Virus record (IMG/VR): IMGVR_UViG_3300001687_000020 | Source: a virus | Taxonomy: Duplodnaviria > Heunggongvirae > Uroviricota > Caudoviricetes | Strand: one strand, 5' to 3' | Length of the DNA stretch: 64,000 nucleotides | Part shown: positions 1 to 64,000 of the stretch, piece after piece | Layout: each line of letters starts with the position of its first letter | How positions within the stretch are numbered: the stretch's first letter is position 1 | Position numbers and translations under genes: made by a program | The notes under the pieces: generated by a model | What the model was told of the DNA's origin: nothing | Seen by the model: the letters and a program-made list of their open reading frames with translations, nothing else | Database searches by the model: none

Positions 1-1
1 A

Positions 2-274
2 TCAAACGGACGATTGGATGTAAGTATCGAATCAGAATTTATGAATTTGGTAATGGATGAGTTAGGAGATGAAGCCAAAGGTTTCTTATCCGAAGCAAAG
101 AAAAAAGTCCAGAAATTTGGAGGTTTTAGAAAGAAACTGGTTATTCATTTAGTTTATAGCGATGAAGAAAAAGATTTCTCCAAAAAGATTAAAGGTGCTT
201 TTTTCGATAAAGGAGAAGCGGAAAAGATATGCACTAAGCATTATTTACATATTCTTGAAATAACCGTAAGTTAA
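2..274 (+). CDS. hypothetical protein, possibly 5'-partial (frame open to window edge; TTG at 14)
   Basis: ORF 14..274 starts with TTG. The same frame stays open back to position 2, so it may continue upstream of the window. Confidence 0.35.
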   Translation, partial: SNGRLDVSIESEFMNLVMDELGDEAKGFLSEAKKKVQKFGGFRKKLVIHLVYSDEEKDFSKKIKGAFFDKGEAEKICTKHYLHILEITVS

Positions 275-330
275 AAAACCCCGCAGAATAAATGAGTAAC
301 TATTAATTATTTGAAAGGAGGTGAATAAAA

Positions 331-546
331 GTGGATGAGAAATTCAACTCAATAAGTAGGTCAAGTCCTGTAAAAGATTTGATCCAAAATCTGGAGTCTT
401 TAAAATCTATTTTAGGGACTTTTGATCCAGAAACACCAATAGACGATCTTGGTGGGCTTATTCGTAGTGGATTTATCTGTATTGACGGGTATTCATGTTC
501 AGTTAATTTGGCTATGATCATTGACTTAAAGAAGGAAAGGGGGTGA
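331..546 (+). CDS. hypothetical small protein
   Basis: GTG start preceded by AAGGAGG Shine-Dalgarno at 314-321. No recognisable motif. Confidence 0.3.
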   Translation: MDEKFNSISRSSPVKDLIQNLESLKSILGTFDPETPIDDLGGLIRSGFICIDGYSCSVNLAMIIDLKKERG

Positions 547-552
547 CATTAG

Positions 553-1089
553 ATGAATCCCCGGTCAATATCAGAAATTCTTCAAATCACTAGGACCAAT
601 GATTACTTTAAGAAATTAAAGCAATTACGGTTACCTTCTGATAAATATTTTTTATTTGGTAGTGCTCCTCTTTTCATTGTAGGTATTATTGACGAAATTA
701 ACGATTTGGATATCATTGCTTTGGATGATGCTTGGGAATTAGCCAAACTCCTTGGATCCAGGGAAATATCCGATTTAGGAGGAAAGCAAATCAGAGTATT
801 TGGTGATCCAAAAATCGAAATTTTTCCTGACATTAGACCTGGGGATTGGGACCTTAAAAAAGTTCTTTCTAGAAGCCTGTTATTTAATGGGATAAATTTC
901 GCCAATATCACTTCTGTTTTTCGTTGGAAAACTCTTTACAATAGGGAGAAAGATAGAGATCATCTTAAATTTATAAATGAATATCTTCTTAACCACGAAG
1001 ATCACTTTAAAATGCTTGTTGAGCATACTAAGAGGGAAATCAGTGAAATTATCAGACAATATCAGTTGCCTCCCGGACTTCGAAATTGA
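553..1089 (+). CDS. putative minimal nucleotidyltransferase-fold protein
   Basis: FLFGSAP...IDEINDLDII fits the G[GS]-x(9-13)-DxD signature of pol-beta-type nucleotidyltransferases. Confidence 0.45.
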   Translation: MNPRSISEILQITRTNDYFKKLKQLRLPSDKYFLFGSAPLFIVGIIDEINDLDIIALDDAWELAKLLGSREISDLGGKQIRVFGDPKIEIFPDIRPGDWDLKKVLSRSLLFNGINFANITSVFRWKTLYNREKDRDHLKFINEYLLNHEDHFKMLVEHTKREISEIIRQYQLPPGLRN

Positions 1090-1184
1090 TTCACTTTATA
1101 TTATAATCAAATTAAGTACAGGTTAGGCGTTTAAGTTAATTTTCAAGGGGCAGTTAACATATCTTTTAAGAAAGGAAAGTAAAA

Positions 1185-1547
1185 ATGTTAGGGGGAAAAT
1201 GTCCGAGATGTGGTGGGGAATTAAGTCTTTTAGCGGGAATTTGTTCTTCTTGTGGATGGGAAATGGATTTCGTTAATGATAACGAAACAAAAGATGTCAA
1301 CTGGCCATTTAAATTTATGTTTGAAGAAGATTTATATGGTCAGTTTAATCCATTTGAGCAAGAGGAAGAAAATATAAATTTCATAAGTCATTTCTTTCAC
1401 GATCCAAATAGGCCCACCACTTTTTCAGTAAACGACATTTCATCTGAGGATTTTAAGAGGAGAAAACATGGTAAGCAATCTAATAGAAATTTGGATGACT
1501 CTGATTGGGATAATGATGGCAGTATCCATAGTTCCTCAGATGGTTAA
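1185..1547 (+). CDS. zinc-ribbon protein
   Basis: CPRCGG...CSSCG four-Cys ribbon at the N-terminus. SD GAAAGGAAAG upstream. A GCAGTTAAC motif lies 27 nt upstream of the start. Confidence 0.45.
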   Translation: MLGGKCPRCGGELSLLAGICSSCGWEMDFVNDNETKDVNWPFKFMFEEDLYGQFNPFEQEEENINFISHFFHDPNRPTTFSVNDISSEDFKRRKHGKQSNRNLDDSDWDNDGSIHSSSDG

Positions 1548-1737
1548 GATAGTTAAAAGGAAGTCAAGTTCGGACATTAGTTATCTATTTTGCATTTTAG
1601 TATTATTTGGTCAAATCAATTGGTTCTTTTATGGGGTTTATAAAAAGAGCCTATGCCTTATTCTTACCAATATTATTTGTGTTTCCTTCCAAGTTTTTCT
1701 AATTTATTTAGTCTGTAAATATGACATAAAAAATTAG
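1468..1737 (+). CDS. SemiSWEET / PQ-loop-like 3-TM membrane protein
   Basis: 89 aa with three predicted TM segments. The motif SIVPQMVKIVKRKSSSDIS resembles the PQ-loop of SemiSWEET/MtN3. ATG at 1468 has SD AAGAGGAG. It overlaps the 3' end of the previous ORF in another frame. Confidence 0.5.
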   Translation: MVSNLIEIWMTLIGIMMAVSIVPQMVKIVKRKSSSDISYLFCILVLFGQINWFFYGVYKKSLCLILTNIICVSFQVFLIYLVCKYDIKN

Positions 1738-1750
1738 AAAGGAGGTAGGG

Positions 1751-1929
1751 AATGACTAGGAAACATTCTTATTACGATTTATTGATAGAAAATGAAAGGC
1801 TCTATAAAGAGATGGTGGAAAAGCTTAATGCTGATCCAAAAGAATCTCTAAAAGCCTTAATCGCAGGATTTTCCATTCTCATCATAGGGAGTTTTCTGGT
1901 TATTGGTGCAGTTTTTCTTTTAGGGTAAT
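1751..1929 (+). CDS. small membrane protein (59 aa, below ORF-track cutoff)
   Basis: ATG at 1751 after SD AAAGGAGG. Hydrophobic C-terminus (SILIIGSFLVIGAVFLLG). A hairpin terminator follows. Confidence 0.35.
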
Positions 1930-1937
1930 TTGGTGGT

Positions 1938-2000
1938 AGGGAGCGATCTAATCTTGAGCTAATGAGGTCCATCTCCACTTTAAGAAAAAGATCGCTCCCT
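1938..2000. terminator. bidirectional hairpin terminator between convergent genes
   Basis: Inverted repeat GGGAGCGATCT ... AGATCGCTCCC (11-bp stem) between the + gene ending at 1929 and the - gene ending at 1999. Confidence 0.55.
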
Positions 2001-2268
2001 AAATTTCAGGAAAAAATTTCTTAACCAATTCATCTACTTTCTTATTATATTCTTCTTTCCAAATTCTAGGTTTTTCAACTCTAATATCCATTTCTGTGGG
2101 AGTCAAGATTATTTTAACTCTGGCTCCCACATAAACAGTATTTCCATTTTTTGCATTATCTTTATCAATTTCTGCTATGACATTTCTTCCTTCTTTATCT
2201 TCTAAAAATACCGAAAAACTATTCTCAAATACTTCAGTTACTTCGCCTTTCCATTTTTCTAAGATCAC
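1999..2268 (-). CDS. hypothetical protein
   Basis: 89-aa ORF. No motif recognised. Confidence 0.45.
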   Translation of the reverse strand: MILEKWKGEVTEVFENSFSVFLEDKEGRNVIAEIDKDNAKNGNTVYVGARVKIILTPTEMDIRVEKPRIWKEEYNKKVDELVKKFFPEI

Positions 2269-2591
2269 TTAAATCACCTCTTTCCTATTATTTCTATTAT
2301 GTTCTTAGTATTACAGAAATCAATAAAAAACTATATATATTAATATCCGATATAAAAGAAACTATTGTTTTCTATTTTTATATAGATAATAATAGGAGAA
2401 AGGAGAAGGAATATGTTTACTATATTTATGATGGTAACTAGTTGGTCAGCTCTTTTCTTAGGTATGACTATTGTAATAAAATCTATCTTCAGTAAGGATA
2501 GAGGTGGAGTTTTATAATTCGTTTTTTTATTTGGAAGTTTAATGCTAGGAGTATTTATAGTAGTTAACTATTTTTAAGAAGGGAGTATAGT

Positions 2592-2858
2592 ATGGAACTT
2601 CTTAAAACGTTAGTTTTATTTGTAGGTTTACTTCTTTATATTTCAAGTTTTATACTTTTTCCTGTTGTAATGGGAATCCTTCATTTGGTAGTTTTATTCG
2701 GTTATTCTTTTATTTTGTGGTTTAGTAATCAGGTTCGAGAAGAACGTGCTTATATGGCCATACTTAAAGTTATTAATAATTTAGATGAGGGAAAAGGAAA
2801 TAAGGTTCATGTAAGTATGAAAAGAGGAAATAAATTTGGCTTAACACGTGTGAAGTAA
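2592..2858 (+). CDS. small membrane protein
   Basis: Two strongly hydrophobic segments. SD GAAGGGAG. An AGTTAAC motif lies 24 nt upstream. Confidence 0.45.
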   Translation: MELLKTLVLFVGLLLYISSFILFPVVMGILHLVVLFGYSFILWFSNQVREERAYMAILKVINNLDEGKGNKVHVSMKRGNKFGLTRVK

Positions 2859-2914
2859 ATTTCACTATTGATACCAAAGTTAACCCAATCTATTCCATCA
2901 TCTTATTCGTATGT

Positions 2915-3205
2915 ATGGTTCTCCTTATATACACTCTTGGATTTGAAGAATATTGGAAAGAAGAACCAAGTGGAATAGCTCGATTTATTAACCTTACTTC
3001 AGTATTAGCAGGCATTTTCTCAATGCCTTTAGCTATCATTGAAGGTTTTGATGTATGGTTTAGCTTTTTAACTTTTTGCTTTGTTGGTATCACAGTAGTT
3101 GTAATCTTACGATACCTATCTAGATTTTTGGGTTTCCTATATAAACGGAAAGCCAAGAATTGGGTCCAACCTATTAAAAAGGAGGTATCTCGATGGATAC
3201 CGTAA
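2915..3205 (+). CDS. small membrane protein
   Basis: Two or three predicted TM helices. The opposite-strand ORF 2890..3156 is taken as spurious. Confidence 0.45.
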   Translation: MVLLIYTLGFEEYWKEEPSGIARFINLTSVLAGIFSMPLAIIEGFDVWFSFLTFCFVGITVVVILRYLSRFLGFLYKRKAKNWVQPIKKEVSRWIP

Positions 3206-3290
3206 CCAAAACCTTATGTTTTCTTTTTGGTATTCCTATGATAGTGGGTTTTTTACTCATTGGATTTTCTATTAGCATATTTTACATCCT

Positions 3291-3494
3291 ATGTTCAATG
3301 TTTATTTCTTCTTATTACTTGCTTTTGGACTTGCTTCTTTCTTTACTATATCTTATCCTGTGATATTTGTATCTCTTATCATGCATATTATCATGTTTTT
3401 GCTTATTGCAGTGACTGTTGGACTCATAGCCTATTTTTCAATATGCTTTATGATGGGCATACTCGAGGGACTTTTCCAAAAAGAAAAAGCATAA
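3291..3494 (+). CDS. small membrane protein (67 aa)
   Basis: Almost entirely hydrophobic. The overlapping ORF 3260..3622 is less plausible. Confidence 0.3.
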   Translation: MFNVYFFLLLAFGLASFFTISYPVIFVSLIMHIIMFLLIAVTVGLIAYFSICFMMGILEGLFQKEKA

Positions 3495-3576
3495 ACTACG
3501 GGGGGAGGAGAGAGAATTCTATGAGTTTTCTCTCCTCCCTTTATCTTAAATTGTTCATAGAAGAAAGGAGACTGCA

Positions 3577-5616
3577 GTGGACTTTAAAGACTTTAAAGAA
3601 CTGTTTCAAACTCATGTTTTAGAAATACTAGAAAACCAAAAAGCATTATTCATCACTGATACTGACAAGGAGGAATTATGGAATATATATCTTGATAGTT
3701 TTCTTCCTGGAAAAAATAAAATATTTAGAGAAAGGCGCGAATTTGATTGTTCCTGCTGCAGACACTTCATTAAATCTTTTGGAAATGTGGTAGTTATAAA
3801 AGATAATAAGTTGATAAGTATCTGGGATTTTCAAACAGATAATGATACTTATCAACCAGTCATTAACGCTTTATCAGAGTATGTAAAATCCAAACCTATA
3901 AAAGATGTTTTTGTAACGGAAGAATCAGGTTTTGGGACTGACCATAACCTTGAGAGACTCAAAGATGGAACTGTTCATACTTGGGATCACTTTAGAGTGG
4001 ATTTACCTAAGCGTTTCGTTACGATTTCAACTAAATCGGTGGCATCGTTGACTGGAGAACTTAGGGATATAAGAAATGTATTTAAAAGATCTCTAGATGA
4101 AATCTCAAAAGATGCTATTGAAACGATTTTGGATCTTATTGCTCAAAAATCGTTATATAAAGGAGAAGAATGGCAAAAAATATTAACGGAATTTCTTTCT
4201 TTACATAATACATATCACAAATTACCGGAGGCAGAAAAAGATAATTTTTGTTGGATAAAATCAGTTGAAGTCGGAGGAGTTATTGGAAAAGTTAGAAATC
4301 ATTCCATTGGTCTATTGTTGACTGATATTTCACTTGGTGTCGATTTGGATGAGGCAGTGAAAAGGTATGAGAAAATAGTGGCACCGTCAAACTATAAAAG
4401 ACCAAAAGCAATCTTTACTAAAAAGATGATTGAAAAAGCCCAAGAAACTATCACTGAATTGGGTTTTCTTGATTCTCTTGGAAGAAGATTTGCTACGGTT
4501 GATGATATCTCTGTTAATAATATCCTTTTCGCTAATAAAGATACCGCAAAAAGAATGATAGGAGGAAGTGTTTTTGAAGAACTGGGAAAGGAGGTTTCTA
4601 ATAGTCCAAAAACATTTAGTAAAGTCGAAGAAGTTCCTATAGATCTCTTCATTTCTGATATTCTACCTCAAGTCACTAATATCGAGTTATTCCTTGAGAA
4701 TCGTCATATTCCTAATCTTGTTTCTGTTATTGGTCCAAAAATTTTAACTAGTAAAACCATGTTTAAGTGGAATAATAATTTTTCTTGGGCTTATAATGGA
4801 AATATCACTGATAGTATGAAGGAAAGAGTCAAAGCCTTAGGGGGAAGAGTTGAGGGCGTTCTTAGGTTTTCCATTCAGTGGAATGAGAATTTCGATAATC
4901 AAAACGATTTCGACGCTCATTGCATTGAGCCAACTAAGAATGAGATATATTTTCCAAATAAAAAGGAAGTTCATTCTTCTTCAGGAATGCTTGATGTTGA
5001 TATAATTCATCCAAACAAAGAAGTGGCCGTTGAGAATATCATATATACTAACCTCAACAAGATGCCTGAGGGAGTATATACATTCTTTGTCCACGTGTAT
5101 TCTTATCGAAGTGGTCGAAGTGGGTTTTCTGCTGAGATAGAATTTGATGGTCAAATTCATTCTTTTGAGTATCGTAAAGACGTTCGCTCAGATGAGAAAA
5201 TAATAGTAGCAAAAGTGAGTTATTCTCGATCCGAGGGATTTAAGATGGTTAGTTCACTTTCTTCATCTTTACAATCTAAAAATGTTTGGAATTTGGGCAC
5301 TAATCAGTTTATTCCGGTTTCCATATATATGTTTTCTCCAAACTATTGGGACCATCAATCCGGGATAGGTCACAAGCATCATTTTTTCATCTTAAAGGAT
5401 TGTAAAAACGATACTCTACCGAATGGTTTCTTTAATGAGTTTTTGAAAGAGAGTCTTCTGGAACATAAGCGAGTTTTTGAGGCTTTGGGTAGTAAAATGA
5501 GAGTAGAACCATCGGATGATCAACTTTCAGGTTTGGGATTTAGCTCTACTAAAAGGAACTCAGTAATATGTAAATTGGAAGGTAATTTTACCAGAACCAT
5601 TAAACTTATTTTCTAG
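3577..5616 (+). CDS. large hypothetical protein (679 aa)
   Basis: Long clean ORF with SD GAAAGGAG. Cys cluster FDCSCCRHF near the N-terminus. No family recognised by eye. Confidence 0.6.
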   Translation: MDFKDFKELFQTHVLEILENQKALFITDTDKEELWNIYLDSFLPGKNKIFRERREFDCSCCRHFIKSFGNVVVIKDNKLISIWDFQTDNDTYQPVINALSEYVKSKPIKDVFVTEESGFGTDHNLERLKDGTVHTWDHFRVDLPKRFVTISTKSVASLTGELRDIRNVFKRSLDEISKDAIETILDLIAQKSLYKGEEWQKILTEFLSLHNTYHKLPEAEKDNFCWIKSVEVGGVIGKVRNHSIGLLLTDISLGVDLDEAVKRYEKIVAPSNYKRPKAIFTKKMIEKAQETITELGFLDSLGRRFATVDDISVNNILFANKDTAKRMIGGSVFEELGKEVSNSPKTFSKVEEVPIDLFISDILPQVTNIELFLENRHIPNLVSVIGPKILTSKTMFKWNNNFSWAYNGNITDSMKERVKALGGRVEGVLRFSIQWNENFDNQNDFDAHCIEPTKNEIYFPNKKEVHSSSGMLDVDIIHPNKEVAVENIIYTNLNKMPEGVYTFFVHVYSYRSGRSGFSAEIEFDGQIHSFEYRKDVRSDEKIIVAKVSYSRSEGFKMVSSLSSSLQSKNVWNLGTNQFIPVSIYMFSPNYWDHQSGIGHKHHFFILKDCKNDTLPNGFFNEFLKESLLEHKRVFEALGSKMRVEPSDDQLSGLGFSSTKRNSVICKLEGNFTRTIKLIF

Positions 5617-5624
5617 GGAGAGGG

Positions 5625-6005
5625 GTGGATTTAATGTTTGAAAAAGCATCAAGATTAAGACTTCGTTTCAACTACAAGGGTTTAATCGCGGTAGAAGATT
5701 TGTGGAGTCTTTCGGTTGAGAATTTGGATAATATGTTTAAAGATTTAAACCGGCTTTTGAGAGATCGGCAAGGGGAAAGTCTACTAGAAGAAACATCTAG
5801 GAGCGATCCTGATCATCTCGAGTTAAAAATTGACATTATAAAGCATATTGTTAAAGTTAAACTCGAGGAGAAAAAGACTCAAGAGGAAAAATTACTCCGG
5901 CTTGAGAAAAAGAAGAAAATACTTCAATTTATATCTGAAAAACAAGACGAGGAACTCCGAGGCAAATCAGTTAAAGACTTGGAGAAACTTCTCGAAGGTC
6001 TATAA
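5625..6005 (+). CDS. coiled-coil protein
   Basis: K/E/L-rich heptad-like sequence. Confidence 0.5.
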   Translation: MDLMFEKASRLRLRFNYKGLIAVEDLWSLSVENLDNMFKDLNRLLRDRQGESLLEETSRSDPDHLELKIDIIKHIVKVKLEEKKTQEEKLLRLEKKKKILQFISEKQDEELRGKSVKDLEKLLEGL

Positions 6006-6055
6006 AAAGTTCCTATGCACGAAAGTAAGGAGGGAAAACCTAATTTTGAAACTTT

Positions 6056-6460
6056 GTGATTTCTTATAGATTTTCCCTCCTACTTCTATTTAAGGAGGTT
6101 ATAGGAGAAGGGAGGAAATGTGTGGTAGAATGGTGGTTTATTATTATACTGATATTGTTTTTACCAACCTTGATTATTCTAATATTTAATCTATTAAATA
6201 AAACCCTCCTGGATAGTATCAAAATGATACTTGTCATTTATATGCTTCTCCTTCTTATAGCTTTAGTAAGAATCAATGCTGAATTACCTGGATTTAAAAG
6301 ATTCTTATTTCAAATATCAGGTTGCAGTATTCTAATATGGTCTTTTAGTACCATAATAAAGAAAATAAAACAAATAGCAATCGAAAAAGAAGAATTATTA
6401 AAAGGCTTATTTGACACCAACCTAGAAGGGGGTGAGGAAAATGATATCTTGGGCATTTAG
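6056..6460 (+). CDS. membrane protein (GTG start)
   Basis: TM-rich ORF with GTG start. A small overlapping ORF of about 53 aa (about 6441-6603, below cutoff) follows. Confidence 0.4.
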   Translation: MISYRFSLLLLFKEVIGEGRKCVVEWWFIIILILFLPTLIILIFNLLNKTLLDSIKMILVIYMLLLLIALVRINAELPGFKRFLFQISGCSILIWSFSTIIKKIKQIAIEKEELLKGLFDTNLEGGEENDILGI

Positions 6461-6609
6461 TTTTATTATTGTAGGATTAATTTTCTACTTTTTTAATATC
6501 GAGATCATTTATGTCCCCTTTCTCAGTATAGGTGGGATATTGATTGCTTTAAAATACAAAGTCCATACTTTTATAAGAGAATTAGCAATGTCTCACCTTT
6601 GACTATTGG

Positions 6610-6652
6610 TCCCTCATAGATAGGAGATTTTTTCTCTTATCTATGAGGGATA
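6610..6652. terminator. long hairpin terminator
   Basis: CCCTCATAGATAGGAGA ... TCTCTTATCTATGAGGGA, a stem of about 17 bp with one mismatch. Confidence 0.5.
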
Positions 6653-6729
6653 GTTAGTTTAGAGAATTTTTTCGGTTTTTGAAAGATTCTTTTACATAGC
6701 AGTTAACCCCAAAGAAAGGAGGCAACAAA

Positions 6730-7284
6730 ATGTTGTCAAAAAGAATCCTTTCCATCGTTTTAGTTTTACTGGTAGTTTTTGCAGTTAACTCTTATGTTGA
6801 GGCCCAAAATTTCGGGAAATTTTATATCGGGATGGCTTATAATGAGGCCTTGACTTTGGCTAAGGCTGGAGAAAAAGCACTTGAATGGGAAGTAGAAACT
6901 TCTGATAATCAGAAAGAAAGACATATCATTCTATCTTTCGAAGAATTCCCCGGACCATCTTTTGGTTACTCTCGACTTGTTTTTACCAATCCTGGCCCAT
7001 TAGTAGTCATATTTACTATGGTCCATCTTGGAGATATCACTGAGCCTAACACCGGAAGAATTTCCAAACTATTTGGTGATTATCTAGAGAGTATATACGG
7101 ACATCCTGATATGATTAAAGACAAAACTATGATATGGAGAACTTTAAATGGAGGAACTATATCTGCCGAGTTCCTCATATTGGAAGAGGGAAATCCTGAG
7201 CATGAAAAATATTGTAACATGGCAAATACTACTCTAGTTCCCAACGACACCTGTATGTTTATGATATTTAGTAATTTTAAATAA
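6730..7284 (+). CDS. secreted protein, paralog family A (member 1)
   Basis: Signal peptide MLSKRILSIVLVLLVVFAV. Motif IGMAYNEALTLAKAGEK shared with the next two genes. SD GAAAGGAGG. Confidence 0.6.
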   Translation: MLSKRILSIVLVLLVVFAVNSYVEAQNFGKFYIGMAYNEALTLAKAGEKALEWEVETSDNQKERHIILSFEEFPGPSFGYSRLVFTNPGPLVVIFTMVHLGDITEPNTGRISKLFGDYLESIYGHPDMIKDKTMIWRTLNGGTISAEFLILEEGNPEHEKYCNMANTTLVPNDTCMFMIFSNFK

Positions 7285-7299
7285 GTTTTCTTTTAACCT

Positions 7300-7345
7300 T
7301 AAAAAAAAGAGGGATAATATGAAGTCTATGTTATCCCTCTTAGGT
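7300..7345 (+). terminator. hairpin terminator
   Basis: AGAGGGATAA ... TTATCCCTCT, a 10-bp stem with a T-rich 3' flank. Confidence 0.5.
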
Positions 7346-7442
7346 TTTTGAGAGAAATGTAAAATTTTCGAAAGTCCTTTCTGGACTAGTTTAAAGTTGA
7401 TATATATAGCAGTTAACTAATTAAATGAAAGGAGGCAACAAA

Positions 7443-8030
7443 ATGTTGTCTAAAAGAATCCTTTCTATGGTTTTAGTTTTGATATTAGTTTTAGGCATTA
7501 CTTCTTTTTCCGAAAGTTCTGAGGATTTCAGAATAGGGATGTCTTATGAATCAGCTCTTAGGTTGGCTAGAGATGGAGAAAAGATAGCTAACTGGAAGGT
7601 TAATATAAGTAAACTAGAACGAGATCCTATGTTTCCTGAAAATCCTGATATTATTATCAACCTTAACAATTTTTATAATACATATGGATTTAAAGTTGAT
7701 ATAGCTATTAGATGTCATAGATATGTTCCTCTTTTTCCTGCTGGTAAAATTGAGTGCATAGATATTTGGATTGATTTGGGTTTTGCATCTTTAGATGAAA
7801 AGGAAAATTTAAGAAGGCTGGAATCTTGCAATCCTTTTGTAAGAGAAATATTAGGAAGATTTGGCTCATTTGGTTTTCTTTACGGACTTTATGATAGTAA
7901 TATGATAATCATACAATCTAATAGTCCAACTATACATAATGAAATGACTCGAGAGACAGCCGAATACTATAATGTTGAATTTAGGCCAAAAAATCTTTCT
8001 ATTAGTATTAACATAATGGGTGATGATTAA
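7443..8030 (+). CDS. secreted protein, paralog family A (member 2)
   Basis: About 80 nt of 5' region (SD plus signal peptide MLSKRILSMVLVLILVLGITSFS) is near-identical to the member-3 gene. The MLSK start was chosen over upstream ATGs. Confidence 0.6.
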   Translation: MLSKRILSMVLVLILVLGITSFSESSEDFRIGMSYESALRLARDGEKIANWKVNISKLERDPMFPENPDIIINLNNFYNTYGFKVDIAIRCHRYVPLFPAGKIECIDIWIDLGFASLDEKENLRRLESCNPFVREILGRFGSFGFLYGLYDSNMIIIQSNSPTIHNEMTRETAEYYNVEFRPKNLSISINIMGDD

Positions 8031-8046
8031 GAAAGGAGGCAACAAA

Positions 8047-8466
8047 ATGTTGTCTAAAAGAATCCTTTCTATGGTTTTAGTTTTGATATTAGTTTTAGGC
8101 ATTACTTCTTTTTCTGTTTGGGCTAATAAAGATGTGGTTAAAGAGCCATTTCTTTATCCAGGAATGTCTTATAAGAAGGCTTTAGCTGAACTAAAGTTAG
8201 GAGAAAAGAATGGATTATGGATAGTTATAGAATCGGAAAAAGAATTGGAACGTCTTTGGGGAGTAAAAGTTATGGCTATCTCATATTCTTATGATGAAGA
8301 TATCGTAAAATTTATGGTGTTCTTCAAAAATCGTCTTGTTTCTTGGATGAAATATGACACATACCCAGGTGAAGATGATGAAGAAGAATTTGATCCCAAC
8401 TTATATGAAGAAGAAGAGTATTATATTAGTGAAGAATTTTATGATCTTATATATAAGGATGATTAA
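8047..8466 (+). CDS. secreted protein, paralog family A (member 3), acidic C-terminus
   Basis: Same leader as member 2. Motif PGMSYKKALAELKLGEK. DE-rich tail. Confidence 0.6.
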   Translation: MLSKRILSMVLVLILVLGITSFSVWANKDVVKEPFLYPGMSYKKALAELKLGEKNGLWIVIESEKELERLWGVKVMAISYSYDEDIVKFMVFFKNRLVSWMKYDTYPGEDDEEEFDPNLYEEEEYYISEEFYDLIYKDD

Positions 8467-8496
8467 TCATATTATTATTAAGGAGGTGAATATCCA

Positions 8497-8853
8497 TTGA
8501 TTACCATAACTTTAAAGAGTAAAAGGAATACTTTTGGTGATTTTATGATTATTTCTATTCCTGGAGAAATCGACACAGTTCTTGGTCATACTCAAAAGAA
8601 AATCCAAATGGGTCGGGAAGACGATATGTGGAAAGGAATTATTATTTTTGAGGTTGACCATGTAATTTATCGTCTAACTTTAGACCAGTTTTTCAGCAGT
8701 GTATCCACATGCGAGTTCAAAATAGTGGATTTCTTCCTCTATAATGTTGATAAAATAGAAATCCCTATTCGTAGTTATGAGGAGGCTTTAAGATTTAGTA
8801 GCATCTTTCCTGTGTTAACCGAGAAGTTAGTTTTCAACAAATGGCCTAAGTAA
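8497..8853 (+). CDS. hypothetical protein (TTG start)
   Basis: SD AAGGAGGTG followed by a TTG start. Confidence 0.45.
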   Translation: MITITLKSKRNTFGDFMIISIPGEIDTVLGHTQKKIQMGREDDMWKGIIIFEVDHVIYRLTLDQFFSSVSTCEFKIVDFFLYNVDKIEIPIRSYEEALRFSSIFPVLTEKLVFNKWPK

Positions 8854-9073
8854 TTATTATATATGAATTCTATATATATTAATTACTAGAATAATAGTTG
8901 TCAGTTTTTTATTAACTTCAAATGAGAGGAGGTGTTAAACTTACTTATTACGTAGGGAAAGTACTGATTTGCTAGATTTAAATTTTTACAATGATAGTAC
9001 TATTAAAGGTATTTAAAGAAGTTTTTAAATACTTTTAACTCATCACTAACCTTTTGGAAAAGGAGGTTTCCAA

Positions 9074-9907
9074 ATGATTAGGACCAAAGTTTCTTCAATT
9101 TTCAAGCATACTTCTGATATCTTGACTACGGTGTTATTCCTGTGTCTCTTTGTTTACGTTTTTATGGCCTTAGCAAGTCTTCCTTTAGCCATGAAATATG
9201 TCCTTACTGGGGCATTAGCATTTGCTTTCTTGGCAACTGTTGGGGCATTACTTTATAAGAAGTTGAAGATCAATTTAATTGCCCAATTAATAATACTTGC
9301 TTTGGCCTCTCCGTTACTTTATCTTTCATTCACTGTACCTGTGGAATACACCAACCTGGGAGGAATCAAGTATTATGTATATTATGGTCTCCAAGCTATT
9401 GGGTTTAAAATAGTTTCGGTACCTATCGGATTACTTGTTTATTCGGTATTGGTAACCATTTTTGGTGTTACCCTTATTGAGGGAGTTTTCAAAATCTCTT
9501 TCAGGAAGTTGTTTAAAAAGACCAAACTTCAGGAGGATGAGTCTAGTCCTGTAGGCTATTTTGCGGTAGTAGATGACGAAGGAAAACTTAGAACTACTCC
9601 AGTTGAGATGAAAGATGGAAAAATTATTTTTCCTTCAAAAGAAGTCGGACAAGTTATAGATCATCCGGAAGAAATGGTCAAAGTAACTCCTGAAATTCCT
9701 ATCAATATTCCTGGGCCTACTGAGCAACCGGAAATAAAAGATACGGTTGAAGGTGGTCAAGAACAGGAAGAGGAGGAAATCCCTCAGAAAACTTCCCAGA
9801 AGATGGAATCCGGTCAACCTATCGCAAAGGTTGAGACAAAAGTGGTTTCTAAAACTGGGGCGAAAAGGGGGCCAAAACCAGGAATAAAGAAAGCGACTAG
9901 TAAATAG
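9074..9907 (+). CDS. multi-pass membrane protein with disordered acidic/proline-rich C-terminus
   Basis: At least four TM segments, then a low-complexity PE/Q-rich tail. SD AAAGGAGG. Confidence 0.55.
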   Translation: MIRTKVSSIFKHTSDILTTVLFLCLFVYVFMALASLPLAMKYVLTGALAFAFLATVGALLYKKLKINLIAQLIILALASPLLYLSFTVPVEYTNLGGIKYYVYYGLQAIGFKIVSVPIGLLVYSVLVTIFGVTLIEGVFKISFRKLFKKTKLQEDESSPVGYFAVVDDEGKLRTTPVEMKDGKIIFPSKEVGQVIDHPEEMVKVTPEIPINIPGPTEQPEIKDTVEGGQEQEEEEIPQKTSQKMESGQPIAKVETKVVSKTGAKRGPKPGIKKATSK

Positions 9908-9995
9908 TCACTTTCCCGAAAAAAGAGGGGAAGTTACGTTTTTTCAGTTTCTTCCCCTCTTTGATTTTCTTTATAAACTATGTAGTAAAGAAGGA

Positions 9996-10026
9996 AAAAT
10001 ATGGGACCCTCCGGGGGTCTTTTTTT
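9996..10026 (+). terminator. rho-independent terminator
   Basis: GGGACCCTCCGGGGGTC followed by a T8 run, placed after the 9074..9907 gene. Confidence 0.6.
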
Positions 10027-10057
10027 TGCTTCTTTTTTTTAAGAATTAGCGAAAAAA

Positions 10058-10085
10058 TGAGGGCCCCCCGAAGGGGACCCTACAT
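10058..10085 (-). terminator. hairpin terminator (minus strand)
   Basis: Minus-strand reading GGGTCCCCTTCGGGGGGCCC followed by TCATTTTTT, downstream of the capsid gene. Confidence 0.5.
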
Positions 10086-10205
10086 TCACCATTGGGGTAA
10101 TGGTTTTAAAAGGAAACTCCAATGATCGGTAAATCCATACTTATTAATAAGGAATCAAATAAATGATAAATACTTAACCATAAATACATGGAAGTAAATT
10201 AGATT

Positions 10206-10234
10206 TGGCGGCCCCCCGAAAGGGACCGCTTTCA
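10206..10234 (-). terminator. hairpin immediately downstream of capsid gene
   Basis: Minus-strand GCGGTCCCTTTCGGGGGGCCGC. It has the same GGGNCCCC-TTCG-GGGGNCCC architecture as the two hairpins above. Confidence 0.5.
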
Positions 10235-10280
10235 TCTAATAAGGAGTAAGTCCAATTAAAGGAAAGAGGAGATCCAAAAA

Positions 10281-11732
10281 TTAGGACTCGGTAATTGTCA
10301 AAGTAGCAATACCGTTAGATCTGACCAAAGCAGTCGCATAACGTGACAAAATGGTCAAACTCGGTTTTGCCCCTAGTGGGTAAGGATGAAGGATGGCCGG
10401 AACGTACGGTGCGTAAAAGTAGACGGCCTTAACATCCTCAACCGGTTTGTATACCAAAACCATGGTTCCCTGAGTTACCTCAGAAGAAGTCAAAATCTTC
10501 CATTTTCCACCAGAAACTGTGGCAGTTCTATAACCCACATCACCATTGACATCTGAAGTCCCTGTATAGGCAAAACCATTAAGGGCTTCAAAAATCGCTG
10601 CGTCAAGAGGATTACATAGAATTGTGTTTGCGGAACCAATGTTTGTGTCATTATAGACCTGGCCCGACAAAGCACTAAGAATAGGAAGAATATTCTCAAA
10701 CCAATATTTTTGACCCCAAGCGTAGGTCGCCGGTGGGGTTTTGTCAAAAGTGTTGGTATGAGTGGCTGCATTTAAACGAGTATTAGCAGAAATAAGAGCA
10801 GCAATAATTTCCCTATCGATATCCAAAGCAATTTGCTGACCCAAAAGGTTAACAATTTCTGCCTGGAGAGATAGGTCAAAAAGTGCCCTCATATCCTGCT
10901 CCATATTAATTGACCAGTTAGAACTGATCTGTCGATCCCTTGCATATAGCCTAATTTTGTCAACCGTTAGGTTAACAATGGGATTGACCTGATTTTCCTC
11001 AAGCGAACAGGTAACTGAATACCTTACGCTAGTAACAACTGCGGTCGTACTTGCGATACTTACCACACCAGTCAAATAATTGACATGACCGGTAACTACA
11101 TCTGCATGCCCAGCAACGGTTACCGAGGAGGCAAAATAACCTTCCACATCGGGAACGATTTGGACATCAGTGTAATTACCCGTGGAGTCAACCACTCGAG
11201 AAATCTCAAAATCTCTCTCAAGGTGTGCCTGAGAAGAGGTCAAACTAATCGCCGTCAACACATTCGTGCTCGAGGGAACTGCCATCGTGGCAGCGGTGGG
11301 AATACCCGAAACTGGTCCACGAGAAACATCCTGAGTCACGGAAGGAGCAGACGCAGTAAAAGAAGGATTAGTTGACGTAAAAGTTGCTGTAATATAAGGT
11401 TTTACACATTCAGGTTTATCCATTGGGGAGACAGTAATTGCCTCTTTAGCAACCAATTTTGGATAGTAAACCCTGATAATAGGGAGAGTAAGTGTCTCAT
11501 AAGGATTGATTTGGTACATCGAGTTTTCCAAAAGGGTAACTCTAGCATTTTCTGCCAGCTGACAGAAAACTTCCTTATCCTTAGGAGATTCAATACTCTC
11601 AGCCAAAGTCGACTTATACATATCCCAAGCAGTATCGTTAACCAATACTTCTCGGAATCGACCTGGTTTTGTCGGATCGATACCCGATTTCTTTTTCACA
11701 GTCCGATAAGCTTCCGTTAGAATATATTTCAT
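10281..11732 (-). CDS. major capsid protein (T4 gp23-like, HK97 fold)
   Basis: 483 aa. Placed last in the portal-protease-scaffold-capsid order. General gp23-like character along the sequence. SD AAAGGAGGAG. Confidence 0.8.
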   Translation of the reverse strand: MKYILTEAYRTVKKKSGIDPTKPGRFREVLVNDTAWDMYKSTLAESIESPKDKEVFCQLAENARVTLLENSMYQINPYETLTLPIIRVYYPKLVAKEAITVSPMDKPECVKPYITATFTSTNPSFTASAPSVTQDVSRGPVSGIPTAATMAVPSSTNVLTAISLTSSQAHLERDFEISRVVDSTGNYTDVQIVPDVEGYFASSVTVAGHADVVTGHVNYLTGVVSIASTTAVVTSVRYSVTCSLEENQVNPIVNLTVDKIRLYARDRQISSNWSINMEQDMRALFDLSLQAEIVNLLGQQIALDIDREIIAALISANTRLNAATHTNTFDKTPPATYAWGQKYWFENILPILSALSGQVYNDTNIGSANTILCNPLDAAIFEALNGFAYTGTSDVNGDVGYRTATVSGGKWKILTSSEVTQGTMVLVYKPVEDVKAVYFYAPYVPAILHPYPLGAKPSLTILSRYATALVRSNGIATLTITES

Positions 11733-11881
11733 ATCCTAAACTCCTCCTTTTTGATTGATGTATTACTGCTTTTTGATAGAAGTTATGGTACGTTTCTAGT
11801 ATTATGTTCAGATCTTTTTTCTTTATTATTCTACAAAAAAAGAATGTTTTAAAATATATTCCAGAATGATTCTGGTATATA

Positions 11882-12304
11882 CTATAAAACGTCAACTGAA
11901 CTAATACTTTTAGAAATTAAGGAGGAAAGTTCACTTATATGCTTTTTTAGTAAATCTTCATCTAAGTTATCTATTCCTTTTAAAAGAAGTATAATATCCT
12001 CTCTTCTACTCTTCTCTGCTAATCCGAATTTAACTATCTTATAAATTTTCTTTAATAATTCTCTAACTAATTTTTGTCTATTTATAGAAGTCATTAAACT
12101 TTTCATGTGATTACTTTCAGTAGAAACTTTTTCTTTTATTTCTTTGACTTTTTTTTCTATTTCTAAAACTTCTTTTTGCTTTTCTAATTCTTTTTTCTTA
12201 AACAACGGGAGGATATATTTCTCTACTTCTTCTCCAATCTTATATCTAATTTCATCTTCATTATAGAATAGTACATCAGGAATAGAAGTAAGTTCTATTT
12301 TCAT
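11882..12304 (-). CDS. prohead scaffolding protein (gp22-like coiled coil)
   Basis: K/E-rich heptad-repeat protein located between the protease and the capsid gene. Confidence 0.55.
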   Translation of the reverse strand: MKIELTSIPDVLFYNEDEIRYKIGEEVEKYILPLFKKKELEKQKEVLEIEKKVKEIKEKVSTESNHMKSLMTSINRQKLVRELLKKIYKIVKFGLAEKSRREDIILLLKGIDNLDEDLLKKHISELSSLISKSISSVDVL

Positions 12305-12603
12305 AATTTCTTTTCCTTCAAAGTTTTTAAGATTTCTTTTCTTATCTCTGCATTTTCATTAGCTAAAGTTGTTAATTCTATTATTATTCTTTTCTTCAAA
12401 ACTTGACTTTTCTCTAATAACTTTTCATTTTTAGAAAGTTTGTCAGTGAGTCTTTTTTTAACTGAATCTAAAGAGTCATTATCGTCAGGAGGGAAGACTA
12501 GTAATTTACTAGTCTCAAAGGATTGGGTTAGAAGGAAATCAATTATTTCTTCTCTCTCTAAATGGTCTCTTTTCCAACCATGTTCGTATACTTCAATTTT
12601 CAT
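12301..12603 (-). CDS. coiled-coil prohead/scaffold-associated protein
   Basis: K/E/L-rich. ATGA overlap with the downstream scaffold gene suggests translational coupling. Confidence 0.45.
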   Translation of the reverse strand: MKIEVYEHGWKRDHLEREEIIDFLLTQSFETSKLLVFPPDDNDSLDSVKKRLTDKLSKNEKLLEKSQVLKKRIIIELTTLANENAEIRKEILKTLKEKKL

Positions 12604-12664
12604 AAATACCCCAGATTTCTTAATTATTCTTTATTCGATAATTTCGTTACTAAATATGGGACCA

Positions 12665-12712
12665 AGAGGACAGACGAGGTCTTATTTTTTGAGGGCCATT
12701 TGGTTTTTCTTT
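12665..12712. promoter_or_regulatory. intra-operon hairpin (11-bp stem, large loop)
   Basis: GACGAGGTCTT ... AAGACCTCGTC inverted repeat in the 260-bp gap between the phosphatase and scaffold genes. Confidence 0.4.
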
Positions 12713-12864
12713 TAAAGACCTCGTCTTCCTACAAGGCTAAAAATGTTGGACAGTTTTATATAATAAACTCAACTAGAAGTTGAGATTGACTAGGAAATTA
12801 GACTCTTGGCATGAGTTCCGTTGCGTGCCGACATATTATATTGTCGAAAATTAGAACTTGGAGT

Positions 12865-13284
12865 CTATTCCATATTTTTAAATGAGTTCAAAACTTTGCT
12901 ATAAACTAACATATTCGGAATAAAAAATGAGTTTTTAAAAAAATCAACATCTTCTCCGTTTATTACTTTACTTAAAGCCGCCGCCATTCCTGCTGATCTT
13001 GATATCCCAGCACAACACTGGCATATAATCAATTCTATATTAAACATATGAGTAGTTACAAAATTTCTAACTAAATCGGCCATATTAGAATCAAATTTTA
13101 TAGTATCAATCACTTCACTATCTACATCATCAAAAGATAATCGCAGAATACCCTTACATTCGTCATACTTATTTATCGGAATATCTTTTTGGTTTGGGCA
13201 AGTTATAGAAATTACTATATAAGGAATGCTAGGATGGATATTCATTACTTGTGTTTTATTCAACACTAGAAATTTCATTTTCAT
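12865..13284 (-). CDS. dual-specificity / tyrosine-type protein phosphatase (CX5R)
   Basis: ICQCCAGISRSAGMAAA matches the HCxxGxxRS/T P-loop of Cys-based phosphatases. Confidence 0.65.
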   Translation of the reverse strand: MKMKFLVLNKTQVMNIHPSIPYIVISITCPNQKDIPINKYDECKGILRLSFDDVDSEVIDTIKFDSNMADLVRNFVTTHMFNIELIICQCCAGISRSAGMAAALSKVINGEDVDFFKNSFFIPNMLVYSKVLNSFKNME

Positions 13285-13331
13285 AGTTAATTCCTCTTAA
13301 TTCGATATTCGTTTTTAGATTCTTAATATTT

Positions 13332-14033
13332 CTAAAACCAGGATTCTTGAATTCTTATCATTCTACTTTCTACTAACCTATCAAAATATTCAGCCAAAAA
13401 GCAATCCCCATTTTTAGTACATATTAAACTCCCATTACAAGTTTCAGTTATAGAATTTTTATTCAAATAAGTTGGAAGTTTTGTGGACTCAAATGTGACT
13501 TCTGCCACAGTTGCTTTTTCATGGGAGGGATTAGAGACTGCGTCATAACAAATAACTACCAATGGATCTTGAACGTCATTAAATCCTTCTTGCATTCTTC
13601 TTAATTCAGCTAATCCTCGGAGACTTAAACCAATACCTACTTGATCTTTTAAGAGACCTAGTAAATCTCTTCCTGGTTTATTAGAAAGAGTTTCCATTTC
13701 TCCCCAAACTAAATTATTTCCGCCAAATTCATAATTCCTAAGAATAAGACACGAATTAGACAATAATGGAACACTTTGGCGAATTTCATCATATGTGGGA
13801 TTTCCTGTAGGAATAGGGTGATCTAATTCTCCATAAAAAGACCTTCCATCCATTCTTCCTTTCGCTTTTAGCAAACCTGATTCAAGAACTGATCTTCGAT
13901 ATCTTCTTTTATTCCTATTGACTTCATCCACAGTTTGTAAAACCGACCTAAAAACAGCTTTATCTTTCTTTAGATAATCTATTTTAGGTTGGTTATATAC
14001 AGCACCTTCTCTTATGAAATATAGTCCTGACAT
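13332..14033 (-). CDS. prohead core protease (T4 gp21-like)
   Basis: Segment VDEVNRNKRRYRRSVLE and the GELDHP region resemble T4 gp21 (EVVNRNKRLYP...GELNHP). Its position after the portal and core proteins also fits. Confidence 0.85.
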   Translation of the reverse strand: MSGLYFIREGAVYNQPKIDYLKKDKAVFRSVLQTVDEVNRNKRRYRRSVLESGLLKAKGRMDGRSFYGELDHPIPTGNPTYDEIRQSVPLLSNSCLILRNYEFGGNNLVWGEMETLSNKPGRDLLGLLKDQVGIGLSLRGLAELRRMQEGFNDVQDPLVVICYDAVSNPSHEKATVAEVTFESTKLPTYLNKNSITETCNGSLICTKNGDCFLAEYFDRLVESRMIRIQESWF

Positions 14034-14045
14034 GAATTTTTTCTC

Positions 14046-14522
14046 CTATTTTTCCTCTTCAGCTTGTTTTTCATAGTAAGCTTTAAGTAAGGCATACGCA
14101 TATTTGAGGAACTTATAGAACGAGATAATAATATCGTCCATTCTATCTTTAAAAGAGTCTAAATTAGAAGTAACTATAGCAAATAATTCCAAAGCGCTAC
14201 TAATATACGATTTTAATTTTAATAATTTTCTATCAGTAGCTAGATCCAAAAATGAAGAAAGTGCCTGAAGTCTAGAAAAGATTTTCTTTAACTCATAAAC
14301 TCTTCCTATATATTCATCAGTATATTCTTTTTCTTCAGGCATTCCCATCCCTACTCCACCCATTCCTGCCATACTTGGATCCATTCCTGGAGTCATACCT
14401 GGTTCCATTGCCTCTGGTGTTTCGGGTATAGTTTCCTCGGGAGGTGCCTCTTCTGGAGGAATCTCAGGAGCAGTTTCTTTTTCTGGAGTTTCTAATTCTT
14501 GCTCAGTCATTAAAATTGCCAT
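14046..14522 (-). CDS. acidic prohead core protein (gp67/gp68-like)
   Basis: PE-rich N-terminus followed by Met/Gly-rich repeats. Sits between the portal and the protease as in T4. Confidence 0.5.
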   Translation of the reverse strand: MAILMTEQELETPEKETAPEIPPEEAPPEETIPETPEAMEPGMTPGMDPSMAGMGGVGMGMPEEKEYTDEYIGRVYELKKIFSRLQALSSFLDLATDRKLLKLKSYISSALELFAIVTSNLDSFKDRMDDIIISFYKFLKYAYALLKAYYEKQAEEEK

Positions 14523-14532
14523 AATCTATATC

Positions 14533-15258
14533 CTATATGTGGTATTGCTTAATAAGGTTTCTTAACCTAACTATTTTAAGACGTTGAACTTCTATCTTAT
14601 CTTCTATTTCACTTTTACACTTATCTTTAAAATCTGGATGTAAAGAGAATTTTGTATCACACTCTTCTAATTCATCCATATATTTATTAATTTTTTGTTC
14701 AAGCTTTTTAATCTTTTCTTTCCATTCTTGTTTGATTTTATCTATTTTTGCTACCTGATCTTCCATTATTCCATATTCTGTTTTAATTTGAGATTCCACA
14801 CGTTTTCTATAAACTTCAGAATTTGTTCTTTTAGGGACTTCTTGTGCTAACAATTTCTTATAGAAAGCTATTTTTCTTTTTGCGTCTAAATATCTAACTT
14901 TTGCGACACAAGCATCTCTATCATCACTAATAGAATATGTTCCACATACTTTAAAAGCCTTATCTTTTATGGCTTGAATCGTTCTCCACATAAACCATAA
15001 TGTAGAGGAAATCGCTAAACCTAATATAGCAGACTCTTGAATACCCAAGTTATATTTAGAAATATTAAAACGATCTTCTAAGATATTCTTTGCCTGGGAA
15101 TCTAGTGGGTTAATTTTTCCATCTAATAATAAAGACATTAATTGATGTTCGTTACATCGATCAATAACTTCTAAAAGTGATATTTTCTCATTAAATTCTA
15201 ACGAATCACTTTCAAAAACTATAGATCCAAAAAAGGCTTTTAAAGAACTTTTATTCAT
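14533..15258 (-). CDS. prohead-associated protein with TM segment and coiled coil
   Basis: Positional call only. Contains one hydrophobic helix and a KE-rich coiled-coil C-terminus. Confidence 0.45.
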   Translation of the reverse strand: MNKSSLKAFFGSIVFESDSLEFNEKISLLEVIDRCNEHQLMSLLLDGKINPLDSQAKNILEDRFNISKYNLGIQESAILGLAISSTLWFMWRTIQAIKDKAFKVCGTYSISDDRDACVAKVRYLDAKRKIAFYKKLLAQEVPKRTNSEVYRKRVESQIKTEYGIMEDQVAKIDKIKQEWKEKIKKLEQKINKYMDELEECDTKFSLHPDFKDKCKSEIEDKIEVQRLKIVRLRNLIKQYHI

Positions 15259-15268
15259 AGTTTATCTC

Positions 15269-17167
15269 CTAAATCGCTCCCATCGCAGGACCTCCAAAAC
15301 CACCCATTCCCGCTTCGCCTTCTTCGCTTTTATTAGTAATCTTTTCTATATCAGCCGTAACTTCATCACTTTCTACTTCTTGCCAATCAATGTCGGGTAG
15401 ATATTTTTTCTTAGAGTATTCTTTAGAAATACCAATTCTTTCAAGTGATTCAATCATGTTGACAATATCTGAAATATGTCTTGCTTGTCTCTCATATTGA
15501 AGTGATTTTGGTGCTTGAAACGCTATATTTATTTCGTCATACATCGCTAAAGTTTCTTCAGGAAATGTTAACTCCAATAACTTATGAACTAATTCTTCTA
15601 CATCTCCACTTAGTATTTTTTGATAGTTAATAATCGATCTAGTAAAAGATATATTTTCTTCACTTAAAGCTGCTTTATTTGATAAATTAGTTTCGAGCCC
15701 AATGAAGGCTGGGGGAACATTCAAGGCGGCAATTATACTATCTCTAATATAAGCCAACTCGTCGACTTTTCCTCTAACGTCAACTCCGCCTGCGTTGAAT
15801 GTATCGATTTCCACAAATCTTCTTCCATCTTTCATCGGGACATAAATATCTTCAAACGTGGATATAGTAGACGGAATTGTATCTAATTGCCCATAACTTC
15901 CAATAGAAACTTTTCTTTTTCTAAACTCTTCTTTAAGTCCTTCAATTAATTTTTTGGCATCCCTCGGAAGACCAATTTCAACACCAATAATTCTTTTTTC
16001 TGTTGATCTTGAAATCCTATGGACTGTAAGAGCAGTTTCCAATGATATCAATAGTTTAGCTAAAAACTCTACTGGATAAAACACTGACTCCCCATAAGGA
16101 TAAAATTTTGTACTAGGGAGTTTAAAATGTTGCATTCTATTAGGTGGGACAAATCTTACATTTAAGATAGATCTAGATTCAACTTTAGATAAAATAGATG
16201 ATATTACCGCCTTTAAATCTTCATTATTCTTAAACTCATCATAATTCGGAAGCATATTGGCCAAGTTTTTCAAAATTTGATTACAAACATTATCAACAGT
16301 ACTACTACTTGGTCCCGCACTTTGGACTATATTGTCATATCTTGGAAATATTAAATATCCAAAGCATACACTAAATAAACTACTTTGAAGTTTAACCACC
16401 CACTCGGGATGATGGAAAAGAAGGTGAACATCAGATATGTCTTTTCCTTCTTTTTGACCATTTCCGTTAGAGGGAGTTTTATCTTCATTGATATACATAT
16501 TGAATATTTTAAATGTGATATCTTTTTCTTTTTCTCGGTCTTTATCCTTCATTTTTATATTAATATCAAAATTAGCTATTTCTCTTTGAGCGATTAGATT
16601 TCTTATACTCTGAGATTCTGCTAAATATGCTCTACTAGTTAAAGCAGTTTCACTATTTCCTACTTCTACAAAAAAGTCTCCATATAGAAGAGTACTTCGG
16701 ATTATTATATCCAAATTGTTTTCCAATTTAGTTTTCTTCATTATTTCTTTTATAGAACCAACAAATGCCTGGAGTCCTTCATCCTCACCTAAATCAGAAC
16801 TAAGCTTCACATCAAGAGATCGCTTAGTAATATCGTCAGGAGATATAATATTATCAACTATAACATTTAAAGCACGATAACAATAACTAATATTTCTTAT
16901 CATTGATTCATAACTTTTATATCTTTGTAACCGATCACCTTGTCCAAAAAAAGCGGGGTTAGCATTTGGAGAAAACCAATCAAACTTTGAGACAGCTTGT
17001 TGTTTTCCTGCTAAATTTTTAAGTAGTTCAACATAACTTAACCTACCACTATATGTTTTTAATTGAAGAATATCTTTTACCGCACTATCAAGCTGTGTGT
17101 CGATATCTAAAGTTTGAGTTCCTAAAATTTTAGATTTTAATTGATTATAGATGTCAGAAATAGGCAT
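15269..17167 (-). CDS. portal protein (gp20-like)
   Basis: 632 aa, placed at the head of the morphogenesis operon. Size and context match T4 gp20. The C-terminus is Gly/Met-rich. Confidence 0.7.
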   Translation of the reverse strand: MPISDIYNQLKSKILGTQTLDIDTQLDSAVKDILQLKTYSGRLSYVELLKNLAGKQQAVSKFDWFSPNANPAFFGQGDRLQRYKSYESMIRNISYCYRALNVIVDNIISPDDITKRSLDVKLSSDLGEDEGLQAFVGSIKEIMKKTKLENNLDIIIRSTLLYGDFFVEVGNSETALTSRAYLAESQSIRNLIAQREIANFDINIKMKDKDREKEKDITFKIFNMYINEDKTPSNGNGQKEGKDISDVHLLFHHPEWVVKLQSSLFSVCFGYLIFPRYDNIVQSAGPSSSTVDNVCNQILKNLANMLPNYDEFKNNEDLKAVISSILSKVESRSILNVRFVPPNRMQHFKLPSTKFYPYGESVFYPVEFLAKLLISLETALTVHRISRSTEKRIIGVEIGLPRDAKKLIEGLKEEFRKRKVSIGSYGQLDTIPSTISTFEDIYVPMKDGRRFVEIDTFNAGGVDVRGKVDELAYIRDSIIAALNVPPAFIGLETNLSNKAALSEENISFTRSIINYQKILSGDVEELVHKLLELTFPEETLAMYDEINIAFQAPKSLQYERQARHISDIVNMIESLERIGISKEYSKKKYLPDIDWQEVESDEVTADIEKITNKSEEGEAGMGGFGGPAMGAI

Positions 17168-17626
17168 TTATTTACCCTCTTTATAACTTAAACTTTCTAC
17201 TGGAAATTTCTCCGTTTCCCCACTCATTAGGTCTTCTACTGCAGTTTTTCTTATTTCATCTGCTTCTAGTTTAGAATAAAAATATATAGTCATTTCCGAA
17301 CATAAAGTTTCATAATCTCCGTACAAATAAATTAGTTCCTTTGTTAACTTTTTTCCTAATAATTTCAGAGATAACTGAGCAAATTTTTTTGCTGCTGCTG
17401 AATAATCGGATTCTGGAGGCATTGATGCATCTAAAGCATATACTAAAATATCTTTTCTATAAACTATCTCATAAGCTATTTCTAAATGATAATTCATAAT
17501 ACCTATGTAAGAGGAAAATTCAGTGACTGTTAATTTCTCTTTTTTTAAATTAACTATTTTAGAAGTTATAAAAATAGTCATCCATGCTAAAAAAAGAAAA
17601 GAACAAAGGAGATAAACTAATATCAT
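17168..17626 (-). CDS. hypothetical membrane-anchored protein
   Basis: N-terminal TM helix. Confidence 0.45.
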   Translation of the reverse strand: MILVYLLCSFLFLAWMTIFITSKIVNLKKEKLTVTEFSSYIGIMNYHLEIAYEIVYRKDILVYALDASMPPESDYSAAAKKFAQLSLKLLGKKLTKELIYLYGDYETLCSEMTIYFYSKLEADEIRKTAVEDLMSGETEKFPVESLSYKEGK

Positions 17627-17629
17627 AAC

Positions 17630-17878
17630 TTAATCCTTCTTCATTATTTCAGGTTGCTCATAGATATCTTTTACATCGACCATAGCTATTTCACTGGGTC
17701 TTATTGCTATAGATTCTCTAGAAAAATGTAAAAGTGTAACTTTTGAGGTCTTAAAAGTTCTAGAAATATCTTTTACATAATCATCTAACTTTATGTTTTT
17801 TGATATTTCATCTATTACTGTTTTCTGTATTCCATTTTTCAAAGTGATAGTTACTTCTTTCTTTATTATATTCTCCAA
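17630..17878 (-). CDS. hypothetical protein
   Basis: 82-aa ORF. Confidence 0.4.
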   Translation of the reverse strand: MENIIKKEVTITLKNGIQKTVIDEISKNIKLDDYVKDISRTFKTSKVTLLHFSRESIAIRPSEIAMVDVKDIYEQPEIMKKD

Positions 17879-17914
17879 TTCAATATCCTCCGTTAACCAA
17901 TAATATGTTCTGTT

Positions 17915-18151
17915 TTATGAATAGATTCTAATTGGTTCTAATTTCTTTTTTTCTCGTTTTTCTAACTTTTTAGCTTCCTCATTCAATGGAGTGATAGTAT
18001 AATCTTTTATTCCTTGACTTCTTAGACTAGCCTTTATCATTTCTATGTCTTTAAGTGATACTTTTTTAGATAAAGGACACCTATAAGGCTTATCATTTAT
18101 AACTAGCATTCCTTTCTTTCTAACTTCCAATAGATACTTTTCAGTTAACAT
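17915..18151 (-). CDS. hypothetical protein
   Basis: 78-aa ORF. Confidence 0.4.
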   Translation of the reverse strand: MLTEKYLLEVRKKGMLVINDKPYRCPLSKKVSLKDIEMIKASLRSQGIKDYTITPLNEEAKKLEKREKKKLEPIRIYS

Positions 18152-18245
18152 CTAAACCTCCAATTACATCAGAGAAATAAGTGAAAAATGTGCCCAGTAG
18201 ATTTTACTCTACCAGGCACATTAGTAACTATCTTAAAGGTTTTTT

Positions 18246-19319
18246 TCAAACCTTAATGTCTTTAGAGTCAATTTTCTCAGGTTCTTTCTCCTCTTCCTCT
18301 TCTTCCTCTTCCTCTTCTTCCTCTGCTTCTTTATCTAATTGCTCCATAAAAGCTTCAAAACTTTCTTCTAAAGCCTTTTTTTCACTTTCAGTCAAAGACT
18401 CAGATAACTCTTTGTCAACATCCAATTCTTCTTCCTCTTCTTTTTCCTTCTTTTCTCCCTCTTTAGGGGTCTCTTCTTCCTTCTCTTCTTCTTCGCCTAT
18501 TTCTTCTTCCATTTCCTTGATTAAAGAGGCCAATTCTTTTCGAACGATCTCTGCCTCATTCATTGTCCCTGCTTCTTCCTCAGGAACTTCTTCATCGCCC
18601 TCGATATTATCCTTAATTTCATCCAATTCAGGTTTAGGTTTTTGCTCTGCTTCGGGTGTTTCCTTGGTCTTCTCAGGCGTACTTTCTTCTTTATCCGCTG
18701 CCTGGGGCACTTCTGCTTCTTGCTCTTTAATAAATCGCTTTAAAGATTCTTCCAAAGTACCTGCCTCGGTATCTTCGGTTTGCTCTTCATCGGCGATCAT
18801 ATCTTCGATTTCGTCCAAATCACCTTCGCCACCAGCATCATCATATTTTTCCTCAGTGGCGACTTTTTCTACATCTCCTCCATCTTCATCGCCTTCTTGA
18901 TCCATCTCTTTGATAAGTCTCTTAAGAACGGAACTTTCTGAATCATTAAGAGATTCTTTAACTTCCTGTTCTTTTTCTGCTTTTTCTACTTCTTTTTCAC
19001 TCTCTTTCTTTGCTTCCTTGGAACCTGCCGGAGGGGGTTCCCCCTTTGTGGCACCAACGGTTTCCTCGGGTTCACCCTCTTGCCTTTTCATATCACCCAT
19101 TCCGGGTTCCGCGTTATCACCATTCTCAGTCAAGGAAAACATGTCTGCTGTTTTCTCATTGAAATAATATCTCTCGAGAACACCAGCAGCATCTTTATGG
19201 GTAGTCAATTCATCATCTTCTTCCCCATTAAAATTGACAATATCATCTACCATATCATTCAACTTATAGGTATTCGCTACGGACTCTTTAAGAATTTCAG
19301 GATATCCCTTCTTAGACAT
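18246..19319 (-). CDS. highly acidic low-complexity protein (Glu runs)
   Basis: 357 aa with E/K/D-rich low complexity, including a run of 15 Glu. The Ser-rich + strand ORF 18181..18900 is its antisense shadow. Confidence 0.6.
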   Translation of the reverse strand: MSKKGYPEILKESVANTYKLNDMVDDIVNFNGEEDDELTTHKDAAGVLERYYFNEKTADMFSLTENGDNAEPGMGDMKRQEGEPEETVGATKGEPPPAGSKEAKKESEKEVEKAEKEQEVKESLNDSESSVLKRLIKEMDQEGDEDGGDVEKVATEEKYDDAGGEGDLDEIEDMIADEEQTEDTEAGTLEESLKRFIKEQEAEVPQAADKEESTPEKTKETPEAEQKPKPELDEIKDNIEGDEEVPEEEAGTMNEAEIVRKELASLIKEMEEEIGEEEEKEEETPKEGEKKEKEEEEELDVDKELSESLTESEKKALEESFEAFMEQLDKEAEEEEEEEEEEEEKEPEKIDSKDIKV

Positions 19320-19441
19320 AATTAAAATTCCTCCTATTAATGTGAAAAATAGTTTATTACATTCATTCCAAATAGCCCTCGGTTTAAATCACTTATTTGT
19401 TCAATGTAATTTTCTATTTTTCTACAGAACCGTTCTGAATA

Positions 19442-20983
19442 TCAGAAATTAGCTTCAAAATCGTTAGGTCTAACATTTGCCATATCAGTTCTGCTTCCTG
19501 GCTCAGGTGTATATGGAGGATCATTATTATTATCATCATATCTATCATCAAAAGTAATAAGTCCCTCCCCCTCGGGATTTCCTGATATCGGAGTATTTCC
19601 TGGAGGACGATGAGAAGGCCATATTCTATATCTACTTAAGTCTGCTTCAAATGAAACACTTCTTCTTGGACCATTCCTATTTTTTCCTACATTAAAAGAA
19701 ATTCTTCCATCATCTGAGGGACCAAGTAAAGCAACAAAGTCAACATGCTCTACTTTTTTCATTGCCTCTCCAACACTAGTCAACTCAGGGGCTTCGTTAT
19801 TATAACCTGACCTATTAACTTGAGTAACTGTAATCACAGGAATATCGTAATCAATAGATAAAATTTTCATATCTAAAGCAATCTTTGCTAATTGTAATCT
19901 ATATAAATCAGTAGAGAATTTTGCATCAAATAAATCTAAATAATCAACTAATAGTGCCTTTATTTTCTTCTTTCCATAACGAGAAGAAATGTCATCTAAA
20001 AGTATTCTTACATCTTCAGTTCCGATTGAATAAGCAGGAAAATAATACATACAAATATTATTCCTACTTTTTTCTATAACATCTTTGACCGCTTCTCTGA
20101 CGTTTGTTCCATTATTTATATCATTAACTATTTGAGTTTCAGTCCTATTAAATAAACAACAATATAGTCTAGCAAATGTTTCATCAATAAGATTCTCTAA
20201 AGTTACATATACATAAACTCCTTCGATATCATCCGAAGATGAAATTCTTGATCTTTTACATACGTTTGCTAAGAAATTTATTAAAAAAGTAGATTTACCA
20301 CATCCTGAGTGCCCCGCAATTAAGTAAACTCGACATTTTCTAAATCCACCCCTTAATATATCTCCATCTAAATTTTCAAAACCAGAAGGAACACAATTCT
20401 CCGCTTTATTATTTTCTTTTATTCGGTCTAATACATATTCGTATGAATCAGTCATTAAGTCAAGAGAAGCAGAAACTTCAACTACTGCTGCTCTATTTTC
20501 TTGCATCATATTAGCATATAAACTTTTTACGGCTCCCTCATATTCACCTACTAAATCATCGCAACTTTCAAATCTTGACTCTTCAACTGAAGAAACTAAA
20601 TCTTTCAGTTTATTAAAGTCTTTAAATAAAGCAATTTCTTTCTTTCGATTTCTAATCTGTTTGGTATAGTCAGAAGTAAGAGATGAGTCAATATGTTTTC
20701 CCAATTTATCTTCTATATAATCTTTTAAACCATCAAATTTTCCTCCTGCTAAGATACTATCAATTATAGAGGGAATTGACCTATTCTCCATCTTTAAAGT
20801 GCAAACTTTATAAAGGCAATCAAATTTATTCTTTATCTGGATAGGAATATCTTGATTATAAAGTTCCAAGTGATAGTCCAATATATCTAAAATATTCCTT
20901 ACTAAGGATGGGTCTCTATGAATGATAGTGTCTTTTGCTAATAATAAAGAAAAACAAACATCTAAGAAAGATTCTGTAATCAT
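19442..20983 (-). CDS. DnaB-like (SF4/RecA-fold) replicative helicase
   Basis: Walker A GHSGCGKST. LLVDYLDLFDA matches the DnaB H4 motif (vIDYLQLm). An N-terminal domain of about 200 aa precedes the ATPase. Confidence 0.75.
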   Translation of the reverse strand: MITESFLDVCFSLLLAKDTIIHRDPSLVRNILDILDYHLELYNQDIPIQIKNKFDCLYKVCTLKMENRSIPSIIDSILAGGKFDGLKDYIEDKLGKHIDSSLTSDYTKQIRNRKKEIALFKDFNKLKDLVSSVEESRFESCDDLVGEYEGAVKSLYANMMQENRAAVVEVSASLDLMTDSYEYVLDRIKENNKAENCVPSGFENLDGDILRGGFRKCRVYLIAGHSGCGKSTFLINFLANVCKRSRISSSDDIEGVYVYVTLENLIDETFARLYCCLFNRTETQIVNDINNGTNVREAVKDVIEKSRNNICMYYFPAYSIGTEDVRILLDDISSRYGKKKIKALLVDYLDLFDAKFSTDLYRLQLAKIALDMKILSIDYDIPVITVTQVNRSGYNNEAPELTSVGEAMKKVEHVDFVALLGPSDDGRISFNVGKNRNGPRRSVSFEADLSRYRIWPSHRPPGNTPISGNPEGEGLITFDDRYDDNNNDPPYTPEPGSRTDMANVRPNDFEANF

Positions 20984-20992
20984 TTAAATCTC

Positions 20993-21424
20993 CTATGAGG
21001 CTAATATTTGACAAATCAAATGCTTTAGGTCATATACTATCTTTACGTCAGGTCTAACTAGTCTAGTTTGAATTTCTACATCTACTCTTCTTTCGTAATC
21101 TGGATCCATTCCGATAAATATTAATTTTTTAGTCATTGACCAAGTTCCCAATTCATATAATACTATTGGACATAAAGTTTCTTTTGGGAACCAGAATGAT
21201 ATTCTTTCTGCTAACCTTAAAAATTTATGTTCCCATTCTATTTGTTTCACCGCTTCACCTTTGATACCTATTGGAAAATTCTCTCTTCTTGGATTAAAAA
21301 CAGTTATATTCTTACCATCTAATGCTTTAACTACTTCTTTTTGCCAATCTGGACAATTAGTTATTCCCCCTGCTAAAAATATACTATTCTTTATAATATT
21401 ATTAGGTGCTTCAATATAATTCAT
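20993..21424 (-). CDS. nucleoside 2-deoxyribosyltransferase-like / DNPH1-like protein
   Basis: SIFLAGGITNCPDWQ resembles the NDT/Rcl FLAGP motif. VLYELGTW resembles the catalytic Glu motif. Confidence 0.6.
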   Translation of the reverse strand: MNYIEAPNNIIKNSIFLAGGITNCPDWQKEVVKALDGKNITVFNPRRENFPIGIKGEAVKQIEWEHKFLRLAERISFWFPKETLCPIVLYELGTWSMTKKLIFIGMDPDYERRVDVEIQTRLVRPDVKIVYDLKHLICQILAS

Positions 21425-21615
21425 TTCATTCGCCTTTCTATTATTATAGTATTATTATACATTCGTGAAGTAGCATCTAATGATAGCATACAATTTCTAA
21501 ACTCTTCAAATTTCATGTAATATGTATACTTAAAAGCACTTAAATATATATAGTATTCTTTTTCGATGTTAGAAAGCCAATAATTTGGAAGAGGCATGAA
21601 GTTCTCTAAATTCAT
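21421..21615 (-). CDS. small hypothetical protein
   Basis: 64-aa ORF. It overlaps the dpdA-like start by 47 nt and may be spurious. Confidence 0.25.
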   Translation of the reverse strand: MNLENFMPLPNYWLSNIEKEYYIYLSAFKYTYYMKFEEFRNCMLSLDATSRMYNNTIIIERRMK

Positions 21616-22966
21616 CTTTCGATAAGGTTTTCTTTATCAAATATTCACAATGTTCCAAATCTAATTCATTTAACATATTCAACGAATTATATACACTATA
21701 AGATTTCGTAGTTTGCTTTCTAGTAAGTTTTCCTTGATTCAAATTTCTTACTGTTCCTTCGACTAGTGTATCAAATTCTTCATAATCACCATCAAGATAA
21801 AATTCATAGGCTTTATTAGCAATGGATTTGCATAGAGTTTCCACTCTCTTAAACATCCATAGCATATAAAGCATTGAGTAAACACTTACTTCTCTAAAGA
21901 AACTATTGGTTTCTCTATTGTATATAATATCTTTAGTCAATGGTTTGAAGTTAAATTCATTACATAATAAAGTTATCTCATTTTTATATTTCTCAATTCT
22001 AGAGATATCACCTTTCCATCTTAAATGTAATCCTTGTTCTCTTAAATCTAGTTTTCTAGAGATATCACCTTCTAAAACATTTAAATACCTTGCTTGCATG
22101 AGTCCTTTAAAAAGACCTGACGAATCATAAGTAATAGTAACTTTAATGTCATGTTTTTCTACAATATGCTTTTTTATTAGTTCATAGAAAAATATGTCTC
22201 TAAAGTTTGATCCTCCTAAAATGTGGAAATCGAACTCTTTTATGCCTTTTTCCTTTGCTTTTATGAGAATAGGCATTAAAGGAATGATATAAATAATACA
22301 AGGAATTAAAACATCAGAAGCCATATTTGCTACAATCCCACCAGTAGCAAAGTGCCTAAAACTTTCAAACATTCCATCATAATTTAATAAATCATTAAAT
22401 ATTCTCCATAACTTTGGAGTTCTAAAGTGATTAATATAAATAATCTTATCTCTTGCTTCTTGAGGTAAATTCTTAGCTAATTCATAAGATTTTAAATTAT
22501 AGTCATAAATATCTTTAAAACTATTGAAAATTGTACATCCAGGACCTGGAACTATATCTAAAATGAAAGCCCTATCGAAACAGTCTTCTTGTTTTATGAA
22601 ACCATAATATAAATCTAATAATATATCAGTCTGCTCTTTATCCAATTTGCCTATAGAAATCTGAAATCCGCCCGAGTCCACATAAAATAAACTGGAATCA
22701 AAAAATCCTGTATCTCTACATTTTCTTAACATCTTAGCAACATTTACGTTATGTCGCTCATATTTTCTCATTTTATAAAAATTTTGACCATAGGAGTGAA
22801 GAAATCTATTACAGGTTTTAGAAAAGAAATTACTTATGTCTGACTTGGTGAAATTACTGCTAAATTCTTCACTATTCATAAAAGTTTCGATAATAGTGGC
22901 TAAAGTCTCAAACCCCGCCACAGTGAATCCTGCTGCCTCATTCATTTCGTTATTCCCTCTTTTCAA
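21569..22966 (-). CDS. dpdA: DpdA-like DNA/tRNA-guanine transglycosylase
   Basis: FYVDSGGFQ matches the TGT catalytic DSGGFQ motif. HILGGSNF lies downstream in the barrel. Confidence 0.8.
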   Translation of the reverse strand: MKRGNNEMNEAAGFTVAGFETLATIIETFMNSEEFSSNFTKSDISNFFSKTCNRFLHSYGQNFYKMRKYERHNVNVAKMLRKCRDTGFFDSSLFYVDSGGFQISIGKLDKEQTDILLDLYYGFIKQEDCFDRAFILDIVPGPGCTIFNSFKDIYDYNLKSYELAKNLPQEARDKIIYINHFRTPKLWRIFNDLLNYDGMFESFRHFATGGIVANMASDVLIPCIIYIIPLMPILIKAKEKGIKEFDFHILGGSNFRDIFFYELIKKHIVEKHDIKVTITYDSSGLFKGLMQARYLNVLEGDISRKLDLREQGLHLRWKGDISRIEKYKNEITLLCNEFNFKPLTKDIIYNRETNSFFREVSVYSMLYMLWMFKRVETLCKSIANKAYEFYLDGDYEEFDTLVEGTVRNLNQGKLTRKQTTKSYSVYNSLNMLNELDLEHCEYLIKKTLSKDEFRELHASSKLLAF

Positions 22967-23354
22967 GTTTAATTATTTTCTCTTTATATGCCTCTAAAGT
23001 AATGGATAAAAAATGAGCATAATTAGCTGTGTCGATAGCATTGTCCAACGCCATCTCCATACTCTTATTATCCATTAATAGGTTATTAGTAATTATGTTC
23101 AATACTCTCCGGATCTTAACATGAGCCAACACAGCGTTCAAAGTTGGTGCTAGAGAAGGGAATTCAGGAAGTCTCCAAGTATCCGTTCCGTATTCTGCGT
23201 TTCTCTCAACGAATATTCCATATGCTTTACATACTGATTCAAACATAACTCTGGCTTCTTTTTTATCAAAATTCTTACTATTAAATGAACACTCACTTAT
23301 AGCCTCTTGGTTATCTTCGTCAAATAATACCAACTTAATATTTTTAGAATCCAT
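22950..23354 (-). CDS. hypothetical protein
   Basis: 134-aa ORF. Confidence 0.45.
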   Translation of the reverse strand: MDSKNIKLVLFDEDNQEAISECSFNSKNFDKKEARVMFESVCKAYGIFVERNAEYGTDTWRLPEFPSLAPTLNAVLAHVKIRRVLNIITNNLLMDNKSMEMALDNAIDTANYAHFLSITLEAYKEKIIKLEKRE

Positions 23355-23698
23355 TAATTATCCTCCTCTTTTTTATACCATCCATATTCATTCATTAACT
23401 CTTTAGAAACTAAATGTAAGTCTAATACACAAGGAATTACAATAACATGACAATCAAGTATCTTATTAAGTTCATTTTTTAACCTGATACTTTCCTCATA
23501 TGTTAACATATCATTTGGACATTTAATTACTAAAACGTCGTCTTTTTTAACACTAGATTTCTTTATTACTTGATCCTTGTTATTTAAAGCCATAGATTTT
23601 TTAATTTGAATTATCAGTATACTACCCAACACAGCTATTAGAATTATAAGAATAATTAAGAAAAAAATAATTAAATCATTGTAAATCGTATATGCCAT
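23354..23698 (-). CDS. single-pass membrane protein
   Basis: N-terminal TM helix LIIFFLIILIILIAVLGSILII. Confidence 0.45.
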   Translation of the reverse strand: MAYTIYNDLIIFFLIILIILIAVLGSILIIQIKKSMALNNKDQVIKKSSVKKDDVLVIKCPNDMLTYEESIRLKNELNKILDCHVIVIPCVLDLHLVSKELMNEYGWYKKEEDN

Positions 23699-23710
23699 AT
23701 ATTCTCTCCT

Positions 23711-24844
23711 TTAATAGAATCTCTCATTTGGCTCTCTTTCTAATAAAGATATTATAGGGAGACCATGAGTATCGTTCGCTAAAAACTTAATACATAAAAC
23801 ATATAAAAGTTCTGAATTACATTCTTTGATATTATCACTAATACTTTTTAAACAATTATTCTCACATATTATATCCCCTACTACAGCAACTTTTTTACTA
23901 ACTATATAGTTACTTATTAAAACCTTACTATAACAACGTTCTTCTCCAAATAGACTTGGTGCTAAACGTATACAATATTTACTTCCAAAATATACATTTG
24001 CCAATATAGTACATATAGGCATACATCTATTATTTAAACATATGATAACATCAGGGCATTCTCCATCAAAATTATGACCCAATGCTTTTCTAGCCAAATT
24101 AGTAGTAATCTCAGAGCACAATTCCAAATCAACTAAATAATTTTCAATTTCATAGCTAGTACAATTTCTAAATCTCTCCATAGGAATTTCCTCATCTATT
24201 GACTTTTGCTTAGATTTATTTGTATAAATTTTGCTTAAATTATCTTCAACTTGCAATTCATTCCAAATGAAACTATCAACAGCTAATAGTGTTGAATCTT
24301 CAAAATCCCTATTCTTCAGTTCTTTAGAAATTTCTTTGGCAATATTACATAAATATTTATAGACTTTTCCAGTAACTTGATAATCATATTTTGGTAATTT
24401 GGTCGCTTCTAAATAATTAAAACCTACATAGGCTCTCCTATTCCATATCATAAAATCATTTGGATGGCTCTTACATAAAATTTCACTTATCATTGCGGGA
24501 CCCATTCCTTTAATTTGGGTTCGGAAAGAATCCCATCTATAAATAATATCTTGTTCTCCCCAAACTAACTCTGTCAAATGTTTTTTAAAATTTTGTAAAC
24601 CATTATCCCCAATAATCTTATCAATTACATAGTGTTTATTCCTCCATATTAACATTGCCCATAATTTTGATAGATATTCATAGATATCTTCTTCATTCAT
24701 AGAAAAGATTTTATCCTTTGAAAACTGTTGATAGTAATTTACTAGGTCAGCTCGTTCTTCAAAGTCTTTGGAAAATTTTTCATAACCTTTTTTGGAATTT
24801 GAAATAAAATTTTGAGTATGTTTTTTTAGTAGTTCTGTATTCAT
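23711..24844 (-). CDS. hypothetical protein with degenerate type-I PRTase-like C-terminal region
   Basis: KKVAVVGDIICENNCL resembles a PRPP-binding strand-loop (vllVDDvitTG), but the TGxT is replaced. This call is weak. Confidence 0.4.
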   Translation of the reverse strand: MNTELLKKHTQNFISNSKKGYEKFSKDFEERADLVNYYQQFSKDKIFSMNEEDIYEYLSKLWAMLIWRNKHYVIDKIIGDNGLQNFKKHLTELVWGEQDIIYRWDSFRTQIKGMGPAMISEILCKSHPNDFMIWNRRAYVGFNYLEATKLPKYDYQVTGKVYKYLCNIAKEISKELKNRDFEDSTLLAVDSFIWNELQVEDNLSKIYTNKSKQKSIDEEIPMERFRNCTSYEIENYLVDLELCSEITTNLARKALGHNFDGECPDVIICLNNRCMPICTILANVYFGSKYCIRLAPSLFGEERCYSKVLISNYIVSKKVAVVGDIICENNCLKSISDNIKECNSELLYVLCIKFLANDTHGLPIISLLEREPNERFY

Positions 24845-24848
24845 GATT

Positions 24849-25619
24849 CTATATTCTCCTTTCTTTTACTTTAATCCAAGGATATGTCTCAGATGGATTT
24901 ATATCGTCAAAGATGATAGGAATTTTCTTTTTAAGATATCCAAGTAAAGGTATAGTAATTTCTCTCAACTGTGGATGACATTTGGGGGTAGTTCTGAGTT
25001 GGAGAAAGTATCTTAATTCTCTCATATTCATGGTTATAACTAACTCTGTTTTCAATGAGTTTGGAAGAACTGCTCTTGCTTGTTGAGCCAAAAAACCTAA
25101 GTCTATAAGATTCATGTATTCTATTTCCGCTTTAGTACATGAAGCATACCATCTATTAATTCCTTTATAATTTTTTACATTTTCGTTTTGTTCATATCTT
25201 CCACCTTCTACCATAACTTTCAAAATCTCATAATTAGAACTAAATTTTTGTTTTTTAGTATCATAAAGGTCTCTAAACCAAAGAGGAAGTATAACTGTTA
25301 TTTCATTCCCGAATTTATCTTTGGCATAGCAGCAATACCTAGTACTAGATTGTGAGTAGGATGCTAATCTGTGACGGACTATTTCGTGTGTTACACCTCG
25401 ATCACATACTACTTTAAAAGTTAACTTTTCATGTTCTATTAGAGATAAATGACCCAAAGAAATAGCTTTCTTTATAAATTCTTTACTTGAGTTTGAAGTT
25501 ATCTTATCTTCACTTTTATAACAAGTCCTTCCAGCAAACTCTAATTTCTTTAGAATTTCATCTCCATTAATTTTATCTAATATTTCAATTTTCGGACTTA
25601 TTATTTTCATTTTTTCCAT
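24849..25619 (-). CDS. thyX: flavin-dependent thymidylate synthase ThyX
   Basis: VRHRLASYSQSSTRY matches the RHRx7S ThyX signature. Confidence 0.9.
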   Translation of the reverse strand: MEKMKIISPKIEILDKINGDEILKKLEFAGRTCYKSEDKITSNSSKEFIKKAISLGHLSLIEHEKLTFKVVCDRGVTHEIVRHRLASYSQSSTRYCCYAKDKFGNEITVILPLWFRDLYDTKKQKFSSNYEILKVMVEGGRYEQNENVKNYKGINRWYASCTKAEIEYMNLIDLGFLAQQARAVLPNSLKTELVITMNMRELRYFLQLRTTPKCHPQLREITIPLLGYLKKKIPIIFDDINPSETYPWIKVKERRI

Positions 25620-25833
25620 TCTCCTTTACTAAAGATTCAAATTTCTCTACTTTTCTCCTGACTACATTTCCTAAAACTTCTTCGATTGTAGTTCCTTCAC
25701 AACTACATACATACTCTAGTTTTAAGCGATCAATATAACTAGTAGGAACCAAAACTCCAAAAACTGCTTTCCTAGTATATTCATTCCTTAAAGATATATC
25801 TATTTCGTTAAGTATTATCTCTTTACTTCTCAT
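25585..25833 (-). CDS. hypothetical protein
   Basis: 82-aa ORF between queE and thyX. Confidence 0.4.
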   Translation of the reverse strand: MRSKEIILNEIDISLRNEYTRKAVFGVLVPTSYIDRLKLEYVCSCEGTTIEEVLGNVVRRKVEKFESLVKENGKNENNKSEN

Positions 25834-25834
25834 A

Positions 25835-26491
25835 CTATATAAACCCGTAAATTAAATGAATACGTGAAGAAAAGTTAAACTTATATTTTTCTGTCATATC
25901 AAAGACTTCAGGAGAATTTCTAATTAATGTTTCTCGGTCAATCCCCTCAGGCATTAGATAAACTTTATTATTAATATCTAAATTACTCAAAAATCCCAAG
26001 TAGTGTCTAATAAGATCATTATTTTCAAATACTATCTTTATATACAAGTTTTTAATATCTCTTAGTTTTTTAGTTACATCCATTTCTTTAAGTAAATCAT
26101 TTTCATTAAAGATTTTAGGAGAATATATGTATTTAACTTTCTTATCAGGGGTAACTTGATTAATTAAATCAATTAAATGATAACCATTACTTTCAACATT
26201 TGCTAGAGGATAATTTAAATAATTGAGTAGTTTTAGTGAATCATCTATATGCTTTTGAAAAGTAGGTTCGCCTCCAGTAATTAATAAACCCAACTTTTGC
26301 TCATTTATTATATCTTGCAAAGGTCCTAAAGAAAATTCTGCTTCCTGCTGAATACGCATTTTCACTAATGTGTCACACCAAGGGCAAGACTTATTACAAT
26401 ACTTAAATCTAAATAAAAGCATTCTTTTTCCCATATCGGGTCCTTCTCCTTGCAAAGTCGATGTACATTCAATCCCTTTAACTGTGTCCAT
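25835..26491 (-). CDS. queE: 7-carboxy-7-deazaguanine synthase QueE (radical SAM)
   Basis: CNKSCPWCDT cysteine cluster and the LITGGEPTF glycine-rich SAM motif. Confidence 0.85.
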   Translation of the reverse strand: MDTVKGIECTSTLQGEGPDMGKRMLLFRFKYCNKSCPWCDTLVKMRIQQEAEFSLGPLQDIINEQKLGLLITGGEPTFQKHIDDSLKLLNYLNYPLANVESNGYHLIDLINQVTPDKKVKYIYSPKIFNENDLLKEMDVTKKLRDIKNLYIKIVFENNDLIRHYLGFLSNLDINNKVYLMPEGIDRETLIRNSPEVFDMTEKYKFNFSSRIHLIYGFI

Positions 26492-26594
26492 TTAAATTGA
26501 TCTCCTTTCTTGTAAAGTACTGACATCTTTTAAAAATTCTTTTTTAGATTGATATTTTGCTTCTCTTCCACAACCATAATCACATAGCATTGTC

Positions 26595-27512
26595 TTATTC
26601 ATCATCCCATGTGTATTCTTGAGTTTTCGTTGAAGTCAATGGTTCGGTCAACTGAGTATAACGATCTATCCAAGAAAATTTAACCATTGCCTTTATATCA
26701 GGAATAAACCATTTTGGTAAATTCGATTCATTCTCAGGGATTGAAATAGTTTCTAATTTTCGGTTTTTAGTTTCAAAATTCTTATAATACTTTTCTACTA
26801 CATCTTTGGGAGCTATGTCTTTATCCAATCCTAATAATTTAAATAAATATCCCTTAGTTCCAGGTAAGAAATAATTATACATTAAATCATTCCAATTTAA
26901 CATAGATACCACATTTTGAGGTATCTTTTTATATTCGGTTAATTTTTTACCAAAACTTGAAGGTCTAGCAACCTCCTTATCACCTGCTTTAATTTTCTGA
27001 ATGAACTCTTTTTCTTTTACATCAATAAAATCCAATATTTCTACTATAGATATACTATCTGAGGAAAGCATCATATCCAAAAGAACTTTTAGATACTGTT
27101 TAGTTAAGGCGGGGTAATCACTTCTTTGAGTTTCTATTCCTACGATTTTAATTTCATTTACTAACTTTTCTTCTCTCTTTACGATGTTTAAAGCATAATG
27201 TTTTTTAGAAATAAAAACTCCTCTTTTACAAACCAATTCGTTCTTTAATCTTAACTTATTTACATCTACATTCACTTGGTGTTTTTTTACTACACCTAAT
27301 ACTATCTTATTATTTAAAAAATTTTCTATTCCTCCACATATTTTACCTACTTCATTTAAATCTTCCTTGTCTACAAAGTCCTGAAGTACTACAAAAATAG
27401 AATCGGTATCACTGGTTATTATATATTTAGTATAATCTTTTAACCCTCCATAAACATTACTTAATTCTTCTATATCACCATACATAGCATCCTTCGACAA
27501 AATATTACCCAT
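26595..27512 (-). CDS. family-B DNA polymerase, C-terminal piece (motif C + KKRY palm/thumb)
   Basis: TSDTDSIFV is motif C (YGDTDS). ISKKHYAL is the KKRY motif. Confidence 0.85.
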   Translation of the reverse strand: MGNILSKDAMYGDIEELSNVYGGLKDYTKYIITSDTDSIFVVLQDFVDKEDLNEVGKICGGIENFLNNKIVLGVVKKHQVNVDVNKLRLKNELVCKRGVFISKKHYALNIVKREEKLVNEIKIVGIETQRSDYPALTKQYLKVLLDMMLSSDSISIVEILDFIDVKEKEFIQKIKAGDKEVARPSSFGKKLTEYKKIPQNVVSMLNWNDLMYNYFLPGTKGYLFKLLGLDKDIAPKDVVEKYYKNFETKNRKLETISIPENESNLPKWFIPDIKAMVKFSWIDRYTQLTEPLTSTKTQEYTWDDE

Positions 27513-27614
27513 TCAAGGTCCTCCTTCCTTTATGATTTGTTCATAGGTTTTGAGCAACTTCAATTTGGAAAGAACTAGTGGTTTTATATATATTAATTAC
27601 CAGTTAAAGTATAT

Positions 27615-27650
27615 TGGATTGTTGCTTTTTTTAACAGTCAAGAAAAGCAA
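27615..27650. promoter_or_regulatory. hairpin in polB-intervening region
   Basis: TTGTTGCTTTT ... AAAAGCAACAA inverted repeat. Confidence 0.35.
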
Positions 27651-27679
27651 CAAAAAAATAATGGAAAGGAGGAATTGCT

Positions 27680-28348
27680 ATGATTAGCAAAACAATTACT
27701 GAGAAGGTCTCTGAAAACCTAGGTATAGGAAAGAAGAAGGAAAAGGAGAAGAAGAAGTCCGAAAAGAAGAATGGTAAAAATAGTCAAGAAAAGAAAGTCA
27801 CTTTTTTTGAATCTCTTAACTCCCAGATAACTGCTTTTGATAAATTCATAAGAGATACAGGAAAAACATTAAAGAAGTCTAAAGTCGCTTTTTGGATTTC
27901 TTCGATGGCTATAACTTCATTGATTTTCCTGGTATTTCCAACTGTTTTTACTAAAGTAGTTGGGATTTGCTTATTGATAGGTATAGCTTTAATTCTTACC
28001 ATTCAATTCTTTCAGGATCAACCTTGGTTTGAAAAAGCGCTACTAACTGAGATTTCACTCATAACCTTCCTGGTTGTCTTCTATGTCTATTTTCTTCTAT
28101 TTTGGATAGTACCCATTGGAATTCTTTTAGTTACATTATTAGTAACTTGTTTTACTGCTGTTTTCTTAACTTATAAAGGAATACTTTTATTAGGAAAGGA
28201 GAAACAAAAAACGAAAGAACCAGGAAAAGATGGAAATTTTGAGGCCAGAAGGTCTGAGGATGGTAAGCTTTCAGTAGACCATAAAGCTCCTCAAAGAGAA
28301 CCCACTGGGAAAAAGGTTCCTGATGATTATTGGAATTTACCTGAATAA
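27680..28348 (+). CDS. polytopic membrane protein with K/E-rich N-terminus
   Basis: Four or five TM segments. Lies on the opposite strand between the two polB pieces. Confidence 0.5.
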   Translation: MISKTITEKVSENLGIGKKKEKEKKKSEKKNGKNSQEKKVTFFESLNSQITAFDKFIRDTGKTLKKSKVAFWISSMAITSLIFLVFPTVFTKVVGICLLIGIALILTIQFFQDQPWFEKALLTEISLITFLVVFYVYFLLFWIVPIGILLVTLLVTCFTAVFLTYKGILLLGKEKQKTKEPGKDGNFEARRSEDGKLSVDHKAPQREPTGKKVPDDYWNLPE

Positions 28349-28440
28349 TTTAACTCTCGGTGGGTTACTTGGTTTTAAATAATCAAGTAACTCACCGTTA
28401 TTTGATTTTCTTTAATTTTTTATATAAGGAGATAGGAAAA

Positions 28441-28950
28441 ATGTTTGGAAAAAAAATATTTGCTGTTTTCTGTGTTTTTATTTTAGTTTGTTTGATTTTT
28501 TCTTTTCCTGGGTATTGCCAGGACATTTCATTTCCACAATCTGAAATCCAAAGGTATTATGAAAGGACTATACGAGAGGGATTACTCGAGAAGTTATCTA
28601 AACCTATGGGCCCAAAAGATCCTTCCAAAAATGTGGATGGGATGGCTGTTTCTTATTTCTCCAGCATGGGGAAAGAAATAGTTGGAATTTTGGGTGATCT
28701 TAAAAAGATCGAAATGATCTATAATAACAAAGAACTCGATGATGGGAAGAAAATTAAAGAGACCAAAAAGATATTGGAAAAAATGGACTCTTCAATTTCT
28801 TCTCTGATGTTCGACTATCTTGGAGTAGCCAACTATATAGTCTACACCGGATGGGAAAATCTCAGCGAGGACGAGAAATTCGTGGTCAATCCAGAAAAAT
28901 ACCTTTTTGATATGCTCTTGGACGTTTCAGAAGGGAATAGTCCAAAATGA
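28441..28950 (+). CDS. secreted protein
   Basis: Signal peptide MFGKKIFAVFCVFILVCLIFSFPGYCQ. SD TAAGGAGATAGG. The MFGK start was chosen over 28360. Confidence 0.5.
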   Translation: MFGKKIFAVFCVFILVCLIFSFPGYCQDISFPQSEIQRYYERTIREGLLEKLSKPMGPKDPSKNVDGMAVSYFSSMGKEIVGILGDLKKIEMIYNNKELDDGKKIKETKKILEKMDSSISSLMFDYLGVANYIVYTGWENLSEDEKFVVNPEKYLFDMLLDVSEGNSPK

Positions 28951-29324
28951 AAAGCTTATCGGGAATAACCATAGGTATTCTCATTCTTGCTATCATTCTC
29001 TCACTTTTTAATATAAGTTTTGCGATAGGTTTATTTACCTTATCCATGGTGATGTTATTCATCAGTTATAAAAGTGAGAGTCTACGATTTGGTATTTTTT
29101 GCTACGGAATATGTATCCTAATTTTTGAGATCTTCTTTACTCTCATTAATTGGATATTGTTTCAGGCAGGGTTAGCTGTTTTTTGCCTTGTAATTTCGAT
29201 CATATTTGGAATTCTAATGGGGTTCATATATTATCTTTTAGGTATGGTTCCCGCTAAGAAATTCCATATTTCAGTTGATCGATATGGCAAAATTATTGGC
29301 GCTATAAAACTCACGAAATACTGA
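28947..29324 (+). CDS. membrane protein (4 TM)
   Basis: Four TM helices. ATGA overlap with the previous gene. Confidence 0.5.
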   Translation: MKSLSGITIGILILAIILSLFNISFAIGLFTLSMVMLFISYKSESLRFGIFCYGICILIFEIFFTLINWILFQAGLAVFCLVISIIFGILMGFIYYLLGMVPAKKFHISVDRYGKIIGAIKLTKY

Positions 29325-29328
29325 ATAT

Positions 29329-29390
29329 TAGTGGTGGGGGTCTCCTAGTCGATATCTTTGGAAGGACGCGGCTAGGAGACCCTTTCCACA
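29329..29390. terminator. strong hairpin terminator
   Basis: GGGGGTCTCCTAGTCG ... CGGCTAGGAGACCC long inverted repeat between convergent transcription units. Confidence 0.6.
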
Positions 29391-29445
29391 TTCGGTGAAA
29401 GGAGCATACCCAATTATTTGTTCATATTCGAGACTATTTTTTTGC

Positions 29446-31773
29446 TCAATTTTTAGAAAAATTACTCATATAATTTTCTGCTTCTAAAATACAAGTTTTA
29501 GTAATCTCTTGACCTGATAAAGTAACTGATGAGGCTAAATCGGGGCAAAAGAATCTAAAATGTGAGTTTGCTAAAACTCCATAAAAAGAGTTTGCTAAAA
29601 TTTTATAAGCCCATTGCTTCATATCATATTCTGTTTCTATCGTTTTATTTTCAGCTTTAAACATTTTCTTTTTATAAATATCTCGCGTTTCCATAAGTTC
29701 TTTTAAAATATCTGAGAAAAAAGAACTCTCCTCTTCATGACTTTTATAAAAGCAACCATTTATAGTGACTACTAATTTTTCATTTTTAAATTTAGCAATT
29801 AAATCTTCCTTTTTCATAATAACTAATTCATTCTTTTCTAATGGATCTAATATCACTTCTACCTTATCAGGAAAACTATCTATATTATAAATAAAATCAT
29901 AACCATTAGTAAAATCTTTAAACTTCATAACGAAAGTGTTAAAACCTATATTATAAGTAATAATTAAACTTGGATACAGACTTTTAAAATCAAAATCCAC
30001 TATCCAATCATGTATACCTAAATTAGGTTCTTTTACATATCCTCCAGGTATACTACTATTATCACCACTAGAAACAAAATTCCTCGGAGACATACCTTTC
30101 TTTTTAAGATAGCATAAAACATAATTATCAATCTGACCAATAGTTGAAAAACTTGATCTAAAAGTTGTGCTACATAAAAGCCTTAATTCATTAAGTAATG
30201 AAATATAGTGTCTTTTTCTTTCTAATTCATCTAACAACTCAACGTCCGTTCTATTATACTCAACAAATTTATCAATATCATTTCTATATAAATCAGTTAT
30301 AGTTCCATCATACCTGACTTTAGTATGTTCTAATTCCTCTTGAGCAATAAAGTCCAAGGTATAACTTTCTTTTCTTGATTGAGAAAATGTCTTATATAAA
30401 TTACACATGTCTATACATATTTTTCCTGCTATATGTAAATAATTTCTAGAAGTATCAAACTCCAATTCTCCATATTTAGATAAAATCTTATTTGATATTC
30501 CTAACTTTGGGCATCTATTATAGATATATAACAAGTCAAATCCTAGATTCCACCCAGCAATAATATCAGGGTCAATATTAACTAAATCATTAACCAATTT
30601 GGAAACCAACTCTTTTTCTGTTTTAACAAATATTCTATCTTCAGAAATAGTTGGTTTATTTTTAACCAAACTTGATGCTATACTATAACTTATAGTCTTT
30701 CCATGGTATCTATATGATATTGAATTTATAGGTCTTTTTGCCTCTTCTGGTCTTGGAAACTCCATAGTTTCACCCAAGTCAACTTCAATATCAACAAAGA
30801 ATATATTCAAATTTTTAGTTGGAGCTTCTTCTTTATTTAATAAATAATAATCGACGGCATACTTATTATCTATTCTTATATCGCCCTCATAATGGTTATT
30901 AGCATTTAAAGAATACTTATTTTTATATTCTAATCTCATAGTTTTAAGATTATCATAATTTTCAACTAGTTTAGATGATCTGTTTGAAGATTCATAGCAA
31001 TAGTACTGAGCATTTTCTTCGTGGTATACTTTTTTATTATCTTTATCTCTAAAAATAAATATTATTTTAGAATTATTCTTTATCGATTGAATATCAACTA
31101 ATCTATACTCGTTGGTATAAAATTTATCAGGAATAGTTATAAAAACTGGGGCCTTTTCTTTTGATTCTTTAATTCCCGAAGTTATTTCCATTTTCTTCTC
31201 AGCATTTCCTGTTACATATTTATATGCTTCAAATAAGTCTTTAGTAAAATTCTCTTTCATCTCAGGATTAGGTCTTCTGGCTAAATATGATGGATGAATA
31301 GTTACTAAAATCTTATAGTTTTCCCATTCAAAATAGTTTCCTCTGATCTTAGTTATACCACCACTTATACCAAAAGCACTACATGCACTAGCCCCCATTA
31401 AAACAATAAGTTTTGGATTACATTTTCGTATGATATCGAAACAATTTAATTTACATCTTTCTATAACTTCTTTACTTGGATTTCCTGTAGTTCCATCAGG
31501 ATTAATAGTTTGACAAAGAACCACATTAGTCAATAAATATTTAACTTTATTCTTGAAAAAATAAAAGTTAAAACCTGATTTCCTAAATACCTGTCCAGAT
31601 TTTCCTATTAGAGGGACTTCCTTATCTACTTCATCTTTACCAGGATTTTCAGCAATAAAGATCACTTCTACATCATCTAAATATTTACAATTAGTTTCTA
31701 GTATACAACTTGGGCAACTTTCTAATGGGCACCCTTCGCAATCAGTTAATGTCGATGAAATTATTTTAAACAT
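29446..31773 (-). CDS. family-B DNA polymerase, N-terminal piece (UDG4-like domain + 3'-5' exo + motifs A/B)
   Basis: N-terminal FIAENPGKDEVDKEVPLIGKSGQVF resembles family-4 UDG (GEAPG...PFvG.aG). FFVDIEVD is Exo I. DFDFKSLYPSLII is motif A. KILANSFYGVL is motif B. The ORF ends before motif C. Confidence 0.85.
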   Translation of the reverse strand: MFKIISSTLTDCEGCPLESCPSCILETNCKYLDDVEVIFIAENPGKDEVDKEVPLIGKSGQVFRKSGFNFYFFKNKVKYLLTNVVLCQTINPDGTTGNPSKEVIERCKLNCFDIIRKCNPKLIVLMGASACSAFGISGGITKIRGNYFEWENYKILVTIHPSYLARRPNPEMKENFTKDLFEAYKYVTGNAEKKMEITSGIKESKEKAPVFITIPDKFYTNEYRLVDIQSIKNNSKIIFIFRDKDNKKVYHEENAQYYCYESSNRSSKLVENYDNLKTMRLEYKNKYSLNANNHYEGDIRIDNKYAVDYYLLNKEEAPTKNLNIFFVDIEVDLGETMEFPRPEEAKRPINSISYRYHGKTISYSIASSLVKNKPTISEDRIFVKTEKELVSKLVNDLVNIDPDIIAGWNLGFDLLYIYNRCPKLGISNKILSKYGELEFDTSRNYLHIAGKICIDMCNLYKTFSQSRKESYTLDFIAQEELEHTKVRYDGTITDLYRNDIDKFVEYNRTDVELLDELERKRHYISLLNELRLLCSTTFRSSFSTIGQIDNYVLCYLKKKGMSPRNFVSSGDNSSIPGGYVKEPNLGIHDWIVDFDFKSLYPSLIITYNIGFNTFVMKFKDFTNGYDFIYNIDSFPDKVEVILDPLEKNELVIMKKEDLIAKFKNEKLVVTINGCFYKSHEEESSFFSDILKELMETRDIYKKKMFKAENKTIETEYDMKQWAYKILANSFYGVLANSHFRFFCPDLASSVTLSGQEITKTCILEAENYMSNFSKN

Positions 31774-31977
31774 ATTCTCTCCTATTTTTATAATTTTAAA
31801 TTTATATTATGTTCTAACTCTTTAAGAAACATCTATTTGGATAAAACCAATTAGAATATATATATTAATTACTGGTATTTAAGAAAGTGGTTGTTGCTTA
31901 GAAAATTATATTTTTTAAATGTATCTTTTTTCTCTCTCAATAGAAGGATACATTTACATTGTAGGAGGTGTATTGTC

Positions 31978-32355
31978 ATGCAAAGACCACAAAGAGATTG
32001 TTTTTTGTGTCACCAAAGACTGGAACGGAGAGTAGACTATGAGTTAAGGAAAAGGATATTCGAAACTTTATTTCACCGATGCCCCGCTTGTGGCAATGAA
32101 ATTCCTCAAAAGGATTGGGACATCCCTAGATGGAGGTTTAAAGTTTACATATATATACTTAACCAATTTATAAAGGCAGGAGATTACTTTTTGGGTTTTA
32201 ATAAATTCAGGATTAACGATTCAAGAGGTAGTAATTATAAGTCTCAAACTCATAAAGAAGCATTTCATAATAATAGCAAATTCAACCACAATACCGAGCC
32301 AGTAGGTAGTTATCAAAAATCTAACAGTTCTAAAAGAACTAGAAATATGTCATAG
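31978..32355 (+). CDS. zinc-finger protein
   Basis: CFLCHQ...CPACGN Cys pairs. SD GTAGGAGGTG. A start at 31978 was chosen over 31891. Confidence 0.45.
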   Translation: MQRPQRDCFLCHQRLERRVDYELRKRIFETLFHRCPACGNEIPQKDWDIPRWRFKVYIYILNQFIKAGDYFLGFNKFRINDSRGSNYKSQTHKEAFHNNSKFNHNTEPVGSYQKSNSSKRTRNMS

Positions 32356-32387
32356 AAAGGGGGTAAAACATAAGAAAAAAGTTAGGT

Positions 32388-32420
32388 GGGGTTTGGAGAA
32401 AAGAAATCTCTCCAAACCCT
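32388..32420 (+). terminator. hairpin terminator
   Basis: GGGTTTGGAGA ... TCTCCAAACCC, an 11-bp stem. Confidence 0.5.
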
Positions 32421-32475
32421 TTTTCACCAAGTAACAATTTATTCTTTTTTCAAAAAAGGGAAGGAGTATAGGTTA

Positions 32476-33273
32476 ATGAGGTTAGAGTTTTTAATCATTG
32501 ATTTCCAAAATGATTTTTGTCTTCCTGATGGTGCTCTTCCAGTTCCTGGAGCAATGGATGATGCTGATCGTTTAGCTGAAACTATATTAAGGTTAAAAGA
32601 CAAAATTTCTATGATTCATGCAACTTTGGATACTCATCATTTTGTTGACATTTCCCACCCTATTTGGTACATTGACGCAGAAGGGAATCATCCCGAGCCT
32701 ATTACTACAGTAATGACGGCAAAGGCTTTAAAAAGCGGAATATGGACCACTACAAATCCCCTTTCTTTACAAAGAACTATTGAATATGAGGAAAAACTGG
32801 AGAAAAATGGACGATATCCTCATGTTATTTGGCCACCACATTGTCTCATCGGAGAGAGTGGGATGAATGTGGTTGAACCAGTCAGAAGAGCATTTCGTGT
32901 TTGGGAAATTACGAAATGTAGAAGTATAAACTATGTAACCAAAGGCAGTAATCCTTGGACTGAACATTACTCAGGAGTAATAGCAGATGTCCCGGATGAT
33001 GAGGATGAAACCACTCAATTAAATACCCCCCTAATTGAAACTTTAGCCAGAGCCGACATAATTGGTTTTTCTGGACAAGCATTAAACTTTTGTGTAGCAA
33101 ACACGGGGAAAGACGTAGCTGATAAAATCGGGGAAGACAATATTAAGAAAATAACTCTTCTTGAGGATACTTGCTCAAATGTCCCCGGTTATGAAAATCT
33201 AGCAACTGAATTTCTGAAGTATATGAAAGACAAAGGTATGAAAACTTGTAAAAGTTACGAATTTTTGGCCTAA
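32476..33273 (+). CDS. pncA: nicotinamidase/pyrazinamidase (isochorismatase family)
   Basis: LIIDFQNDFCLPDGAL matches the PncA/isochorismatase motif (lvvDvQnDFcpgGal). The ATG at 32476 has SD AAGGAG. The longer ORF from 32386 would overlap the terminator hairpin. Confidence 0.8.
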   Translation: MRLEFLIIDFQNDFCLPDGALPVPGAMDDADRLAETILRLKDKISMIHATLDTHHFVDISHPIWYIDAEGNHPEPITTVMTAKALKSGIWTTTNPLSLQRTIEYEEKLEKNGRYPHVIWPPHCLIGESGMNVVEPVRRAFRVWEITKCRSINYVTKGSNPWTEHYSGVIADVPDDEDETTQLNTPLIETLARADIIGFSGQALNFCVANTGKDVADKIGEDNIKKITLLEDTCSNVPGYENLATEFLKYMKDKGMKTCKSYEFLA

Positions 33274-33303
33274 ACTCGAGAACGGTTAAGGAGAGAAAAA
33301 ATT

Positions 33304-34053
33304 ATGGATCAAGACCCAAAAATGAAAGAATATGAAATTCCAGGAACTGGTTCTTTCAAATTCTCTGCTATAAGTCCAGATGAATGTGATGAAACCGAAT
33401 ACACGTTGGCTGTGGCGGTTTTTGACATCACTGGAAGTGTATCGGGGTATGAGGATGAAATCAGGGAATGTATGGAAAAGATTCTTGAGGGATGCAAAAT
33501 GTCTCCAAGAAGAGATTTTATTAAATTAAGAGTAATTGTTTTCAATTCCTACGTTGACGTCCAGGAAATCCATGGGTTTATGGATGTTATGAAAATTGAT
33601 CCTTCTATTTATAAAAATCCCCATTGTACTGGAGGTACTCCTCTTTTTGATGCTTGCTACTCTGGTATAGGATCAGTTTTGACTTATGGGGATCTCCTTA
33701 AGAATCAAGATTTTGACGTCAATGGAGCAGTTTACATAATCACAGATGGTGATGATAATGATTCAACCGTAACTCCAAATGATGTAAAAAGTCAAATGGT
33801 GGAAGCGTTGAAGGGAGAAAAAATTGAATCTATTCTTTCCGTTCTTATTGGCCTTAACACTAAGCAATGTGGGACTTTTCTTAAAACTTTTAAAGATGAG
33901 GCAGAACTCACACATTATATTGATGGCGGCGATCTCACCCCGGAAATTTTAGCAAAATTGTCAGGTTTTATCTCAAGTAGTATCAGTTCTCAAAGTCAAA
34001 AAGTGGGAACTGGAGCTTCAGCAAAAGTGAAACCAGAGGATTTGAATATCTAA
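33304..34053 (+). CDS. von Willebrand factor A domain protein (TerY-like)
   Basis: MIDAS elements AVFDITGSVSG (DxSxS), GGTPL and ITDGDDNDS. Confidence 0.8.
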   Translation: MDQDPKMKEYEIPGTGSFKFSAISPDECDETEYTLAVAVFDITGSVSGYEDEIRECMEKILEGCKMSPRRDFIKLRVIVFNSYVDVQEIHGFMDVMKIDPSIYKNPHCTGGTPLFDACYSGIGSVLTYGDLLKNQDFDVNGAVYIITDGDDNDSTVTPNDVKSQMVEALKGEKIESILSVLIGLNTKQCGTFLKTFKDEAELTHYIDGGDLTPEILAKLSGFISSSISSQSQKVGTGASAKVKPEDLNI

Positions 34054-34117
34054 TTTTGCTATCTCATTAAATTTCTTCTGTATATTCTGGCCGAAATACT
34101 TAGGAATGTCTTGGGAT

Positions 34118-34168
34118 AGCTATAGGGGGGAGATTCTTTTAACCTTTCGATTGGGGATAAATTTTCTC
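34118..34168 (+). promoter_or_regulatory. hairpin between vWA and phosphatase genes
   Basis: GGGGGGAGA ... TCTCCCCCC, a 9-bp stem with a loop of about 30 nt. Confidence 0.35.
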
Positions 34169-34223
34169 CCCCCAATTTTCTACTTTTTTATTTAATCTTT
34201 ACTTGGGGGAGGCATAATAAGTT

Positions 34224-35060
34224 ATGATGGGGATACACGCTGATTCCTTTTTTGCTAAATCTAAAAATCATATTGCATGCGGGGATTATGCTATTAGTAT
34301 AAATAATCCATTTCCAATGGCTATAGTCTGCGATGGATGTTCGTCATCTAGTTATTCAGACATAGGATCTAGAATTTTAGCACATTCAGCTAAGAAATGT
34401 ATGTTAAGTCATTATGAATCTGGCGATCTAATGTTTAATATCAGCCACGATACGTTAGGTAAATCAATTATAATCAACTCTTGTAATTCATGTTACTTTT
34501 TAGGACTTACTTGTCAAGCTTTGGACTCAACTCTTCTTCTCGCTTACCACACATATAATGAGATAAGAGTTTTAACTTTTGGGGATGGAATAGTAGTTCT
34601 CAGAAATAAAAATGGGACTTTACACTTTTTTGAAATAAGTTATAAAAACAATATGCCTTACTATTTATCTTATGATTATGATAAAACTAGAAGGCAAGAA
34701 TACTTTAGACAGAGTGAAGGAGGGAAAAATGAGAAAATATGTAAAGCCGTAACTTGTATAAATGGAGATTTCTATAGTGCTTCCCATCCTGTTCGTGAAG
34801 GATTAACATTCAGATTTCCTGTTGAAGAGTTTCTATTCGTAGGCGTTTGTTCTGATGGTATGAGTCAATTTAAGAATCTTTTAAATAATGAATTCTTAGA
34901 AACTTCAGATATATTATTTCCTTTTACTGATTTTAAGAATGTTCGTGGATCTTTTATCCAACGAAGAGTAAAGAGAGAACTAAGTGATCTTGCTCAAAAA
35001 AAGATAGTTAATATTGACGATATAGCTATTTCAGGAATTTGGATTCCAGAGGAGTACTGA
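34224..35060 (+). CDS. PP2C-family Ser/Thr phosphatase-like protein
   Basis: AIVCDGCSSSS...GSRI, FVGVCSDGMSQF and the C-terminal NIDDIAISGIWI resemble PP2C motifs (vaDGmGG, lcSDGl, DDiTvv). Confidence 0.6.
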   Translation: MMGIHADSFFAKSKNHIACGDYAISINNPFPMAIVCDGCSSSSYSDIGSRILAHSAKKCMLSHYESGDLMFNISHDTLGKSIIINSCNSCYFLGLTCQALDSTLLLAYHTYNEIRVLTFGDGIVVLRNKNGTLHFFEISYKNNMPYYLSYDYDKTRRQEYFRQSEGGKNEKICKAVTCINGDFYSASHPVREGLTFRFPVEEFLFVGVCSDGMSQFKNLLNNEFLETSDILFPFTDFKNVRGSFIQRRVKRELSDLAQKKIVNIDDIAISGIWIPEEY

Positions 35061-36772
35061 TGAAAATATTTATACCTGGACAAGGATCAATTCAACTAAG
35101 CGACTCAGATTTTATATATAAAGGAGGAGAAGCAAAAGTTTATGGAAAAGGGGACCTAGCATATAAAATTTATTGGAAGAAAGATGAAGTAATATCTCTT
35201 TCTAAAATAAAAGAATTACAAGTTTTAGATCGAGATAACATAATTAAGCCATTATCAATAATTTTAGATCATAAGAATATTCCTATTGGGTTCTCGATGC
35301 TATTAATAGAAGATAATTTCCCGTTCCCTGTGATTTTCTCAAATGCTTTTAGAAGAGAGAATAATATTGCTCCAGAAAAGATTTTGGAGTTAGTTGAAAA
35401 TATTATGGGAAGTACTGATTTTATTCATAGTAAAGATTGTTTGGTAATTGATGGAAATGAAACAAATTATCTTTTAAGTAGGGATTTAAAGTTAGTTTAT
35501 TTCATTGATGTTAATAATTATCAAACTAAATCTTTTCCTGGTGTTTATTGTGATCCTTCTATAAGAGATTGGAATACTAAAGGATTTAATAAACTCACAG
35601 ATTGGTACTCATTTGCTATTATCGCATGTAAAATATTTGTAGGTGTTCATCCATTTAGGGGAAATCACCCAGACTTCCCAAAAACCGATATAGTTGCTAG
35701 AATGAAAGCAAATGTTTCTATTTTCAATAAGAAATCAACCATTTCTAATAAGGCCAGAGATTTTAGTAATATTCCCAGTGAGTATTTTAATTGGTTTATT
35801 AAACTTTTTGAAGATGGAAAAAGGTTGCCTCCACCTAAAGTTGCTGGACTTCTCAACGTATCCCCCATAAAAACAAAGATAGTGAGAGATTCTAAATGTT
35901 TTGATATCTCGCTATTTCGAAAGTTTCAGGACGACATCATGAAAGTTAGATATGAGAATGGAGAGTTAATTACAAAAACTAAGAAGAGTATGTATATTGG
36001 GAAAATTCCATATCCTCTTTCTGATATTAGTAAAGAACTAATTATATCCCCAAGAAGTTTAACCCCAGTTTTAGTAGGTATCGTTAACCAATTAATTTCT
36101 ATTACTTTACTTAGACCGGCAGATTTAAAAAAGTTAAATTCATGTATTCACTTAATGGCCAGTGATTTCTTTGTTTCTAAAAATTCTATATTCTTGAAAC
36201 ATCAAGGTAAGTTAGTAGAAATATCTATCGATGAACTTGCTGGTGTTATTATTCCTTGTGTAAAATCTAGTTGGAATATAATGTCCATGTCGAGTTATAT
36301 GTTTGATTCTATTGTAGTTCAAGATGTTTTAGGTGATATTTATTTGACCATTCCTATAGTTAATATAGGAAAACGATCATCTTATACTCAGATACGAATC
36401 CCCGAATTAGATAGTTATCGAATAGTAGCAGCAAAGTATGATAACTATGTTTGTATGCTAACAGGAAATAGAGGAAGTGTTTATAGCAAAATACTTATTC
36501 TATTTGATAAAGATTTCACTGATTACCAATGTATTATTAAGAATAGTGGAGATTATAGTAATATTAACTTTACGAGTTTGGATTGCGGAATATGTGCATC
36601 TATCAATGATGATGGTTCCATGGAAATATTTGAGAATAAACCAGGAACTAATTTTAAAAAGATAGAAGATCCAGACATTAAACCAAGCATGACTTTATGT
36701 AAATATGGAAGTAAAGTACTATTTTATGAAACAGATACTTTATTTTCCATATCGTCTAAGAAAGGGATCTAA
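35060..36772 (+). CDS. protein kinase-like protein with long C-terminal extension
   Basis: YKGGEAKVYGKGDLAYKIYWKK is a glycine loop plus Lys. IHSKDCLVIDGNETNYLL is the catalytic-loop HxD...N. FIDVNN is DFG-like. TDWYSFAIIACKIFVGVHPF matches DxWSxG. ATG overlaps the PP2C stop (TGATG). Confidence 0.6.
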   Translation: MKIFIPGQGSIQLSDSDFIYKGGEAKVYGKGDLAYKIYWKKDEVISLSKIKELQVLDRDNIIKPLSIILDHKNIPIGFSMLLIEDNFPFPVIFSNAFRRENNIAPEKILELVENIMGSTDFIHSKDCLVIDGNETNYLLSRDLKLVYFIDVNNYQTKSFPGVYCDPSIRDWNTKGFNKLTDWYSFAIIACKIFVGVHPFRGNHPDFPKTDIVARMKANVSIFNKKSTISNKARDFSNIPSEYFNWFIKLFEDGKRLPPPKVAGLLNVSPIKTKIVRDSKCFDISLFRKFQDDIMKVRYENGELITKTKKSMYIGKIPYPLSDISKELIISPRSLTPVLVGIVNQLISITLLRPADLKKLNSCIHLMASDFFVSKNSIFLKHQGKLVEISIDELAGVIIPCVKSSWNIMSMSSYMFDSIVVQDVLGDIYLTIPIVNIGKRSSYTQIRIPELDSYRIVAAKYDNYVCMLTGNRGSVYSKILILFDKDFTDYQCIIKNSGDYSNINFTSLDCGICASINDDGSMEIFENKPGTNFKKIEDPDIKPSMTLCKYGSKVLFYETDTLFSISSKKGI

Positions 36773-36773
36773 T

Positions 36774-37118
36774 ATGACGGAAGATATTTTACAGTCTGCC
36801 AAGAAAGCATTAGGTAGTTGTTTACTCTCTAAAGAAAAAGATATCATCTTGAGTATTAGAGACCAAAATGGTTTTTGTATTGATAGGTTCAGAAAGAATT
36901 CTTTAAAATCGAGAAAGCTCCGAAATGCGTTAGTATGTAATAGATTGCATCAAAGTAAATGTGTAATACTATTAATGTTTGACAGCGGATTGTACGAAGT
37001 GATGATTGGAGGTGATGAAGAATACAAGCCCTTCTATAAAGGATATGAATATGTCGAAGCATCTGAGCTTTTTCTAGATCTTTGTGATATTTTAAGGGGG
37101 AAAGATGAAAAAATTTGA
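36774..37118 (+). CDS. hypothetical protein
   Basis: ORF starting MTEDIL directly after the kinase gene. Confidence 0.4.
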   Translation: MTEDILQSAKKALGSCLLSKEKDIILSIRDQNGFCIDRFRKNSLKSRKLRNALVCNRLHQSKCVILLMFDSGLYEVMIGGDEEYKPFYKGYEYVEASELFLDLCDILRGKDEKI

Positions 37119-46423: not shown

Positions 46424-47107
46424 TTACGTACTATCAGTATAGTTTCTATAAAAATCTTCACCGGATGTGGAAGTTGAGGTATGCATACCCCCATAAGCCA
46501 TTATTCTTTCTATAAACATTTGAGGTTTATTATGAGTATATTTATAATTTTTTAATAATTCTATTGCTTTTTCTGCACATTCGATATTCGACATTTGATC
46601 GTGTTTCATGTTTTCACATTTAGAAATTTCACTATTTATAGCACTTTCAAAAACATTATTTCCGTTATTACAATGAAATCTTTCTTTAGCACACTCTAGT
46701 CTTTTTATGAAATCTTCAATTTCTTCTTTCTTGGATTCAAATTTTTTCTTATCTTTTTTGCATTGACCTTTTATTAGTTCTATAAGATTTGAAGTTTCTA
46801 TATTTATGGCTTTATTTACTATTATAGCAAACATATAACCACATAAAATTCCCCATGCTTTATTAGTAATATCTATTTCTTCTGGTATTCTTCCTGTTTC
46901 ATCGTATTTCCTTCTTTTCTCTTTATCTATCAATACTTTATAAGCAATAGTAGCTTCCATAAATTTCTGAGAATCTCCTTCTTTATTATCATTCTTATCG
47001 GGATGATATTTTTTGGCTAATCTTCGATAAGCCTTCTTTATTTCTTTATCTCCACAGTCTTTAGAAACTCCAAGTATTTCATATAAATTCTGCATTCTAT
47101 CCCCCAA
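46424..47107 (-). CDS. J-domain (DnaJ-like) protein
   Basis: [31 protein letters not shown] contains the HPD motif. TTG start. Confidence 0.85.
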
Positions 47108-47414
47108 CTAAAACATTTGGGGAACCACTAACAGTGATTCCTATTCCACAGGTAAACGAAACAGCATCGTTAATTCGATGGGCAGGAATTTTTCCAGGAT
47201 TACATAGTTTTAATGAAGATCCAGACAAAGTTATTCCTACAAAATAAAAACCCCAACATGGACAAGTATGAAGAATAGTATCACCAACCCCTACTGCTAA
47301 TGGGGCATTGGTAAAAATAGTAGGTCTTCCCGATGTGAGTATTCCTGTTATAACCGGGCATACTCCAGTTCCTTGGCAAACATCACCTACTCTCGCTTGA
47401 CCTGATATAGACAT
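47097..47414 (-). CDS. PAAR-repeat spike-tip protein (gp5.4-like)
   Basis: Gly-rich segments with conserved His and Cys ([21 protein letters not shown]) are typical of PAAR. Confidence 0.8.
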
Positions 47415-47423
47415 ATTTCATAC

Positions 47424-48251
47424 CTATAATATTTTAATGTTATTAAAAGCGGTATCTATAGTTGACTCGGTTGAGCTAGCTCTCCCTCTAACTGCAGTTT
47501 CGATATATTTTTTTGCTTCTGGGGGATCATTCATAGTAAGATTTACAATTTCTACATTTTCTATTAACTCTGCTGCCCTATAAGTATACATATCTGGAGG
47601 TGTAGCAGATCCTATACATCCCAGTAATTGGACAGTGTCTTTAAAACTCTCTGTAATCTTATTCACTACAAGATTTTGAATAGTCCTACTTGTGAAATTT
47701 ATAACTGCGTCTTTAGCACTATTTAAATCAGTTTCTAAATTAGTGATTACATTATTCAAGTTATCAATATAAGTTTTTCCTGGACCAATAATATAAGCAT
47801 AAATAAATGAGCTATTATCAATTTGCCATAAATTATAGAGGTCTTCATATATTCTATCAAAATGACCTCCTTTAAAAAGATAGTCATTTATAGCATTAAA
47901 TTTATCTGCTATGTCCTCGTATAACTTAGTTCCAATTCTTTCAACTGCAGTAGTTAAAGGTGATAAATTCATACAATTAGAAAGTTTTTGTTCATCTAGA
48001 GGACTTAATTGGTCTAAAGCAGTCTTTATAAATCCTGTAGTCTGATCTCCTATAGTATCAAAAAGTCCACTTCCAGGAATAGGCGGACCATATAAAAACT
48101 CATATAAAGCATCGCCCGGACCAGGAGGACCGGGAGGAGTTTCTGGGGGATAACGTAAAGTTAATTCACTTCCTAAGTTATCTAGTTGTTCTTTTTTTAA
48201 TTTCATAGTATCCAGGTTTTTAAAAGTTCCTGGAGTGATTGGTGTTGCCAA
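47424..48251 (-). CDS. hypothetical protein
   Basis: 275-aa ORF. The N-terminal proline-rich stretch PPETPPGPPGPG is notable. Confidence 0.5.
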   Translation of the reverse strand: MATPITPGTFKNLDTMKLKKEQLDNLGSELTLRYPPETPPGPPGPGDALYEFLYGPPIPGSGLFDTIGDQTTGFIKTALDQLSPLDEQKLSNCMNLSPLTTAVERIGTKLYEDIADKFNAINDYLFKGGHFDRIYEDLYNLWQIDNSSFIYAYIIGPGKTYIDNLNNVITNLETDLNSAKDAVINFTSRTIQNLVVNKITESFKDTVQLLGCIGSATPPDMYTYRAAELIENVEIVNLTMNDPPEAKKYIETAVRGRASSTESTIDTAFNNIKIL

Positions 48252-48266
48252 TTAGCATCATCCTTT

Positions 48267-48938
48267 CTAAGATGTAAAATTAAATACCAACTCTTCCAAC
48301 TTTTCTCGAGGAAGTATAAAGTCTCTAGCATTGACAAATTTGTCTAAATCTTCCTCGAGTTGGAGAAAGTCTACTAATCTTCTTATATTTGGACTTGGAT
48401 TTTCTAGAGCATCTTCATATTTTATAAAAAGTCGTCTAATTCTTCTATCGCTTCTTAGAAAAGAGTCAATTCGTAATTCGTAATCTAAAATTAATTTCAT
48501 AGATTTTTCAGGGGAAAATCCATTCCTTTTCTTTAGAGATTTACATATATCCTTTTTGTCTCTACTACATACTATAATATAGAAATTAGTTAAATGTTTT
48601 TCGTATAGAGACATAGTTAAACAAGTTCTAGGATCTTTCCATCCCCATAATTCTTTCTTATTTTTTCTCTTAATTAGTTTAGATATCCTATCTGAAAAGA
48701 TATTTTCTAGTTCCAGAATACTTCGCACACTTGGAGGATTACTCCAATTTCCTCCTGCTTTACTAAGTATTGCTTCGTTTAAATGAACAAAACTAGCATC
48801 TTCAAAATGTCCTAAAGGATTAGATACTGCTTTTCCTCCTAATTTATCTCCCATATTAATACCTAATTTTTCTAAAACTCCAGCAACCATTGATGTTCCG
48901 CTTCTATGCATACCTAGAAGTACTATTTGTTTGTTCAT
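48267..48938 (-). CDS. sulfotransferase-family protein
   Basis: GMHRSGTSM is the 5'-PSB motif (PKSGTT). CSRDKKD is the 3'-PB motif (RDPRD). Confidence 0.65.
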   Translation of the reverse strand: MNKQIVLLGMHRSGTSMVAGVLEKLGINMGDKLGGKAVSNPLGHFEDASFVHLNEAILSKAGGNWSNPPSVRSILELENIFSDRISKLIKRKNKKELWGWKDPRTCLTMSLYEKHLTNFYIIVCSRDKKDICKSLKKRNGFSPEKSMKLILDYELRIDSFLRSDRRIRRLFIKYEDALENPSPNIRRLVDFLQLEEDLDKFVNARDFILPREKLEELVFNFTS

Positions 48939-49002
48939 TCTTTTTATCCTCTATATATATAAATATTAAACGAGTCCGAAGGACTTTCGAGATTTTTAGT
49001 TT

Positions 49003-49332
49003 TTAGAGTTTCTCTCCTTTCTTCAATCTATCAAACTTAGATTTGGCATTTCTCTCTCTTTCAATATTTCTATAATACTTTTGCTTAATTTTTTCTATCT
49101 TTGGAGTTATAGTATCAACTACTTTAGTACACCCATCACGAACGCAAACTTTCTTTACATAGGTCCTATCAAAATCACATTCTGAAACTATACTTAACGG
49201 AATCCTTCCTTCAATTTTAGCTTTTACATTTTCTTCTAATTGTCCAGATGATACCTTCTCTATATATTGCCAACTATGATATCCAAGAAAACAAAAAAGC
49301 ATAGACCTAAAAATCATCAACCGTCCCTCCAC
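49003..49332 (-). CDS. hypothetical protein
   Basis: 109-aa ORF with a basic C-terminus. Confidence 0.4.
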   Translation of the reverse strand: MEGRLMIFRSMLFCFLGYHSWQYIEKVSSGQLEENVKAKIEGRIPLSIVSECDFDRTYVKKVCVRDGCTKVVDTITPKIEKIKQKYYRNIERERNAKSKFDRLKKGEKL

Positions 49333-49727
49333 GCTTCTTGGATAACTGATAGTTTTTTATCTCCCAATTTCATTCCTGCTAGTGTCAACTCGACTTCTTT
49401 TTTAAACTCACTCATCGTTTGATCTGGTTTCATATTGAAAGGCGATCTTCCAATATAATAATTACTACATTCATCTAATCTAAAATCTAAATCATTAAAC
49501 TCTGCTAAACTCTCAAAAGCATAATATAGATATTCATCATCTTCATTCACATCAAATTCTTTTCTTTTAGGGATATGCATTCCGCCTTTATTAAGTGCTA
49601 AATTGGTTAGATAAAGATAATCCATCATTTCCTTAGATTCACTAATATCGTATTTAGAAAAACAAATACCATAAGCAAAAAAGCAAACAGTTGAACTATT
49701 CGTTACGAAATCCATTTTAATAATCAT
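49317..49727 (-). CDS. DFVTNSS-motif paralog 1
   Basis: N-terminus MIIKMDFVTNSSTVCF is shared with the next two genes. The YYIGRSPF motif is shared with paralog 2. Confidence 0.55.
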   Translation of the reverse strand: MIIKMDFVTNSSTVCFFAYGICFSKYDISESKEMMDYLYLTNLALNKGGMHIPKRKEFDVNEDDEYLYYAFESLAEFNDLDFRLDECSNYYIGRSPFNMKPDQTMSEFKKEVELTLAGMKLGDKKLSVIQEAWRDG

Positions 49728-49741
49728 TTTTCAACCTTTCT

Positions 49742-50158
49742 TTAATCTCTGTAAGCTATTTCGATTTTATCTAATTCTTCTTGCTCTAATCCTATTTTTG
49801 ACATTGAATCTTTAATCTTTTCTTTAAACTGAGATAATGTTTCATCTTCTTTCATATCGAATGGACTTTTACCTATATAGTATTCTTCAGCATCTATCCA
49901 ATGGTGAAATTCTAAATCCACTTCACTACATATAGCACCTAAGTATTCAGGAATATCTATAAATTTATCCATCTCTTCAACAAATTCTTTTCTAGAAGAA
50001 CACTCATAACTTTCATTATCTTTCTTATATTCTTCATATAATTTATCTACTAATCCTTTGTATTTTGGATCACCTAAGCTATATGGTTCTATACTTATTC
50101 CAAAAGCGATAAAACAGGTAGTACTACTGTTTGTCACAAAATCTAATTTAGTTTTCAT
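49742..50158 (-). CDS. DFVTNSS-motif paralog 2
   Basis: MKTKLDFVTNSSTTCF. YYIGKSPFDMKEDET parallels paralog 1. Confidence 0.55.
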   Translation of the reverse strand: MKTKLDFVTNSSTTCFIAFGISIEPYSLGDPKYKGLVDKLYEEYKKDNESYECSSRKEFVEEMDKFIDIPEYLGAICSEVDLEFHHWIDAEEYYIGKSPFDMKEDETLSQFKEKIKDSMSKIGLEQEELDKIEIAYRD

Positions 50159-50168
50159 TTTTTCTCCT

Positions 50169-50513
50169 TTATTCAGGTAATGCCCCTTCTACTTTTAAAA
50201 GTTCCGGAAATTCTATGCCTATTTTTTTCGTCCATTCGCTAGCTAATAAATATTTGAATAGTTCAGGAAGTTTTTCTAATTCTCCACCTTCGTCAAGAGA
50301 AATATTTATGTCAAAAGCACCTTTTTTATAATCACACTCACAAATATTTCCTTCAAAACATCCCATCTCAAATTCTTCTTCTGGATCATATCTATTCCAT
50401 AACTTCATAAAGTAATCAATAAATTCTTTTAATTCCATCTTTTCTTTTGGAGTAACAGTCAAGATAAAACTTGTACTGCTACTATTCGTTACAAAATCAT
50501 TCTTCATTTTCAT
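50169..50513 (-). CDS. DFVTNSS-motif paralog 3
   Basis: MKMKNDFVTNSSSTSF. This member is more diverged. Confidence 0.5.
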   Translation of the reverse strand: MKMKNDFVTNSSSTSFILTVTPKEKMELKEFIDYFMKLWNRYDPEEEFEMGCFEGNICECDYKKGAFDINISLDEGGELEKLPELFKYLLASEWTKKIGIEFPELLKVEGALPE

Positions 50514-50727
50514 TTTTTGCCTCCATTAATTTATGTTTTATCCAAGCATTAGCTAATTTAAAAGCAAGTATTCCCTGCCAATTTGCTTCCATATAAATAT
50601 TTTCTGGCTTAAAGTTTTTAGGCCATATTCCCCTTTTTTGAAGTTCTTCGTATGCTTTAATATGTTCTATGTTATCAGGATCAAACCATTCACAAAATGA
50701 TTTCTTTTTATTAGCACATCCATTCAT
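50497..50727 (-). CDS. hypothetical protein
   Basis: 76-aa ORF. Confidence 0.4.
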   Translation of the reverse strand: MNGCANKKKSFCEWFDPDNIEHIKAYEELQKRGIWPKNFKPENIYMEANWQGILAFKLANAWIKHKLMEAKNENEE

Positions 50728-50942
50728 TCTTTTCCTCTTTTCTCTTTATAAGAAGGAGAGTGTATAGGGCACTCTTCATTTATCCAAAATTCTGTTTTCA
50801 TTCCACCTTTTCCATCAGGCCAAGGAAATCCTTCTCCATGAGCATTATCCATTATTGGGCATGTGCATCCCATTCTAATTGCTTCATCACTCCCTGGATT
50901 GGGAAGATTCTTTTCTCCATTTTCCATCTTCTCTAACCTCAA
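50724..50942 (-). CDS. small Cys/His-rich protein
   Basis: 72 aa with CTCP...H...CPIH. Confidence 0.4.
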   Translation of the reverse strand: MRLEKMENGEKNLPNPGSDEAIRMGCTCPIMDNAHGEGFPWPDGKGGMKTEFWINEECPIHSPSYKEKRGKE

Positions 50943-51240
50943 TTTTTAAGTTCTCCAGTTGCATTTCTTTATCAACCATTTCTTCGACTTTGGCTAATTT
51001 GCTTGCTTTTAGTTTAACCCAACTTTTAAACCTATCATTATTTGCTAGTTTTCTCAGTGCTATTTTCTTATTCTGATGTTGACTTCTCTCTTCTCTACTC
51101 TCTCCTATTGCTCCTGACTCTCGATGAATTATTCTTACTCCTGAGTCTGTTTTATTTTGATGTTGACCTCCTTTCCCACCTGAGCGAAATGTTTGAATAT
51201 CAAAATCTTTTCTAGTTACTGAAAATAGTTTCTCTTTCAT
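50887..51240 (-). CDS. arfB: ArfB/YaeJ-like peptidyl-tRNA hydrolase (RF-1 GGQ domain)
   Basis: RSGGKGGQHQNKTDSGVRIIH matches the GGQ motif region of class-I release-factor and ArfB hydrolase domains. Basic C-terminal tail as in ArfB. Confidence 0.75.
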   Translation of the reverse strand: MKEKLFSVTRKDFDIQTFRSGGKGGQHQNKTDSGVRIIHRESGAIGESREERSQHQNKKIALRKLANNDRFKSWVKLKASKLAKVEEMVDKEMQLENLKIEVREDGKWRKESSQSRE

Positions 51241-51539
51241 ATTATCTCTTCTTCCATATCATCGGTTTCTTCCCAAAATCCCGCCCATATACCAAAATTA
51301 GTTCTTTCTATCCCTCCGTACAAATTAAAACCGCAAAATGGACACACACATCTAATGGTTCTCAACCAAGTGGATGAGAATAACTTTTTAAAGTATAATT
51401 TTAAGAATAGTATAGGTTGGTGGAATTTAAGTCTAGTAATCCATCGTATTTCATAACTTCTTTTTGGTTTCAAATCAACTATTCTATCATTCATAGGTAT
51501 TCGTAAAAGTAGTTTTTCGTTACATTTCGGGCAAAACAT
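51237..51539 (-). CDS. zinc-ribbon protein
   Basis: CPKCN...CVCPFCG. Confidence 0.45.
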   Translation of the reverse strand: MFCPKCNEKLLLRIPMNDRIVDLKPKRSYEIRWITRLKFHQPILFLKLYFKKLFSSTWLRTIRCVCPFCGFNLYGGIERTNFGIWAGFWEETDDMEEEII

Positions 51540-51696
51540 TATTCATTCCTTCTTAAAAAGTACAAAAAAAAATAAGGAGAAAGGGACTATAGCGAGGCAA
51601 ATACTATAGTCCCCTTCTTAGGAGAGAAAAACGAATACTTTATAGAGTAGAGGAGAAACCACTCTATTTATATGTTCTCTTCCTTTTAGAAAAGTT

Positions 51697-52425
51697 CTAT
51701 TTATAAGGATAAACCTTCCATCCCTTTGATACATAATGTTTGATTATTTCGTTTCTTTCTACATAATGTGTTTTCTTATTAAAAAGACAATGTGCTCGTG
51801 GATCTCCTCCATATCTATTTCCTTTAAGAGAAGACCATACTGATTTATCTTCTCTCGGATGTGGAGATACATAAGTATTAGTTTTAGCATACTTTTGAAG
51901 CATATAACTAAGGTGAATATCTTCACCATTTCCCCAATTATAAGGGGGTTCTCTCCAAAACCAATGAGCTAAATCTTTTTCTAAAATCCAAGAATGCCCA
52001 CCGAAATCAACTCTTTCGATCCGAGGGTGACTATTTACCCATCCTATTCTTCTTTTTCCTGGGAAACTAGTTATTCCTACTCCAACATATAGACCAGGAT
52101 GGGTTTTCATACACTTCAAAATATGTTCTATGTATTTGGGACCAGGAATAGTATCATCGTCAAACATTGCTATATATTTACTTCTGGAAAACATAGCAAG
52201 TCCCCAACGTCCAATAAATTTAAAGTTTCTACTTGAGTAAACTACTACATCTAAATCATCTGGATATTCTACTTCTTTAGGAAATTTATGGGGAGACTCT
52301 TCATAGTGATTATGCCATAACCATATTTCCTTTGGTTTAATCGTTTGGGATTTTATAGCTTCTAATTGTTCGTCGAGATGATAAAACCTCCTATACCCAC
52401 ATAAGATTACTGTAACATCACTCAT
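51697..52425 (-). CDS. glycosyltransferase (GT-A-like, DxD)
   Basis: VTVILCGYRR...FDDDT. Start at MSDV (SD GAGGTG) was chosen to avoid overlap with the upstream gene. Confidence 0.5.
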   Translation of the reverse strand: MSDVTVILCGYRRFYHLDEQLEAIKSQTIKPKEIWLWHNHYEESPHKFPKEVEYPDDLDVVVYSSRNFKFIGRWGLAMFSRSKYIAMFDDDTIPGPKYIEHILKCMKTHPGLYVGVGITSFPGKRRIGWVNSHPRIERVDFGGHSWILEKDLAHWFWREPPYNWGNGEDIHLSYMLQKYAKTNTYVSPHPREDKSVWSSLKGNRYGGDPRAHCLFNKKTHYVERNEIIKHYVSKGWKVYPYK

Positions 52426-52700
52426 TTTTCTTTTTTCACCTCTTCTATAAAAACTTCGAAATGGGAAAGTCTTCCTGAGTAGGTACAAAATTTATTAATA
52501 CATTTAGCATCACAACTATAACTTAAATCACTTATTTCATCACATTCATTTTGAGAAGGATAAATAGTCAGTGCTATAATTTTTCCGCTTTTATTTACAT
52601 CCATCGCAACCGATCTTTTAATATCTTTCATCCCTCCAGGAGGGACTATTACTAATACTCCCTCAGTTTTACATCGTGGGCATCTATAGATTTTAGCCAT
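52422..52700 (-). CDS. zinc-ribbon protein
   Basis: RCPRCKTEG...CDAKCINKFC. Start at MAKIY after SD AGGGAGGG. Confidence 0.4.
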   Translation of the reverse strand: MAKIYRCPRCKTEGVLVIVPPGGMKDIKRSVAMDVNKSGKIIALTIYPSQNECDEISDLSYSCDAKCINKFCTYSGRLSHFEVFIEEVKKEK

Positions 52701-52705
52701 ATTTT

Positions 52706-53422
52706 CTACCCTCCCTTGATTCTCTTTTCCCATTTTTTTCGGAAATATAATTTGTTTCTTCCTGTATTTGTATTCGTCCCCTTTCTCCACCTACTTCGAC
52801 CGCAATAATGAAAGACTACACTTTTATATGAAACACATATTCTATAATCTTTCTCTTTAAAAGAAAGGGCTAAGTCAAAGTCTTCTGTTCCGTTAAGATA
52901 GTTTTCATCAAAAAATCCTACATTTTTTAAATGATCAAGTCTAGAAAGAAAACAAAATCCTGATAAAGATGTAACTAAAATGTCATCAGTTATTTTGGCA
53001 CATTTCCATGTAGTACTAAGTTCTCTTAATTCATACCAATCAATTATTCTTTTATTCGGTAACTTTTGACGAGGTAAAGCCATACTTACATTATTTTTTT
53101 CTATAGATTCAACTAATGCCTCTATCCAACCTTTTTCAGGTATGGTATCACTATTAAGAGTTCCTACATATTTAGGATTAAATTCTTTTTCCAACCATTT
53201 CCATCCATTATTATTAGCTTTAGCAAAACCCATATTCTCTTTTAAATGAAGAGGAAAAACAGAATACGTTTTACATAATTCATTCACTTCATCCACGATA
53301 TCTTTAGTCCCATCATTAACAACTACAGCAGTAGCCCAATGTGGAAGATGAAGATTTTTTAAACATCCTTCCAAATATCCAGTATGAATGATGGGAATAA
53401 CAAATCCCACTTTAAAACTCAT
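52706..53422 (-). CDS. family-2 glycosyltransferase
   Basis: VIPIIHTGYL..NMGFAKANNNG is GT2-like. Confidence 0.65.
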   Translation of the reverse strand: MSFKVGFVIPIIHTGYLEGCLKNLHLPHWATAVVVNDGTKDIVDEVNELCKTYSVFPLHLKENMGFAKANNNGWKWLEKEFNPKYVGTLNSDTIPEKGWIEALVESIEKNNVSMALPRQKLPNKRIIDWYELRELSTTWKCAKITDDILVTSLSGFCFLSRLDHLKNVGFFDENYLNGTEDFDLALSFKEKDYRICVSYKSVVFHYCGRSRWRKGTNTNTGRNKLYFRKKWEKRIKGG

Positions 53423-54057
53423 TTTTCACCTCTACAAACTAGTATAGTGGTAAAGTGATTTGATATCTGGAAAGACTCTACTTGATTTCCTTCAAATATT
53501 AAAAGAAAATCTTCTACAAATGGATAGTGAGTATAATCATCTATAAGTATATAGCAAGGAAATTTCATATGACCTTTTAATAAGGGCCATGCTAATGACC
53601 TTCCATTACCATTTGGTCCATCTAATATAATAATATCTGGTTTATCAGGTATCTTCGTAAAATCTTTTATATCGTAAAATGTATTTTTTATTCTAGTTTT
53701 ATTATTACATTCTGGTGGAAGAGTCTTTCCAGAGGAATAGTAGAATTCTCTACTTTTATCACATGAAAATAATCTTTTCCACTCAATACTATTAAATTGT
53801 TTTAATTTAAATAATAGAACATCAGTATGTCCACATGATTCTAACTTTTTTGACCAAGAAGGAACGTGCTCAATCGTAGTTACGTCATAACCTATTTCCC
53901 TAAAGAAAATAGATGAATAACCTCCACCAAATTCTAATATTTTACAAGGAGGAGGTTTCATAACACATAAACTCATTAAAGCAACCTTAGGAATAGCCCA
54001 GCCACTATGCTTTATTCTTTTCTCTACATTGGAAAATGCATTATCTAATTGTATCAT
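53419..54057 (-). CDS. possible class-I SAM methyltransferase-fold protein
   Basis: ILEFGGGYSS resembles motif I (hLDhGcGxG). This call is weak. Confidence 0.35.
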   Translation of the reverse strand: MIQLDNAFSNVEKRIKHSGWAIPKVALMSLCVMKPPPCKILEFGGGYSSIFFREIGYDVTTIEHVPSWSKKLESCGHTDVLLFKLKQFNSIEWKRLFSCDKSREFYYSSGKTLPPECNNKTRIKNTFYDIKDFTKIPDKPDIIILDGPNGNGRSLAWPLLKGHMKFPCYILIDDYTHYPFVEDFLLIFEGNQVESFQISNHFTTILVCRGEK

Positions 54058-54365
54058 TTTTGTTCTTTGCTTTTAATTTTGTCTTCGGTTTGAATTATAT
54101 AACCAAGTCTTGCTTCCCTACTATTATGTCTGGCATCTATAAACTCCTTTGCTTTATCCATTTTTTCAGTGTTAAGTTTACCAAAAATTATCCCTTCTGG
54201 ATCAGCAGTACAATCCCAAATTCTCCCAAACTTTTCATCTCCAGTTTGAGGATCAATCTCGACTTCAATTGCTAGTCCTAAAGGATGTAAAAACTGTCTA
54301 TTAAGTTCATGTAGCAATCCTAATTGTCTAAATTTTTTTACTGACATAAATTTACGTTGTTCCAT
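54054..54365 (-). CDS. hypothetical protein
   Basis: 103-aa ORF. Confidence 0.4.
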   Translation of the reverse strand: MEQRKFMSVKKFRQLGLLHELNRQFLHPLGLAIEVEIDPQTGDEKFGRIWDCTADPEGIIFGKLNTEKMDKAKEFIDARHNSREARLGYIIQTEDKIKSKEQK

Positions 54366-54987
54366 CTGTTTCTCCTTTCGTATAGAAATCAGTTATTTTG
54401 AAAATTGATTCGACCTTATAACCTTCTTCTTTAAAGATATTAATTATCCCTTCTTCTTGTCGGTCAACTATAGCTAAAACATGATCTATAGTAATATCTA
54501 TATCCAAGTCTTTTACTGCTTTTATAGCTGAAATAGCTGACTTTCCTGTAGTTATTACATCCTCTAAAATCACTACTCTATCATCTTTATTTAATACCCC
54601 CTCCACTAATTTCTTTAAACCTCTATCTTTTGGTTGCTTCCTTACTATAAAAGGTCTAATATCAATACCGTTTTGAAAAGCGATCATGCTTGTAGCGATG
54701 GCTAGAGGAATTGCTCCAAATTCAAGTCCGCCTACTGTTTGGATATTAAGGTCTTTAACTTTATCAAAAATAACTTTTCCTATTAAACTTAGACCCTCAG
54801 GTATTAGAGAAACTGTTTTGCAATCTATATATACTCTACTCATTTGTCCTGAAGCGAGTTGAAAGACTGCTTTCTGACTAAATTTATAGCCATAGGTTTT
54901 TAGCATATCAAACAATACTTTTTCATCATTACTCATTTTTTCGTTTCCTTCTTTCATTTCTTTGGTATCCAAGGGCCCCATATACAA
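54352..54987 (-). CDS. orotate-phosphoribosyltransferase-like type-I PRTase
   Basis: PRPP loop VVILEDVITTGKS. GGLEFGAIPLAIA is like the OPRT hood region. The true start is probably an internal Met. Confidence 0.7.
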   Translation of the reverse strand: MYMGPLDTKEMKEGNEKMSNDEKVLFDMLKTYGYKFSQKAVFQLASGQMSRVYIDCKTVSLIPEGLSLIGKVIFDKVKDLNIQTVGGLEFGAIPLAIATSMIAFQNGIDIRPFIVRKQPKDRGLKKLVEGVLNKDDRVVILEDVITTGKSAISAIKAVKDLDIDITIDHVLAIVDRQEEGIINIFKEEGYKVESIFKITDFYTKGETDGTT

Positions 54988-55688
54988 GTTTTATTGGCTG
55001 TTTTTGAACTTGGATTATGATACTTTCTAGTTCTTCTATTGAAAAATAAAGGGTCCAATGTTGATCCAGCATTTATTACTACATTATTAGGATTTGCTAA
55101 CCACACTTTATAAACTAAAATATTAGAAAACGGACCAGCACAAACTAAAATAGCATGTCCTTCTTTATGTTCCATAAAAGAAACTAATTCATTGATTAAA
55201 TCAAAATCTTCTCTCCAAGAATTAGTTCCTACAGTAAATACTTTTACAGGTTTAAAAGGCAATCTTTTTAGAGAAGCTTTTTTATTACATACTAATACTA
55301 TTTTATAATTCTTAATAATAGTAGGTAAAAAAGTTCTTTTATAATAAGTATAATTAGAATTAACAAAAATATTAGCCCAAGTAGGAACACTCTGAACTTT
55401 TTTTAACATTCCGTTATGAACGTTATTTCCTCCACAACATGAACATACTATTCCTACCCAATAATTTGGACTTTTATAACTAATCGAGTCAATCAGTAAG
55501 TCTCTTAGTTCTCTGTCTTTTTTATCATTCGGATCGTATTTATACTCGCCCATACATTTGCCACGCAAATCGATCCGTCTATCTCTGATAATAGTAAACT
55601 CTCCATCACCAAAGCGAACTACGGCAAACGGTTTTTTCTTAGATGCTAAATCATTTAAGATAGCTAAATCTCCAGAGAATGTTTTCAT
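54954..55688 (-). CDS. possible GT-D (DUF1792-like) glycosyltransferase
   Basis: N-terminal VVRFGDGEF. This is recalled from memory only. Confidence 0.3.
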   Translation of the reverse strand: MKTFSGDLAILNDLASKKKPFAVVRFGDGEFTIIRDRRIDLRGKCMGEYKYDPNDKKDRELRDLLIDSISYKSPNYWVGIVCSCCGGNNVHNGMLKKVQSVPTWANIFVNSNYTYYKRTFLPTIIKNYKIVLVCNKKASLKRLPFKPVKVFTVGTNSWREDFDLINELVSFMEHKEGHAILVCAGPFSNILVYKVWLANPNNVVINAGSTLDPLFFNRRTRKYHNPSSKTANKTCIWGPWIPKK

Positions 55689-55705
55689 CTCTCATAATTT
55701 CTCCT

Positions 55706-56695
55706 CTAACATATATTCATATCTAAAATATCACACATAGTCTCTGCCACTGTTTTTCCATCGAATGGTGATTTATACGGATTACTATATTCTGGTAAAG
55801 TTGTTTTCATAATTGATTTTACTTTATCACATAAATGTCTATAATTAATACATAAAGTTCCATTTCTACTCATCGCTTCTGGTCTCTCAGTACACGTTCT
55901 TACTACTACACATTTAGTTTTTAGTAAACAACATTCTTCCAATACCCCACCACTATCAGTAATAACTAATTTACTTCCTGCTAACTGTCTAATAAAATAT
56001 ACATAATCCAATGGATCACAAGTTTTTATAAACTCATATCCCTTAGGAAAAACTTTTTTAGTATGAGGATGGATAGGAAAAATAGTAGAATACTTCTTTT
56101 GTATTTCATGAATTTGATCCAATAGTATAGGAAAATCATCATCGAGTATGTTCTCTCTCCTATGGATTGTTATTAGAATATTTGCTTCATCTTTTCTTTT
56201 ATCTGGAGGGATTGATGGAAGGATAAAATTTAATGCATCGTTGATAAGATTTCCTGTTAAGAAGGCTTTACCGTTTAGATTATCTCTAACTAAGTTATGA
56301 ACACTTTCTACTGTAGGACAAAAGAAATAATTACTTATTCGATCAGTTAATACTCTATTTATTTCTTCAAACATAAACTGATCATAACATCTTAACCCTG
56401 CTTCAATATGAAGGACTTCTCTTCTTGCTCTCTTATAGTTATAGGCCTGCTGAAAGCAAGAATCAGTATCACCATATACTCCAACTAATGGGTAATATGG
56501 TTCCGATATTCTTTTTTGATTTAGTATATCTTCGACTCCAAATTGTCTAGAAAAAGTTCCAAACATATTAAAATCTTTATGCTGCCCAGTATATAATATT
56601 TTAAAAGGTAATTTTCTTTTCTCCATCTCCAGTATTAAAGGAGATATTTTTATTATGTCTGGACGAGTAGAAACTACTAAATCTATTCCTTTCAT
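55706..56695 (-). CDS. wecB: UDP-N-acetylglucosamine 2-epimerase (WecB-like)
   Basis: STRPDIIKISPLI...ILYTGQHKD...HIEAGLRCYD...EEINRVLTD match WecB/MnaA conserved blocks. Confidence 0.8.
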   Translation of the reverse strand: MKGIDLVVSTRPDIIKISPLILEMEKRKLPFKILYTGQHKDFNMFGTFSRQFGVEDILNQKRISEPYYPLVGVYGDTDSCFQQAYNYKRARREVLHIEAGLRCYDQFMFEEINRVLTDRISNYFFCPTVESVHNLVRDNLNGKAFLTGNLINDALNFILPSIPPDKRKDEANILITIHRRENILDDDFPILLDQIHEIQKKYSTIFPIHPHTKKVFPKGYEFIKTCDPLDYVYFIRQLAGSKLVITDSGGVLEECCLLKTKCVVVRTCTERPEAMSRNGTLCINYRHLCDKVKSIMKTTLPEYSNPYKSPFDGKTVAETMCDILDMNIC

Positions 56696-56713
56696 AATAT
56701 TCGATCCTTTCTT

Positions 56714-57547
56714 TTACCAACACCTAAGTCCACCCTTTAATTTCATTATTTCTCGATAAAATTCTTCGAATGATTGCTTTCCAATCTTTTCATCCACTTC
56801 TCGATTTTCTATGAGAGTCTTTAGTTGAGGATCGTTTCTATACCTAGTTAAAACATTACATATACTTCCTGATACTCTTCCTCCACAATTTAATACAAAA
56901 ACTGTTTGTAAACCTATAATGTAGGGACTTTTATTAGAAACTTTTGATAACAAAGACCAATACATCTGGTCATGTTTTTTATCATGTCCCACTAAAGGGG
57001 GAATACTAAGATATCCTACATCATCGAAAAAGTTATTCTTAACCGTCCAAAAACCTGAACCGCCTAATATTCCAATACTTGCCGTATGACCTGCTATTTT
57101 AGCGGGTAAATCTTTTCTATTCTTTATTCCTCCTGGAGATTGAGTAACTATTTTTATATTTTTAAGTTTTAGTCGTTCTACGTCTTTCCAAGCCTTTCTT
57201 ATGAGATCATCCCAATCTGGGAGGACAAACATATCATTATCCATAAATACCAAAAATTCAATCTTATCTTTGTTTGGATCCATGGAATGAAGTTGCCCAA
57301 AAGTATTACATGCTACAGCTTTAGAAAAAGCATTAAAAGTTGACTCTTTAGTATTACATGTATACTGTGTAATTTTATTATTCTCATATAAATTTTGAAA
57401 ATAATCCCAGTGATCTTTTATCCTATAACTCGTTAAGTTATCATATACATATATCTGTCTTGGTCCATTAGTATGTCGTAAAAGTGCTTCAATACATTTC
57501 TTCGATATTTCAAATCTATTTCGTATTGTTACCATAATCTTTATCAT
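56714..57547 (-). CDS. glycosyltransferase (GT-A-like)
   Basis: FLVFMDNDMF DxD-type motif. Confidence 0.5.
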   Translation of the reverse strand: MIKIMVTIRNRFEISKKCIEALLRHTNGPRQIYVYDNLTSYRIKDHWDYFQNLYENNKITQYTCNTKESTFNAFSKAVACNTFGQLHSMDPNKDKIEFLVFMDNDMFVLPDWDDLIRKAWKDVERLKLKNIKIVTQSPGGIKNRKDLPAKIAGHTASIGILGGSGFWTVKNNFFDDVGYLSIPPLVGHDKKHDQMYWSLLSKVSNKSPYIIGLQTVFVLNCGGRVSGSICNVLTRYRNDPQLKTLIENREVDEKIGKQSFEEFYREIMKLKGGLRCW

Positions 57548-58859
57548 TCACATTTCTCCTATTTTCATGACTTCCTAGCATACTAATAGCATCTTGTAGT
57601 AATGCGTCAATATTAATCTTATCATAACAACTACTGGAACCATCAGGATTAGCATGTGGGCAAGGTCGATGTCCATGAAGAAAACAGGGTGCACATGGCG
57701 ATGGAGCATTAATCCATTTTGAGTTTTTATAAGTGGAAAGTCTTATTTCTCCAGGAAAAGGACCATATATTCCATAATAAGGAATATTCAATCCCGCACT
57801 AATATGTGATATAGCACTATCAATTGAAATAGCCATTTTGGCTAGAGAAACTAAAGCAATAGTTAAATCCAAACTTTTAGAGAAGACTGAAAAATTCATA
57901 CATGATCGTGGATGACTTAAAGTCTTGATAAACTCTTCGACATAAGGTGCTCGATGTGGAGAATCAGTAATAACCGTAGTATATCCTAAGGTATTAAGTT
58001 GATCAATTATTCTTTTCCAGAAAAATGGACTAGGTGTTCTGACTGGAGATGAAGCACGAATTTGTAAAACTATAAAATTCTTTGGGGATGTTCCCCACTG
58101 TTTGAGTATTCCTTCTACTTCTTTTACTTTTTTAGGTTTAGGTTCTATTATAGGATAGAGTAAGTTAGTAGGAAGGTCTAGCCCTAACCATTTTGAAAAT
58201 AATACATATGCGTTATTGGTATGGGCTTCTTTACATCTTTCAATAACACCTTCAAAAGTTACATGATAATCACTATGTAAGAGATGACTTACATGAAAAG
58301 GCAAGTCTAAAAGTTCATCAATACAATCCCAATTATCAACTAGTGAAGAATACTGAGGACCACAAGAAAATTTAATATGACAATCAGGATAGGTTTCTTT
58401 TAAATAACGAAGATTTGGTTGGATAAATAAGAGATCACCAATTCCGCCTGTTCGCCAAACAAGTAATGTTTTTCCATCTAAATTCTGACCTCGGTATGCT
58501 TTAAAGATATTCTTGAATTTCATTGTTCCTGGTACCAAAACGGTTTTATGTCTATAAGGGTCGTATTTGAGTTGATTATAGACACCTAAAGACATTACAT
58601 ATTGGGATTTTCTTTTAAATGATTGAACACGAAATTTATTTTGGATAAATTTAACATCTAATTTACATTGAGCTATAATAATGTTTGGAACACCACGTCT
58701 AAGTTCTTCCATTGAATCTGCCATTTTCATATGGTTTTGAGCAACTAAACCAAATGCTCTCAATTCCCTTGGAGTTACCGGTTTTGCCTGAACTGGTAAA
58801 CCGTCATGCATCATAGAATTAAAATGTTCAGGGCGTATCACAGGATTAGCTACATCCAT
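57516..58859 (-). CDS. GT9 heptosyltransferase-like glycosyltransferase
   Basis: LLVWRTGGIGDLLFIQPNLRYLKETYPDCHI matches the GT9 N-terminal signature (r.gaiGDvl...P.l..lk..yP.a.i). Confidence 0.7.
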   Translation of the reverse strand: MDVANPVIRPEHFNSMMHDGLPVQAKPVTPRELRAFGLVAQNHMKMADSMEELRRGVPNIIIAQCKLDVKFIQNKFRVQSFKRKSQYVMSLGVYNQLKYDPYRHKTVLVPGTMKFKNIFKAYRGQNLDGKTLLVWRTGGIGDLLFIQPNLRYLKETYPDCHIKFSCGPQYSSLVDNWDCIDELLDLPFHVSHLLHSDYHVTFEGVIERCKEAHTNNAYVLFSKWLGLDLPTNLLYPIIEPKPKKVKEVEGILKQWGTSPKNFIVLQIRASSPVRTPSPFFWKRIIDQLNTLGYTTVITDSPHRAPYVEEFIKTLSHPRSCMNFSVFSKSLDLTIALVSLAKMAISIDSAISHISAGLNIPYYGIYGPFPGEIRLSTYKNSKWINAPSPCAPCFLHGHRPCPHANPDGSSSCYDKINIDALLQDAISMLGSHENRRNVNDKDYGNNTK

Positions 58860-58909
58860 TACTAATTCTCCTTTTAAGTTATTCGATATTCTAGAGATTC
58901 GTTAAAAAA

Positions 58910-59362
58910 TTATTCTTTTCCTTCACTCTCTTCTTTTGCTTTAGAAATTCGGTTTTGCATCTTATCTGCCCAATTTGCTAATTTGGGATTTCTTTCACGA
59001 TTCCACACATGGAGATTATTTAAAGCACGAATTACTTTAGTATAACCTTTCTTTTTAGCTAAATTTAGAAAATGGTCATAAGAAAGATCGTCAACACCCT
59101 TTCCCTCAGGAACCTCTAAAACCCCAGGATGCTCTACTTCGATTTTTACAGGTTGCTCAATTAAAACATTGTTCAATACTCTTGAGATGTCTTCTCGATT
59201 CATCTTTTTCTTACCTTTTTTCTTAGATGATGGATTATTGGATTTTCCACACATCTCATTAATATTCTCAGAAAAAGAACCTATTTCTCCTTTTTCTAAA
59301 AGTCTTTCAAAATACTCATCCACTATTTCAAAAGACTTTTGGAGTTTAGTTTTTGCATCCAT
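58910..59362 (-). CDS. hypothetical protein
   Basis: 150-aa ORF. Confidence 0.45.
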   Translation of the reverse strand: MDAKTKLQKSFEIVDEYFERLLEKGEIGSFSENINEMCGKSNNPSSKKKGKKKMNREDISRVLNNVLIEQPVKIEVEHPGVLEVPEGKGVDDLSYDHFLNLAKKKGYTKVIRALNNLHVWNRERNPKLANWADKMQNRISKAKEESEGKE

Positions 59363-59445
59363 TTAAAAACCTCCTATTTAAAAAATAGTATCCTTTAAAG
59401 ATTAGAAAAATATCTAAAAATTTATATATATAAGAAAAGATACTA

Positions 59446-59856
59446 TTAAGTAGTAGTAGCGGTCAAAATACCATTAACACTAAAACGAATAGTGAAAGTG
59501 GAAGAACTAACAGCTTTATCTCCACCAAAATCAATTAAGCATACCAATTTATTATTTGCTGTGTCATACACAACACCATATCTAGCCGTAAAAGTTGCCG
59601 AGGCCCAAGAAATGTCATCTGCGTCAAAAGTTGCCGTATTTCCCGTTCTAGTCCAAGTAATATTTTGTAAAGTATTTCCGCCTGCTACATAACCAGAACC
59701 TACGATTTCGTAACTTTGGACATCGGTAGTATCAACATGCTCATTACTTGGTGTATAGGTATTAGCAAGAAGCATAACTTTAAAAGTATCATTTTCCATG
59801 TCAAATTCTTCTTTTCCGACATCCAGTAGGAAATTGTAATAAATGAAACTAGCCAT
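59446..59856 (-). CDS. hypothetical protein (possible small virion protein)
   Basis: 136 aa, beta-rich composition. Confidence 0.45.
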   Translation of the reverse strand: MASFIYYNFLLDVGKEEFDMENDTFKVMLLANTYTPSNEHVDTTDVQSYEIVGSGYVAGGNTLQNITWTRTGNTATFDADDISWASATFTARYGVVYDTANNKLVCLIDFGGDKAVSSSTFTIRFSVNGILTATTT

Positions 59857-59921
59857 TTCAAAACCTCCATAGATTTAAAATTATTCGATAGTTACACCTT
59901 ATTATTTGTTCTATATGAACC

Positions 59922-62480
59922 TTAATAGTTCCTCCCTCCAAATCTGGGTGGGTTTGCTGCAAATGAAATTCCCATCCATTCTCCTAAACTTTTTGGTGGA
60001 TGTTTCGAACCATAAGGAATGATTTGTACAAAAACTCCATAACAAGTCATATCTATATTTAAAGTTGTGGTTGAGTCATAAATATATGCAAACTCTATAC
60101 TAGTAGAGTCATATACTGACCAAATCATATCAACGGGGGAAGGAATATCTATGACTACAGGAACTTTAACCGTACCATCATAATTTTGCCATTCGGTTTC
60201 TAAAGTTGAGGTAAAATCAAAAGCCCATCCATAATTGAAAGTAGAGTCATATATTCCCCACATAAAGTCGACTGGAGCAGTCATATCGAAAATTCTTTCA
60301 AATTCAGCATGCTCCATTACCCAATCGTATTCTAATGTAGTTGTGTAATCTATAGTATTAGCGAAACACGCAGTGGTATCAAAAACTGACCAATCAAATG
60401 TAACTGGACTTGTAAGATCAATACATAATCCTGTGCAGGCCCCTTCAAAATCAAATGTTATATTTAAAGTTTCAGCATATATAACATTTGGGTCAAATGA
60501 AGCTAAACCCATAGCAAACGTTTGAGCTTCCAATAGATTTGCTTTAGTTACCCATGCGTTAACACCATTCCACTCAAAAAGTTTACCCCCGGTAGCGGTT
60601 GCTCCATAAATTTTATTATTATATACTGCTAATTTATTAATAATAGTTTGACTTTCATGTTGTGGAGCAACTTGAACCCATGCGTCAACACCATTCCATT
60701 TAAGAAGATTGCCGTTTGAACCAGTTCCTCCATATAATTCGCCATTATAAACTATAAGAGCTTTTATGTAATTTTCGGCAGCAAATCTAGGGGCTTTTTC
60801 AACCCATGCGTTTGATCCATTCCATTCTAAAAGATTTCCTCTTCCTGAACCACCATAAAGTTTTCCATTAAAATCTCTTAAACTATCAATTCTAGTTTCT
60901 GATCCATACTTATCGGCAACTTGAACCCACGCGTTAATACCGTTCCATTCCCACAATTTACCATTCGGATATGACCCACCATATAGTTTACCATTATATG
61001 ACCTTAGGGCAAATATATATGTTTCGGTTCCTCCTGGTTGTGGAGCAACTTGAGTCCATGCGTCAACACCATTCCATTCTAATAGTATACCATTCGGATG
61101 TCCTGAAGCATAAATTTTTCCATCATGAACTTCCATTGCATATAATACTGTTAAACCGCCAGACCCAGCAACTTCAACCCATGAGTCAACACCATTCCAT
61201 CTAAAAAGTCTTGAGCTATTTCCTGTGACTCCATAAAGGGCATTATTAAAAACTTTTATTGCTTCAATTCTAGTTTGGGCATTATGGGTATCTGCTACTT
61301 TAATCCATGAAGTTGAATCATCCCACTGAAAAAGATATCCGTTTGGATATGTCCCACAATAAAGTCTTTCAAAAGGTTGAATTTCTTTAAATTCTAAAAC
61401 TATATCTAAAGTTGACGTTTCATCTATAACATAACCATACTCTAAAGCAGTAGAATCATATCCTAAGATTTCATAACTTAAAGTTGATGTTTCATCAATT
61501 ACACTTCCTGCTTCGATACTTGTGGCATCATATCCCAAGATTTCGTAATCTAAAATCGAAGTAGCGTCAAAACTTTCATCTGGATCAAATCCGAGGAGAT
61601 TTAAAATCGCTTCTTCTGCCCCATATTTAGTTGCTTGTTCAATCCATGCGTTAGACCCATTCCATTTAAGTAATTTTCCTCCAGGATATGTACATCCATA
61701 TAACTCATTATTATAAACATATAAATCATATATGTGAGTTTCACTACCAAATTGTGGTGCTTTTTGGATCCACGCATTACTCCCATTCCAAACAAATAAA
61801 TTTCCATCAGGTTGGGTTCCGGAATATAATTGACTATTAAATACTTGAAGACATCTTATATTATTTTCAGGTCCTAATTGTGGAGCTTTTTCAACCCACG
61901 CGTTTGATCCATTCCATTCAAATAAGCGACCTCCAGAACCCGTTGATCCATATAATTTATTATTATAAATGCAAAGATCACGAATATAAGCCTGACCATT
62001 TAATTGCGGAGCAACTTGGATCCACGCAGTCGAATCAGTTTCCCACTCAAATAAATTTGCCCATGGCCAAGTTCCAGCATATATTTTTCCATTAAATACT
62101 TTTAAGCAAAAGATAAAATTTTGGTCAAAAGCAAAATCAGCCATTTGGATCCATGCGTTTGATCCATTCCATTTAAGTAATTTTCCTCCGGGATAAGTTC
62201 CTGCGTATAATTCATCTTTATATACAACTAAAGAATATGCATGGGTTTCAGTTCCAAATTGTGGGGCAACCTCAATCCAAGAAGTTGTATCATAATCCCA
62301 TTCAAGAAGTTTACATGATGGCGCGCTACCCCCATATATCTTATTACGATAAACAATCGTAGAATAGATATAAGTTTCGCCTCCTGGTTGTGGAGCAACT
62401 TGGATCCAAGAAGTTGAATCACTATCCCACTGAAGCAAATTACCATTTGGTCCAGTTCCTGAGTAAATCTTTTCAGCCAT
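59922..62480 (-). CDS. beta-propeller repeat protein (about 14-16 tandem repeats of roughly 47 aa), putative receptor-binding/lectin-like tail protein
   Basis: Recurring unit LYGGTYPGGKLLKWNGSNAWIQ.APQFG.ET.I..L.VYN.. Confidence 0.7.
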   Translation of the reverse strand: MAEKIYSGTGPNGNLLQWDSDSTSWIQVAPQPGGETYIYSTIVYRNKIYGGSAPSCKLLEWDYDTTSWIEVAPQFGTETHAYSLVVYKDELYAGTYPGGKLLKWNGSNAWIQMADFAFDQNFIFCLKVFNGKIYAGTWPWANLFEWETDSTAWIQVAPQLNGQAYIRDLCIYNNKLYGSTGSGGRLFEWNGSNAWVEKAPQLGPENNIRCLQVFNSQLYSGTQPDGNLFVWNGSNAWIQKAPQFGSETHIYDLYVYNNELYGCTYPGGKLLKWNGSNAWIEQATKYGAEEAILNLLGFDPDESFDATSILDYEILGYDATSIEAGSVIDETSTLSYEILGYDSTALEYGYVIDETSTLDIVLEFKEIQPFERLYCGTYPNGYLFQWDDSTSWIKVADTHNAQTRIEAIKVFNNALYGVTGNSSRLFRWNGVDSWVEVAGSGGLTVLYAMEVHDGKIYASGHPNGILLEWNGVDAWTQVAPQPGGTETYIFALRSYNGKLYGGSYPNGKLWEWNGINAWVQVADKYGSETRIDSLRDFNGKLYGGSGRGNLLEWNGSNAWVEKAPRFAAENYIKALIVYNGELYGGTGSNGNLLKWNGVDAWVQVAPQHESQTIINKLAVYNNKIYGATATGGKLFEWNGVNAWVTKANLLEAQTFAMGLASFDPNVIYAETLNITFDFEGACTGLCIDLTSPVTFDWSVFDTTACFANTIDYTTTLEYDWVMEHAEFERIFDMTAPVDFMWGIYDSTFNYGWAFDFTSTLETEWQNYDGTVKVPVVIDIPSPVDMIWSVYDSTSIEFAYIYDSTTTLNIDMTCYGVFVQIIPYGSKHPPKSLGEWMGISFAANPPRFGGRNY

Positions 62481-63326
62481 TTAATTTTCCTTTATTTTTA
62501 ATAGCTCTATAGCCCCTTTAAGCATATCTTTAGTGACACTCAAGTCTTCAAAAGACCAACAATCCCACATAAATTCTCTACAATATCTATAACTTAAAAA
62601 TCCATATCCTTTATTTCCCCAACCATTTCCCCAACTATTTTTAAACTTAACTAATCTTTTATTTTGGTCATAACCAACTAAACATATAGCATGACCTCCA
62701 TAACAATAGTTAGATCTTTTTGGGTATGCTACAATTCCGTTTTTTCCTACATTAAATATTTCGTCAAAAACACCAATTCCCGCAACTATAGGACCTTGAG
62801 TTAAAGCATATTTCATATCTTGCATTGTAAGTATTCTTTTATATGCTTTAATTAAACCCCACTTAGCAACCATTTTTGCCCAAGATTTTGGTGATCCTTT
62901 AACTCGATCATTATAAGGCCACGCTTTTTCTACAGGAACACCGATTTTATGTAGGACTTTCATAGCATATCGAATAGATGTGCCTTCATCATTTGGCCAA
63001 CAATCAATTTCTTTACATGACCAATAAACCCATGATTCAGAGAGATCATAATTTTTATCTTTTCTTGTATCTATTTTTCCTTCTTTTACTTCTTTTTTAT
63101 GCTCAGTTTGTTCTTGCCATTCTTTTGCTGCAGTTACCGCAAAAGCAACACAACTTCCTAATCCTCCTTGATCTTTAATTGGACTCATCTCTGGAGTCCA
63201 ATCAATTGAGGCAGGAATACTTGTGGCAAACTTTTTTAGATTATCTTGGAAAGGATATGAAAGTTTAAAGTCTCTTTTATCTTCGGGATCTTTTCTTAAA
63301 TCGAAAATTCTCCTAATCTTTGCCAT
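62481..63326 (-). CDS. papain-like cysteine peptidase (C1 family)
   Basis: DQGGLGSCVAFAV (QGxCGSCWAF Cys motif). GGHAICLVGYD (His). NSWGNGWGNKGY (Asn/Trp motif). Confidence 0.8.
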   Translation of the reverse strand: MAKIRRIFDLRKDPEDKRDFKLSYPFQDNLKKFATSIPASIDWTPEMSPIKDQGGLGSCVAFAVTAAKEWQEQTEHKKEVKEGKIDTRKDKNYDLSESWVYWSCKEIDCWPNDEGTSIRYAMKVLHKIGVPVEKAWPYNDRVKGSPKSWAKMVAKWGLIKAYKRILTMQDMKYALTQGPIVAGIGVFDEIFNVGKNGIVAYPKRSNYCYGGHAICLVGYDQNKRLVKFKNSWGNGWGNKGYGFLSYRYCREFMWDCWSFEDLSVTKDMLKGAIELLKIKEN

Positions 63327-63344
63327 AATATTATACCTCTTTCT

Positions 63345-63620
63345 TTAGAGTAAAAGCATTCTTATAGCTCTAGTAAATCTCCGAATAAATTTTCTCCACC
63401 TTCTTTTCTTTATATCTCTTCCATAATATTTAATTTCTCCAACATGGGTTGTGTCAATCACATCATTGGGAACTTCCATTAATTGCTCATACTCTGCTCT
63501 AATATTAGGAATAGTTGAAAAAGTTGGTTCTGTAGAACCATCCCAACATATATAATTATCACTCTCAGTTGTGTCAATTGGTAAATCTCCTGGTCCCCTC
63601 GGATATGGACATATTGACAT
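63345..63620 (-). CDS. hypothetical protein
   Basis: 91-aa ORF. Confidence 0.4.
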   Translation of the reverse strand: MSICPYPRGPGDLPIDTTESDNYICWDGSTEPTFSTIPNIRAEYEQLMEVPNDVIDTTHVGEIKYYGRDIKKRRWRKFIRRFTRAIRMLLL

Positions 63621-63622
63621 TT

Positions 63623-64000
63623 TTATTCTCGCTCCTCATCTAATATCATTTTTCCAAAATTAGTAGAAAAAGTTCCAAAGCCTATCCCTACATTTGTTCC
63701 AAGATTGGAAGGAGCTTTTTTAGATCTATTTCTTTCAGTTATTATTATGTCAGGTTGATAAAAAGAATATGGAATAACTCCAATCTCAGCAGTACTATCA
63801 AAAATAACATTTCCTATTCCATCTCCTTGGTATATCCCCATATTACTTGAGCCTGCTCCAAGACACGGAGATGATGAAAGCAATCTAAAATCGGCATTTT
63901 CGTGATCTACAAAATATGGAGCAGCCACGAAACTTCCGGTTCCAGGAACACCATTAAAATTTGTGGTGCAATTCCAAGCACAATTATGATGAGAATTTCC
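63623..64000 (-). CDS. C-terminal end of a right-handed beta-helix (pectin-lyase-fold) protein, 5'-partial at window edge
   Basis: PYFVDHENADFRLLSSSPCLGAGS matches the common C-terminal motif of pectate-lyase-like proteins (dPlFvd...gdyrL..gSPaidaG). The frame stays open to position 64000. The annotated M is an internal GTG. Confidence 0.5.
   Translation of the reverse strand, partial: GNSHHNCAWNCTTNFNGVPGTGSFVAAPYFVDHENADFRLLSSSPCLGAGSSNMGIYQGDGIGNVIFDSTAEIGVIPYSFYQPDIIITERNRSKKAPSNLGTNVGIGFGTFSTNFGKMILDEERE

Follow-up and report, generated by a model that had tools for sequence, protein, structure and literature searches.

Why should a tailed phage carry the gene for a small cysteine-based phosphatase among the genes that build its head? 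The question is raised by a Caudoviricetes sequence, IMG/VR record IMGVR_UViG_3300001687_000020, of which we analysed a stretch of 64,000 nucleotides (hereafter, the window). In this stretch an open reading frame (ORF) encoding a CX5R signature directly follows the prohead protease gene and precedes two small ORFs and the gene of the major capsid protein. A first-pass annotation, made from the nucleotide sequence, had read this gene as that of a protein phosphatase embedded in the head-morphogenesis operon, and had suggested that its product could be packaged and that it is one of three phospho-signalling enzymes carried by the phage. Here we examine the catalytic motif and fold of the predicted protein, its family, the equivalent region of related phages, and the readings that have been or can be proposed for its role. 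The explanation that we favour, and consider on the whole somewhat better than an even bet, is that of an accessory phosphatase of the DSP fold with its substrate left open. The outcome is a gene annotation that is well supported, at a position that is unusual, and it involves no new mechanism.

Comparison sets

Two sets of sequences underlie most of the comparisons. Related head modules (n = 31) were located via the protease and comprise two contigs (L145 and L146) and 29 IMG/VR loci; their proteases are 35-58% identical to that of the window, and the capsid protein (59-76% identity) and the portal (42-57%) were each detected in 29 of the 31. The protein alignment, referred to as A1, contains 25 sequences, namely the query and 24 full-length homologues of 29-46% identity. 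The wider family was collected by profile search at E<=1e-10, which yielded 3,984 representatives of clusters at 50% identity, mostly stand-alone proteins of 135-190 aa. Coordinates of all features discussed are summarized in Table 1.

Table 1. Genes, codons and signals of the phosphatase locus and of the PP2C/kinase pair, with positions in the window and the evidence for each.
Feature	Position	Strand	Evidence or remark
Cysteine phosphatase gene (PHROG 5614, DSP fold)	12865..13284	-	ORF of 139 aa, ATG start
Shine-Dalgarno-like AAGAGGA	13292..13298	-	8 nt 5' of phosphatase ATG; direct sequence reading
P-loop codons, C88-Q-C90-C-A-G93-I-S-R96-S97	12994..13023	-	Conservation; aligns with HCxAGxSRS of DUSP16, PTPMT1 and SBFV3 DSP
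D53 codon, candidate general acid	13126..13128	-	2 residues past strand 43-50, 37 residues ahead of C90
Prohead serine protease, S77, T4 gp21-like; upstream neighbour	13332..14033	-	Pfam PF03420 1.1e-07, PHROG 207 1e-20
Portal, gp20 type	15269..17167	-	Pfam PF07230 1.8e-26
100-aa charged protein, scaffold/core candidate	12301..12603	-	Next to protease in relatives too; 36% identity to L145 ORF directly 3' of protease
140-aa charged protein, scaffold candidate	11882..12304	-	In relatives, always just upstream of capsid gene; 24-45% identity, 20/31 related loci
Major capsid protein, gp23 type	10281..11732	-	Pfam PF07068 9.6e-32
Short terminator-like hairpin	12765..12787	-	~80 nt past phosphatase stop; terminator scan, inverted repeat I2; dG -6.9 kcal/mol, z -2.4
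AT-rich box TTTATTATATAAAAC, candidate promoter element for 100-aa and 140-aa genes	12753..12767	-	Directly 3' of short hairpin; resembles the window's TATATA-type boxes
Large-loop hairpin, spacer or 5' leader of 100-aa gene	12668..12730	-	12 perfect bp + 4 more; dG -24.5 kcal/mol, z -5.3
PP2C-family Ser/Thr phosphatase (PP2C_2)	34224..35060	+	PF13672 1.4e-12; overlaps kinase gene by 22 nt
Probable protein kinase	35039..36772	+	PF00069 1.5e-06, 28.3 bits, below gathering score 31.7

Position and expression of the phosphatase gene

The ORF map and the profile matches of the neighbouring genes agree in placing the phosphatase between the prohead protease and the scaffold-candidate genes on the same strand, as had been annotated. 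It is the final gene of a minus-strand run that extends from 18151 to 12865 with gaps of 0-47 nt, and that contains, besides portal and protease, ORFs of 241 and 158 aa without a family match. The two ORFs that follow the phosphatase are rich in charged residues (K/R/D/E content of 41% in the 100-aa ORF and 39% in the 140-aa ORF, the latter separated from the capsid gene by 149 nt). Neither matched known families, PDB entries, the phage database or known scaffolds, and both are scaffold candidates by position and composition only.

The short gaps attributed to the gene are found on its upstream side, where the spacer to the protease is 47 nt long and contains a ribosome-binding site as its sole feature, but not on its downstream side, where 261 nt separate it from the 100-aa ORF. 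No convincing promoter was recognised in the upstream spacer, and the T4 late promoter TATAAATA is not enriched in the window (21 matches versus 15.6 expected), none of its matches being informative near the phosphatase. Since the gene lies inside a same-strand head block with short upstream gaps, the late co-expression proposed earlier is plausible, and since it closes a tightly packed run that is followed by hairpins, late transcription is the most likely; we consider it probable that the phosphatase is transcribed late together with the head genes. The phosphatase gene would then close a portal-protease transcription unit, and the scaffold-like genes and the capsid gene would have start sites of their own.

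Catalytic motif and predicted fold

The CX5R motif runs from C90 to R96, is followed by S97, and forms part of the sequence CQCCAGISRS (residues 88-97). Across A1, residues C90, G93, R96, S97, A101-103 and P123 are invariant, and D53, S26, F51, N124 and Y128 are nearly so. The pattern C-x2-G-x2-R-[ST] is found in 170 of 171 family members examined, and 167 of 170 have an h-x-h-x-D element (hydrophobic-x-hydrophobic-x-Asp) ahead of the P-loop. Given this conservation, the calling of the protein on 11 contigs and the 3,984 family representatives, we judge that the CX5R motif is not a chance match. The canonical His at position -1 (HCX5R), which is common in the superfamily and not obligatory, is absent from the query, where Q89 takes its place; family-wide, this position is occupied by Gln in ~54% of members, by His in ~34% and by Asn in ~10%. 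An extra Cys two residues before the nucleophile (the CQC motif) is present in 87 of 170 members sampled, and the commonest P-loop of the family is C(E/D)AGISRS.

Taken by itself, the query sequence provides weak evidence of fold. It matches the Pfam DSPc profile (PF00782) with 13 bits (E 0.092), under the gathering threshold of 33.5 bits, and its best sequence match in the PDB is the SBFV3 DSP (7ncy, E 0.22). It is the family context that makes the DSP assignment solid: DSPc is matched by 23 of the 25 A1 sequences at E<=0.1 (best 7.9e-06), and the family profile matches DUSP16 at 3.6e-4 and PTPMT1 and DUSP10 at ~3e-3 over the span of the P-loop. An AlphaFold model built from the A1 alignment (pLDDT 95.5, pTM 0.90) shows, in order, strand 43-50, a loop with D53, helix 66-82, strand 85-89, the P-loop and helix 96-109, with the P-loop flanked by a central beta-strand and an alpha-helix; the whole is a compact alpha/beta domain and can be superposed on solved DSPs. 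Foldseek comparison of the model with the PDB returned DUSP8, DUSP16 and DUSP10 (E ~2e-4, TM ~0.6). D53 is a candidate general acid, placed by the topology of the model and by conservation; the hhalign alignments to VHR or VH1 span the P-loop only, with the D-loop outside the aligned region.

With C90 and R96 intact and invariant in A1, and with a model of the DSP fold, the earlier identification of a CX5R phosphatase possessing the catalytic Cys and Arg is borne out. The query is a Cys-based member of the PTP/DSP superfamily in which every catalytic residue is retained and the sole deviation is CQC in place of (V/I)HC, and the protein is in all likelihood an active, metal-independent Cys phosphatase. 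By analogy with the superfamily, the C90 thiolate would attack a phosphomonoester gripped by the P-loop amides and R96, the leaving group would be protonated by D53 on the preceding loop, and S97 would help to hydrolyse the thiophosphoryl-enzyme intermediate. Low-molecular-weight PTPs and ArsC, which carry CX5R at the extreme N-terminus and have a different topology, were considered and rejected: the nucleophile of the query is residue 90 of 139, and none of these proteins is among the matches listed.

Relationship to PHROG 5614 and to other phosphatases

The query matches PHROG 5614, annotated as of unknown function, at 1.3e-15 over residues 2-133. The same PHROG is matched by 201phi2-1 gp62 (8e-51) and Phabio gp48 (4e-36), and hhalign of these two proteins to the query family over 117-122 columns gave probabilities of 96.3% and 98.4%, respectively. 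These profile matches place the phosphatase in PHROG 5614, a family of phages and bacteria that includes phiKZ gp40 and 201phi2-1 gp62. The best structural matches in BFVD are Phabio gp48, 201phi2-1 B3FK37 and a protein of Pseudomonas phage Psa21 labelled 'putative dual-specificity phosphatase' (TM 0.78-0.79, E ~1e-8), all much closer than any DUSP in the PDB; B3FK37 is gp62, described in GenBank as 'virion structural protein; similar to phiKZ gp40 and dual specificity phosphatases'.

The named members of the family (phiKZ gp40, gp62, gp48 and, in Pseudomonas phages, D3 Orf59-like proteins annotated as 'dual specificity phosphatase family') have the motifs VISI, LR..DDV, C-x-AG-[IV]-SRS and N..VY in common with the query and, like it, are small stand-alone proteins borne by phages. 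The query differs from gp62 and gp48, to which it is only 24-25% identical, in having Gln rather than His before the nucleophile, with an extra Cys two residues ahead of the latter, and in lacking their N-terminal extension of 20-50 aa, and family genes of chimalliviruses lie in the early region beside PhuZ, not in the head module as here. Sequence likeness to atypical eukaryotic DUSPs (DUSP28, DUSP15, DUSP10/16, Slingshot) is limited to ~35 residues around the P-loop; compared with these, the query, at 139 aa, is a smaller protein that lacks both the His at -1 and a MAPK-binding domain. The virus-encoded DSPs vaccinia VH1 (H1L) and baculovirus PTP/PTP-2 resemble it at the level of the superfamily only.

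Homologues of Phabio gp48 were found in 115 phage records, 114 of which belong to Pseudomonas phages, PA5oct and temperate phages of the D3 type among them, and several of the records carry a DSP annotation. Cellular members are spread over Armatimonadota, Acidobacteriota, Planctomycetota, Spirochaetota and some Firmicutes, and their gene context is not conserved. Membership of a defence or anti-defence system was considered and rejected, as a PADLOC search with the phosphatase gave no match; nor did NCBIfam, and a literature search on phage DSPs, phiKZ gp40 and gp62 found no experimental study of any family member. The family is already annotated and widespread in phages, and only the position in a head module is unusual. 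More generally, cysteine phosphatases are widespread in phages, with ~4,000 representatives at 50% identity in the family collected here.

Insertion in the head module

Gene order in the related modules is portal, homologue of the 158-aa ORF, protease, (an ORF of ~100 aa), homologue of the 140-aa ORF, and capsid; in L145 the 100-aa homologue begins 3 nt past the protease. In none of the 31 modules did tblastn, or HMM searches of the inserted ORFs, detect a phosphatase homologue in the protease-to-capsid interval. The protease-to-capsid distance is 807-892 nt in minimal relatives versus 1,600 nt here. Because the phosphatase is absent in the relatives and this distance is longer in the window, the phosphatase gene together with the 261-nt spacer is a lineage-specific insertion of ~0.73 kb.

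The slot behind the protease is a recurrent insertion hot spot in this clade. It contains HNH-like endonucleases in L163, L165 and L171, and in the larger inserts of L162 and L168; other cargo includes a Thg1-like protein (L151), a cytidylyltransferase-like protein (L168) and assorted basic or membrane proteins. Family members also occur elsewhere in related genomes: two related contigs, of 312 kb and 139 kb, each carry one at 70-110 kb from their own head module. Conversely, a protease, portal or capsid gene of T4 type was found within 4-6 kb at none of 134 other family loci (80 IMG/VR, 54 cellular), nor at those of Phosso and c-st, and head and packaging PHROGs are missing from the 25 most frequent families, both among immediate neighbours and among neighbouring ORFs of at least 300 aa. 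A role of the phosphatase as an integral part of head morphogenesis does not survive this comparison, with 0/31 related modules carrying it and unrelated cargo in the slot elsewhere; the gene is very probably an accessory insertion and not a morphogenetic component.

The composition of the gene bears on its age. Its GC content is 0.29, and its codon log-likelihood (-3.76) is that of the phage (mean -3.74 +/- 0.11). Since GC and codon usage are both typical of the phage, the insertion is old, or came from a similar genome, and a recent horizontal acquisition is ruled out. The same 139-aa protein, identical throughout, was called on 11 metagenome contigs from several samples, and population variants of the gene across these contigs amount to one SNP, which is synonymous. 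As with the morons of lambdoid phages and the accessory insertions of T4-type phages, a single gene absent in relatives sits amid morphogenesis genes and is followed by a terminator-like hairpin; unlike morons, it has no recognised promoter of its own (the 47-nt spacer with its ribosome-binding site precedes it) and its codon usage is fully phage-adapted. The locus is a clear case in which an uncultured T4-like phage has taken up a phosphatase gene of this family within its late block of head genes.

Candidate substrates

In the designation 'protein phosphatase', the part that stands is a Cys-based phosphatase with a DUSP-like fold and P-loop, whereas protein specificity had been assumed and the genes near family members point to RNA repair, NAD metabolism and replication. 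The conserved Asp, the DUSP-like P-loop and a structure nearer to atypical protein DUSPs favour a protein or other phosphomonoester over an RNA tri- or diphosphate. The general-acid Asp is typically missing from DSP-fold RNA tri/diphosphatases. The RNA 5'-tri/diphosphatase subgroup (BVP, PIR1/DUSP11, Mce1) was accordingly rejected, as the query is not closest to its members and a general-acid Asp candidate is present. A phosphoprotein of host or phage, carrying pTyr, pSer or pThr, is the most likely class of substrate, with a chance that we put at even or slightly less. This reading is weakened because the usual neighbours of the family are RNA and nucleotide enzymes and not kinases.

Among ~108 non-redundant loci no conserved partner gene was found for the family. 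Recurrent viral neighbours, each in a few % of loci, include RNA ligase (PHA02142 and RNA_ligase), Thg1-like proteins and CCA-adding enzyme, as well as Macro, SLOG/YAcAr, metallophosphoesterases, NAD-dependent DNA ligase and nicotinamide phosphoribosyltransferase; replication proteins and HNH endonucleases are likewise recurrent. RNA ligase adjoins a family member in 5 groups and a Thg1-like gene in 3. The Phosso homologue lies among genes for aminoacyl-tRNA synthetase and peptidyl-tRNA hydrolase, and that of Clostridium phage c-st lies near the botulinum neurotoxin gene. Phage domains of the rhodanese-phosphatase superfamily have been argued to process ribose-linked phosphates (PMC9503650).

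The recurrence of RNA ligase, Thg1-like, CCA-adding, Macro and NAD-related genes, the tRNA-related surroundings in Phosso and the ribose-linked phosphate proposal, together with the Thg1-like gene that fills the same head-module slot in L151, are consistent with a second class of substrate, namely phosphomonoesters of nucleic acids or nucleotides, such as the 3'- or 2'-phosphate ends of RNA (tRNA repair) or phosphorylated ADP-ribose and NAD metabolites. We regard this class as rather unlikely, though the strongest of the alternatives, with other kinds of substrate sharing the remaining probability. Each such neighbour is confined to a few % of loci and may reflect the clustering of accessory genes in large phages, no RNA-repair gene adjoins the phosphatase in the window, and the conserved general-acid Asp candidate also counts against it, although that residue would still suit a 3'- or 2'-phosphomonoesterase. 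If nucleotide or RNA ends were the substrate, the phosphatase would be part of a phage counter-defence toolkit.

Possible packaging into the capsid

The suggestion that the phosphatase could be packaged implies that it enters the capsid, is ejected with the DNA and acts on host phosphoproteins when the next infection starts, in the manner of vaccinia VH1 or T4 Alt. The gene does lie in the late head block directly 3' of the prohead protease, and the locus is linked by homology to a 201phi2-1 protein, gp62, that is annotated as a virion component. Moreover, the post-protease slot of relatives is often occupied by genes of basic proteins whose N-terminus bears a YLxxLNE-like motif, which could be a capsid-targeting or cleavage signal; the presence of such proteins suggests that genes of internal proteins are placed there.

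Several observations count against packaging. T4-type internal head proteins that are packaged have an N-terminal targeting peptide whose end is a prohead-protease site (L/I-x-E). In the model the phosphatase fold begins as early as residue 3-4, without a propeptide or extension for targeting or cleavage ahead of it, and the 139-aa protein contains neither a (L/I/V/A/G/S)-x-E site nor a YLxxLNE-like motif. The extensions of gp62 and Phabio gp48, through which those homologues differ from the query, are missing, no relative carries a phosphatase in the slot, and gene position alone is no predictor; the internal-protein genes of T4 lie outside its head operon. We thus consider packaging unlikely, and the earlier suggestion speculative, the annotation of gp62 being the sole point beyond position in its favour. 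More doubtful still is the full sequence of events in which the phosphatase, made late, would enter the capsid without a cleavable peptide, be ejected, and remove phosphate from host targets as infection begins. Were it true, targets might include kinase-based abortive-infection or signalling proteins, and PHROG 5614, gp62 and phiKZ gp40 included, would comprise phosphatase effectors delivered by the virion, the equivalent in bacterial viruses of vaccinia VH1. Either virion delivery or action in RNA-repair/NAD counter-defence would make these enzymes a new class of effectors in phages.

The PP2C and kinase pair

Profile matches confirm that a PP2C-family phosphatase and a kinase are encoded as a pair elsewhere in the phage (34224-36772), the kinase scoring under the gathering threshold. 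It is conceivable that these two and the cysteine phosphatase form a phospho-signalling module of three enzymes, for example one that resets kinase-driven phosphorylation late. PP2C_2 and the probable kinase overlap, and the DSP would supply Tyr or dual specificity, which PP2C enzymes lack. Such a module is improbable, as 21 kb separate the phosphatase from the PP2C/kinase pair, which lies on the other strand and in another module, and no kinase is found among the recurrent neighbours of the phosphatase family.

Least credible of all is a catalytically dead enzyme, or a purely structural or scaffolding prohead protein, a reading that we dismiss given that the catalytic Cys, Arg, Ser/Thr and Asp are all present and conserved, that the gene is absent in 31/31 related head modules, and that the compact globular domain is unlike the coiled-coil, highly charged neighbours. 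In STYX, by contrast, the catalytic Cys is missing.

The spacer downstream

We return to the accessory phosphatase and to the 261-nt spacer inserted with it. Rfam and tRNA scans of the spacer and of the window gave no match. A remnant gene or repeated element was considered as the origin of the spacer and rejected, since blastn found nothing similar in phages and the hairpin arm occurs just once in the window. A large-loop hairpin does exist in the spacer, as the first-pass annotation had noted, but the coordinates assigned to it (12665-12712) were truncated, the end at 12712 cutting off the 3' arm. The arms, at 12672-12683 and 12715-12726, match perfectly over 12 nt each and enclose a loop of 31 nt. 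If the scaffold-like genes have their own start, this 16-bp hairpin would lie within the leader of the 100-aa gene. As at the short terminator-like hairpin behind the phosphatase, which TTTATTATATAAAAC follows at once, the capsid gene is preceded by a hairpin with an AT-rich box after it that ends in AAAAC (11861-11875), and TATATA-type boxes recur in further intergenic regions of the window. Because hairpins with long stems and large loops are common across the intergenic regions of this phage, the one in the spacer is not peculiar to the phosphatase locus.

The protease-capsid interval in related phages

In the window the phosphatase gene sits between the genes for the prohead protease and the capsid protein, an interval that is a hot spot for insertions in related phages. 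Protease-to-capsid distances in relatives range from 807 to 4,759 nt, and the cargo carried there includes HNH-like endonucleases, a Thg1-like protein, and a cytidylyltransferase-like protein. In relatives, the products of ORFs lying immediately 3' of the protease gene are basic, Lys-rich or membrane-like, and they share an x-Y-L-x-x-L-N-E-like N-terminal motif (e.g. MSKLIDIYLESLNEG, MNLANYLIFLNEQYG). This motif could be a signal that targets internal head proteins to the capsid or marks them for cleavage by the prohead protease; none like it was found at ORF N-termini in the window. Coordinates of these ORFs, and of the sites discussed below, are listed in the table.

Coordinates of ORFs in related head-module loci (positions within each locus), and of SNPs and box-bearing intergenic regions in the window
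Feature	Locus	Position	Remark
Post-protease ORF	L159	5652-6065	
Post-protease ORF	L160	5669-6109	
Post-protease ORF	L164	5638-6048	
Post-protease ORF	L156	5632-5970	
Post-protease ORF	L162	6705-7235	
Post-protease ORF	L166	6282-6854	
Post-protease ORF	L168	6816-7376	
Cargo ORF	L151	6936-7673	
Cargo ORF	L163	5670-6599	
Cargo ORF	L165	5645-6565	
Cargo ORF	L171	7019-8332	(-) strand
Cargo ORF	L162	5638-6708	
Cargo ORF	L168	5653-6819	
Cargo ORF	L168	7897-8421	
SNP	Window	12958	compared with L001, L003
SNP	Window	13441	compared with L001, L003
Box-bearing region	Window	27513-27679	
Box-bearing region	Window	31774-31890	
Box-bearing region	Window	2269-2591	
Box-bearing region	Window	8854-9073	
Box-bearing region	Window	48939-49002	
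Box-bearing region	Window	7285-7424	

Variation within the phosphatase family

The phage was present in at least four samples (JGI, ENA, Logan), and comparison of the window with JGI contig Ga0209536_100000450 revealed 2 SNPs in 2.15 kb, one of which falls in the phosphatase gene and is synonymous. Across the 25-sequence family alignment (A1), a subset of members (P0007, P0009, P0010, P0012, P0014, P0015, and P0017) is extended at the N-terminus by 20-50 aa, and a conserved R-(T/I/V)-(Y/F)-x-G-(S/A) motif lies in this extension, immediately ahead of the phosphatase domain. A distant member, CST090, is encoded by Clostridium phage c-st (80980-81495), ~1.4 kb downstream of the botulinum neurotoxin C1 gene.

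Composition and regulatory elements of the window

The capsid gene (10281-11732) has a GC content of 43% vs. a phage mean of 32% (GC3 0.37 vs. 0.23). Of the eleven genes listed from the 10-18 kb region, its codon score is also the most atypical; expression-linked codon bias may be the source of both. Two strong GC-rich terminator hairpins, one per strand (10003-10081), separate it from a convergent plus-strand gene block.

Boxes of the TTAATATATATA / TATATATAG type recur between genes, and both divergent gene boundaries have them. Often located directly after a hairpin that contains GC, these boxes are candidate promoter elements of the phage and may be paired with terminators. A stretch of ~1.1 kb (38184-39279), upstream of a 373-aa gene at 39280, is devoid of ORFs of at least 62 aa.

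The window also encodes a 775-aa family-B DNA polymerase (29446-31773) with a uracil-DNA-glycosylase-like domain (precomputed Pfam UDG, DNA_pol_B, and divDNApol), near which lie a divergent DnaB (19442-20983), ThyX, and a nucleoside 2-deoxyribosyltransferase-like gene.

What the first reader, a model, noticed from the sequence alone, without database searches (positions are those of the whole stretch)
20993..26491. 7-deazaguanine DNA-modification and thymidylate gene cluster (DpdA, QueE, ThyX, NDT-like)
The minus-strand run contains an NDT-like protein, a DpdA/TGT-like transglycosylase (DSGGFQ), several small proteins, ThyX (RHRx7S) and QueE (CxxxCxxC radical SAM). This is the signature of phage DNA modification with 7-deazaguanine derivatives: QueE makes CDG, QueC makes preQ0, and DpdA inserts it into DNA. 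FolE, QueD and any amidotransferase or QueF homolog were not found here, so the final base (dPreQ0, dADG or another) cannot be deduced. The NDT-like and PRTase-like neighbours could extend the pathway in a new direction.
Basis: partly seen in the sequence, partly recalled or inferred. Interest (0 to 1): 0.65.

Follow-up and report, generated by a model that had tools for sequence, protein, structure and literature searches.

The report
Unrecognised DpdA-type DNA-guanine transglycosylase with QueE
An uncultivated T4-like phage carries, inside its DNA-replication genes, enzymes that make a 7-deazaguanine base (QueE, QueC) plus a previously unannotated 458-residue relative of the DpdA enzymes that swap guanine in DNA for such bases, so the phage probably chemically disguises its DNA.

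The parts
21569..22945 (-). DpdA-like DNA-guanine transglycosylase of a new subfamily (458 aa). The ATG at 22945 follows an AGAGGGA Shine-Dalgarno sequence. The TTG at 22966 listed by the ORF tool is probably not the start.
25835..26491 (-). QueE-like radical-SAM enzyme (7-carboxy-7-deazaguanine synthase), 218 aa.
   Evidence: phrog_2076 3.7e-27. TIGR03963 QueE 8.6e-14, below the equivalog cut-off. HMM of six phage QueE proteins 1.1e-29. tblastn hits 221 phage QueE genes. QGEG and CxxxCxxC are visible in the sequence.
42524..43336 (-). Divergent QueC (PP-loop ATPase, preQ0 synthase type), 270 aa. It lies outside the reported interval.
   Evidence: PF06508 8e-7, above the cut-off. phrog_1550 4e-17. 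hhalign against canonical phage QueC gives Prob 97.7%, E 2e-12. The SGGIDS PP-loop, the PxRN motif and four Zn cysteines are retained.
42028..42531 (-). Conserved 167-aa protein of unknown function. Its start overlaps the QueC stop. Membership of the system is not shown.
   Evidence: Homologues occur in 33 of 46 related loci upstream of PolB, and next to QueC wherever a QueC-like gene is present. No Pfam, PHROG or PDB match.
23711..24844 (-). 377-aa fusion protein. Residues 1-205 form an Ogg2-like HhH DNA-glycosylase fold.
24849..25619 (-). ThyX flavin-dependent thymidylate synthase. General nucleotide metabolism, not part of the deazaguanine pathway.
   Evidence: PF02511 1.2e-41 and TIGR02170 6.9e-36, both above cut-off. 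Replaced by ThyA or absent in most related loci.
20993..21424 (-). NDT/DNPH1-like N-glycosidase-fold protein (143 aa). An accessory gene with no demonstrated link to the system.
   Evidence: PF15891 7.2e-19. No homologue in any of 46 related loci. Homologues occur in Lak, Caulobacter, Sinorhizobium and other jumbo phages.
22950..23354 (-). 134-aa protein of unknown function.
   Evidence: phrog_1485, unknown function, 4e-6. One homologue, located just upstream of QueC in L045. No similarity to the MazG-like proteins of phiST or S0112.
23354..23698 (-). 114-aa protein with a hydrophobic N-terminal segment; unknown function.
   Evidence: Sequence. No significant family hit.
25585..25833 (-). 82-aa ORF between QueE and ThyX; unknown function.
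   Evidence: No family hit. No homologue in related loci.
21421..21615 (-). 64-aa ORF; unknown function.
   Evidence: No hits.
26595..27512 (-). C-terminal part of a split family-B DNA polymerase. It is the flanking replication gene immediately upstream of QueE.
   Evidence: phrog_262 3.8e-21 and divDNApol. Homologous to the C-terminal part of the ~1080-aa unsplit PolB in 39 loci.
29446..31773 (-). N-terminal part of the split PolB, with a fused UDG-superfamily domain.
   Evidence: PF00136 3.5e-29 and PF03167 9.3e-16.
19442..20983 (-). DnaB-like replicative helicase, the flanking replication gene downstream.
   Evidence: PF03796 2.4e-18. Conserved downstream of the DpdA-like gene in 41-42 loci.

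Best explanation
The interval is the central part of the replication and nucleotide-metabolism module of an uncultivated T4-like phage. The phage has gp23-type capsid, gp20-type portal and prohead protease genes next door. The module carries a 7-deazaguanine DNA-modification system.

Proposed mechanism:
- QueE converts CPH4 into 7-carboxy-7-deazaguanine (CDG). CPH4 presumably comes from host FolE/QueD, or from phage genes outside the roughly 83 kb examined.
- The divergent QueC at 42.5-43.3 kb converts CDG, via the amide, into preQ0.
- The 458-aa DpdA-like TIM-barrel enzyme exchanges guanine in phage DNA for this base after replication, by the TGT double-displacement mechanism. D274 acts as nucleophile and D90 as general acid/base. 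D130 and H173 read the base edge, and the G202-G203 loop accommodates the 7-substituent. The helix, beta-hairpin and helical bundle that follow D274 probably hold the DNA, as Ins8 does in bacterial DpdA.
- The expected benefit is protection of the phage DNA from restriction and other DNA-targeting defences.

Shown here: gene identities, fold, conserved residues and gene linkage.
Inferred: DNA as the substrate, the identity of the base, the source of CPH4 and the protective role.

ThyX, the NDT-like gene and the small ORFs are neighbours in the same module, not demonstrated parts of the system.
For: Fold and active site:
- hhalign against phage DpdA1/2 gives 93.4%. It aligns D90/D72, D130/D114, H173/H141, GG202-203/GG162-163, H241-G244/H196-G199 and D274SS/D215SS.
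- These residues are invariant or at least 90% conserved across 80 members down to about 20% identity.
- They correspond to D95, D130, H181, G206/G207 and D256 of Salmonella DpdA, where D95A and D256A abolish activity (PMC10164549).
- Sub-threshold HMM matches place DSGG(F/Y)Q on D102 and the GG loop on G229/G230 of Z. mobilis TGT.
- The secondary structure after D274 (two-turn helix, beta-hairpin, helical bundle) parallels DpdA Ins8 as described in PMC10164549.

Gene linkage:
- QueE lies within 10 kb in 41 of 46 loci.
- QueE is directly adjacent in the distant L057. QueT, QueE and the DpdA-like gene occur together in the distant L058.
- QueC-like genes occur in L001, L045 and L046, and a canonical QueC in L031.

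QueE and QueC identities.

Other points:
- The module sits between PolB and DnaB, as do the DpdA genes of phages 9g and S0112 next to their polymerases.
- No tRNA gene is present in the window.
- According to PMC10516641, a DpdA-family protein is encoded in all phages known to carry 7-deazaguanines.
Against: - No sequence model of TGT or DpdA recognises the protein or any of 80 relatives. Foldseek against the PDB gave only generic TIM barrels.
- The structural Zn site (CXCX2CX22H) conserved in TGTs and bacterial DpdA is absent. No Cys is conserved.
- FolE and QueD were not found in the window, in about 19 kb of extensions, or near any relative, so precursor supply is assumed.
- The QueE-DpdA linkage comes largely from one syntenic phage lineage, so the 41/46 count is not 41 independent events.
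- There are no chemical data. DNA rather than tRNA as the substrate is inferred from context and from resemblance to DpdA.
Confidence: 0.7

Rival explanations
1. The TGT-like enzyme modifies tRNA (a queuosine or archaeosine-type modification of host or phage tRNAs). QueE and QueC would then be auxiliary metabolic genes that boost the host queuosine-precursor supply for translation.
Against: The family lacks the TGT Zn subdomain and has no PUA or other RNA-binding domain. No tRNA genes are present in the window. The gene is fixed between PolB and DnaB in the replication module. The closest profile match is to phage DpdAs, of which the 9g enzyme inserts deazaguanine into DNA (PMC6884629, PMC10516641). 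The post-nucleophile helix, hairpin and helical bundle resemble DpdA Ins8.
Confidence: 0.1
2. The QueC-like and TGT-like pair works as Cap9/Cap10 of type IV CBASS or QatC do. It would attach a deazaguanine derivative to a protein or small molecule, for example as a phage counter-defence, and would not modify DNA.
Against: Most relatives have no QueC-like gene nearby (3 of 46) but do have QueE, which Cap9/Cap10 and Qat systems do not need. PADLOC finds nothing for the TGT-like protein. The QueC-like protein matches canonical QueC better: Pfam above cut-off and hhalign 97.7%. DpdA and the TGTs score higher than Cap10.
Confidence: 0.05
3. The modification is pre-replicative. The NDT-like and/or PRTase-like proteins would convert the free 7-deazaguanine base into a deoxynucleoside or nucleotide that the phage PolB incorporates. 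The TGT-like protein would be accessory.
For: The NDT-like gene is adjacent and has the N-glycosidase fold family (PF15891 7e-19). An ADG nucleoside was reported in Campylobacter cells infected with CP220 (quoted in PMC10516641).
Against: NDT-like homologues are absent from all 46 related loci that keep QueE and the DpdA-like gene. They occur in jumbo phages (Lak, Caulobacter and others) where no link to this chemistry was seen. The PRTase assignment of the 377-aa protein fails: no Pfam hit for the domain, AF2 pLDDT below 50. No deoxynucleoside or nucleotide kinase was identified in the interval. PMC10516641 argues that all known cases are post-replicative.
Confidence: 0.05
4. The TGT-like protein is a catalytically different TIM-barrel enzyme of the replication module (for example a DNA glycosylase or base-excision enzyme without base insertion). 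Its proximity to QueE would be synteny without functional coupling.
For: No established family model recognises it. The linkage is partly phylogenetic inertia within one lineage.
Against: The complete TGT catalytic constellation is invariant over a family diverged to about 20% identity. Linkage to QueE persists in relatives of about 20-25% identity with rearranged neighbourhoods, and QueT joins it there.
Confidence: 0.08

Closest known systems
Bacterial DpdA (Salmonella Montevideo, PDB 7UI4), the DNA preQ0 insertase of the Dpd system
   Different: About 10% identity and no profile-level sequence match. There is no CXCX2CX22H Zn site. No DpdB ATPase partner was identified nearby. The setting is a phage replication module, not a bacterial restriction-modification island.
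Phage DpdA1/DpdA2 (Enterobacteria phage 9g gp03; Rosebush, Sour, Finch and S0112 homologues)
   Same: Profile-profile match of 93.4% over the catalytic core, with all motifs collinear. Also phage-encoded, next to replication genes and to QueE/QueC. The five phage DpdAs likewise have no invariant Cys cluster.
   Different: Ours is 458 aa against 305-385 aa, with extra N- and C-terminal helical regions. It is undetectable by tblastn or phmmer. The known phages carry FolE, QueD, QueE and QueC together as one cassette. Here only QueE is constant, and FolE and QueD are absent.
DpdA3 (Cellulophaga phage phiST CGPG_00065; Campylobacter phages)
   Same: The gene complement is analogous: QueE present, QueC usually absent, and a very divergent DpdA found only by sensitive methods. 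DpdA3 phages replace all G (PMC10516641).
   Different: No detectable similarity: hhalign Prob 0.05-3%. DpdA3 is about 260 aa with LDNGAGD instead of DSGGFQ. DpdA3 phages encode FolE and QueD. The control comparison of DpdA3 against DpdA1/2 was also negative with these small profiles, so this shows distinctness, not unrelatedness.
tRNA-guanine transglycosylases (bacterial TGT, QTRT1/2, archaeal TGT)
   Same: Same fold and catalytic motifs, with DSGG(F/Y)Q identical to the bacterial TGT motif.
   Different: No Zn subdomain, no PUA or C-terminal RNA-binding domains, and no Pfam PF01702 match in any of 80 members.

Membership tests
TGT/DpdA superfamily (TIM-barrel base-exchange transglycosylases) | TIM-barrel fold closest to TGT/DpdA structures | tested here: met
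   [not shown]
TGT/DpdA superfamily (TIM-barrel base-exchange transglycosylases) | General acid/base Asp (Sm DpdA D95, Zm TGT D102) in a DSGG-type motif | tested here: met
   D90 in DSGGFQ is invariant in 80 members. It aligns with D72 of 9g DpdA and with D102 of Zm TGT.
TGT/DpdA superfamily (TIM-barrel base-exchange transglycosylases) | Nucleophile Asp (Sm DpdA D256, Zm TGT D280) | tested here: met
   D274 (DSS) is invariant in 80 members. It aligns with the invariant D215-S-S of phage DpdAs.
TGT/DpdA superfamily (TIM-barrel base-exchange transglycosylases) | Base-recognition Asp and His, and the Gly-Gly loop after beta-6 (Sm D130, H181, G206/G207) | tested here: met
   D130, H173, G202 and G203 are at least 90% conserved. 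They align with D114, H141 and G162/G163 of 9g DpdA.
TGT/DpdA superfamily (TIM-barrel base-exchange transglycosylases) | Structural Zn site CXCX2CX22H | tested here: not met
   No such motif in the sequence, and no conserved Cys in A2. The feature is described in PMC10164549.
TGT/DpdA superfamily (TIM-barrel base-exchange transglycosylases) | Recognition by curated sequence models (Pfam PF01702/DUF6610, NCBIfam, PADLOC DpdA) | tested here: not met
   No hit for the protein or for any of 80 family members. Only phrog_887 at E 4e-4.
TGT/DpdA superfamily (TIM-barrel base-exchange transglycosylases) | Guanine/7-deazaguanine exchange activity on DNA | not testable with these tools
   Needs biochemistry or nucleoside mass spectrometry.
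Phage DpdA1/DpdA2 | Sequence similarity to validated phage DpdAs | tested here: inconclusive
   Profile-profile Prob 93.4%, E 2.6e-7 over 173 columns. There is no tblastn or phmmer match to any deposited phage. It is a separate clade, not a member.
DpdA3 | Similarity to phiST CGPG_00065 and its homologues | tested here: not met
   hhalign Prob 0.05%, 2.4% and 3.2%.
QueE (7-carboxy-7-deazaguanine synthase) | Radical-SAM Cys cluster, QGEG substrate motif and full-length similarity to QueE | tested here: met
   CxxxCxxC and QGEG are visible. phrog_2076 3.7e-27. Phage QueE HMM 1.1e-29. NCBIfam QueE models are the best hits but fall below the equivalog cut-offs.
QueC (7-cyano-7-deazaguanine synthase) | PP-loop SGGxDS, four Zn cysteines and profile match | tested here: met
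   PF06508 29.2 bits against a cut-off of 22. phrog_1550 4e-17. hhalign 97.7% with the motifs aligned. Whether it releases preQ0 or stops at the amide cannot be tested here.
Complete preQ0 pathway (FolE, QueD, QueE, QueC) | FolE and QueD present | tested here: not met
   phmmer and HMM searches of six-frame translations of the window, about 19 kb of extensions and 49 related loci found no hit with E below 0.05. Pfam on the remaining ORFs found none. The rest of the genome was not available.
ThyX | Pfam/TIGRFAM above cut-off and the RHRx7S motif | tested here: met
Nucleoside 2-deoxyribosyltransferase-like (PF15891) | Profile match above cut-off | tested here: met
   68.5 bits against a cut-off of 30. 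A Glu in an ELG context (LYELGTW) was seen by eye, and the comparison with NDT/DNPH1 is from memory. Activity is untested.
Type I phosphoribosyltransferase (C-terminal half of the 377-aa protein) | PRTase profile match / PRPP-binding loop | tested here: not met
   NCBIfam 13-14 bits against cut-offs of 115-143. No Pfam hit for the domain alone or for its 154-aa homologue. The AF2 model is unreliable in this half.
HhH-GPD/Ogg2-like DNA glycosylases (N-terminal half of the 377-aa protein) | Fold match and profile match | tested here: inconclusive
   [not shown]

The most novel reading that the evidence does not exclude
The ~460-aa family is a fifth, so far undescribed DpdA clade. It is spread through a large environmental group of T4-like phages. 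In most of them it works with QueE alone: no QueC, FolE or QueD within 10 kb. It would therefore insert CDG, or a not-yet-described CDG-derived base, into DNA, possibly at high replacement levels as DpdA3 does.

In this phage the neighbouring 377-aa protein would be the captured modified-guanine-sensing (Ogg-like) domain of a bacterial defence protein with a different C-terminal domain. That bacterial C-terminus looks nuclease-like only by eye and was not tested. The phage would reuse the captured domain as a decoy or shield for the modified DNA.
Probability: 0.2. Interest if true: 0.8.

Novelty: new variant of a known kind. Interest (0 to 1): 0.6.

Why it matters
DpdA is treated as the signature gene for 7-deazaguanine DNA (PMC10516641). 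A clade that no Pfam, NCBIfam or PADLOC model detects, with only a weak PHROG match, means surveys that rely on those models would miss a whole lineage of modified phages. This clade has 341 clusters at 50% identity and is a core replication-module gene of large uncultivated T4-like phages. QueE is its one constant companion, without FolE, QueD or, usually, QueC. That raises the possibility of a different inserted base (CDG or a derivative) or of dependence on host precursors. The family also offers a Zn-less, structurally distinct DNA transglycosylase for enzymology and for DNA-labelling tools.

Tried and rejected
- Direct sequence searches with the 458-aa protein found nothing: Pfam, NCBIfam and PADLOC, phmmer and HMM against PDB sequences, and tblastn against 50,697 phages with three family members. 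blastn of the whole interval found no related phage.
- hhalign of the shallow alignment A1 against single DpdA sequences failed. It worked only with the diverse 80-member alignment against a 5-member DpdA profile.
- DpdA3 membership was rejected. The DpdA3 against DpdA1/2 control was also negative.
- FolE, QueD and DpdL were searched with single sequences and with HMMs, with no result.
- I considered the conserved 167-aa and 166-aa ORFs next to QueC as disguised QueD or FolE. They have no family or PDB match, so this is unsupported.
- I tested the 134-aa ORF for similarity to the MazG-like proteins of the phiST and S0112 clusters, with none found.
- Homologues of the C-terminal domain of the 377-aa protein could not be retrieved. 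AF2 could not model the domain, so its fold is unknown.
- The GTDB scan with the diverse alignment failed for lack of a conserved stretch. It was repeated with A1 and returned only four MAG contigs.
- Literature searches found no description of further DpdA subfamilies or of this family.

Full report
**Observation.**
The minus strand between 20993 and 26491 carries a tight run of ORFs. In order they are:
- a 143-aa NDT-like protein (PF15891, E 7e-19);
- a 64-aa ORF;
- a 458-aa ORF (ATG at 22945, preceded by AGAGGGA) containing DSGGFQ;
- ORFs of 134 and 114 aa;
- a 377-aa ORF;
- ThyX (PF02511 1e-41, TIGR02170 above cut-off, RHRx7S);
- an 82-aa ORF;
- a 218-aa QueE-like radical-SAM protein. It has QGEG plus CxxxCxxC. 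It scores phrog_2076 4e-27 and 1e-29 against an HMM of six phage QueE proteins, and tblastn finds 221 phage QueE genes.

The run is flanked by DnaB (19442-20983) and by a split family-B DNA polymerase with an N-terminal UDG domain (26595-27512 and 29446-31773). Gp23-type capsid, gp20-type portal and prohead protease genes lie at 10-17 kb. The window is therefore part of an uncultivated T4-like phage. It has no nucleotide-level relative among deposited phages.

**Is the 'DpdA' real?**
By sequence alone it is almost invisible. There is no Pfam, NCBIfam or PADLOC hit, nothing in PDB sequences and nothing in 50,697 phage records. The only match is a weak PHROG hit to 'queuine tRNA-ribosyltransferase' (4e-4).

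In an alignment of 80 members diverged to about 20% identity, D90, H241, L243, G244 and D274 are invariant. S91, G93, Q95, F127, D130, N150, H173, G202 and G203 are at least 90% conserved. A profile-profile comparison with five phage DpdAs (9g, Sour, S0112, Finch, Rosebush) gives 93.4% probability (E 2.6e-7) over 173 columns. It aligns each of these positions with an invariant DpdA residue.

These positions are the counterparts of D95, D130, H181, G206/G207 and D256 of Salmonella DpdA, where D95A and D256A abolish guanine exchange (PMC10164549).

There are three differences from known families:
- The structural Zn site of TGTs and bacterial DpdA is absent.
- The protein is longer than phage DpdAs (458 against 305-385 aa).
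- It shows no similarity to DpdA3 of phiST. The DpdA3 against DpdA1/2 control was equally negative with these small profiles.

After the nucleophile come a short helix, a beta-hairpin and a helical bundle. This is the same order of elements as the DNA-contacting Ins8 of bacterial DpdA.

**Context across relatives.**
I analysed 41 IMG/VR loci plus Logan and JGI loci with six-frame phmmer and HMM searches and ORF clustering.

The conserved order is: 167-aa ORF, UDG-PolB, QueE, variable small genes (S21, GroES, ThyA or ThyX), DpdA-like, DnaB, portal.
- QueE is within 10 kb in 41 of 46 loci.
- A QueC-like gene is present in only three loci (L001, L045, L046), and a canonical QueC in L031.
- FolE and QueD are found in none, nor in the window or in about 19 kb of contig extensions.

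Two much more distant members (about 20-25% identity) keep the association:
- L057 has an intein-containing QueE directly upstream.
- L058 has QueT (PF06177, 7e-23), QueE and the DpdA-like gene together.

So three different 7-deazaguanine genes (QueE, QueC, QueT) associate with this family in different arrangements. That argues for functional coupling rather than mere synteny.

The family is absent from deposited phages. Among 185,579 GTDB species genomes it occurs on only four MAG contigs.

**The rest of the pathway in this phage.**
A divergent QueC lies at 42524-43336. It scores PF06508 above cut-off and phrog_1550 4e-17. hhalign against canonical phage QueC gives 97.7%, with the PP-loop, PxRN and four Zn cysteines aligned.

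In the nearest relative (L001) this QueC and the 167-aa ORF sit immediately upstream of PolB. In the window, a plus-strand island at 31.9-41.9 kb has been inserted between them.

Pfam scans of the remaining 56 ORFs show no QueF, GATase, ArcS, FolE or QueD. With QueE and QueC present, preQ0 (dPreQ0 in DNA) is the default prediction here. In the QueC-less majority of the lineage, CDG or a derivative is more likely. This echoes the QueC-less DpdA3 phages, which carry dDG or dADG (PMC10516641).

- NDT-like gene: no homologue in any of the 46 loci. In deposited phages it occurs in Lak, Caulobacter, Sinorhizobium and other jumbo phages. It is an accessory nucleotide-metabolism gene.
- ThyX: replaced by ThyA or absent in most relatives.
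- 'PRTase-like' 377-aa protein: it is a fusion.
  - This half is 67-79% identical to the N-terminus of a ~362-aa bacterial family that weakly matches Pfam 'OGG'.
  - Residues 207-377 could not be modelled and have no Pfam hit. They match only a 154-aa ORF that sits just upstream of the DpdA-like gene in L001.
  - The PRTase idea rests on NCBIfam E-values of 0.03-0.04 and is not supported.

**Mechanism proposed.**
Host- or phage-supplied CPH4 is converted by QueE to CDG, and by QueC to preQ0. The DpdA-like enzyme then exchanges G in replicated phage DNA for the deazaguanine. D274 forms a covalent intermediate and D90 provides acid/base catalysis. The result would be restriction-resistant DNA.

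Fold, residues and linkage are shown. The substrate (DNA), the base, the modification level and the protective role are inferred.

**Rivals.**
- tRNA modification is unlikely: there is no Zn or PUA domain, no tRNA gene, and the gene sits in the replication module.
- A Cap9/Cap10-like conjugation system is unlikely: most relatives lack QueC and keep QueE, and PADLOC finds nothing.
- A pre-replicative NDT or PRTase route is unlikely: neither gene is conserved.
- Coincidental synteny with a non-exchanging TIM-barrel enzyme is unlikely: the catalytic set is invariant and the linkage persists at deep divergence.

**Novelty.**
The kind of system is known. The transglycosylase is a distinct, unannotated clade with its own architecture and an unusual gene complement (QueE-centred, without FolE or QueD). 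It is widespread in environmental T4-like phages. I found no paper describing it. I rate it a new variant of a known kind, with interest 0.6.

Noticed in passing
window 26595-27512 (-), 27680-29324 (+), 29446-31773 (-); L001, L058: The family-B DNA polymerase, which has a fused N-terminal UDG domain, is split between motif B and motif C. Three opposite-strand membrane-protein ORFs lie between the halves. The same split occurs in L001. Most relatives have one ~1080-aa gene. In L058 the halves carry intein fragments and ThyX lies between them.
   Followed up: partly
[not shown]
   Followed up: partly
window 44418-44969 (-); about 11 related loci; L058 1-11: A macro-domain protein resembles the DarG antitoxin ADP-ribosyl glycohydrolase (NCBIfam 9e-11, PADLOC 2e-11). 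In about 11 relatives its homologue sits directly upstream of the DpdA-like gene. L058 has a NADAR gene instead. These are possible counter-defences against DNA ADP-ribosylation (DarT-type).
   Followed up: no
window 42028-42531 (-): A 167-aa ORF with a basic C-terminal tail is conserved in 33 of 46 related loci upstream of PolB. It overlaps the QueC stop codon wherever a QueC-like gene is present. It has no family or PDB match.
   Followed up: partly
L058 7496-7996 (+): A phage-encoded QueT (queuosine-precursor transporter, PF06177 7e-23) sits beside QueE and a distant member of the DpdA-like family. This suggests precursor salvage by some members of the lineage.
   Followed up: partly
window about 44.9-58.9 kb (-): An island of sugar-modification genes: SIS-domain protein, sulfotransferase, two GT2 glycosyltransferases, GT9 heptosyltransferase-like, UDP-GlcNAc 2-epimerase and GT-D-like. 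It also holds a sub-threshold UPRTase/PRTase-like ORF at 54352-54987 (E 4.8e-5). That ORF is a better PRTase candidate than the one in the finding.
   Followed up: no
window 31891-41941 (+): A plus-strand island separates QueC and the 167-aa ORF from PolB; the two blocks are adjacent in L001. Pfam hits to PP2C phosphatase, protein kinase, DMP19-like and SPFH/Band-7 came from a pooled scan of 56 window ORFs. Only DMP19-like was located (37548-38183). I assign PP2C and the kinase to 34224-36772 from the sequences by eye. The SPFH ORF was not located and may lie outside the island.
   Followed up: no
window 50887-51240 (-): A small ORF with an RF-1/GGQ domain (Pfam 2.7e-19, ArfB-like peptidyl-tRNA hydrolase type). 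It was assigned to this ORF from the GGQ motif in its sequence.
   Followed up: no
L001 7794-9521; L057 4726-5868: Inteins interrupt ThyX in the closest relative and QueE in a distant relative.
   Followed up: no
window 18181-19319: A Glu/Asp-rich 357-aa ORF on the minus strand has homologues in many related loci. It is mirrored by a Ser-rich 239-aa antisense ORF on the plus strand, which is almost certainly an artefact of the low-complexity sequence.
   Followed up: no

Follow-up and report, generated by a model that had tools for sequence, protein, structure and literature searches.

Family B DNA polymerases of the gp43 type that are encoded by two cistrons (43A and 43B) occur in T4-like phages of Aeromonas and Acinetobacter, namely 44RR2.8t, 31, 25, 65, and 133. 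In Aeromonas phage 25, gp43A and gp43B co-purify and polymerise (PMC2988022), and for phages 44RR and 25, the region separating 43A from 43B is reported to contain promoter and stem-loop (PeSL-like) sequences (PMC2839356). A split polymerase is also found in Methanobacteriales (PolB1/PolB2 of M. thermautotrophicus), where the two subunits form an active enzyme; their split lies about 83 residues beyond Pfu residue 467 on the C-terminal side and has been explained by faulty excision of an intein (PMC3061061, PMC4104785). Separate fragments of a split Pfu polymerase reconstitute full activity (PMC3061061). Concerning genes split by homing endonucleases, function is kept via assembly of the subunits (PMC2988022). 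PeSL cassettes or 'morons', finally, are described as small accessory ORFs without recognizable family that come with a promoter and a stem-loop or terminator of their own, are located in hyperplastic regions, and show rapid turnover (PMC2839356).

In the window studied here (the whole analysed stretch of 64 kb), a gp43-type polymerase is encoded in two pieces on the minus strand, with a block of genes on the plus strand between them. The following features are found:

26595..27512 (-): small polymerase piece, 305 aa, with the remaining palm (motif C TSDTDS, KKxY), the thumb, and a C-terminal tail
27529..27600 (-): promoter-like leader of the small piece, with box TAATTAATATATATA at 27585-27599 and box GAACAAAT at 27535-27542
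27612..27660: AT-rich hairpin in the intergenic region from which the small piece and cassette gene 1 diverge
27680..28348 (+): cassette gene 1, 222 aa
28358..28397 (+): intrinsic-terminator-like hairpin after cassette gene 1
28438..28950 (+): cassette gene 2, about 170 aa from ATG 28438 (mechanical ORF from GTG 28360)
28947..29324 (+): cassette gene 3, 125 aa
29331..29389: GC-rich hairpin where the 3' ends of cassette gene 3 and the large piece converge
29446..31773 (-): large polymerase piece, 775 aa, with, in this order, a family-4 UDG part, an N-terminal part, the 3'-5' exonuclease, palm motif A, fingers motif B, and the post-fingers helix
about 31234-31674 (-): family-4 uracil-DNA glycosylase (UDG) domain (PF03167 match), aa 34-180 of the large piece
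31801..31872 (-): promoter-like leader of the large piece, with box TAATTAATATATATA at 31857-31871 and box GAACATAA at about 31807-31814

Both polymerase ORFs were found at exactly the coordinates given in a preliminary description of this DNA, and all motifs quoted there are present in the piece to which they had been assigned: the large piece contains FFVDIEVD (Exo I), DFDFKSLYPSLII (motif A), and KILANSFYGVL (motif B), the small piece TSDTDSIFV (motif C) and ISKKHYAL (KKxY). Thus, the PolB motifs A (DxxSLYPS), B (KxxxNSxYG), C (DTDS), and KKxY are all present, A and B in the large and C and KKxY in the small piece; motif C is found in the small piece only, and the small piece matches the same PolB profile as the large one. 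In Pfam, the large piece matches PF00136 (DNA_pol_B, E 3.5e-29) and PF20286. The large piece covers positions 17-564 of the 856 positions of phrog_262 ('DNA polymerase', E 7e-103) and the small piece positions 570-767 (E 3.8e-21), and the two pieces therefore abut on this profile without gap or overlap; of phrog_1918, the large piece accounts for positions 14-91 and the small piece for 97-362. Residues 192-447 of RB69 gp43 align with residues 384-632 of the large piece (E 2.5e-29), residues 522-595 with 686-759 of the large piece, and residues 614-636, including D621 and D623, with 28-50 of the small piece. This confirms that the two ORFs are adjoining parts of one gp43-type PolB, which is complete in comparison with a fused homologue.

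As had been proposed, the break lies between motifs B and C; this is borne out by phrog_262, by RB69 gp43, and by the alignments to fused relatives. The site is a variable coil, bounded by the post-fingers helix on one side and by the hairpin carrying motif C on the other. When 12 fused homologues were aligned with the split proteins, the ends of the large pieces and the starts of the small pieces were found inside one linker of variable length (10-15 residues), which in the large piece constitutes the C-terminal end. The lengths of the two pieces (775+305) sum to 1,080 aa, compared to about 1,064-1,090 aa in fused relatives. For the structure, the fused sister homologue P0020 was taken as a stand-in for the window's protein, and an AlphaFold model of it (mean pLDDT 88) was considered. 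On this model, the break maps to coil 762-770, at a local dip in confidence, flanked by helix 732-761 and the motif C hairpin 792-803. The best matches of the model in the PDB are RB69 and T4 gp43 (TM 0.73-0.78), and a gp43-like fold is predicted from it for this polymerase family.

The fused state is the rule among relatives. Hundreds of homologues of about 1,080 aa exist, more than 110 of the best 120 have a length of 1,050-1,110 aa, the polymerase is a single ORF in all 27 IMG/VR relatives, and an exhaustive homologue search agrees with this. The search of related phages for fused and split versions, as called for in the preliminary description, thus yielded hundreds of the former and one monophyletic clade of the latter: the four split large pieces (56-74% identity within the clade) form an exclusive clade that is nested among the fused proteins and is sister to P0020. 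The same loop is broken in all four other split genomes, with two to five opposite-strand genes between the pieces, most of them coding for membrane or secreted proteins that belong to no recognised family, and the cassette spans 1.1-2.6 kb across the clade. Outside the insert, the gene order matches that of the fused relatives (pol, radical-SAM, Thy, DnaB, T4-type portal). The small pieces of six orthologues, which are 52-62% identical to that of the window, share as invariant columns DTDS, KKxY, and 90 others, and an N-terminus of the form M-x-N-x-L-x-K.

The domain at the start of the large piece had been missed in the earlier description. It matches PF03167 at aa 34-180 (E 9e-16), and its sequence shows the Cys ligands of an Fe-S cluster in a UDG-superfamily domain. 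Across 45 homologues, four Cys, E-N-P-G, and H-P-S do not vary, nor does the D-I-E of Exo I; public gene calls label the domain as 'uracil-DNA glycosylase family 4'. To judge from these sequence features, the N-terminal domain of the large piece is a family 4 UDG fused to the PolB.

The insert measures 1,933 nt from the stop of the large piece to the ATG of the small piece and contains three plus-strand ORFs, in agreement with the 1.9 kb and the three membrane or secreted proteins described before, as segments resembling transmembrane (TM) helices or signals are seen in them. The product of cassette gene 1 exhibits a Lys/Glu-rich N-terminus, three or more TM-like segments, and a charged C-terminus; at its position, three related loci (L001, L002, and L005) encode similarly built proteins of undetectable sequence similarity. 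The product of cassette gene 2 (169 aa in public gene calls on identical contigs) begins with a segment resembling a signal or anchor, after which comes a soluble domain. Cassette gene 3 encodes a multi-pass membrane protein with at least two TM-like segments and a conserved C-terminal tail, VDxxGKI(I/V)G.I...K. It is matched by a 125-aa protein of L005 (BLASTP, E 2e-8), and its small family is the only cassette family that recurs among split genomes; a search of 5.8 billion proteins with its profile returned four cassette members and nothing else. The cassette genes have no matches in Pfam, PHROG, or PADLOC.

Concerning the signals around the pieces, the small piece possesses a ribosome-binding site, AGGAGG (27520-27525), 7 nt before its ATG, and the large piece has one of its own. 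The small piece's own copy of the leader is a further feature missed previously. The two leaders form a 72-nt repeat, 71% identical and with the same boxes and spacing. Box TAATTAATATATATA is present in three copies in the window, compared to 0.27 expected. It is situated 85-95 nt upstream of the starts of the polymerase or its pieces in related loci, and 66-99 nt upstream of the polymerase in about half of the fused IMG/VR relatives, almost always in the orientation of the gene. It constitutes a family-wide promoter-like element that also precedes other transcription units. The cassette is bordered by a conserved promoter-like box at one edge, with strong hairpins at the other edge and inside.

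The two flanking hairpins, previously placed at 27615-27650 and 29329-29390, are real: both fold better than all 200 shuffles. The GC-rich hairpin at 29331-29389 has a dG of -39.1 (plus strand) and -30.1 (minus strand) kcal/mol (z -6.0/-5.3), and a hairpin is found at the equivalent place, between convergent genes, in L001 and L005; by prediction, it is probably a bidirectional terminator or insulator. The hairpin at 27612-27660 (dG -14.7/-12.6 kcal/mol, z -4.2/-4.5) is not a canonical terminator, since a U-tail is missing on both strands, and it may serve the cassette mRNA as a leader element or operator. The hairpin at 28358-28397 combines a stem of 17 bp with a T-rich tail (dG -25.3 kcal/mol, z -8.2).

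The organization of this polymerase is similar to that of the bicistronic gp43 phages in that a gp43-type PolB is divided over two cistrons, which share a strand and follow the N-to-C order, motifs A and C are located on different polypeptides, and the break falls in a poorly conserved segment of variable length. Despite this similarity, there are clear differences, so that the likeness to Aeromonas gene 43 that had been suggested stands for the kind of system, whereas it fails for the split site and the type of insert. In gp43A/43B, the split is situated at the fingertip, upstream of motif B, whereas the break in the window lies about 90 residues further downstream. Accordingly, both motifs B and C are on gp43B in phage 65, of which residues 33-84 align with 717-768 of the large piece and residues 96-288 with 30-223 of the small piece. 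The 43A and 43B cistrons either adjoin or are separated by a brief stretch that is not translated or by a homing endonuclease on the same strand (a gap of 2 bp in phage 65, a homing endonuclease in phage 25), whereas an antisense gene block without endonuclease is found here. The gp43A/43B phages furthermore lack the UDG fusion, and their identity to the window's polymerase is about 25-35%; gene 43 of Aeh1 is unsplit. To our knowledge, the characterised phage polymerase splits sit at the fingertip, and we know of no experimentally characterised precedent for a break that, as here, falls past the fingers and within the palm's second segment.

Equally to the window, Methanobacteriales split the palm between a large N-terminal and a small C-terminal subunit and retain no intein, but theirs is a cellular archaeal enzyme whose genes are about 85 kb apart, as opposed to 1.9 kb. 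In Pfu numbering (D541/D543), we take their split to lie at or just after motif C, whereas the break here lies before it, a distinction drawn against descriptions in the literature. A second type of split exists within the same UDG-PolB family: locus L013 shares the synteny of the replication module and a conserved two-ORF polymerase (828 aa and 266 aa), but its break follows the motif C DTDS by about 20 residues, and its ORFs lie on the same strand with an overlap of 17 nt and without a cassette. This split arose independently, in another sub-clade. In Aeh1 nrdA/mobE, T4 gene 39/60/mobA, and the split-intein PolB of Nanoarchaeum equitans, inserted DNA has likewise cut the gene of an essential enzyme into two cistrons; in contrast to these, the locus has neither endonuclease nor intein, its insert is expressed from the opposite strand, and the insertion lies in a non-conserved loop, whereas homing elements target conserved motifs. 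With PeSL cassettes and morons, the cassette shares small accessory ORFs of unknown family and quick turnover; those lie between genes, however, whereas this one lies inside an essential gene. The repeated element here, a putative promoter, seems to differ in sequence from that of PeSLs.

The arrangement is likely that of a naturally split, two-subunit replicative polymerase of the T4/RB69 gp43 type, which would have arisen from the insertion of a promoter-bearing cassette in a permissive loop. The ancestor would have been a single UDG-PolB protein of about 1,080 aa, into whose gene a promoter-bearing block of accessory genes inserted in antisense; the point of insertion would have been a coil on the palm's surface that is poorly conserved and lies between the post-fingers helix and the motif C beta-hairpin. 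The upstream part (UDG, N-terminal domain, exonuclease, motif A, and fingers) now ends at a stop, followed by a strong hairpin facing the convergent cassette, and the downstream part (motif C, KKxY, and thumb) has its own AGGAGG and its own promoter-like leader copy. A tandem duplication from the leader to the polymerase, followed by complementary degeneration and with a cassette derived from the upstream divergent genes, would lead to the same present function by a different origin. The second leader copy fits such a duplication, as does the position of both leaders in divergent intergenic regions facing opposite-strand genes. This origin is nevertheless rather unlikely, as the cassette proteins resemble neither the ORFs upstream of the large piece nor the other ORFs of the window, nor those of L001, L002, L005, L009, and L010, and since the box is family-wide and precedes other transcription units too, its sharing needs no local duplication.

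Other readings deny that two separate subunits are at work. An essential-looking gene is interrupted, and nothing in the cassette is able to splice it out, as would be expected if the cassette had killed the polymerase, leaving a decaying pseudogene while the phage uses a polymerase of the host or of another phage; this is very improbable, since both pieces are intact and full-length, with invariant catalytic motifs, in at least five lineages diverged to 52-74% identity, the small piece keeps a strong ribosome-binding site and the conserved leader in every split lineage, and no second DNA polymerase is found among the large ORFs of the window, which spans 64 kb of the contig's roughly 72 kb. 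Inteins and introns of group I are common in the family B polymerase genes of phages and archaea, and the halves could be joined to a single chain by an intron (in cis or trans) or by a split intein; a group IA2 intron is annotated in gene 43B of phage 25, and a split intein joins the PolB of Nanoarchaeum (PMC4104785). This joining is slightly less probable still. No Rfam family reaches the gathering threshold anywhere in the window, the sole match at E <= 1 in the insert being a chance snoRNA; no homing endonuclease or endonuclease domain is found in the insert, which is filled nearly entirely by opposite-strand ORFs. The junctions comprise a stop codon together with a ribosome-binding site and an ATG. 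An intein, rejected from the outset, is at odds with piece lengths that sum to the fused length, with a linker that has no extra residues of intein size, and with small pieces that start with M-x-N-(I/V)-L-T-K instead of a C-terminal intein segment and a Cys/Ser/Thr nucleophile. Least probable is an assembly artefact or a programmed excision or inversion of the cassette that would restore the fused gene during infection. The contigs are metagenomic, and inspection of the insert boundaries revealed a 14-nt near-repeat, TATGAACAAAT(A/C)AT, close to both cassette ends; this repeat, however, has no counterpart in the relatives, falls outside the two ORFs, and would leave the frame unrestored, and there is no recombinase in any cassette of the split genomes. 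The identical arrangement recurs in at least five contigs from different samples and assemblers (independent recoveries: JGI 3300027917, JGI 3300028897, ENA ERZ27275891, and Logan), as well as in diverged relatives, and is therefore no misassembly.

For the split polymerase preferred here, the presence of a ribosome-binding site and a leader at each half points to separate and probably coordinate expression. The two polypeptides would then associate non-covalently and rebuild the palm, with a composite active site to which the large subunit would contribute the aspartate of motif A and the small subunit those of motif C. Such a heterodimer is suggested by the conservation of both pieces across the clade and by analogy with the described precedents (PMC2988022, PMC3061061). 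The cassette is a hyperplastic accessory locus of fast-turnover membrane or secreted proteins, which seems to have occupied this position ever since the split clade's common ancestor; speculatively, its products might serve early functions aimed at the cell envelope or at superinfection exclusion. The arrangement as such is real and conserved, and it constitutes a variant of the known split phage polymerases and no new kind of system.

Both minus-strand open reading frames reported in the preliminary description are present exactly as described. The features of the locus to which the text refers are the following:

29446..31773, minus strand: large polymerase piece, 775 aa
26595..27512, minus strand: small polymerase piece, 305 aa
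31234-31674, minus strand: family-4 uracil-DNA glycosylase (UDG) domain of the polymerase, with invariant Cys ligands
27585-27599 and 31857-31871, minus strand: box TAATTAATATATATA in the leaders of the small and the large piece

The large piece matches profiles of family B polymerases (PF00136; phrog_262 positions 17-564 of 856, E 7e-103), and the small piece matches phrog_262 at positions 570-767 (E 3.8e-21). At its N-terminus the large piece carries the UDG domain (PF03167, aa 34-180), which had been overlooked previously. In the alignment to RB69 gp43, the break lies between motifs B and C as claimed: the large piece extends to residue ~595-610, with motif B at ~560, and in the small piece TSDTDS corresponds to D621 and D623 of motif C, while ISKKHYAL pairs with the KKRY region. 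The lengths of the pieces add up to 1,080 residues (775 + 305), such that none were lost or gained relative to the fused form. Aligned with 12 fused proteins, every large-piece end and every small-piece start is situated in one poorly conserved linker of variable length, bounded by '...SGQEAxKTxIL...' and the conserved 'LTKxEMYGD...ITGDTDS'. In the AlphaFold model of P0020, a fused sister protein (mean pLDDT 88; best structural matches RB69 and T4 gp43), this linker forms the coil 762-770, which follows a long helix (732-761, itself after two finger helices), precedes the motif C beta-hairpin (792-803) and exhibits a local dip in confidence. The finding is real and its initial interpretation supported, and a polymerase composed of two subunits is the likely explanation.

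When relatives were searched for fused versus split versions, the fused form proved to be the norm and the split form to be one clade. In a large-database search, more than 110 of the 120 best hits (44-49% identity) are a single UDG-PolB chain of ~1,064-1,107 aa, and the only relatives closer than these (61-62% identity) end at the same place as the large piece, at 744-793 aa. Orthologues of the small piece stand alone (307-311 aa, 52-62% identity), some of them on the same contigs as large pieces. In a neighbour-joining tree, the four split large pieces (56-74% identity among them) form an exclusive clade, sister to the fused protein, and all 27 IMG/VR relatives are fused. For these reasons the split is a derived state that originated once in this lineage and has long been maintained. 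The split clade was found neither among GenBank phages (best hit 28% identical) nor in IMG/VR, both of which were searched. Outside the insert, split and fused relatives share the gene order polymerase, radical-SAM (QueE-like), thymidylate synthase, a ~460-aa protein, DnaB and T4-type portal. One candidate for an independent split, P0137 (306 aa), was rejected as a gene-calling artefact: the DNA upstream of it (L012 1-140) contains the motif B region, the frame being interrupted at a T-run in a contig of 3x coverage. Before a short polymerase fragment in a protein database is taken for a split, the DNA should therefore be checked.

The insert of 1,933 nt comprises three plus-strand ORFs of 222, about 170 and 125 aa, all with hydrophobic segments of multi-pass or signal-like type, in line with the membrane or secreted proteins proposed earlier. 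Its G+C content (0.32-0.37) is somewhat above that of the polymerase pieces (0.24-0.30). Opposite-strand genes are also found between the pieces at the four other split loci, namely five each in L001 and L002, two in L005 and three in a JGI contig. Membrane or secreted proteins account for 13 of 15 cassette proteins, and nearly all have diverged beyond recognition. The exception is a multi-pass family (~115-125 aa) whose C-terminal tail is conserved and which occurs in the window, L005, L002 and probably L001; a profile search of 5.8 billion proteins found it nowhere outside the cassettes. For the cassette proteins of the window and its relatives, Pfam, PHROG and PADLOC returned zero matches, and there is no recombinase, homing endonuclease or intein fragment among them. 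Remnants of a homing endonuclease were likewise rejected for the window, whose insert is filled by the three ORFs lacking such matches.

An AGGAGG is situated 7 nt before the ATG of the small piece, and a 72-nt stretch upstream of this piece is 71% identical to the one upstream of the large piece. When these leaders were aligned for both pieces of the window and L001, the small pieces of L002 and L005, and the fused gene of L009, the only conserved features were two invariant sequence boxes, ATTAATATATATA and GAACA.A, which lie ~45-50 nt apart, the first ~85-95 nt from the start codon. The 64-kb window contains three copies of the leader 15-mer, where 0.27 would be expected. In the related loci examined first, the box always has the orientation of its gene; with the exception of one extra upstream copy in L015-L017, it lies 85-95 nt upstream of a polymerase or piece start. 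Among fused IMG/VR relatives, it precedes the polymerase by 66-99 nt in about half; in the rest it stands at the head of other transcription units. That the box is specific to the polymerase was rejected, as it heads other units in fused relatives and is present twice more in the window. Given its position ahead of both the polymerase and other units, it is a family-wide promoter-like element, of which the small piece possesses its own copy; the promoter function is predicted from sequence.

The extra (TAA)TTAATATATATA copies in the window's intergenic DNA are located at 8871-8885 (minus strand), between plus-strand genes, and at 2332-2343 (minus strand), ~65-75 nt upstream of an 89-aa minus-strand ORF (1999..2268). 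In related phages (loci L015-L043), the box shows a strong preference for the orientation of the replication module, a bias suggestive of a phage-family promoter. Concerning secondary structure, the two hairpins noted previously fold far better than shuffled controls, and the first cassette gene is followed by a third one, which is terminator-like. Directly 3' of the large-piece stop codon, a hairpin faces the convergent cassette in the window, L001 and L005.

Joining of the pieces by an intron or intein is ruled out as far as sequence can show; the earlier exclusion of an intein is borne out by the alignment, which contains no intein-sized extra, and by the summed lengths. Pseudogenisation of the polymerase is contradicted by the intact, motif-complete ORFs throughout the split clade and by the large ORFs of the window, which include no other polymerase. 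The arrangement of the window recurs identically on five or more contigs that derive from independent samples and assemblers and is hence no artefact, which contradicts misassembly. Inspection of the insert boundaries for repeats yielded a near-repeat of 14 nt at the two cassette edges; it is located outside the ORFs and is absent from relatives, which together with the recurring arrangement also contradicts programmed excision of the cassette. For the same two reasons, and because one copy is the GAACAAAT box of the leader, it was rejected as an insertion scar. Duplication followed by degeneration is a possible origin of the leader, but the cassette genes exhibit no similarity to upstream genes or to other ORFs in six loci, which argues against such an origin for them.

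Natural splits of PolB are known in three settings: T4-like phages (133, 44RR, 31, 25 and 65), with a fingertip split and 2 bp to 3 kb between the cistrons; M. thermautotrophicus, with a break in the palm and 85 kb between the genes; and phage RM378, whose break separates the N-terminal from the palm domain (PMC3061061). For phage 25, co-purification and activity of the 43A and 43B proteins have been shown (PMC2988022), and PeSL-like promoter and stem-loop sequences are situated between 43A and 43B in 44RR and 25 (PMC2839356). According to the sequence records, the two genes are 2 bp apart in phage 65 and separated by a same-strand homing endonuclease in phage 25; Aeh1 was dismissed as an example of a split gene 43, its record containing a single, unsplit gene of 919 aa. 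In pairwise alignment, phage 65 carries motifs B and C both on 43B, whereas in the window they are on separate pieces. The large piece aligns with the motif B region of phage 65 and the small piece with the motif C region, such that the breakpoints differ by ~90 residues. By split site and type of insert, the window polymerase stands outside the 43A/43B group, but it very probably works in the same manner.

Fusion of UDG to PolB is the usual state in a large family of uncultured phages (P0019-P0134; loci L009-L043) with hundreds of 90%-identity clusters and contigs of up to 312 kb, the best GenBank phage match being only ~28% identical. In function it recalls the poxvirus polymerase-UDG holoenzyme and the UDG-PolA fusions described recently (bioRxiv 10.1101/2025.03.26.645540). 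A second, independent split type exists within this family (L013 3531-6801; L014 2-1520), with ORFs of 828 aa (large) and 266 aa (small) on the same strand, overlapping by 17 nt and without a cassette; the break lies ~20 residues after the motif C DTDS. Its boundaries are common to about a dozen 50%-identity cluster representatives (proteins P0161, P0165, P0168-P0170, P0174, P0179, P0184, P0187, P0193, P0199 and P0202), and either a genuinely bicistronic split or a programmed frameshift could account for it.

The slot downstream of the polymerase and the radical-SAM gene is occupied by ThyX (PF02511; 24849-25619, minus strand) in the window and by ThyA (PF00303) in split and fused relatives (L005 4333-5079, L009 12781-13542), a non-orthologous replacement at a syntenic position. 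The QueE-like radical-SAM gene directly after the polymerase (window 25835-26491, minus strand; L002 3892-4677), along with QueC in relatives, suggests 7-deazaguanine modification of phage DNA. A pair of PP2C-type phosphatase and Ser/Thr protein kinase is conserved between the window (34224-36772, plus strand) and L001 (630-3071), in a unit divergent from the polymerase. In fused relatives, homologues of ribosomal protein S21 (PF01165) and Cpn10/GroES adjoin the replication genes (L009 11975-12542; L010 4479-4763). A 373-aa ORF of the window (39280-40401, plus strand; PHROG transposase family phrog_4285, E 6e-25) may represent an insertion sequence in the phage genome, and a UDP-GlcNAc 2-epimerase (PF02350, E 9e-55) with a family-9 glycosyltransferase-like protein (55706-58859, minus strand) are sugar-modifying genes.

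New are the long-maintained breakpoint between motifs B and C, the lineage in which it occurs (the UDG-fused PolB of uncultured T4-like phages) and the hypervariable cassette of several opposite-strand genes, which has a separate copy of the family's promoter-like leader; the finding does not amount to a new kind of biological system. It seems rather improbable that the polymerase linker constitutes an entrenched landing pad shielding a variable membrane-protein cassette inside an essential gene. A promoter-bearing cassette would then have split the gene and supplied the sole promoter and leader of the essential C-terminal subunit, so that its simple deletion would be lethal and exact in-frame re-fusion the only way out. 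Hypervariable early membrane proteins, e.g., superinfection-exclusion or envelope-modifying factors, would be kept from loss and the contents freely exchanged. If true, this would amount to a counterpart of inteins and homing endonucleases that does without splicing. The duplicated leader might, in addition, couple both subunits to one regulator, much as T4 gp43 regulates its own translation.

The split polymerase adds a third natural breakpoint at which a replicative family B polymerase tolerates a cut, after the fingers and before motif C, useful for split-polymerase engineering and for understanding palm assembly. It represents a clean natural gene fission, caused by an inserted accessory cassette instead of a homing element, for which the ancestral fused state, a sister lineage and several diverged descendants are at hand for comparison, and it points to a large uncultured family of T4-like phages with a polymerase-UDG fusion.

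What the first reader, a model, noticed from the sequence alone, without database searches (positions are those of the whole stretch)
50887..51240. Phage-encoded ArfB-like GGQ peptidyl-tRNA hydrolase
GGKGGQHQNKTDSGVRIIH is a clear GGQ hydrolase motif. The small size (117 aa) and the basic C-terminal tail match ArfB/YaeJ-type ribosome-rescue factors rather than full release factors. A phage copy could rescue ribosomes stalled by host defences (tRNA-cleaving anticodon nucleases, mRNA interferases) or by host shut-off.
Basis: partly seen in the sequence, partly recalled or inferred. Interest (0 to 1): 0.6.

Follow-up and report, generated by a model that had tools for sequence, protein, structure and literature searches.

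The report
Phage stand-alone GGQ release-factor domain
This phage gene encodes a 117-residue protein that is just the peptide-releasing (GGQ) domain of a bacterial release factor plus a small family-specific end piece; it belongs to an already annotated but untested phage family often found inside phage tRNA gene clusters, and it is not an ArfB.

Summary
Window 50887..51240 (-) is a real 117-aa gene with a bona fide RF-1/GGQ domain (Pfam 2.7e-19), and its GGQ aligns with the catalytic loop of RF1. The label "ArfB-like" fails on anatomy. The domain is of the RF1/RF2/PrfH type: GGQ-to-RSQ spacing is 28 as in RF1, against 52 in ArfB. The ArfB model scores 27 bits against a cut-off of 100 and matches only the GGQ loop. 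The C-terminus is not basic: net +1 over the last 42 residues, family median -3 over the last 40, against +13 for E. coli ArfB. Instead there is a conserved helix plus Trp-bearing beta-hairpin found only in this family.

The family is known: PHROG 3122, annotated "RF-1 domain peptide chain release factor" in more than 200 mycobacteriophages. I found no experimental study of it. It has no conserved protein partner. In 71 non-redundant metagenomic phage loci it is linked to tRNA arrays (12 within 1 kb), sometimes with a tmRNA nearby. This window itself has no tRNA.

Best reading (inferred): a codon-independent, ribosome-dependent peptidyl-tRNA hydrolase that frees stalled ribosomes during infection. 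It is a new member of a known kind, of moderate interest.

The parts
50887..51240 (-). Complete gene for the 117-aa stand-alone GGQ protein (stop codon included)
   Evidence: ORF list. Pfam RF-1 E 2.7e-19. PHROG 3122 E 3.7e-35. The identical protein is called on 6 contigs.
51043..51240 (-). Residues 1-66: RF-type GGQ domain core (beta1 14-18, GGQ loop, beta2 34-39, beta3 44-48, helix 54-66)
   Evidence: AF2 model with mean pLDDT 87. A 63-residue RF2 PTC-region fragment (6c4h_v) superposes over 56 alignment columns at 1.2 A. Invariant family residues include F18, G21, G22, G24, G25, Q26, N29, R36, H39, S42, R49, Q54, N57 and A61.
51163..51171 (-). GGQ catalytic motif codons (G24 G25 Q26)
   Evidence: Sequence read directly. 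Aligned to the GGQ of RF1 and mtRF1. Invariant in 114 family members.
50941..51042 (-). Residues 67-100: long helix (69-92) plus loop. The N-terminal half is basic and carries near-invariant F71 and W74; the C-terminal half is acidic
   Evidence: AF2 secondary structure. The family profile aligns with RF1 helix alpha7 up to about position 86. Charge per segment.
50911..50940 (-). Residues 101-110: family-specific beta-hairpin 'E-x-x-x-x-G-K-W' with invariant E101 and W108
   Evidence: Alignments A1/A2. AF2 strands 101-104 and 107-110. A profile of residues 62-117 has no PDB match, and in 1.84 billion representative proteins it hits only small proteins of this architecture.
50887..50910 (-). 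Residues 111-117 plus stop: non-conserved, non-basic tail. The 41-nt overlap with the next gene (which starts at 50927) spans 50887-50927 and includes this segment
   Evidence: Family tail length is median 6 residues with median charge -1. pLDDT is below 50 for residues 115-117. Downstream gene call at L002 10314 corresponds to window 50927.
51237..51539 (-). Context only: upstream 100-aa zinc-ribbon-like ORF whose TGA overlaps the ATG of the GGQ gene (ATGA). Not a conserved partner
   Evidence: ORF list and sequence. Weak Zn_ribbon hit. Zinc-ribbon neighbours are not enriched across 72 loci, and upstream neighbours share no Pfam domain.
50724..50927 (-). Context only: downstream 67-aa Cys-rich ORF overlapping the 3' end of the GGQ gene. 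No family match
   Evidence: Gene call in L002. No Pfam, PHROG or PADLOC hit.

Best explanation
The gene encodes a member of a phage-specific family of stand-alone release-factor GGQ domains (PHROG 3122, about 110-130 aa). It consists of domain 3 of a class-I release factor (GGQ loop, three-stranded sheet, alpha7-like helix) followed by a family-specific helix end and a Trp-bearing beta-hairpin. It has no codon-reading domains and no ArfB-type mRNA-channel tail. The most likely mechanism is as follows. The protein enters the A site of ribosomes that stay without an A-site tRNA and places its GGQ loop in the peptidyl-transferase centre as RF1/RF2 do. It then hydrolyses the peptidyl-tRNA without reading a codon, so the ribosome can be recycled. 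Because it lacks a probe for an empty mRNA channel, it may act on ribosomes stalled in the middle of messages, for example at codons whose tRNA is depleted or cleaved, as well as on non-stop complexes. Phages would carry it, often together with their own tRNAs, tmRNA and PTH2, to keep ribosomes available during infection. Shown here: the identity, fold, conserved catalytic residues, family-specific C-terminal module, phage restriction and linkage to tRNA arrays. Inferred: ribosome binding, hydrolytic activity, substrate type and biological role.
Against: No biochemical or genetic test of any family member was found in six literature searches. This window has no tRNA or tmRNA, no Rfam RNA, and no other translation-related Pfam family among the 10 adjacent ORFs and 49 other window ORFs scanned or in the JGI Pfam list for the +/-10 kb. 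The linkage is therefore absent for this particular copy. Two thirds of related loci also show no tRNA within 10 kb. How a protein without a decoding-site or mRNA-channel sensor would avoid terminating normal elongation is unexplained. The model predicts a kink at residues 67-68, and the helix and hairpin superpose poorly on RFs (rmsd 6-11 A over 90-109 residues). It is therefore unknown whether the hairpin reaches the decoding region at all.
Confidence: 0.55

Rival explanations
1. It is a true ArfB/YaeJ orthologue. A basic C-terminal tail probes the empty mRNA channel of non-stop ribosomes and positions the GGQ domain.
For: Small size, a stand-alone GGQ domain, and a basic stretch at residues 58-84.
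Confidence: 0.04
2. It works like mitochondrial mtRF-R (C12orf65). It releases the nascent chain from peptidyl-tRNA trapped on split 50S subunits, possibly together with a host Hsp15/RqcP-type S4 protein, rather than on 70S ribosomes.
Against: The C-terminal module on its own finds nothing in the PDB, C12orf65 included. The C-terminal part is acidic, unlike the basic extension of mtRF-R as I recall it (for the phage family). No S4-like or other conserved partner lies next to the gene in 60 loci.
Confidence: 0.15
3. It is a host take-over or shut-off factor. By hydrolysing peptidyl-tRNA on, or blocking the A site of, host ribosomes indiscriminately, it aborts host translation and hands ribosomes to phage messages.
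For: Lacking any codon or mRNA sensor would make it unselective. The gene sits among replication and early-type genes in many phages: between the DNA polymerase and UvsX genes in Catera, and next to UvsW, DnaB, UvsY and PolB genes in metagenomic loci. In prophiGD54-2 it lies in the predicted early block (PMC8092301).
Against: Phage and host messages use the same ribosomes, so an unselective terminator would hurt the phage as well. Co-location with tRNAs, tmRNA and PTH2 points to maintaining translation rather than stopping it.
Confidence: 0.12
4. It serves termination in phages that change the meaning of a stop codon, for example by compensating for suppressor tRNAs.
For: tRNAs with a CUA anticodon lie within about 2 kb of the gene in 4 of 71 loci.
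Against: The protein has no codon-recognition domain. Coding density in those loci and in the window does not rise when TAG or TGA is read as sense: 0.82-0.89 under the standard code. Most carriers have no suppressor tRNA nearby.
Confidence: 0.04
5. It is a decaying fragment of a captured release-factor gene without function.
For: It covers only about one third of an RF.
Against: There are more than 2000 homologues of constant length with 53% mean column identity. The catalytic residues are invariant, and the conserved C-terminal module is absent from RFs.
Confidence: 0.02

Closest known systems
Phage 'RF-1 domain peptide chain release factor' proteins (PHROG 3122), e.g. Catera gp202 and its Bxz1 homologue, EniyanLRS gp129, Tunturi_3 gp125
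   Same: Same family. The query is 48-53% identical to them over residues 1-108. Size is the same (about 113 aa), as is the architecture: GGQ domain plus C-terminal helix-hairpin. All are phage-borne.
   Different: The query comes from an uncultured T4-like phage with 31% GC, unrelated to those phages (capsid about 25% identical to any cultured phage). In this window there are no tRNAs nearby. The function is untested in every member.
Domain 3 of bacterial class-I release factors RF1/RF2 (and mitochondrial mtRF1/mtRF1a)
   Different: Domains 1, 2 and 4 are absent, so there is no PxT/SPF codon reader and no RF3-binding domain. NCBIfam scores are 59-66 bits against cut-offs of 370-423. The end of the helix and the hairpin have no sequence counterpart in RFs.
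PrfH (RFH), the release-factor homologue that rescues ribosomes damaged in the decoding centre and is paired with RtcB2
   Different: PrfH has an N-terminal ribosome-recognition domain of about 100 residues that is absent here. The score is below the cut-off of 166.65. No RtcB appears in the window or among neighbours in related loci.
C12orf65 / mtRF-R (mitochondrial rescue factor acting on split large subunits with MTRES1)
   Same: A small protein made of an RF-type GGQ domain without the ArfB insertion plus a helical C-terminal extension. The profile hit is E 3.7e-8.
   Different: The C-terminal module is unrelated in sequence and not basic. No S4-type partner gene was found.
ArfB/YaeJ and ICT1, and the 'insertion-less ArfB' proteins of Gemmatimonadota and Planctomycetota seen here
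   Same: Stand-alone GGQ hydrolases of similar size. The GGQ domain of the insertion-less cellular proteins is 48-69% identical to the query.
   Different: Those proteins carry the Pro/Arg/Lys-rich tail (+8 to +22 over the last 40 residues; +13 in EcArfB) that matches ArfB model positions 72-138. The query and its family have an acidic-to-neutral helix-hairpin instead.

Membership tests
Bacterial-type release-factor GGQ domain (Pfam RF-1, PF00472) | Score above Pfam's gathering threshold | tested here: met
   69.6 bits against a cut-off of 35, E 2.7e-19, residues 6-75.
Bacterial-type release-factor GGQ domain (Pfam RF-1, PF00472) | GGQ tripeptide in register with the catalytic loop of RF1/RF2 | tested here: met
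   FRSGGKGGQHQNKTDS aligns with FRSSGAGGQHVNTTDS of RF1. G24, G25 and Q26 are invariant in 114 homologues.
Bacterial-type release-factor GGQ domain (Pfam RF-1, PF00472) | Domain-3 fold (three-stranded sheet, GGQ loop, long helix) | tested here: met
Bacterial-type release-factor GGQ domain (Pfam RF-1, PF00472) | Ribosome-dependent peptidyl-tRNA hydrolase activity | not testable with these tools
   Needs a biochemical release assay.
Phage stand-alone RF-1 domain family (PHROG 3122) | Near full-length match to the family profile | tested here: met
   E 3.7e-35, residues 2-111 on profile positions 21-130 of 136.
Phage stand-alone RF-1 domain family (PHROG 3122) | Conserved C-terminal module (F71, W74, E101, G106, W108) and a size of 110-130 aa | tested here: met
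   Alignments A1/A2. The module profile finds 545 clusters, all small proteins with the module at about residues 62-120.
Phage stand-alone RF-1 domain family (PHROG 3122) | Carried by phages or prophages | tested here: met
   The window has portal, capsid, DNA polymerase and DnaB genes. Relatives are in IMG/VR contigs, mycobacteriophages and prophage-like regions.
ArfB / YaeJ (NCBIfam NF006718) | Score above the curated cut-off over the whole model | tested here: not met
   27.4 bits against a cut-off of 100. Only residues 6-38 match, on model positions 10-42 of 140.
ArfB / YaeJ (NCBIfam NF006718) | Strongly basic C-terminal tail that enters the empty mRNA channel | tested here: not met
   Net charge is +1 over the last 42 residues and -1 over the last 30. 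The family median over the last 40 is -3 (range -7 to +3), against +13 for EcArfB. No match to the tail half of the ArfB model, unlike the control proteins.
ArfB / YaeJ (NCBIfam NF006718) | ArfB/ICT1-type GGQ domain with the insertion between strands 2 and 3 | tested here: not met
   The distance from the Q of GGQ to the Q of RSQ is 28, as in RF1, against 52 in EcArfB. This feature is not universal, since insertion-less tail-bearing relatives exist, so it weighs less than the tail.
ArfB / YaeJ (NCBIfam NF006718) | Rescue of non-stop ribosomes (complementation of ssrA arfA) | not testable with these tools
   A genetic or biochemical experiment is required.
Canonical RF1 / RF2 | Domains 1, 2 and 4 with the PxT or SPF codon-recognition motif | tested here: not met
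   The protein has 117 aa and only domain 3 is covered. prfA scores 59-64 bits and prfB 66 bits, against cut-offs of 370-423.
PrfH (TIGR03072) | Full-length match including the N-terminal ribosome-recognition domain | tested here: not met
   67.7 bits against a cut-off of 166.65. Only model positions 103-177 of 200 match. A genuine PrfH (L142) scores 211 bits.
PrfH (TIGR03072) | Operon with an RtcB RNA ligase | tested here: not met
   No RtcB in the +/-10 kb gene list of the contig or among recurrent neighbours in 72 loci.
C12orf65 / mtRF-R | Basic C-terminal helical extension and an S4-domain partner (MTRES1-like) | tested here: not met
   The C-terminal half is acidic. The module has no PDB match. 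Upstream neighbours in 60 loci share no Pfam domain. Whether a host S4 protein is used cannot be tested here.

The most novel reading that the evidence does not exclude
The phage family may be a distinct architectural class of stand-alone GGQ rescue factor, alongside ArfB/ICT1, mtRF-R and PrfH. In this reading it descends from a tail-bearing ArfB-like or RF-like ancestor and exchanged the mRNA-channel probe for a Trp-bearing hairpin. That would let it release ribosomes stalled in the middle of intact messages, which tmRNA and ArfB handle poorly. Phages would deploy it, often with their tRNA arrays, as a counter-measure to tRNA-cleaving or tRNA-depleting host immunity.
Probability: 0.25. Interest if true: 0.7.

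Novelty: new member of a known kind. Interest (0 to 1): 0.38.

Why it matters
Phages that bring their own tRNAs are now understood to be escaping host defences that cut or deplete tRNAs. A ribosome stalled by such a defence still holds a peptidyl-tRNA, and mRNA still fills its channel. This is a state for which bacteria have no general single-protein rescue factor. A widespread phage protein consisting only of the peptide-releasing domain, without a codon reader or mRNA-channel sensor, is a natural candidate for clearing such ribosomes. It has more than 2000 homologues and is repeatedly embedded in tRNA arrays beside tmRNA and PTH2. If that is confirmed, it would add a minimal release factor to the known rescue systems and a new item to the phage counter-defence repertoire. 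The protein is small and soluble-looking, tractable carriers exist (mycobacteriophages of clusters C and M), and the assays are standard. For this window the finding is an annotation refinement: the gene is a member of PHROG 3122, not an ArfB.

Tried and rejected
1. A conserved protein partner. All-against-all BLAST of every ORF within 4 kb in 72 non-redundant loci found none. The commonest neighbour, a UvsW-type helicase, occurs in 8 of 72 loci. Other recurrent neighbours are DnaB, UvsY, PolB, ThyX and a weak PTH2 hit.

2. The upstream zinc-ribbon ORF as a trans-acting 'tail'. This was prompted by the ZnR proteins reported in PrfH neighbourhoods (PMC6514570). Small double-CxxC ORFs flank the gene in 6 of 72 loci upstream and 4 of 72 downstream, against a background of 4.9%, so there is no enrichment.

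3. An S4/Hsp15-like partner, as for mtRF-R with MTRES1. Sixty upstream neighbours, including the 'RNA binding protein' of EniyanLRS, share no Pfam domain.

4. An RtcB partner, as for PrfH. None was found.

5. Stop-codon recoding. Coding density does not change when TAG or TGA is read as sense.

6. Homology of the C-terminal module to RF domain 4, the ArfB tail or the C12orf65 extension. The best PDB E-value is 0.5, which is chance level.

7. Defence or anti-defence context. There are no PADLOC hits for the gene or nine neighbours and no PHROG hits for eight adjacent ORFs.

8. RNA elements. No tRNA, tmRNA or Rfam family is present in the window. The promoter and terminator scan gave nothing above shuffles for promoters.

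9. DNA-level relatives of the region among cultured phages. None were found.

10. A fold search against AFDB50. The library was not available.

11. Experimental literature on the family. Six searches found only annotation-level mentions.

Full report
**1. The observation**

The window carries an ATG-started ORF of 117 codons at 50887..51240 on the minus strand. Its product reads MKEKLFSVTRKDFDIQTFRSGGKGGQHQNKTDSGVRIIHRESGAIGESREERSQHQNKK... The GGQ codons (GGA GGT CAA) are at 51163-51171.

- The match to the release-factor GGQ domain is far above chance: Pfam RF-1 E 2.7e-19, 69.6 bits against a cut-off of 35, residues 6-75.
- phmmer against PDB sequences gives RF1 and mtRF1 chains at about E 1e-12 to 3e-13, with GGQ aligned to GGQ.
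- The + strand ORFs across the same stretch are shadows. The minus-strand frame is the one conserved in more than 2000 homologues, and the identical protein is called on six independent metagenome contigs.

**2. What the window is**

It is a phage.

- It has a portal protein, a T4-type major head protein, a prohead protease, a family-B DNA polymerase and a DnaB helicase.
- The capsid protein is only about 25% identical to that of any cultured phage, and the region has no DNA-level relative among 50,697 phage records.
- The window matches a 66.6-kb JGI metagenome contig.
- The gene sits in a long minus-strand block of auxiliary genes: glycosyltransferases, an epimerase, a sulfotransferase, DnaJ, SIS and QueC.
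- Its ATG overlaps the TGA of an upstream 100-aa zinc-ribbon-like ORF. Its last 41 nt overlap the start of a 67-aa Cys-rich ORF.
- The window has no tRNA or tmRNA, no Rfam family, and no further translation-related Pfam family among the ORFs scanned or in the JGI Pfam list.

**3. Anatomy of the protein**

An AlphaFold2 model built on 114 homologues has mean pLDDT 87.

- Its elements are strand 14-18, the GGQ loop, strands 34-39 and 44-48, helix 54-66, a long helix 69-92, and a beta-hairpin 101-104/107-110.
- The GGQ core superposes on an RF2 fragment at 1.2 A over 56 columns. Including the helix raises the rmsd to 4.5-7 A, so the helix is oriented or kinked differently from RF alpha7.
- In the family alignment the invariant or near-invariant positions are those of the RF GGQ domain: F18, G21, G22, G24, G25, Q26, N29, R36, H39, S42, R49, Q54, N57 and A61.
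- Four further positions lie outside it: F71, W74, E101 and W108. What follows W108 is short (median 6 residues), variable and slightly acidic.

**4. Is it ArfB-like?**

It shares the stand-alone GGQ architecture but not the features that define ArfB.

- (i) The NCBIfam ArfB model gives 27.4 bits against a cut-off of 100 and touches only the GGQ loop. The PrfH, RF2 and RF1 models give 59-68 bits on the domain.
- (ii) BLASTP against E. coli ArfB, translated from the K-12 genome, aligns 26 residues.
- (iii) The Q of GGQ and the Q of the ERSQ motif are 28 residues apart, as in RF1. In ArfB they are 52 apart because of its insertion.
- (iv) The tail is not basic. The last 42 residues carry net +1 and the last 30 net -1. 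The family median over the last 40 is -3 (range -7 to +3). EcArfB has +13.

A positive control turned up by accident. Genomes of Gemmatimonadota, Planctomycetota and others encode 99-157-aa proteins with two relevant features:

- Their GGQ domain is 48-69% identical to the query and also lacks the insertion.
- They end in a Pro/Arg/Lys-rich tail (+8 to +22) that matches positions 72-138 of the ArfB model and aligns with EcArfB end to end.

An ArfB tail is therefore readily detected when it is present. It is absent here.

**5. The C-terminal module is family-specific**

A profile of residues 62-117 finds nothing in the PDB; the best E-value is 0.5. In 1.84 billion representative proteins it finds 545 clusters at E up to 0.001. 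All 150 listed hits are small proteins (43-193 aa). In the full-length ones the module sits at about residues 62-120, that is, always behind a GGQ domain. The shorter ones look like fragments. It is therefore neither the ArfB tail, nor the C12orf65 extension, nor recognisably the RF switch loop or domain 4.

**6. The family is known and phage-borne**

- PHROG 3122 ('RF-1 domain peptide chain release factor') matches at E 3.7e-35 almost end to end.
- tblastn finds 250 phage records, 209 of them covering at least 80% of the query. Most are mycobacteriophages (206 records). Those listed are Bxz1-like records of about 150-160 kb, about 80-kb records such as EniyanLRS and the M. abscessus prophages, and WXIN. 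Tunturiibacter phages are also hit. The products are annotated 'RF-1 peptide chain release factor'.
- Among representatives of 185,579 species only about 15 full-length copies appeared, in unrelated phyla. The two isolate genomes examined showed phage-type neighbours: a serine integrase, a resolvase and a NinI phosphatase in one, and ribonucleotide reductase plus DNA methyltransferases in the other.
- I found no experimental study. The literature holds only annotation-level remarks. An RF-1-domain CDS is the core gene of one class of Mycobacterium tRNA arrays, with a suggested link to ribosome rescue (PMC5966550). [quoted passage not shown] Huge phages encode release factors, tmRNA and SmpB (PMC7162821). 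The survey of release-factor evolution describes ArfB and PrfH but not this phage family (PMC6514570).

**7. Genomic context in relatives**

Eighty IMG/VR loci were fetched and reduced to 71 non-redundant ones.

- 25 have a tRNA or tmRNA within 10 kb, 18 within 3 kb, 12 within 1 kb and 7 within 100 bp. Thirteen carry five or more tRNAs.
- tRNA density falls from 0.31 per kb next to the gene to about 0.1 per kb at 5-9 kb. Of 199 tRNAs, 182 are on the same strand as the gene.
- In several loci the gene is embedded in the array, for example L027, L034, L063, L072, L079 and L082.
- tmRNA genes lie a few kb away in L045 and L062/L067. A weak PTH2-like neighbour recurs in four loci.
- In phage EniyanLRS the gene is 1.8 kb downstream of a 24-tRNA array.
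- No protein-coding neighbour is conserved. The commonest, a UvsW-type helicase, occurs in 8 of 72 loci, and the others are replication and recombination genes. In Catera the gene lies between the DNA polymerase and UvsX genes.
- Zinc-ribbon neighbours are not enriched, and upstream neighbours share no Pfam domain.
- tRNAs with a CUA anticodon lie near the gene in four loci, but coding density gives no sign of stop-codon recoding.

**8. Mechanism**

Shown: an intact RF-type catalytic domain under strong conservation, without codon-reading domains and without an mRNA-channel tail; a conserved family-specific C-terminal module; phage restriction; and partial but real linkage to tRNA arrays and other rescue genes.

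Inferred: the protein docks in the A site with GGQ in the peptidyl-transferase centre, as RF domain 3 does, and hydrolyses peptidyl-tRNA independently of any codon.

tmRNA and ArfB both need an empty mRNA channel. PrfH shows that an RF-type GGQ domain can act with mRNA still in place (PMC9304027). A factor without a channel probe would therefore suit ribosomes stalled inside messages, such as those produced by tRNA depletion or cleavage. It would also suit the burst of stalled complexes that follows host mRNA decay. That fits its frequent place beside phage tRNAs, tmRNA and PTH2.

Weak points:

- There is no biochemical evidence.
- How normal elongation would be spared is unexplained.
- It is uncertain whether the hairpin reaches the decoding region or packs back on the domain.
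- Linked translation genes are absent in this particular window.

Rivals are action on split 50S subunits (mtRF-R-like), a shut-off role, a recoding-related role, and a dead fragment. The last is excluded by the conservation pattern.

**9. Verdict**

The gene is a new member of a known, annotated, functionally untested phage family. Two points go beyond existing annotation. First, the family has its own C-terminal module in place of an ArfB tail. Second, the tRNA-array linkage noted for mycobacterial elements extends to diverse uncultured phages.

Interest is moderate. A specialist would not be surprised by the gene, but the family offers a clean, testable candidate for a minimal phage-encoded ribosome-rescue factor.

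Noticed in passing
Loci L104, L106, L107, L109, L111, L112, L116, L122, L124, L125, L128, L130, L141, L144, L149, L152-L154, L157, L160, L161, L165 (GGQ ORFs listed): Gemmatimonadota, Planctomycetota/Gemmatales, Sumerlaeota and Rhodothermales genomes encode 99-157-aa proteins that join an RF-type GGQ domain (without the 24-residue ArfB insertion) to a genuine ArfB-type basic tail. The tail carries +8 to +22 over the last 40 residues and matches ArfB model positions 72-138 at 46-72 bits, below the cut-off of 100. They look like an 'insertion-less ArfB' that NCBI's ArfB model would not name. Their GGQ domain is the closest cellular relative of the phage family (48-69% identity).
   Followed up: partly
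window 49317-50513 (-): Three tandem paralogous ORFs (136, 138 and 114 aa) just downstream of the GGQ gene share an invariant N-terminal motif DFVTNSS and 26-35% identity. They have no Pfam, PHROG or PADLOC match.
   Followed up: partly
window 3577-5616 (+): A 679-aa protein of unknown function (phrog_1735, 863 bits) is 53-56% identical to proteins of Bacillus phages BCP78 and TsarBomba. tblastn finds matches to it in 554 phage records from very different hosts (459 covering at least 80% of it). The capsid protein of this phage is only about 25% identical to any cultured phage. This is unusually strong conservation for an uncharacterised protein.
   Followed up: no
L025 8982-9059, L032 11050-11125, L052 10549-10627, L071 9112-9186: tRNAs with a CUA (amber-reading) anticodon lie within about 2 kb of the GGQ gene in four unrelated phage loci. 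Local coding density shows no sign of TAG recoding.
   Followed up: partly
L045 4720-5109; L062 and L067 1189-1552: Phage-borne tmRNA genes (tag peptides ADNFADDYALAIAA and ANEQFALAA) sit inside tRNA arrays 5-9 kb from the GGQ gene.
   Followed up: no
window 51237-51539 (-) and 50724-50927 (-): The GGQ gene is flanked by two small Cys-rich orphan ORFs. One is a 100-aa double-CxxC protein with an ATGA overlap. The other is a 67-aa protein whose start overlaps the GGQ gene's 3' end by 41 nt. They appear translationally coupled in this phage but are not conserved next to the gene elsewhere.
   Followed up: yes
window 1-64000 (various): The phage carries an unusual set of auxiliary genes. These include a PP2C phosphatase and a protein kinase, a papain-family protease, a DMP19-like (DNA-mimic) protein, nucleoside deoxyribosyltransferase-like, ThyX, QueC, DnaJ, SIS and Band-7 proteins, a sulfotransferase, an epimerase and at least five glycosyltransferases.
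   Followed up: no
L168 4768-4998 (Mycobacterium phage EniyanLRS gene 128): The 76-aa gene directly upstream of, and overlapping, the RF-1 gene is annotated 'RNA binding protein' but has no Pfam match. A similar-sized hypothetical gene precedes the gene in Tunturi_3 (L169 4766-5005). Remote homology between these small upstream genes was not tested beyond Pfam.
   Followed up: partly
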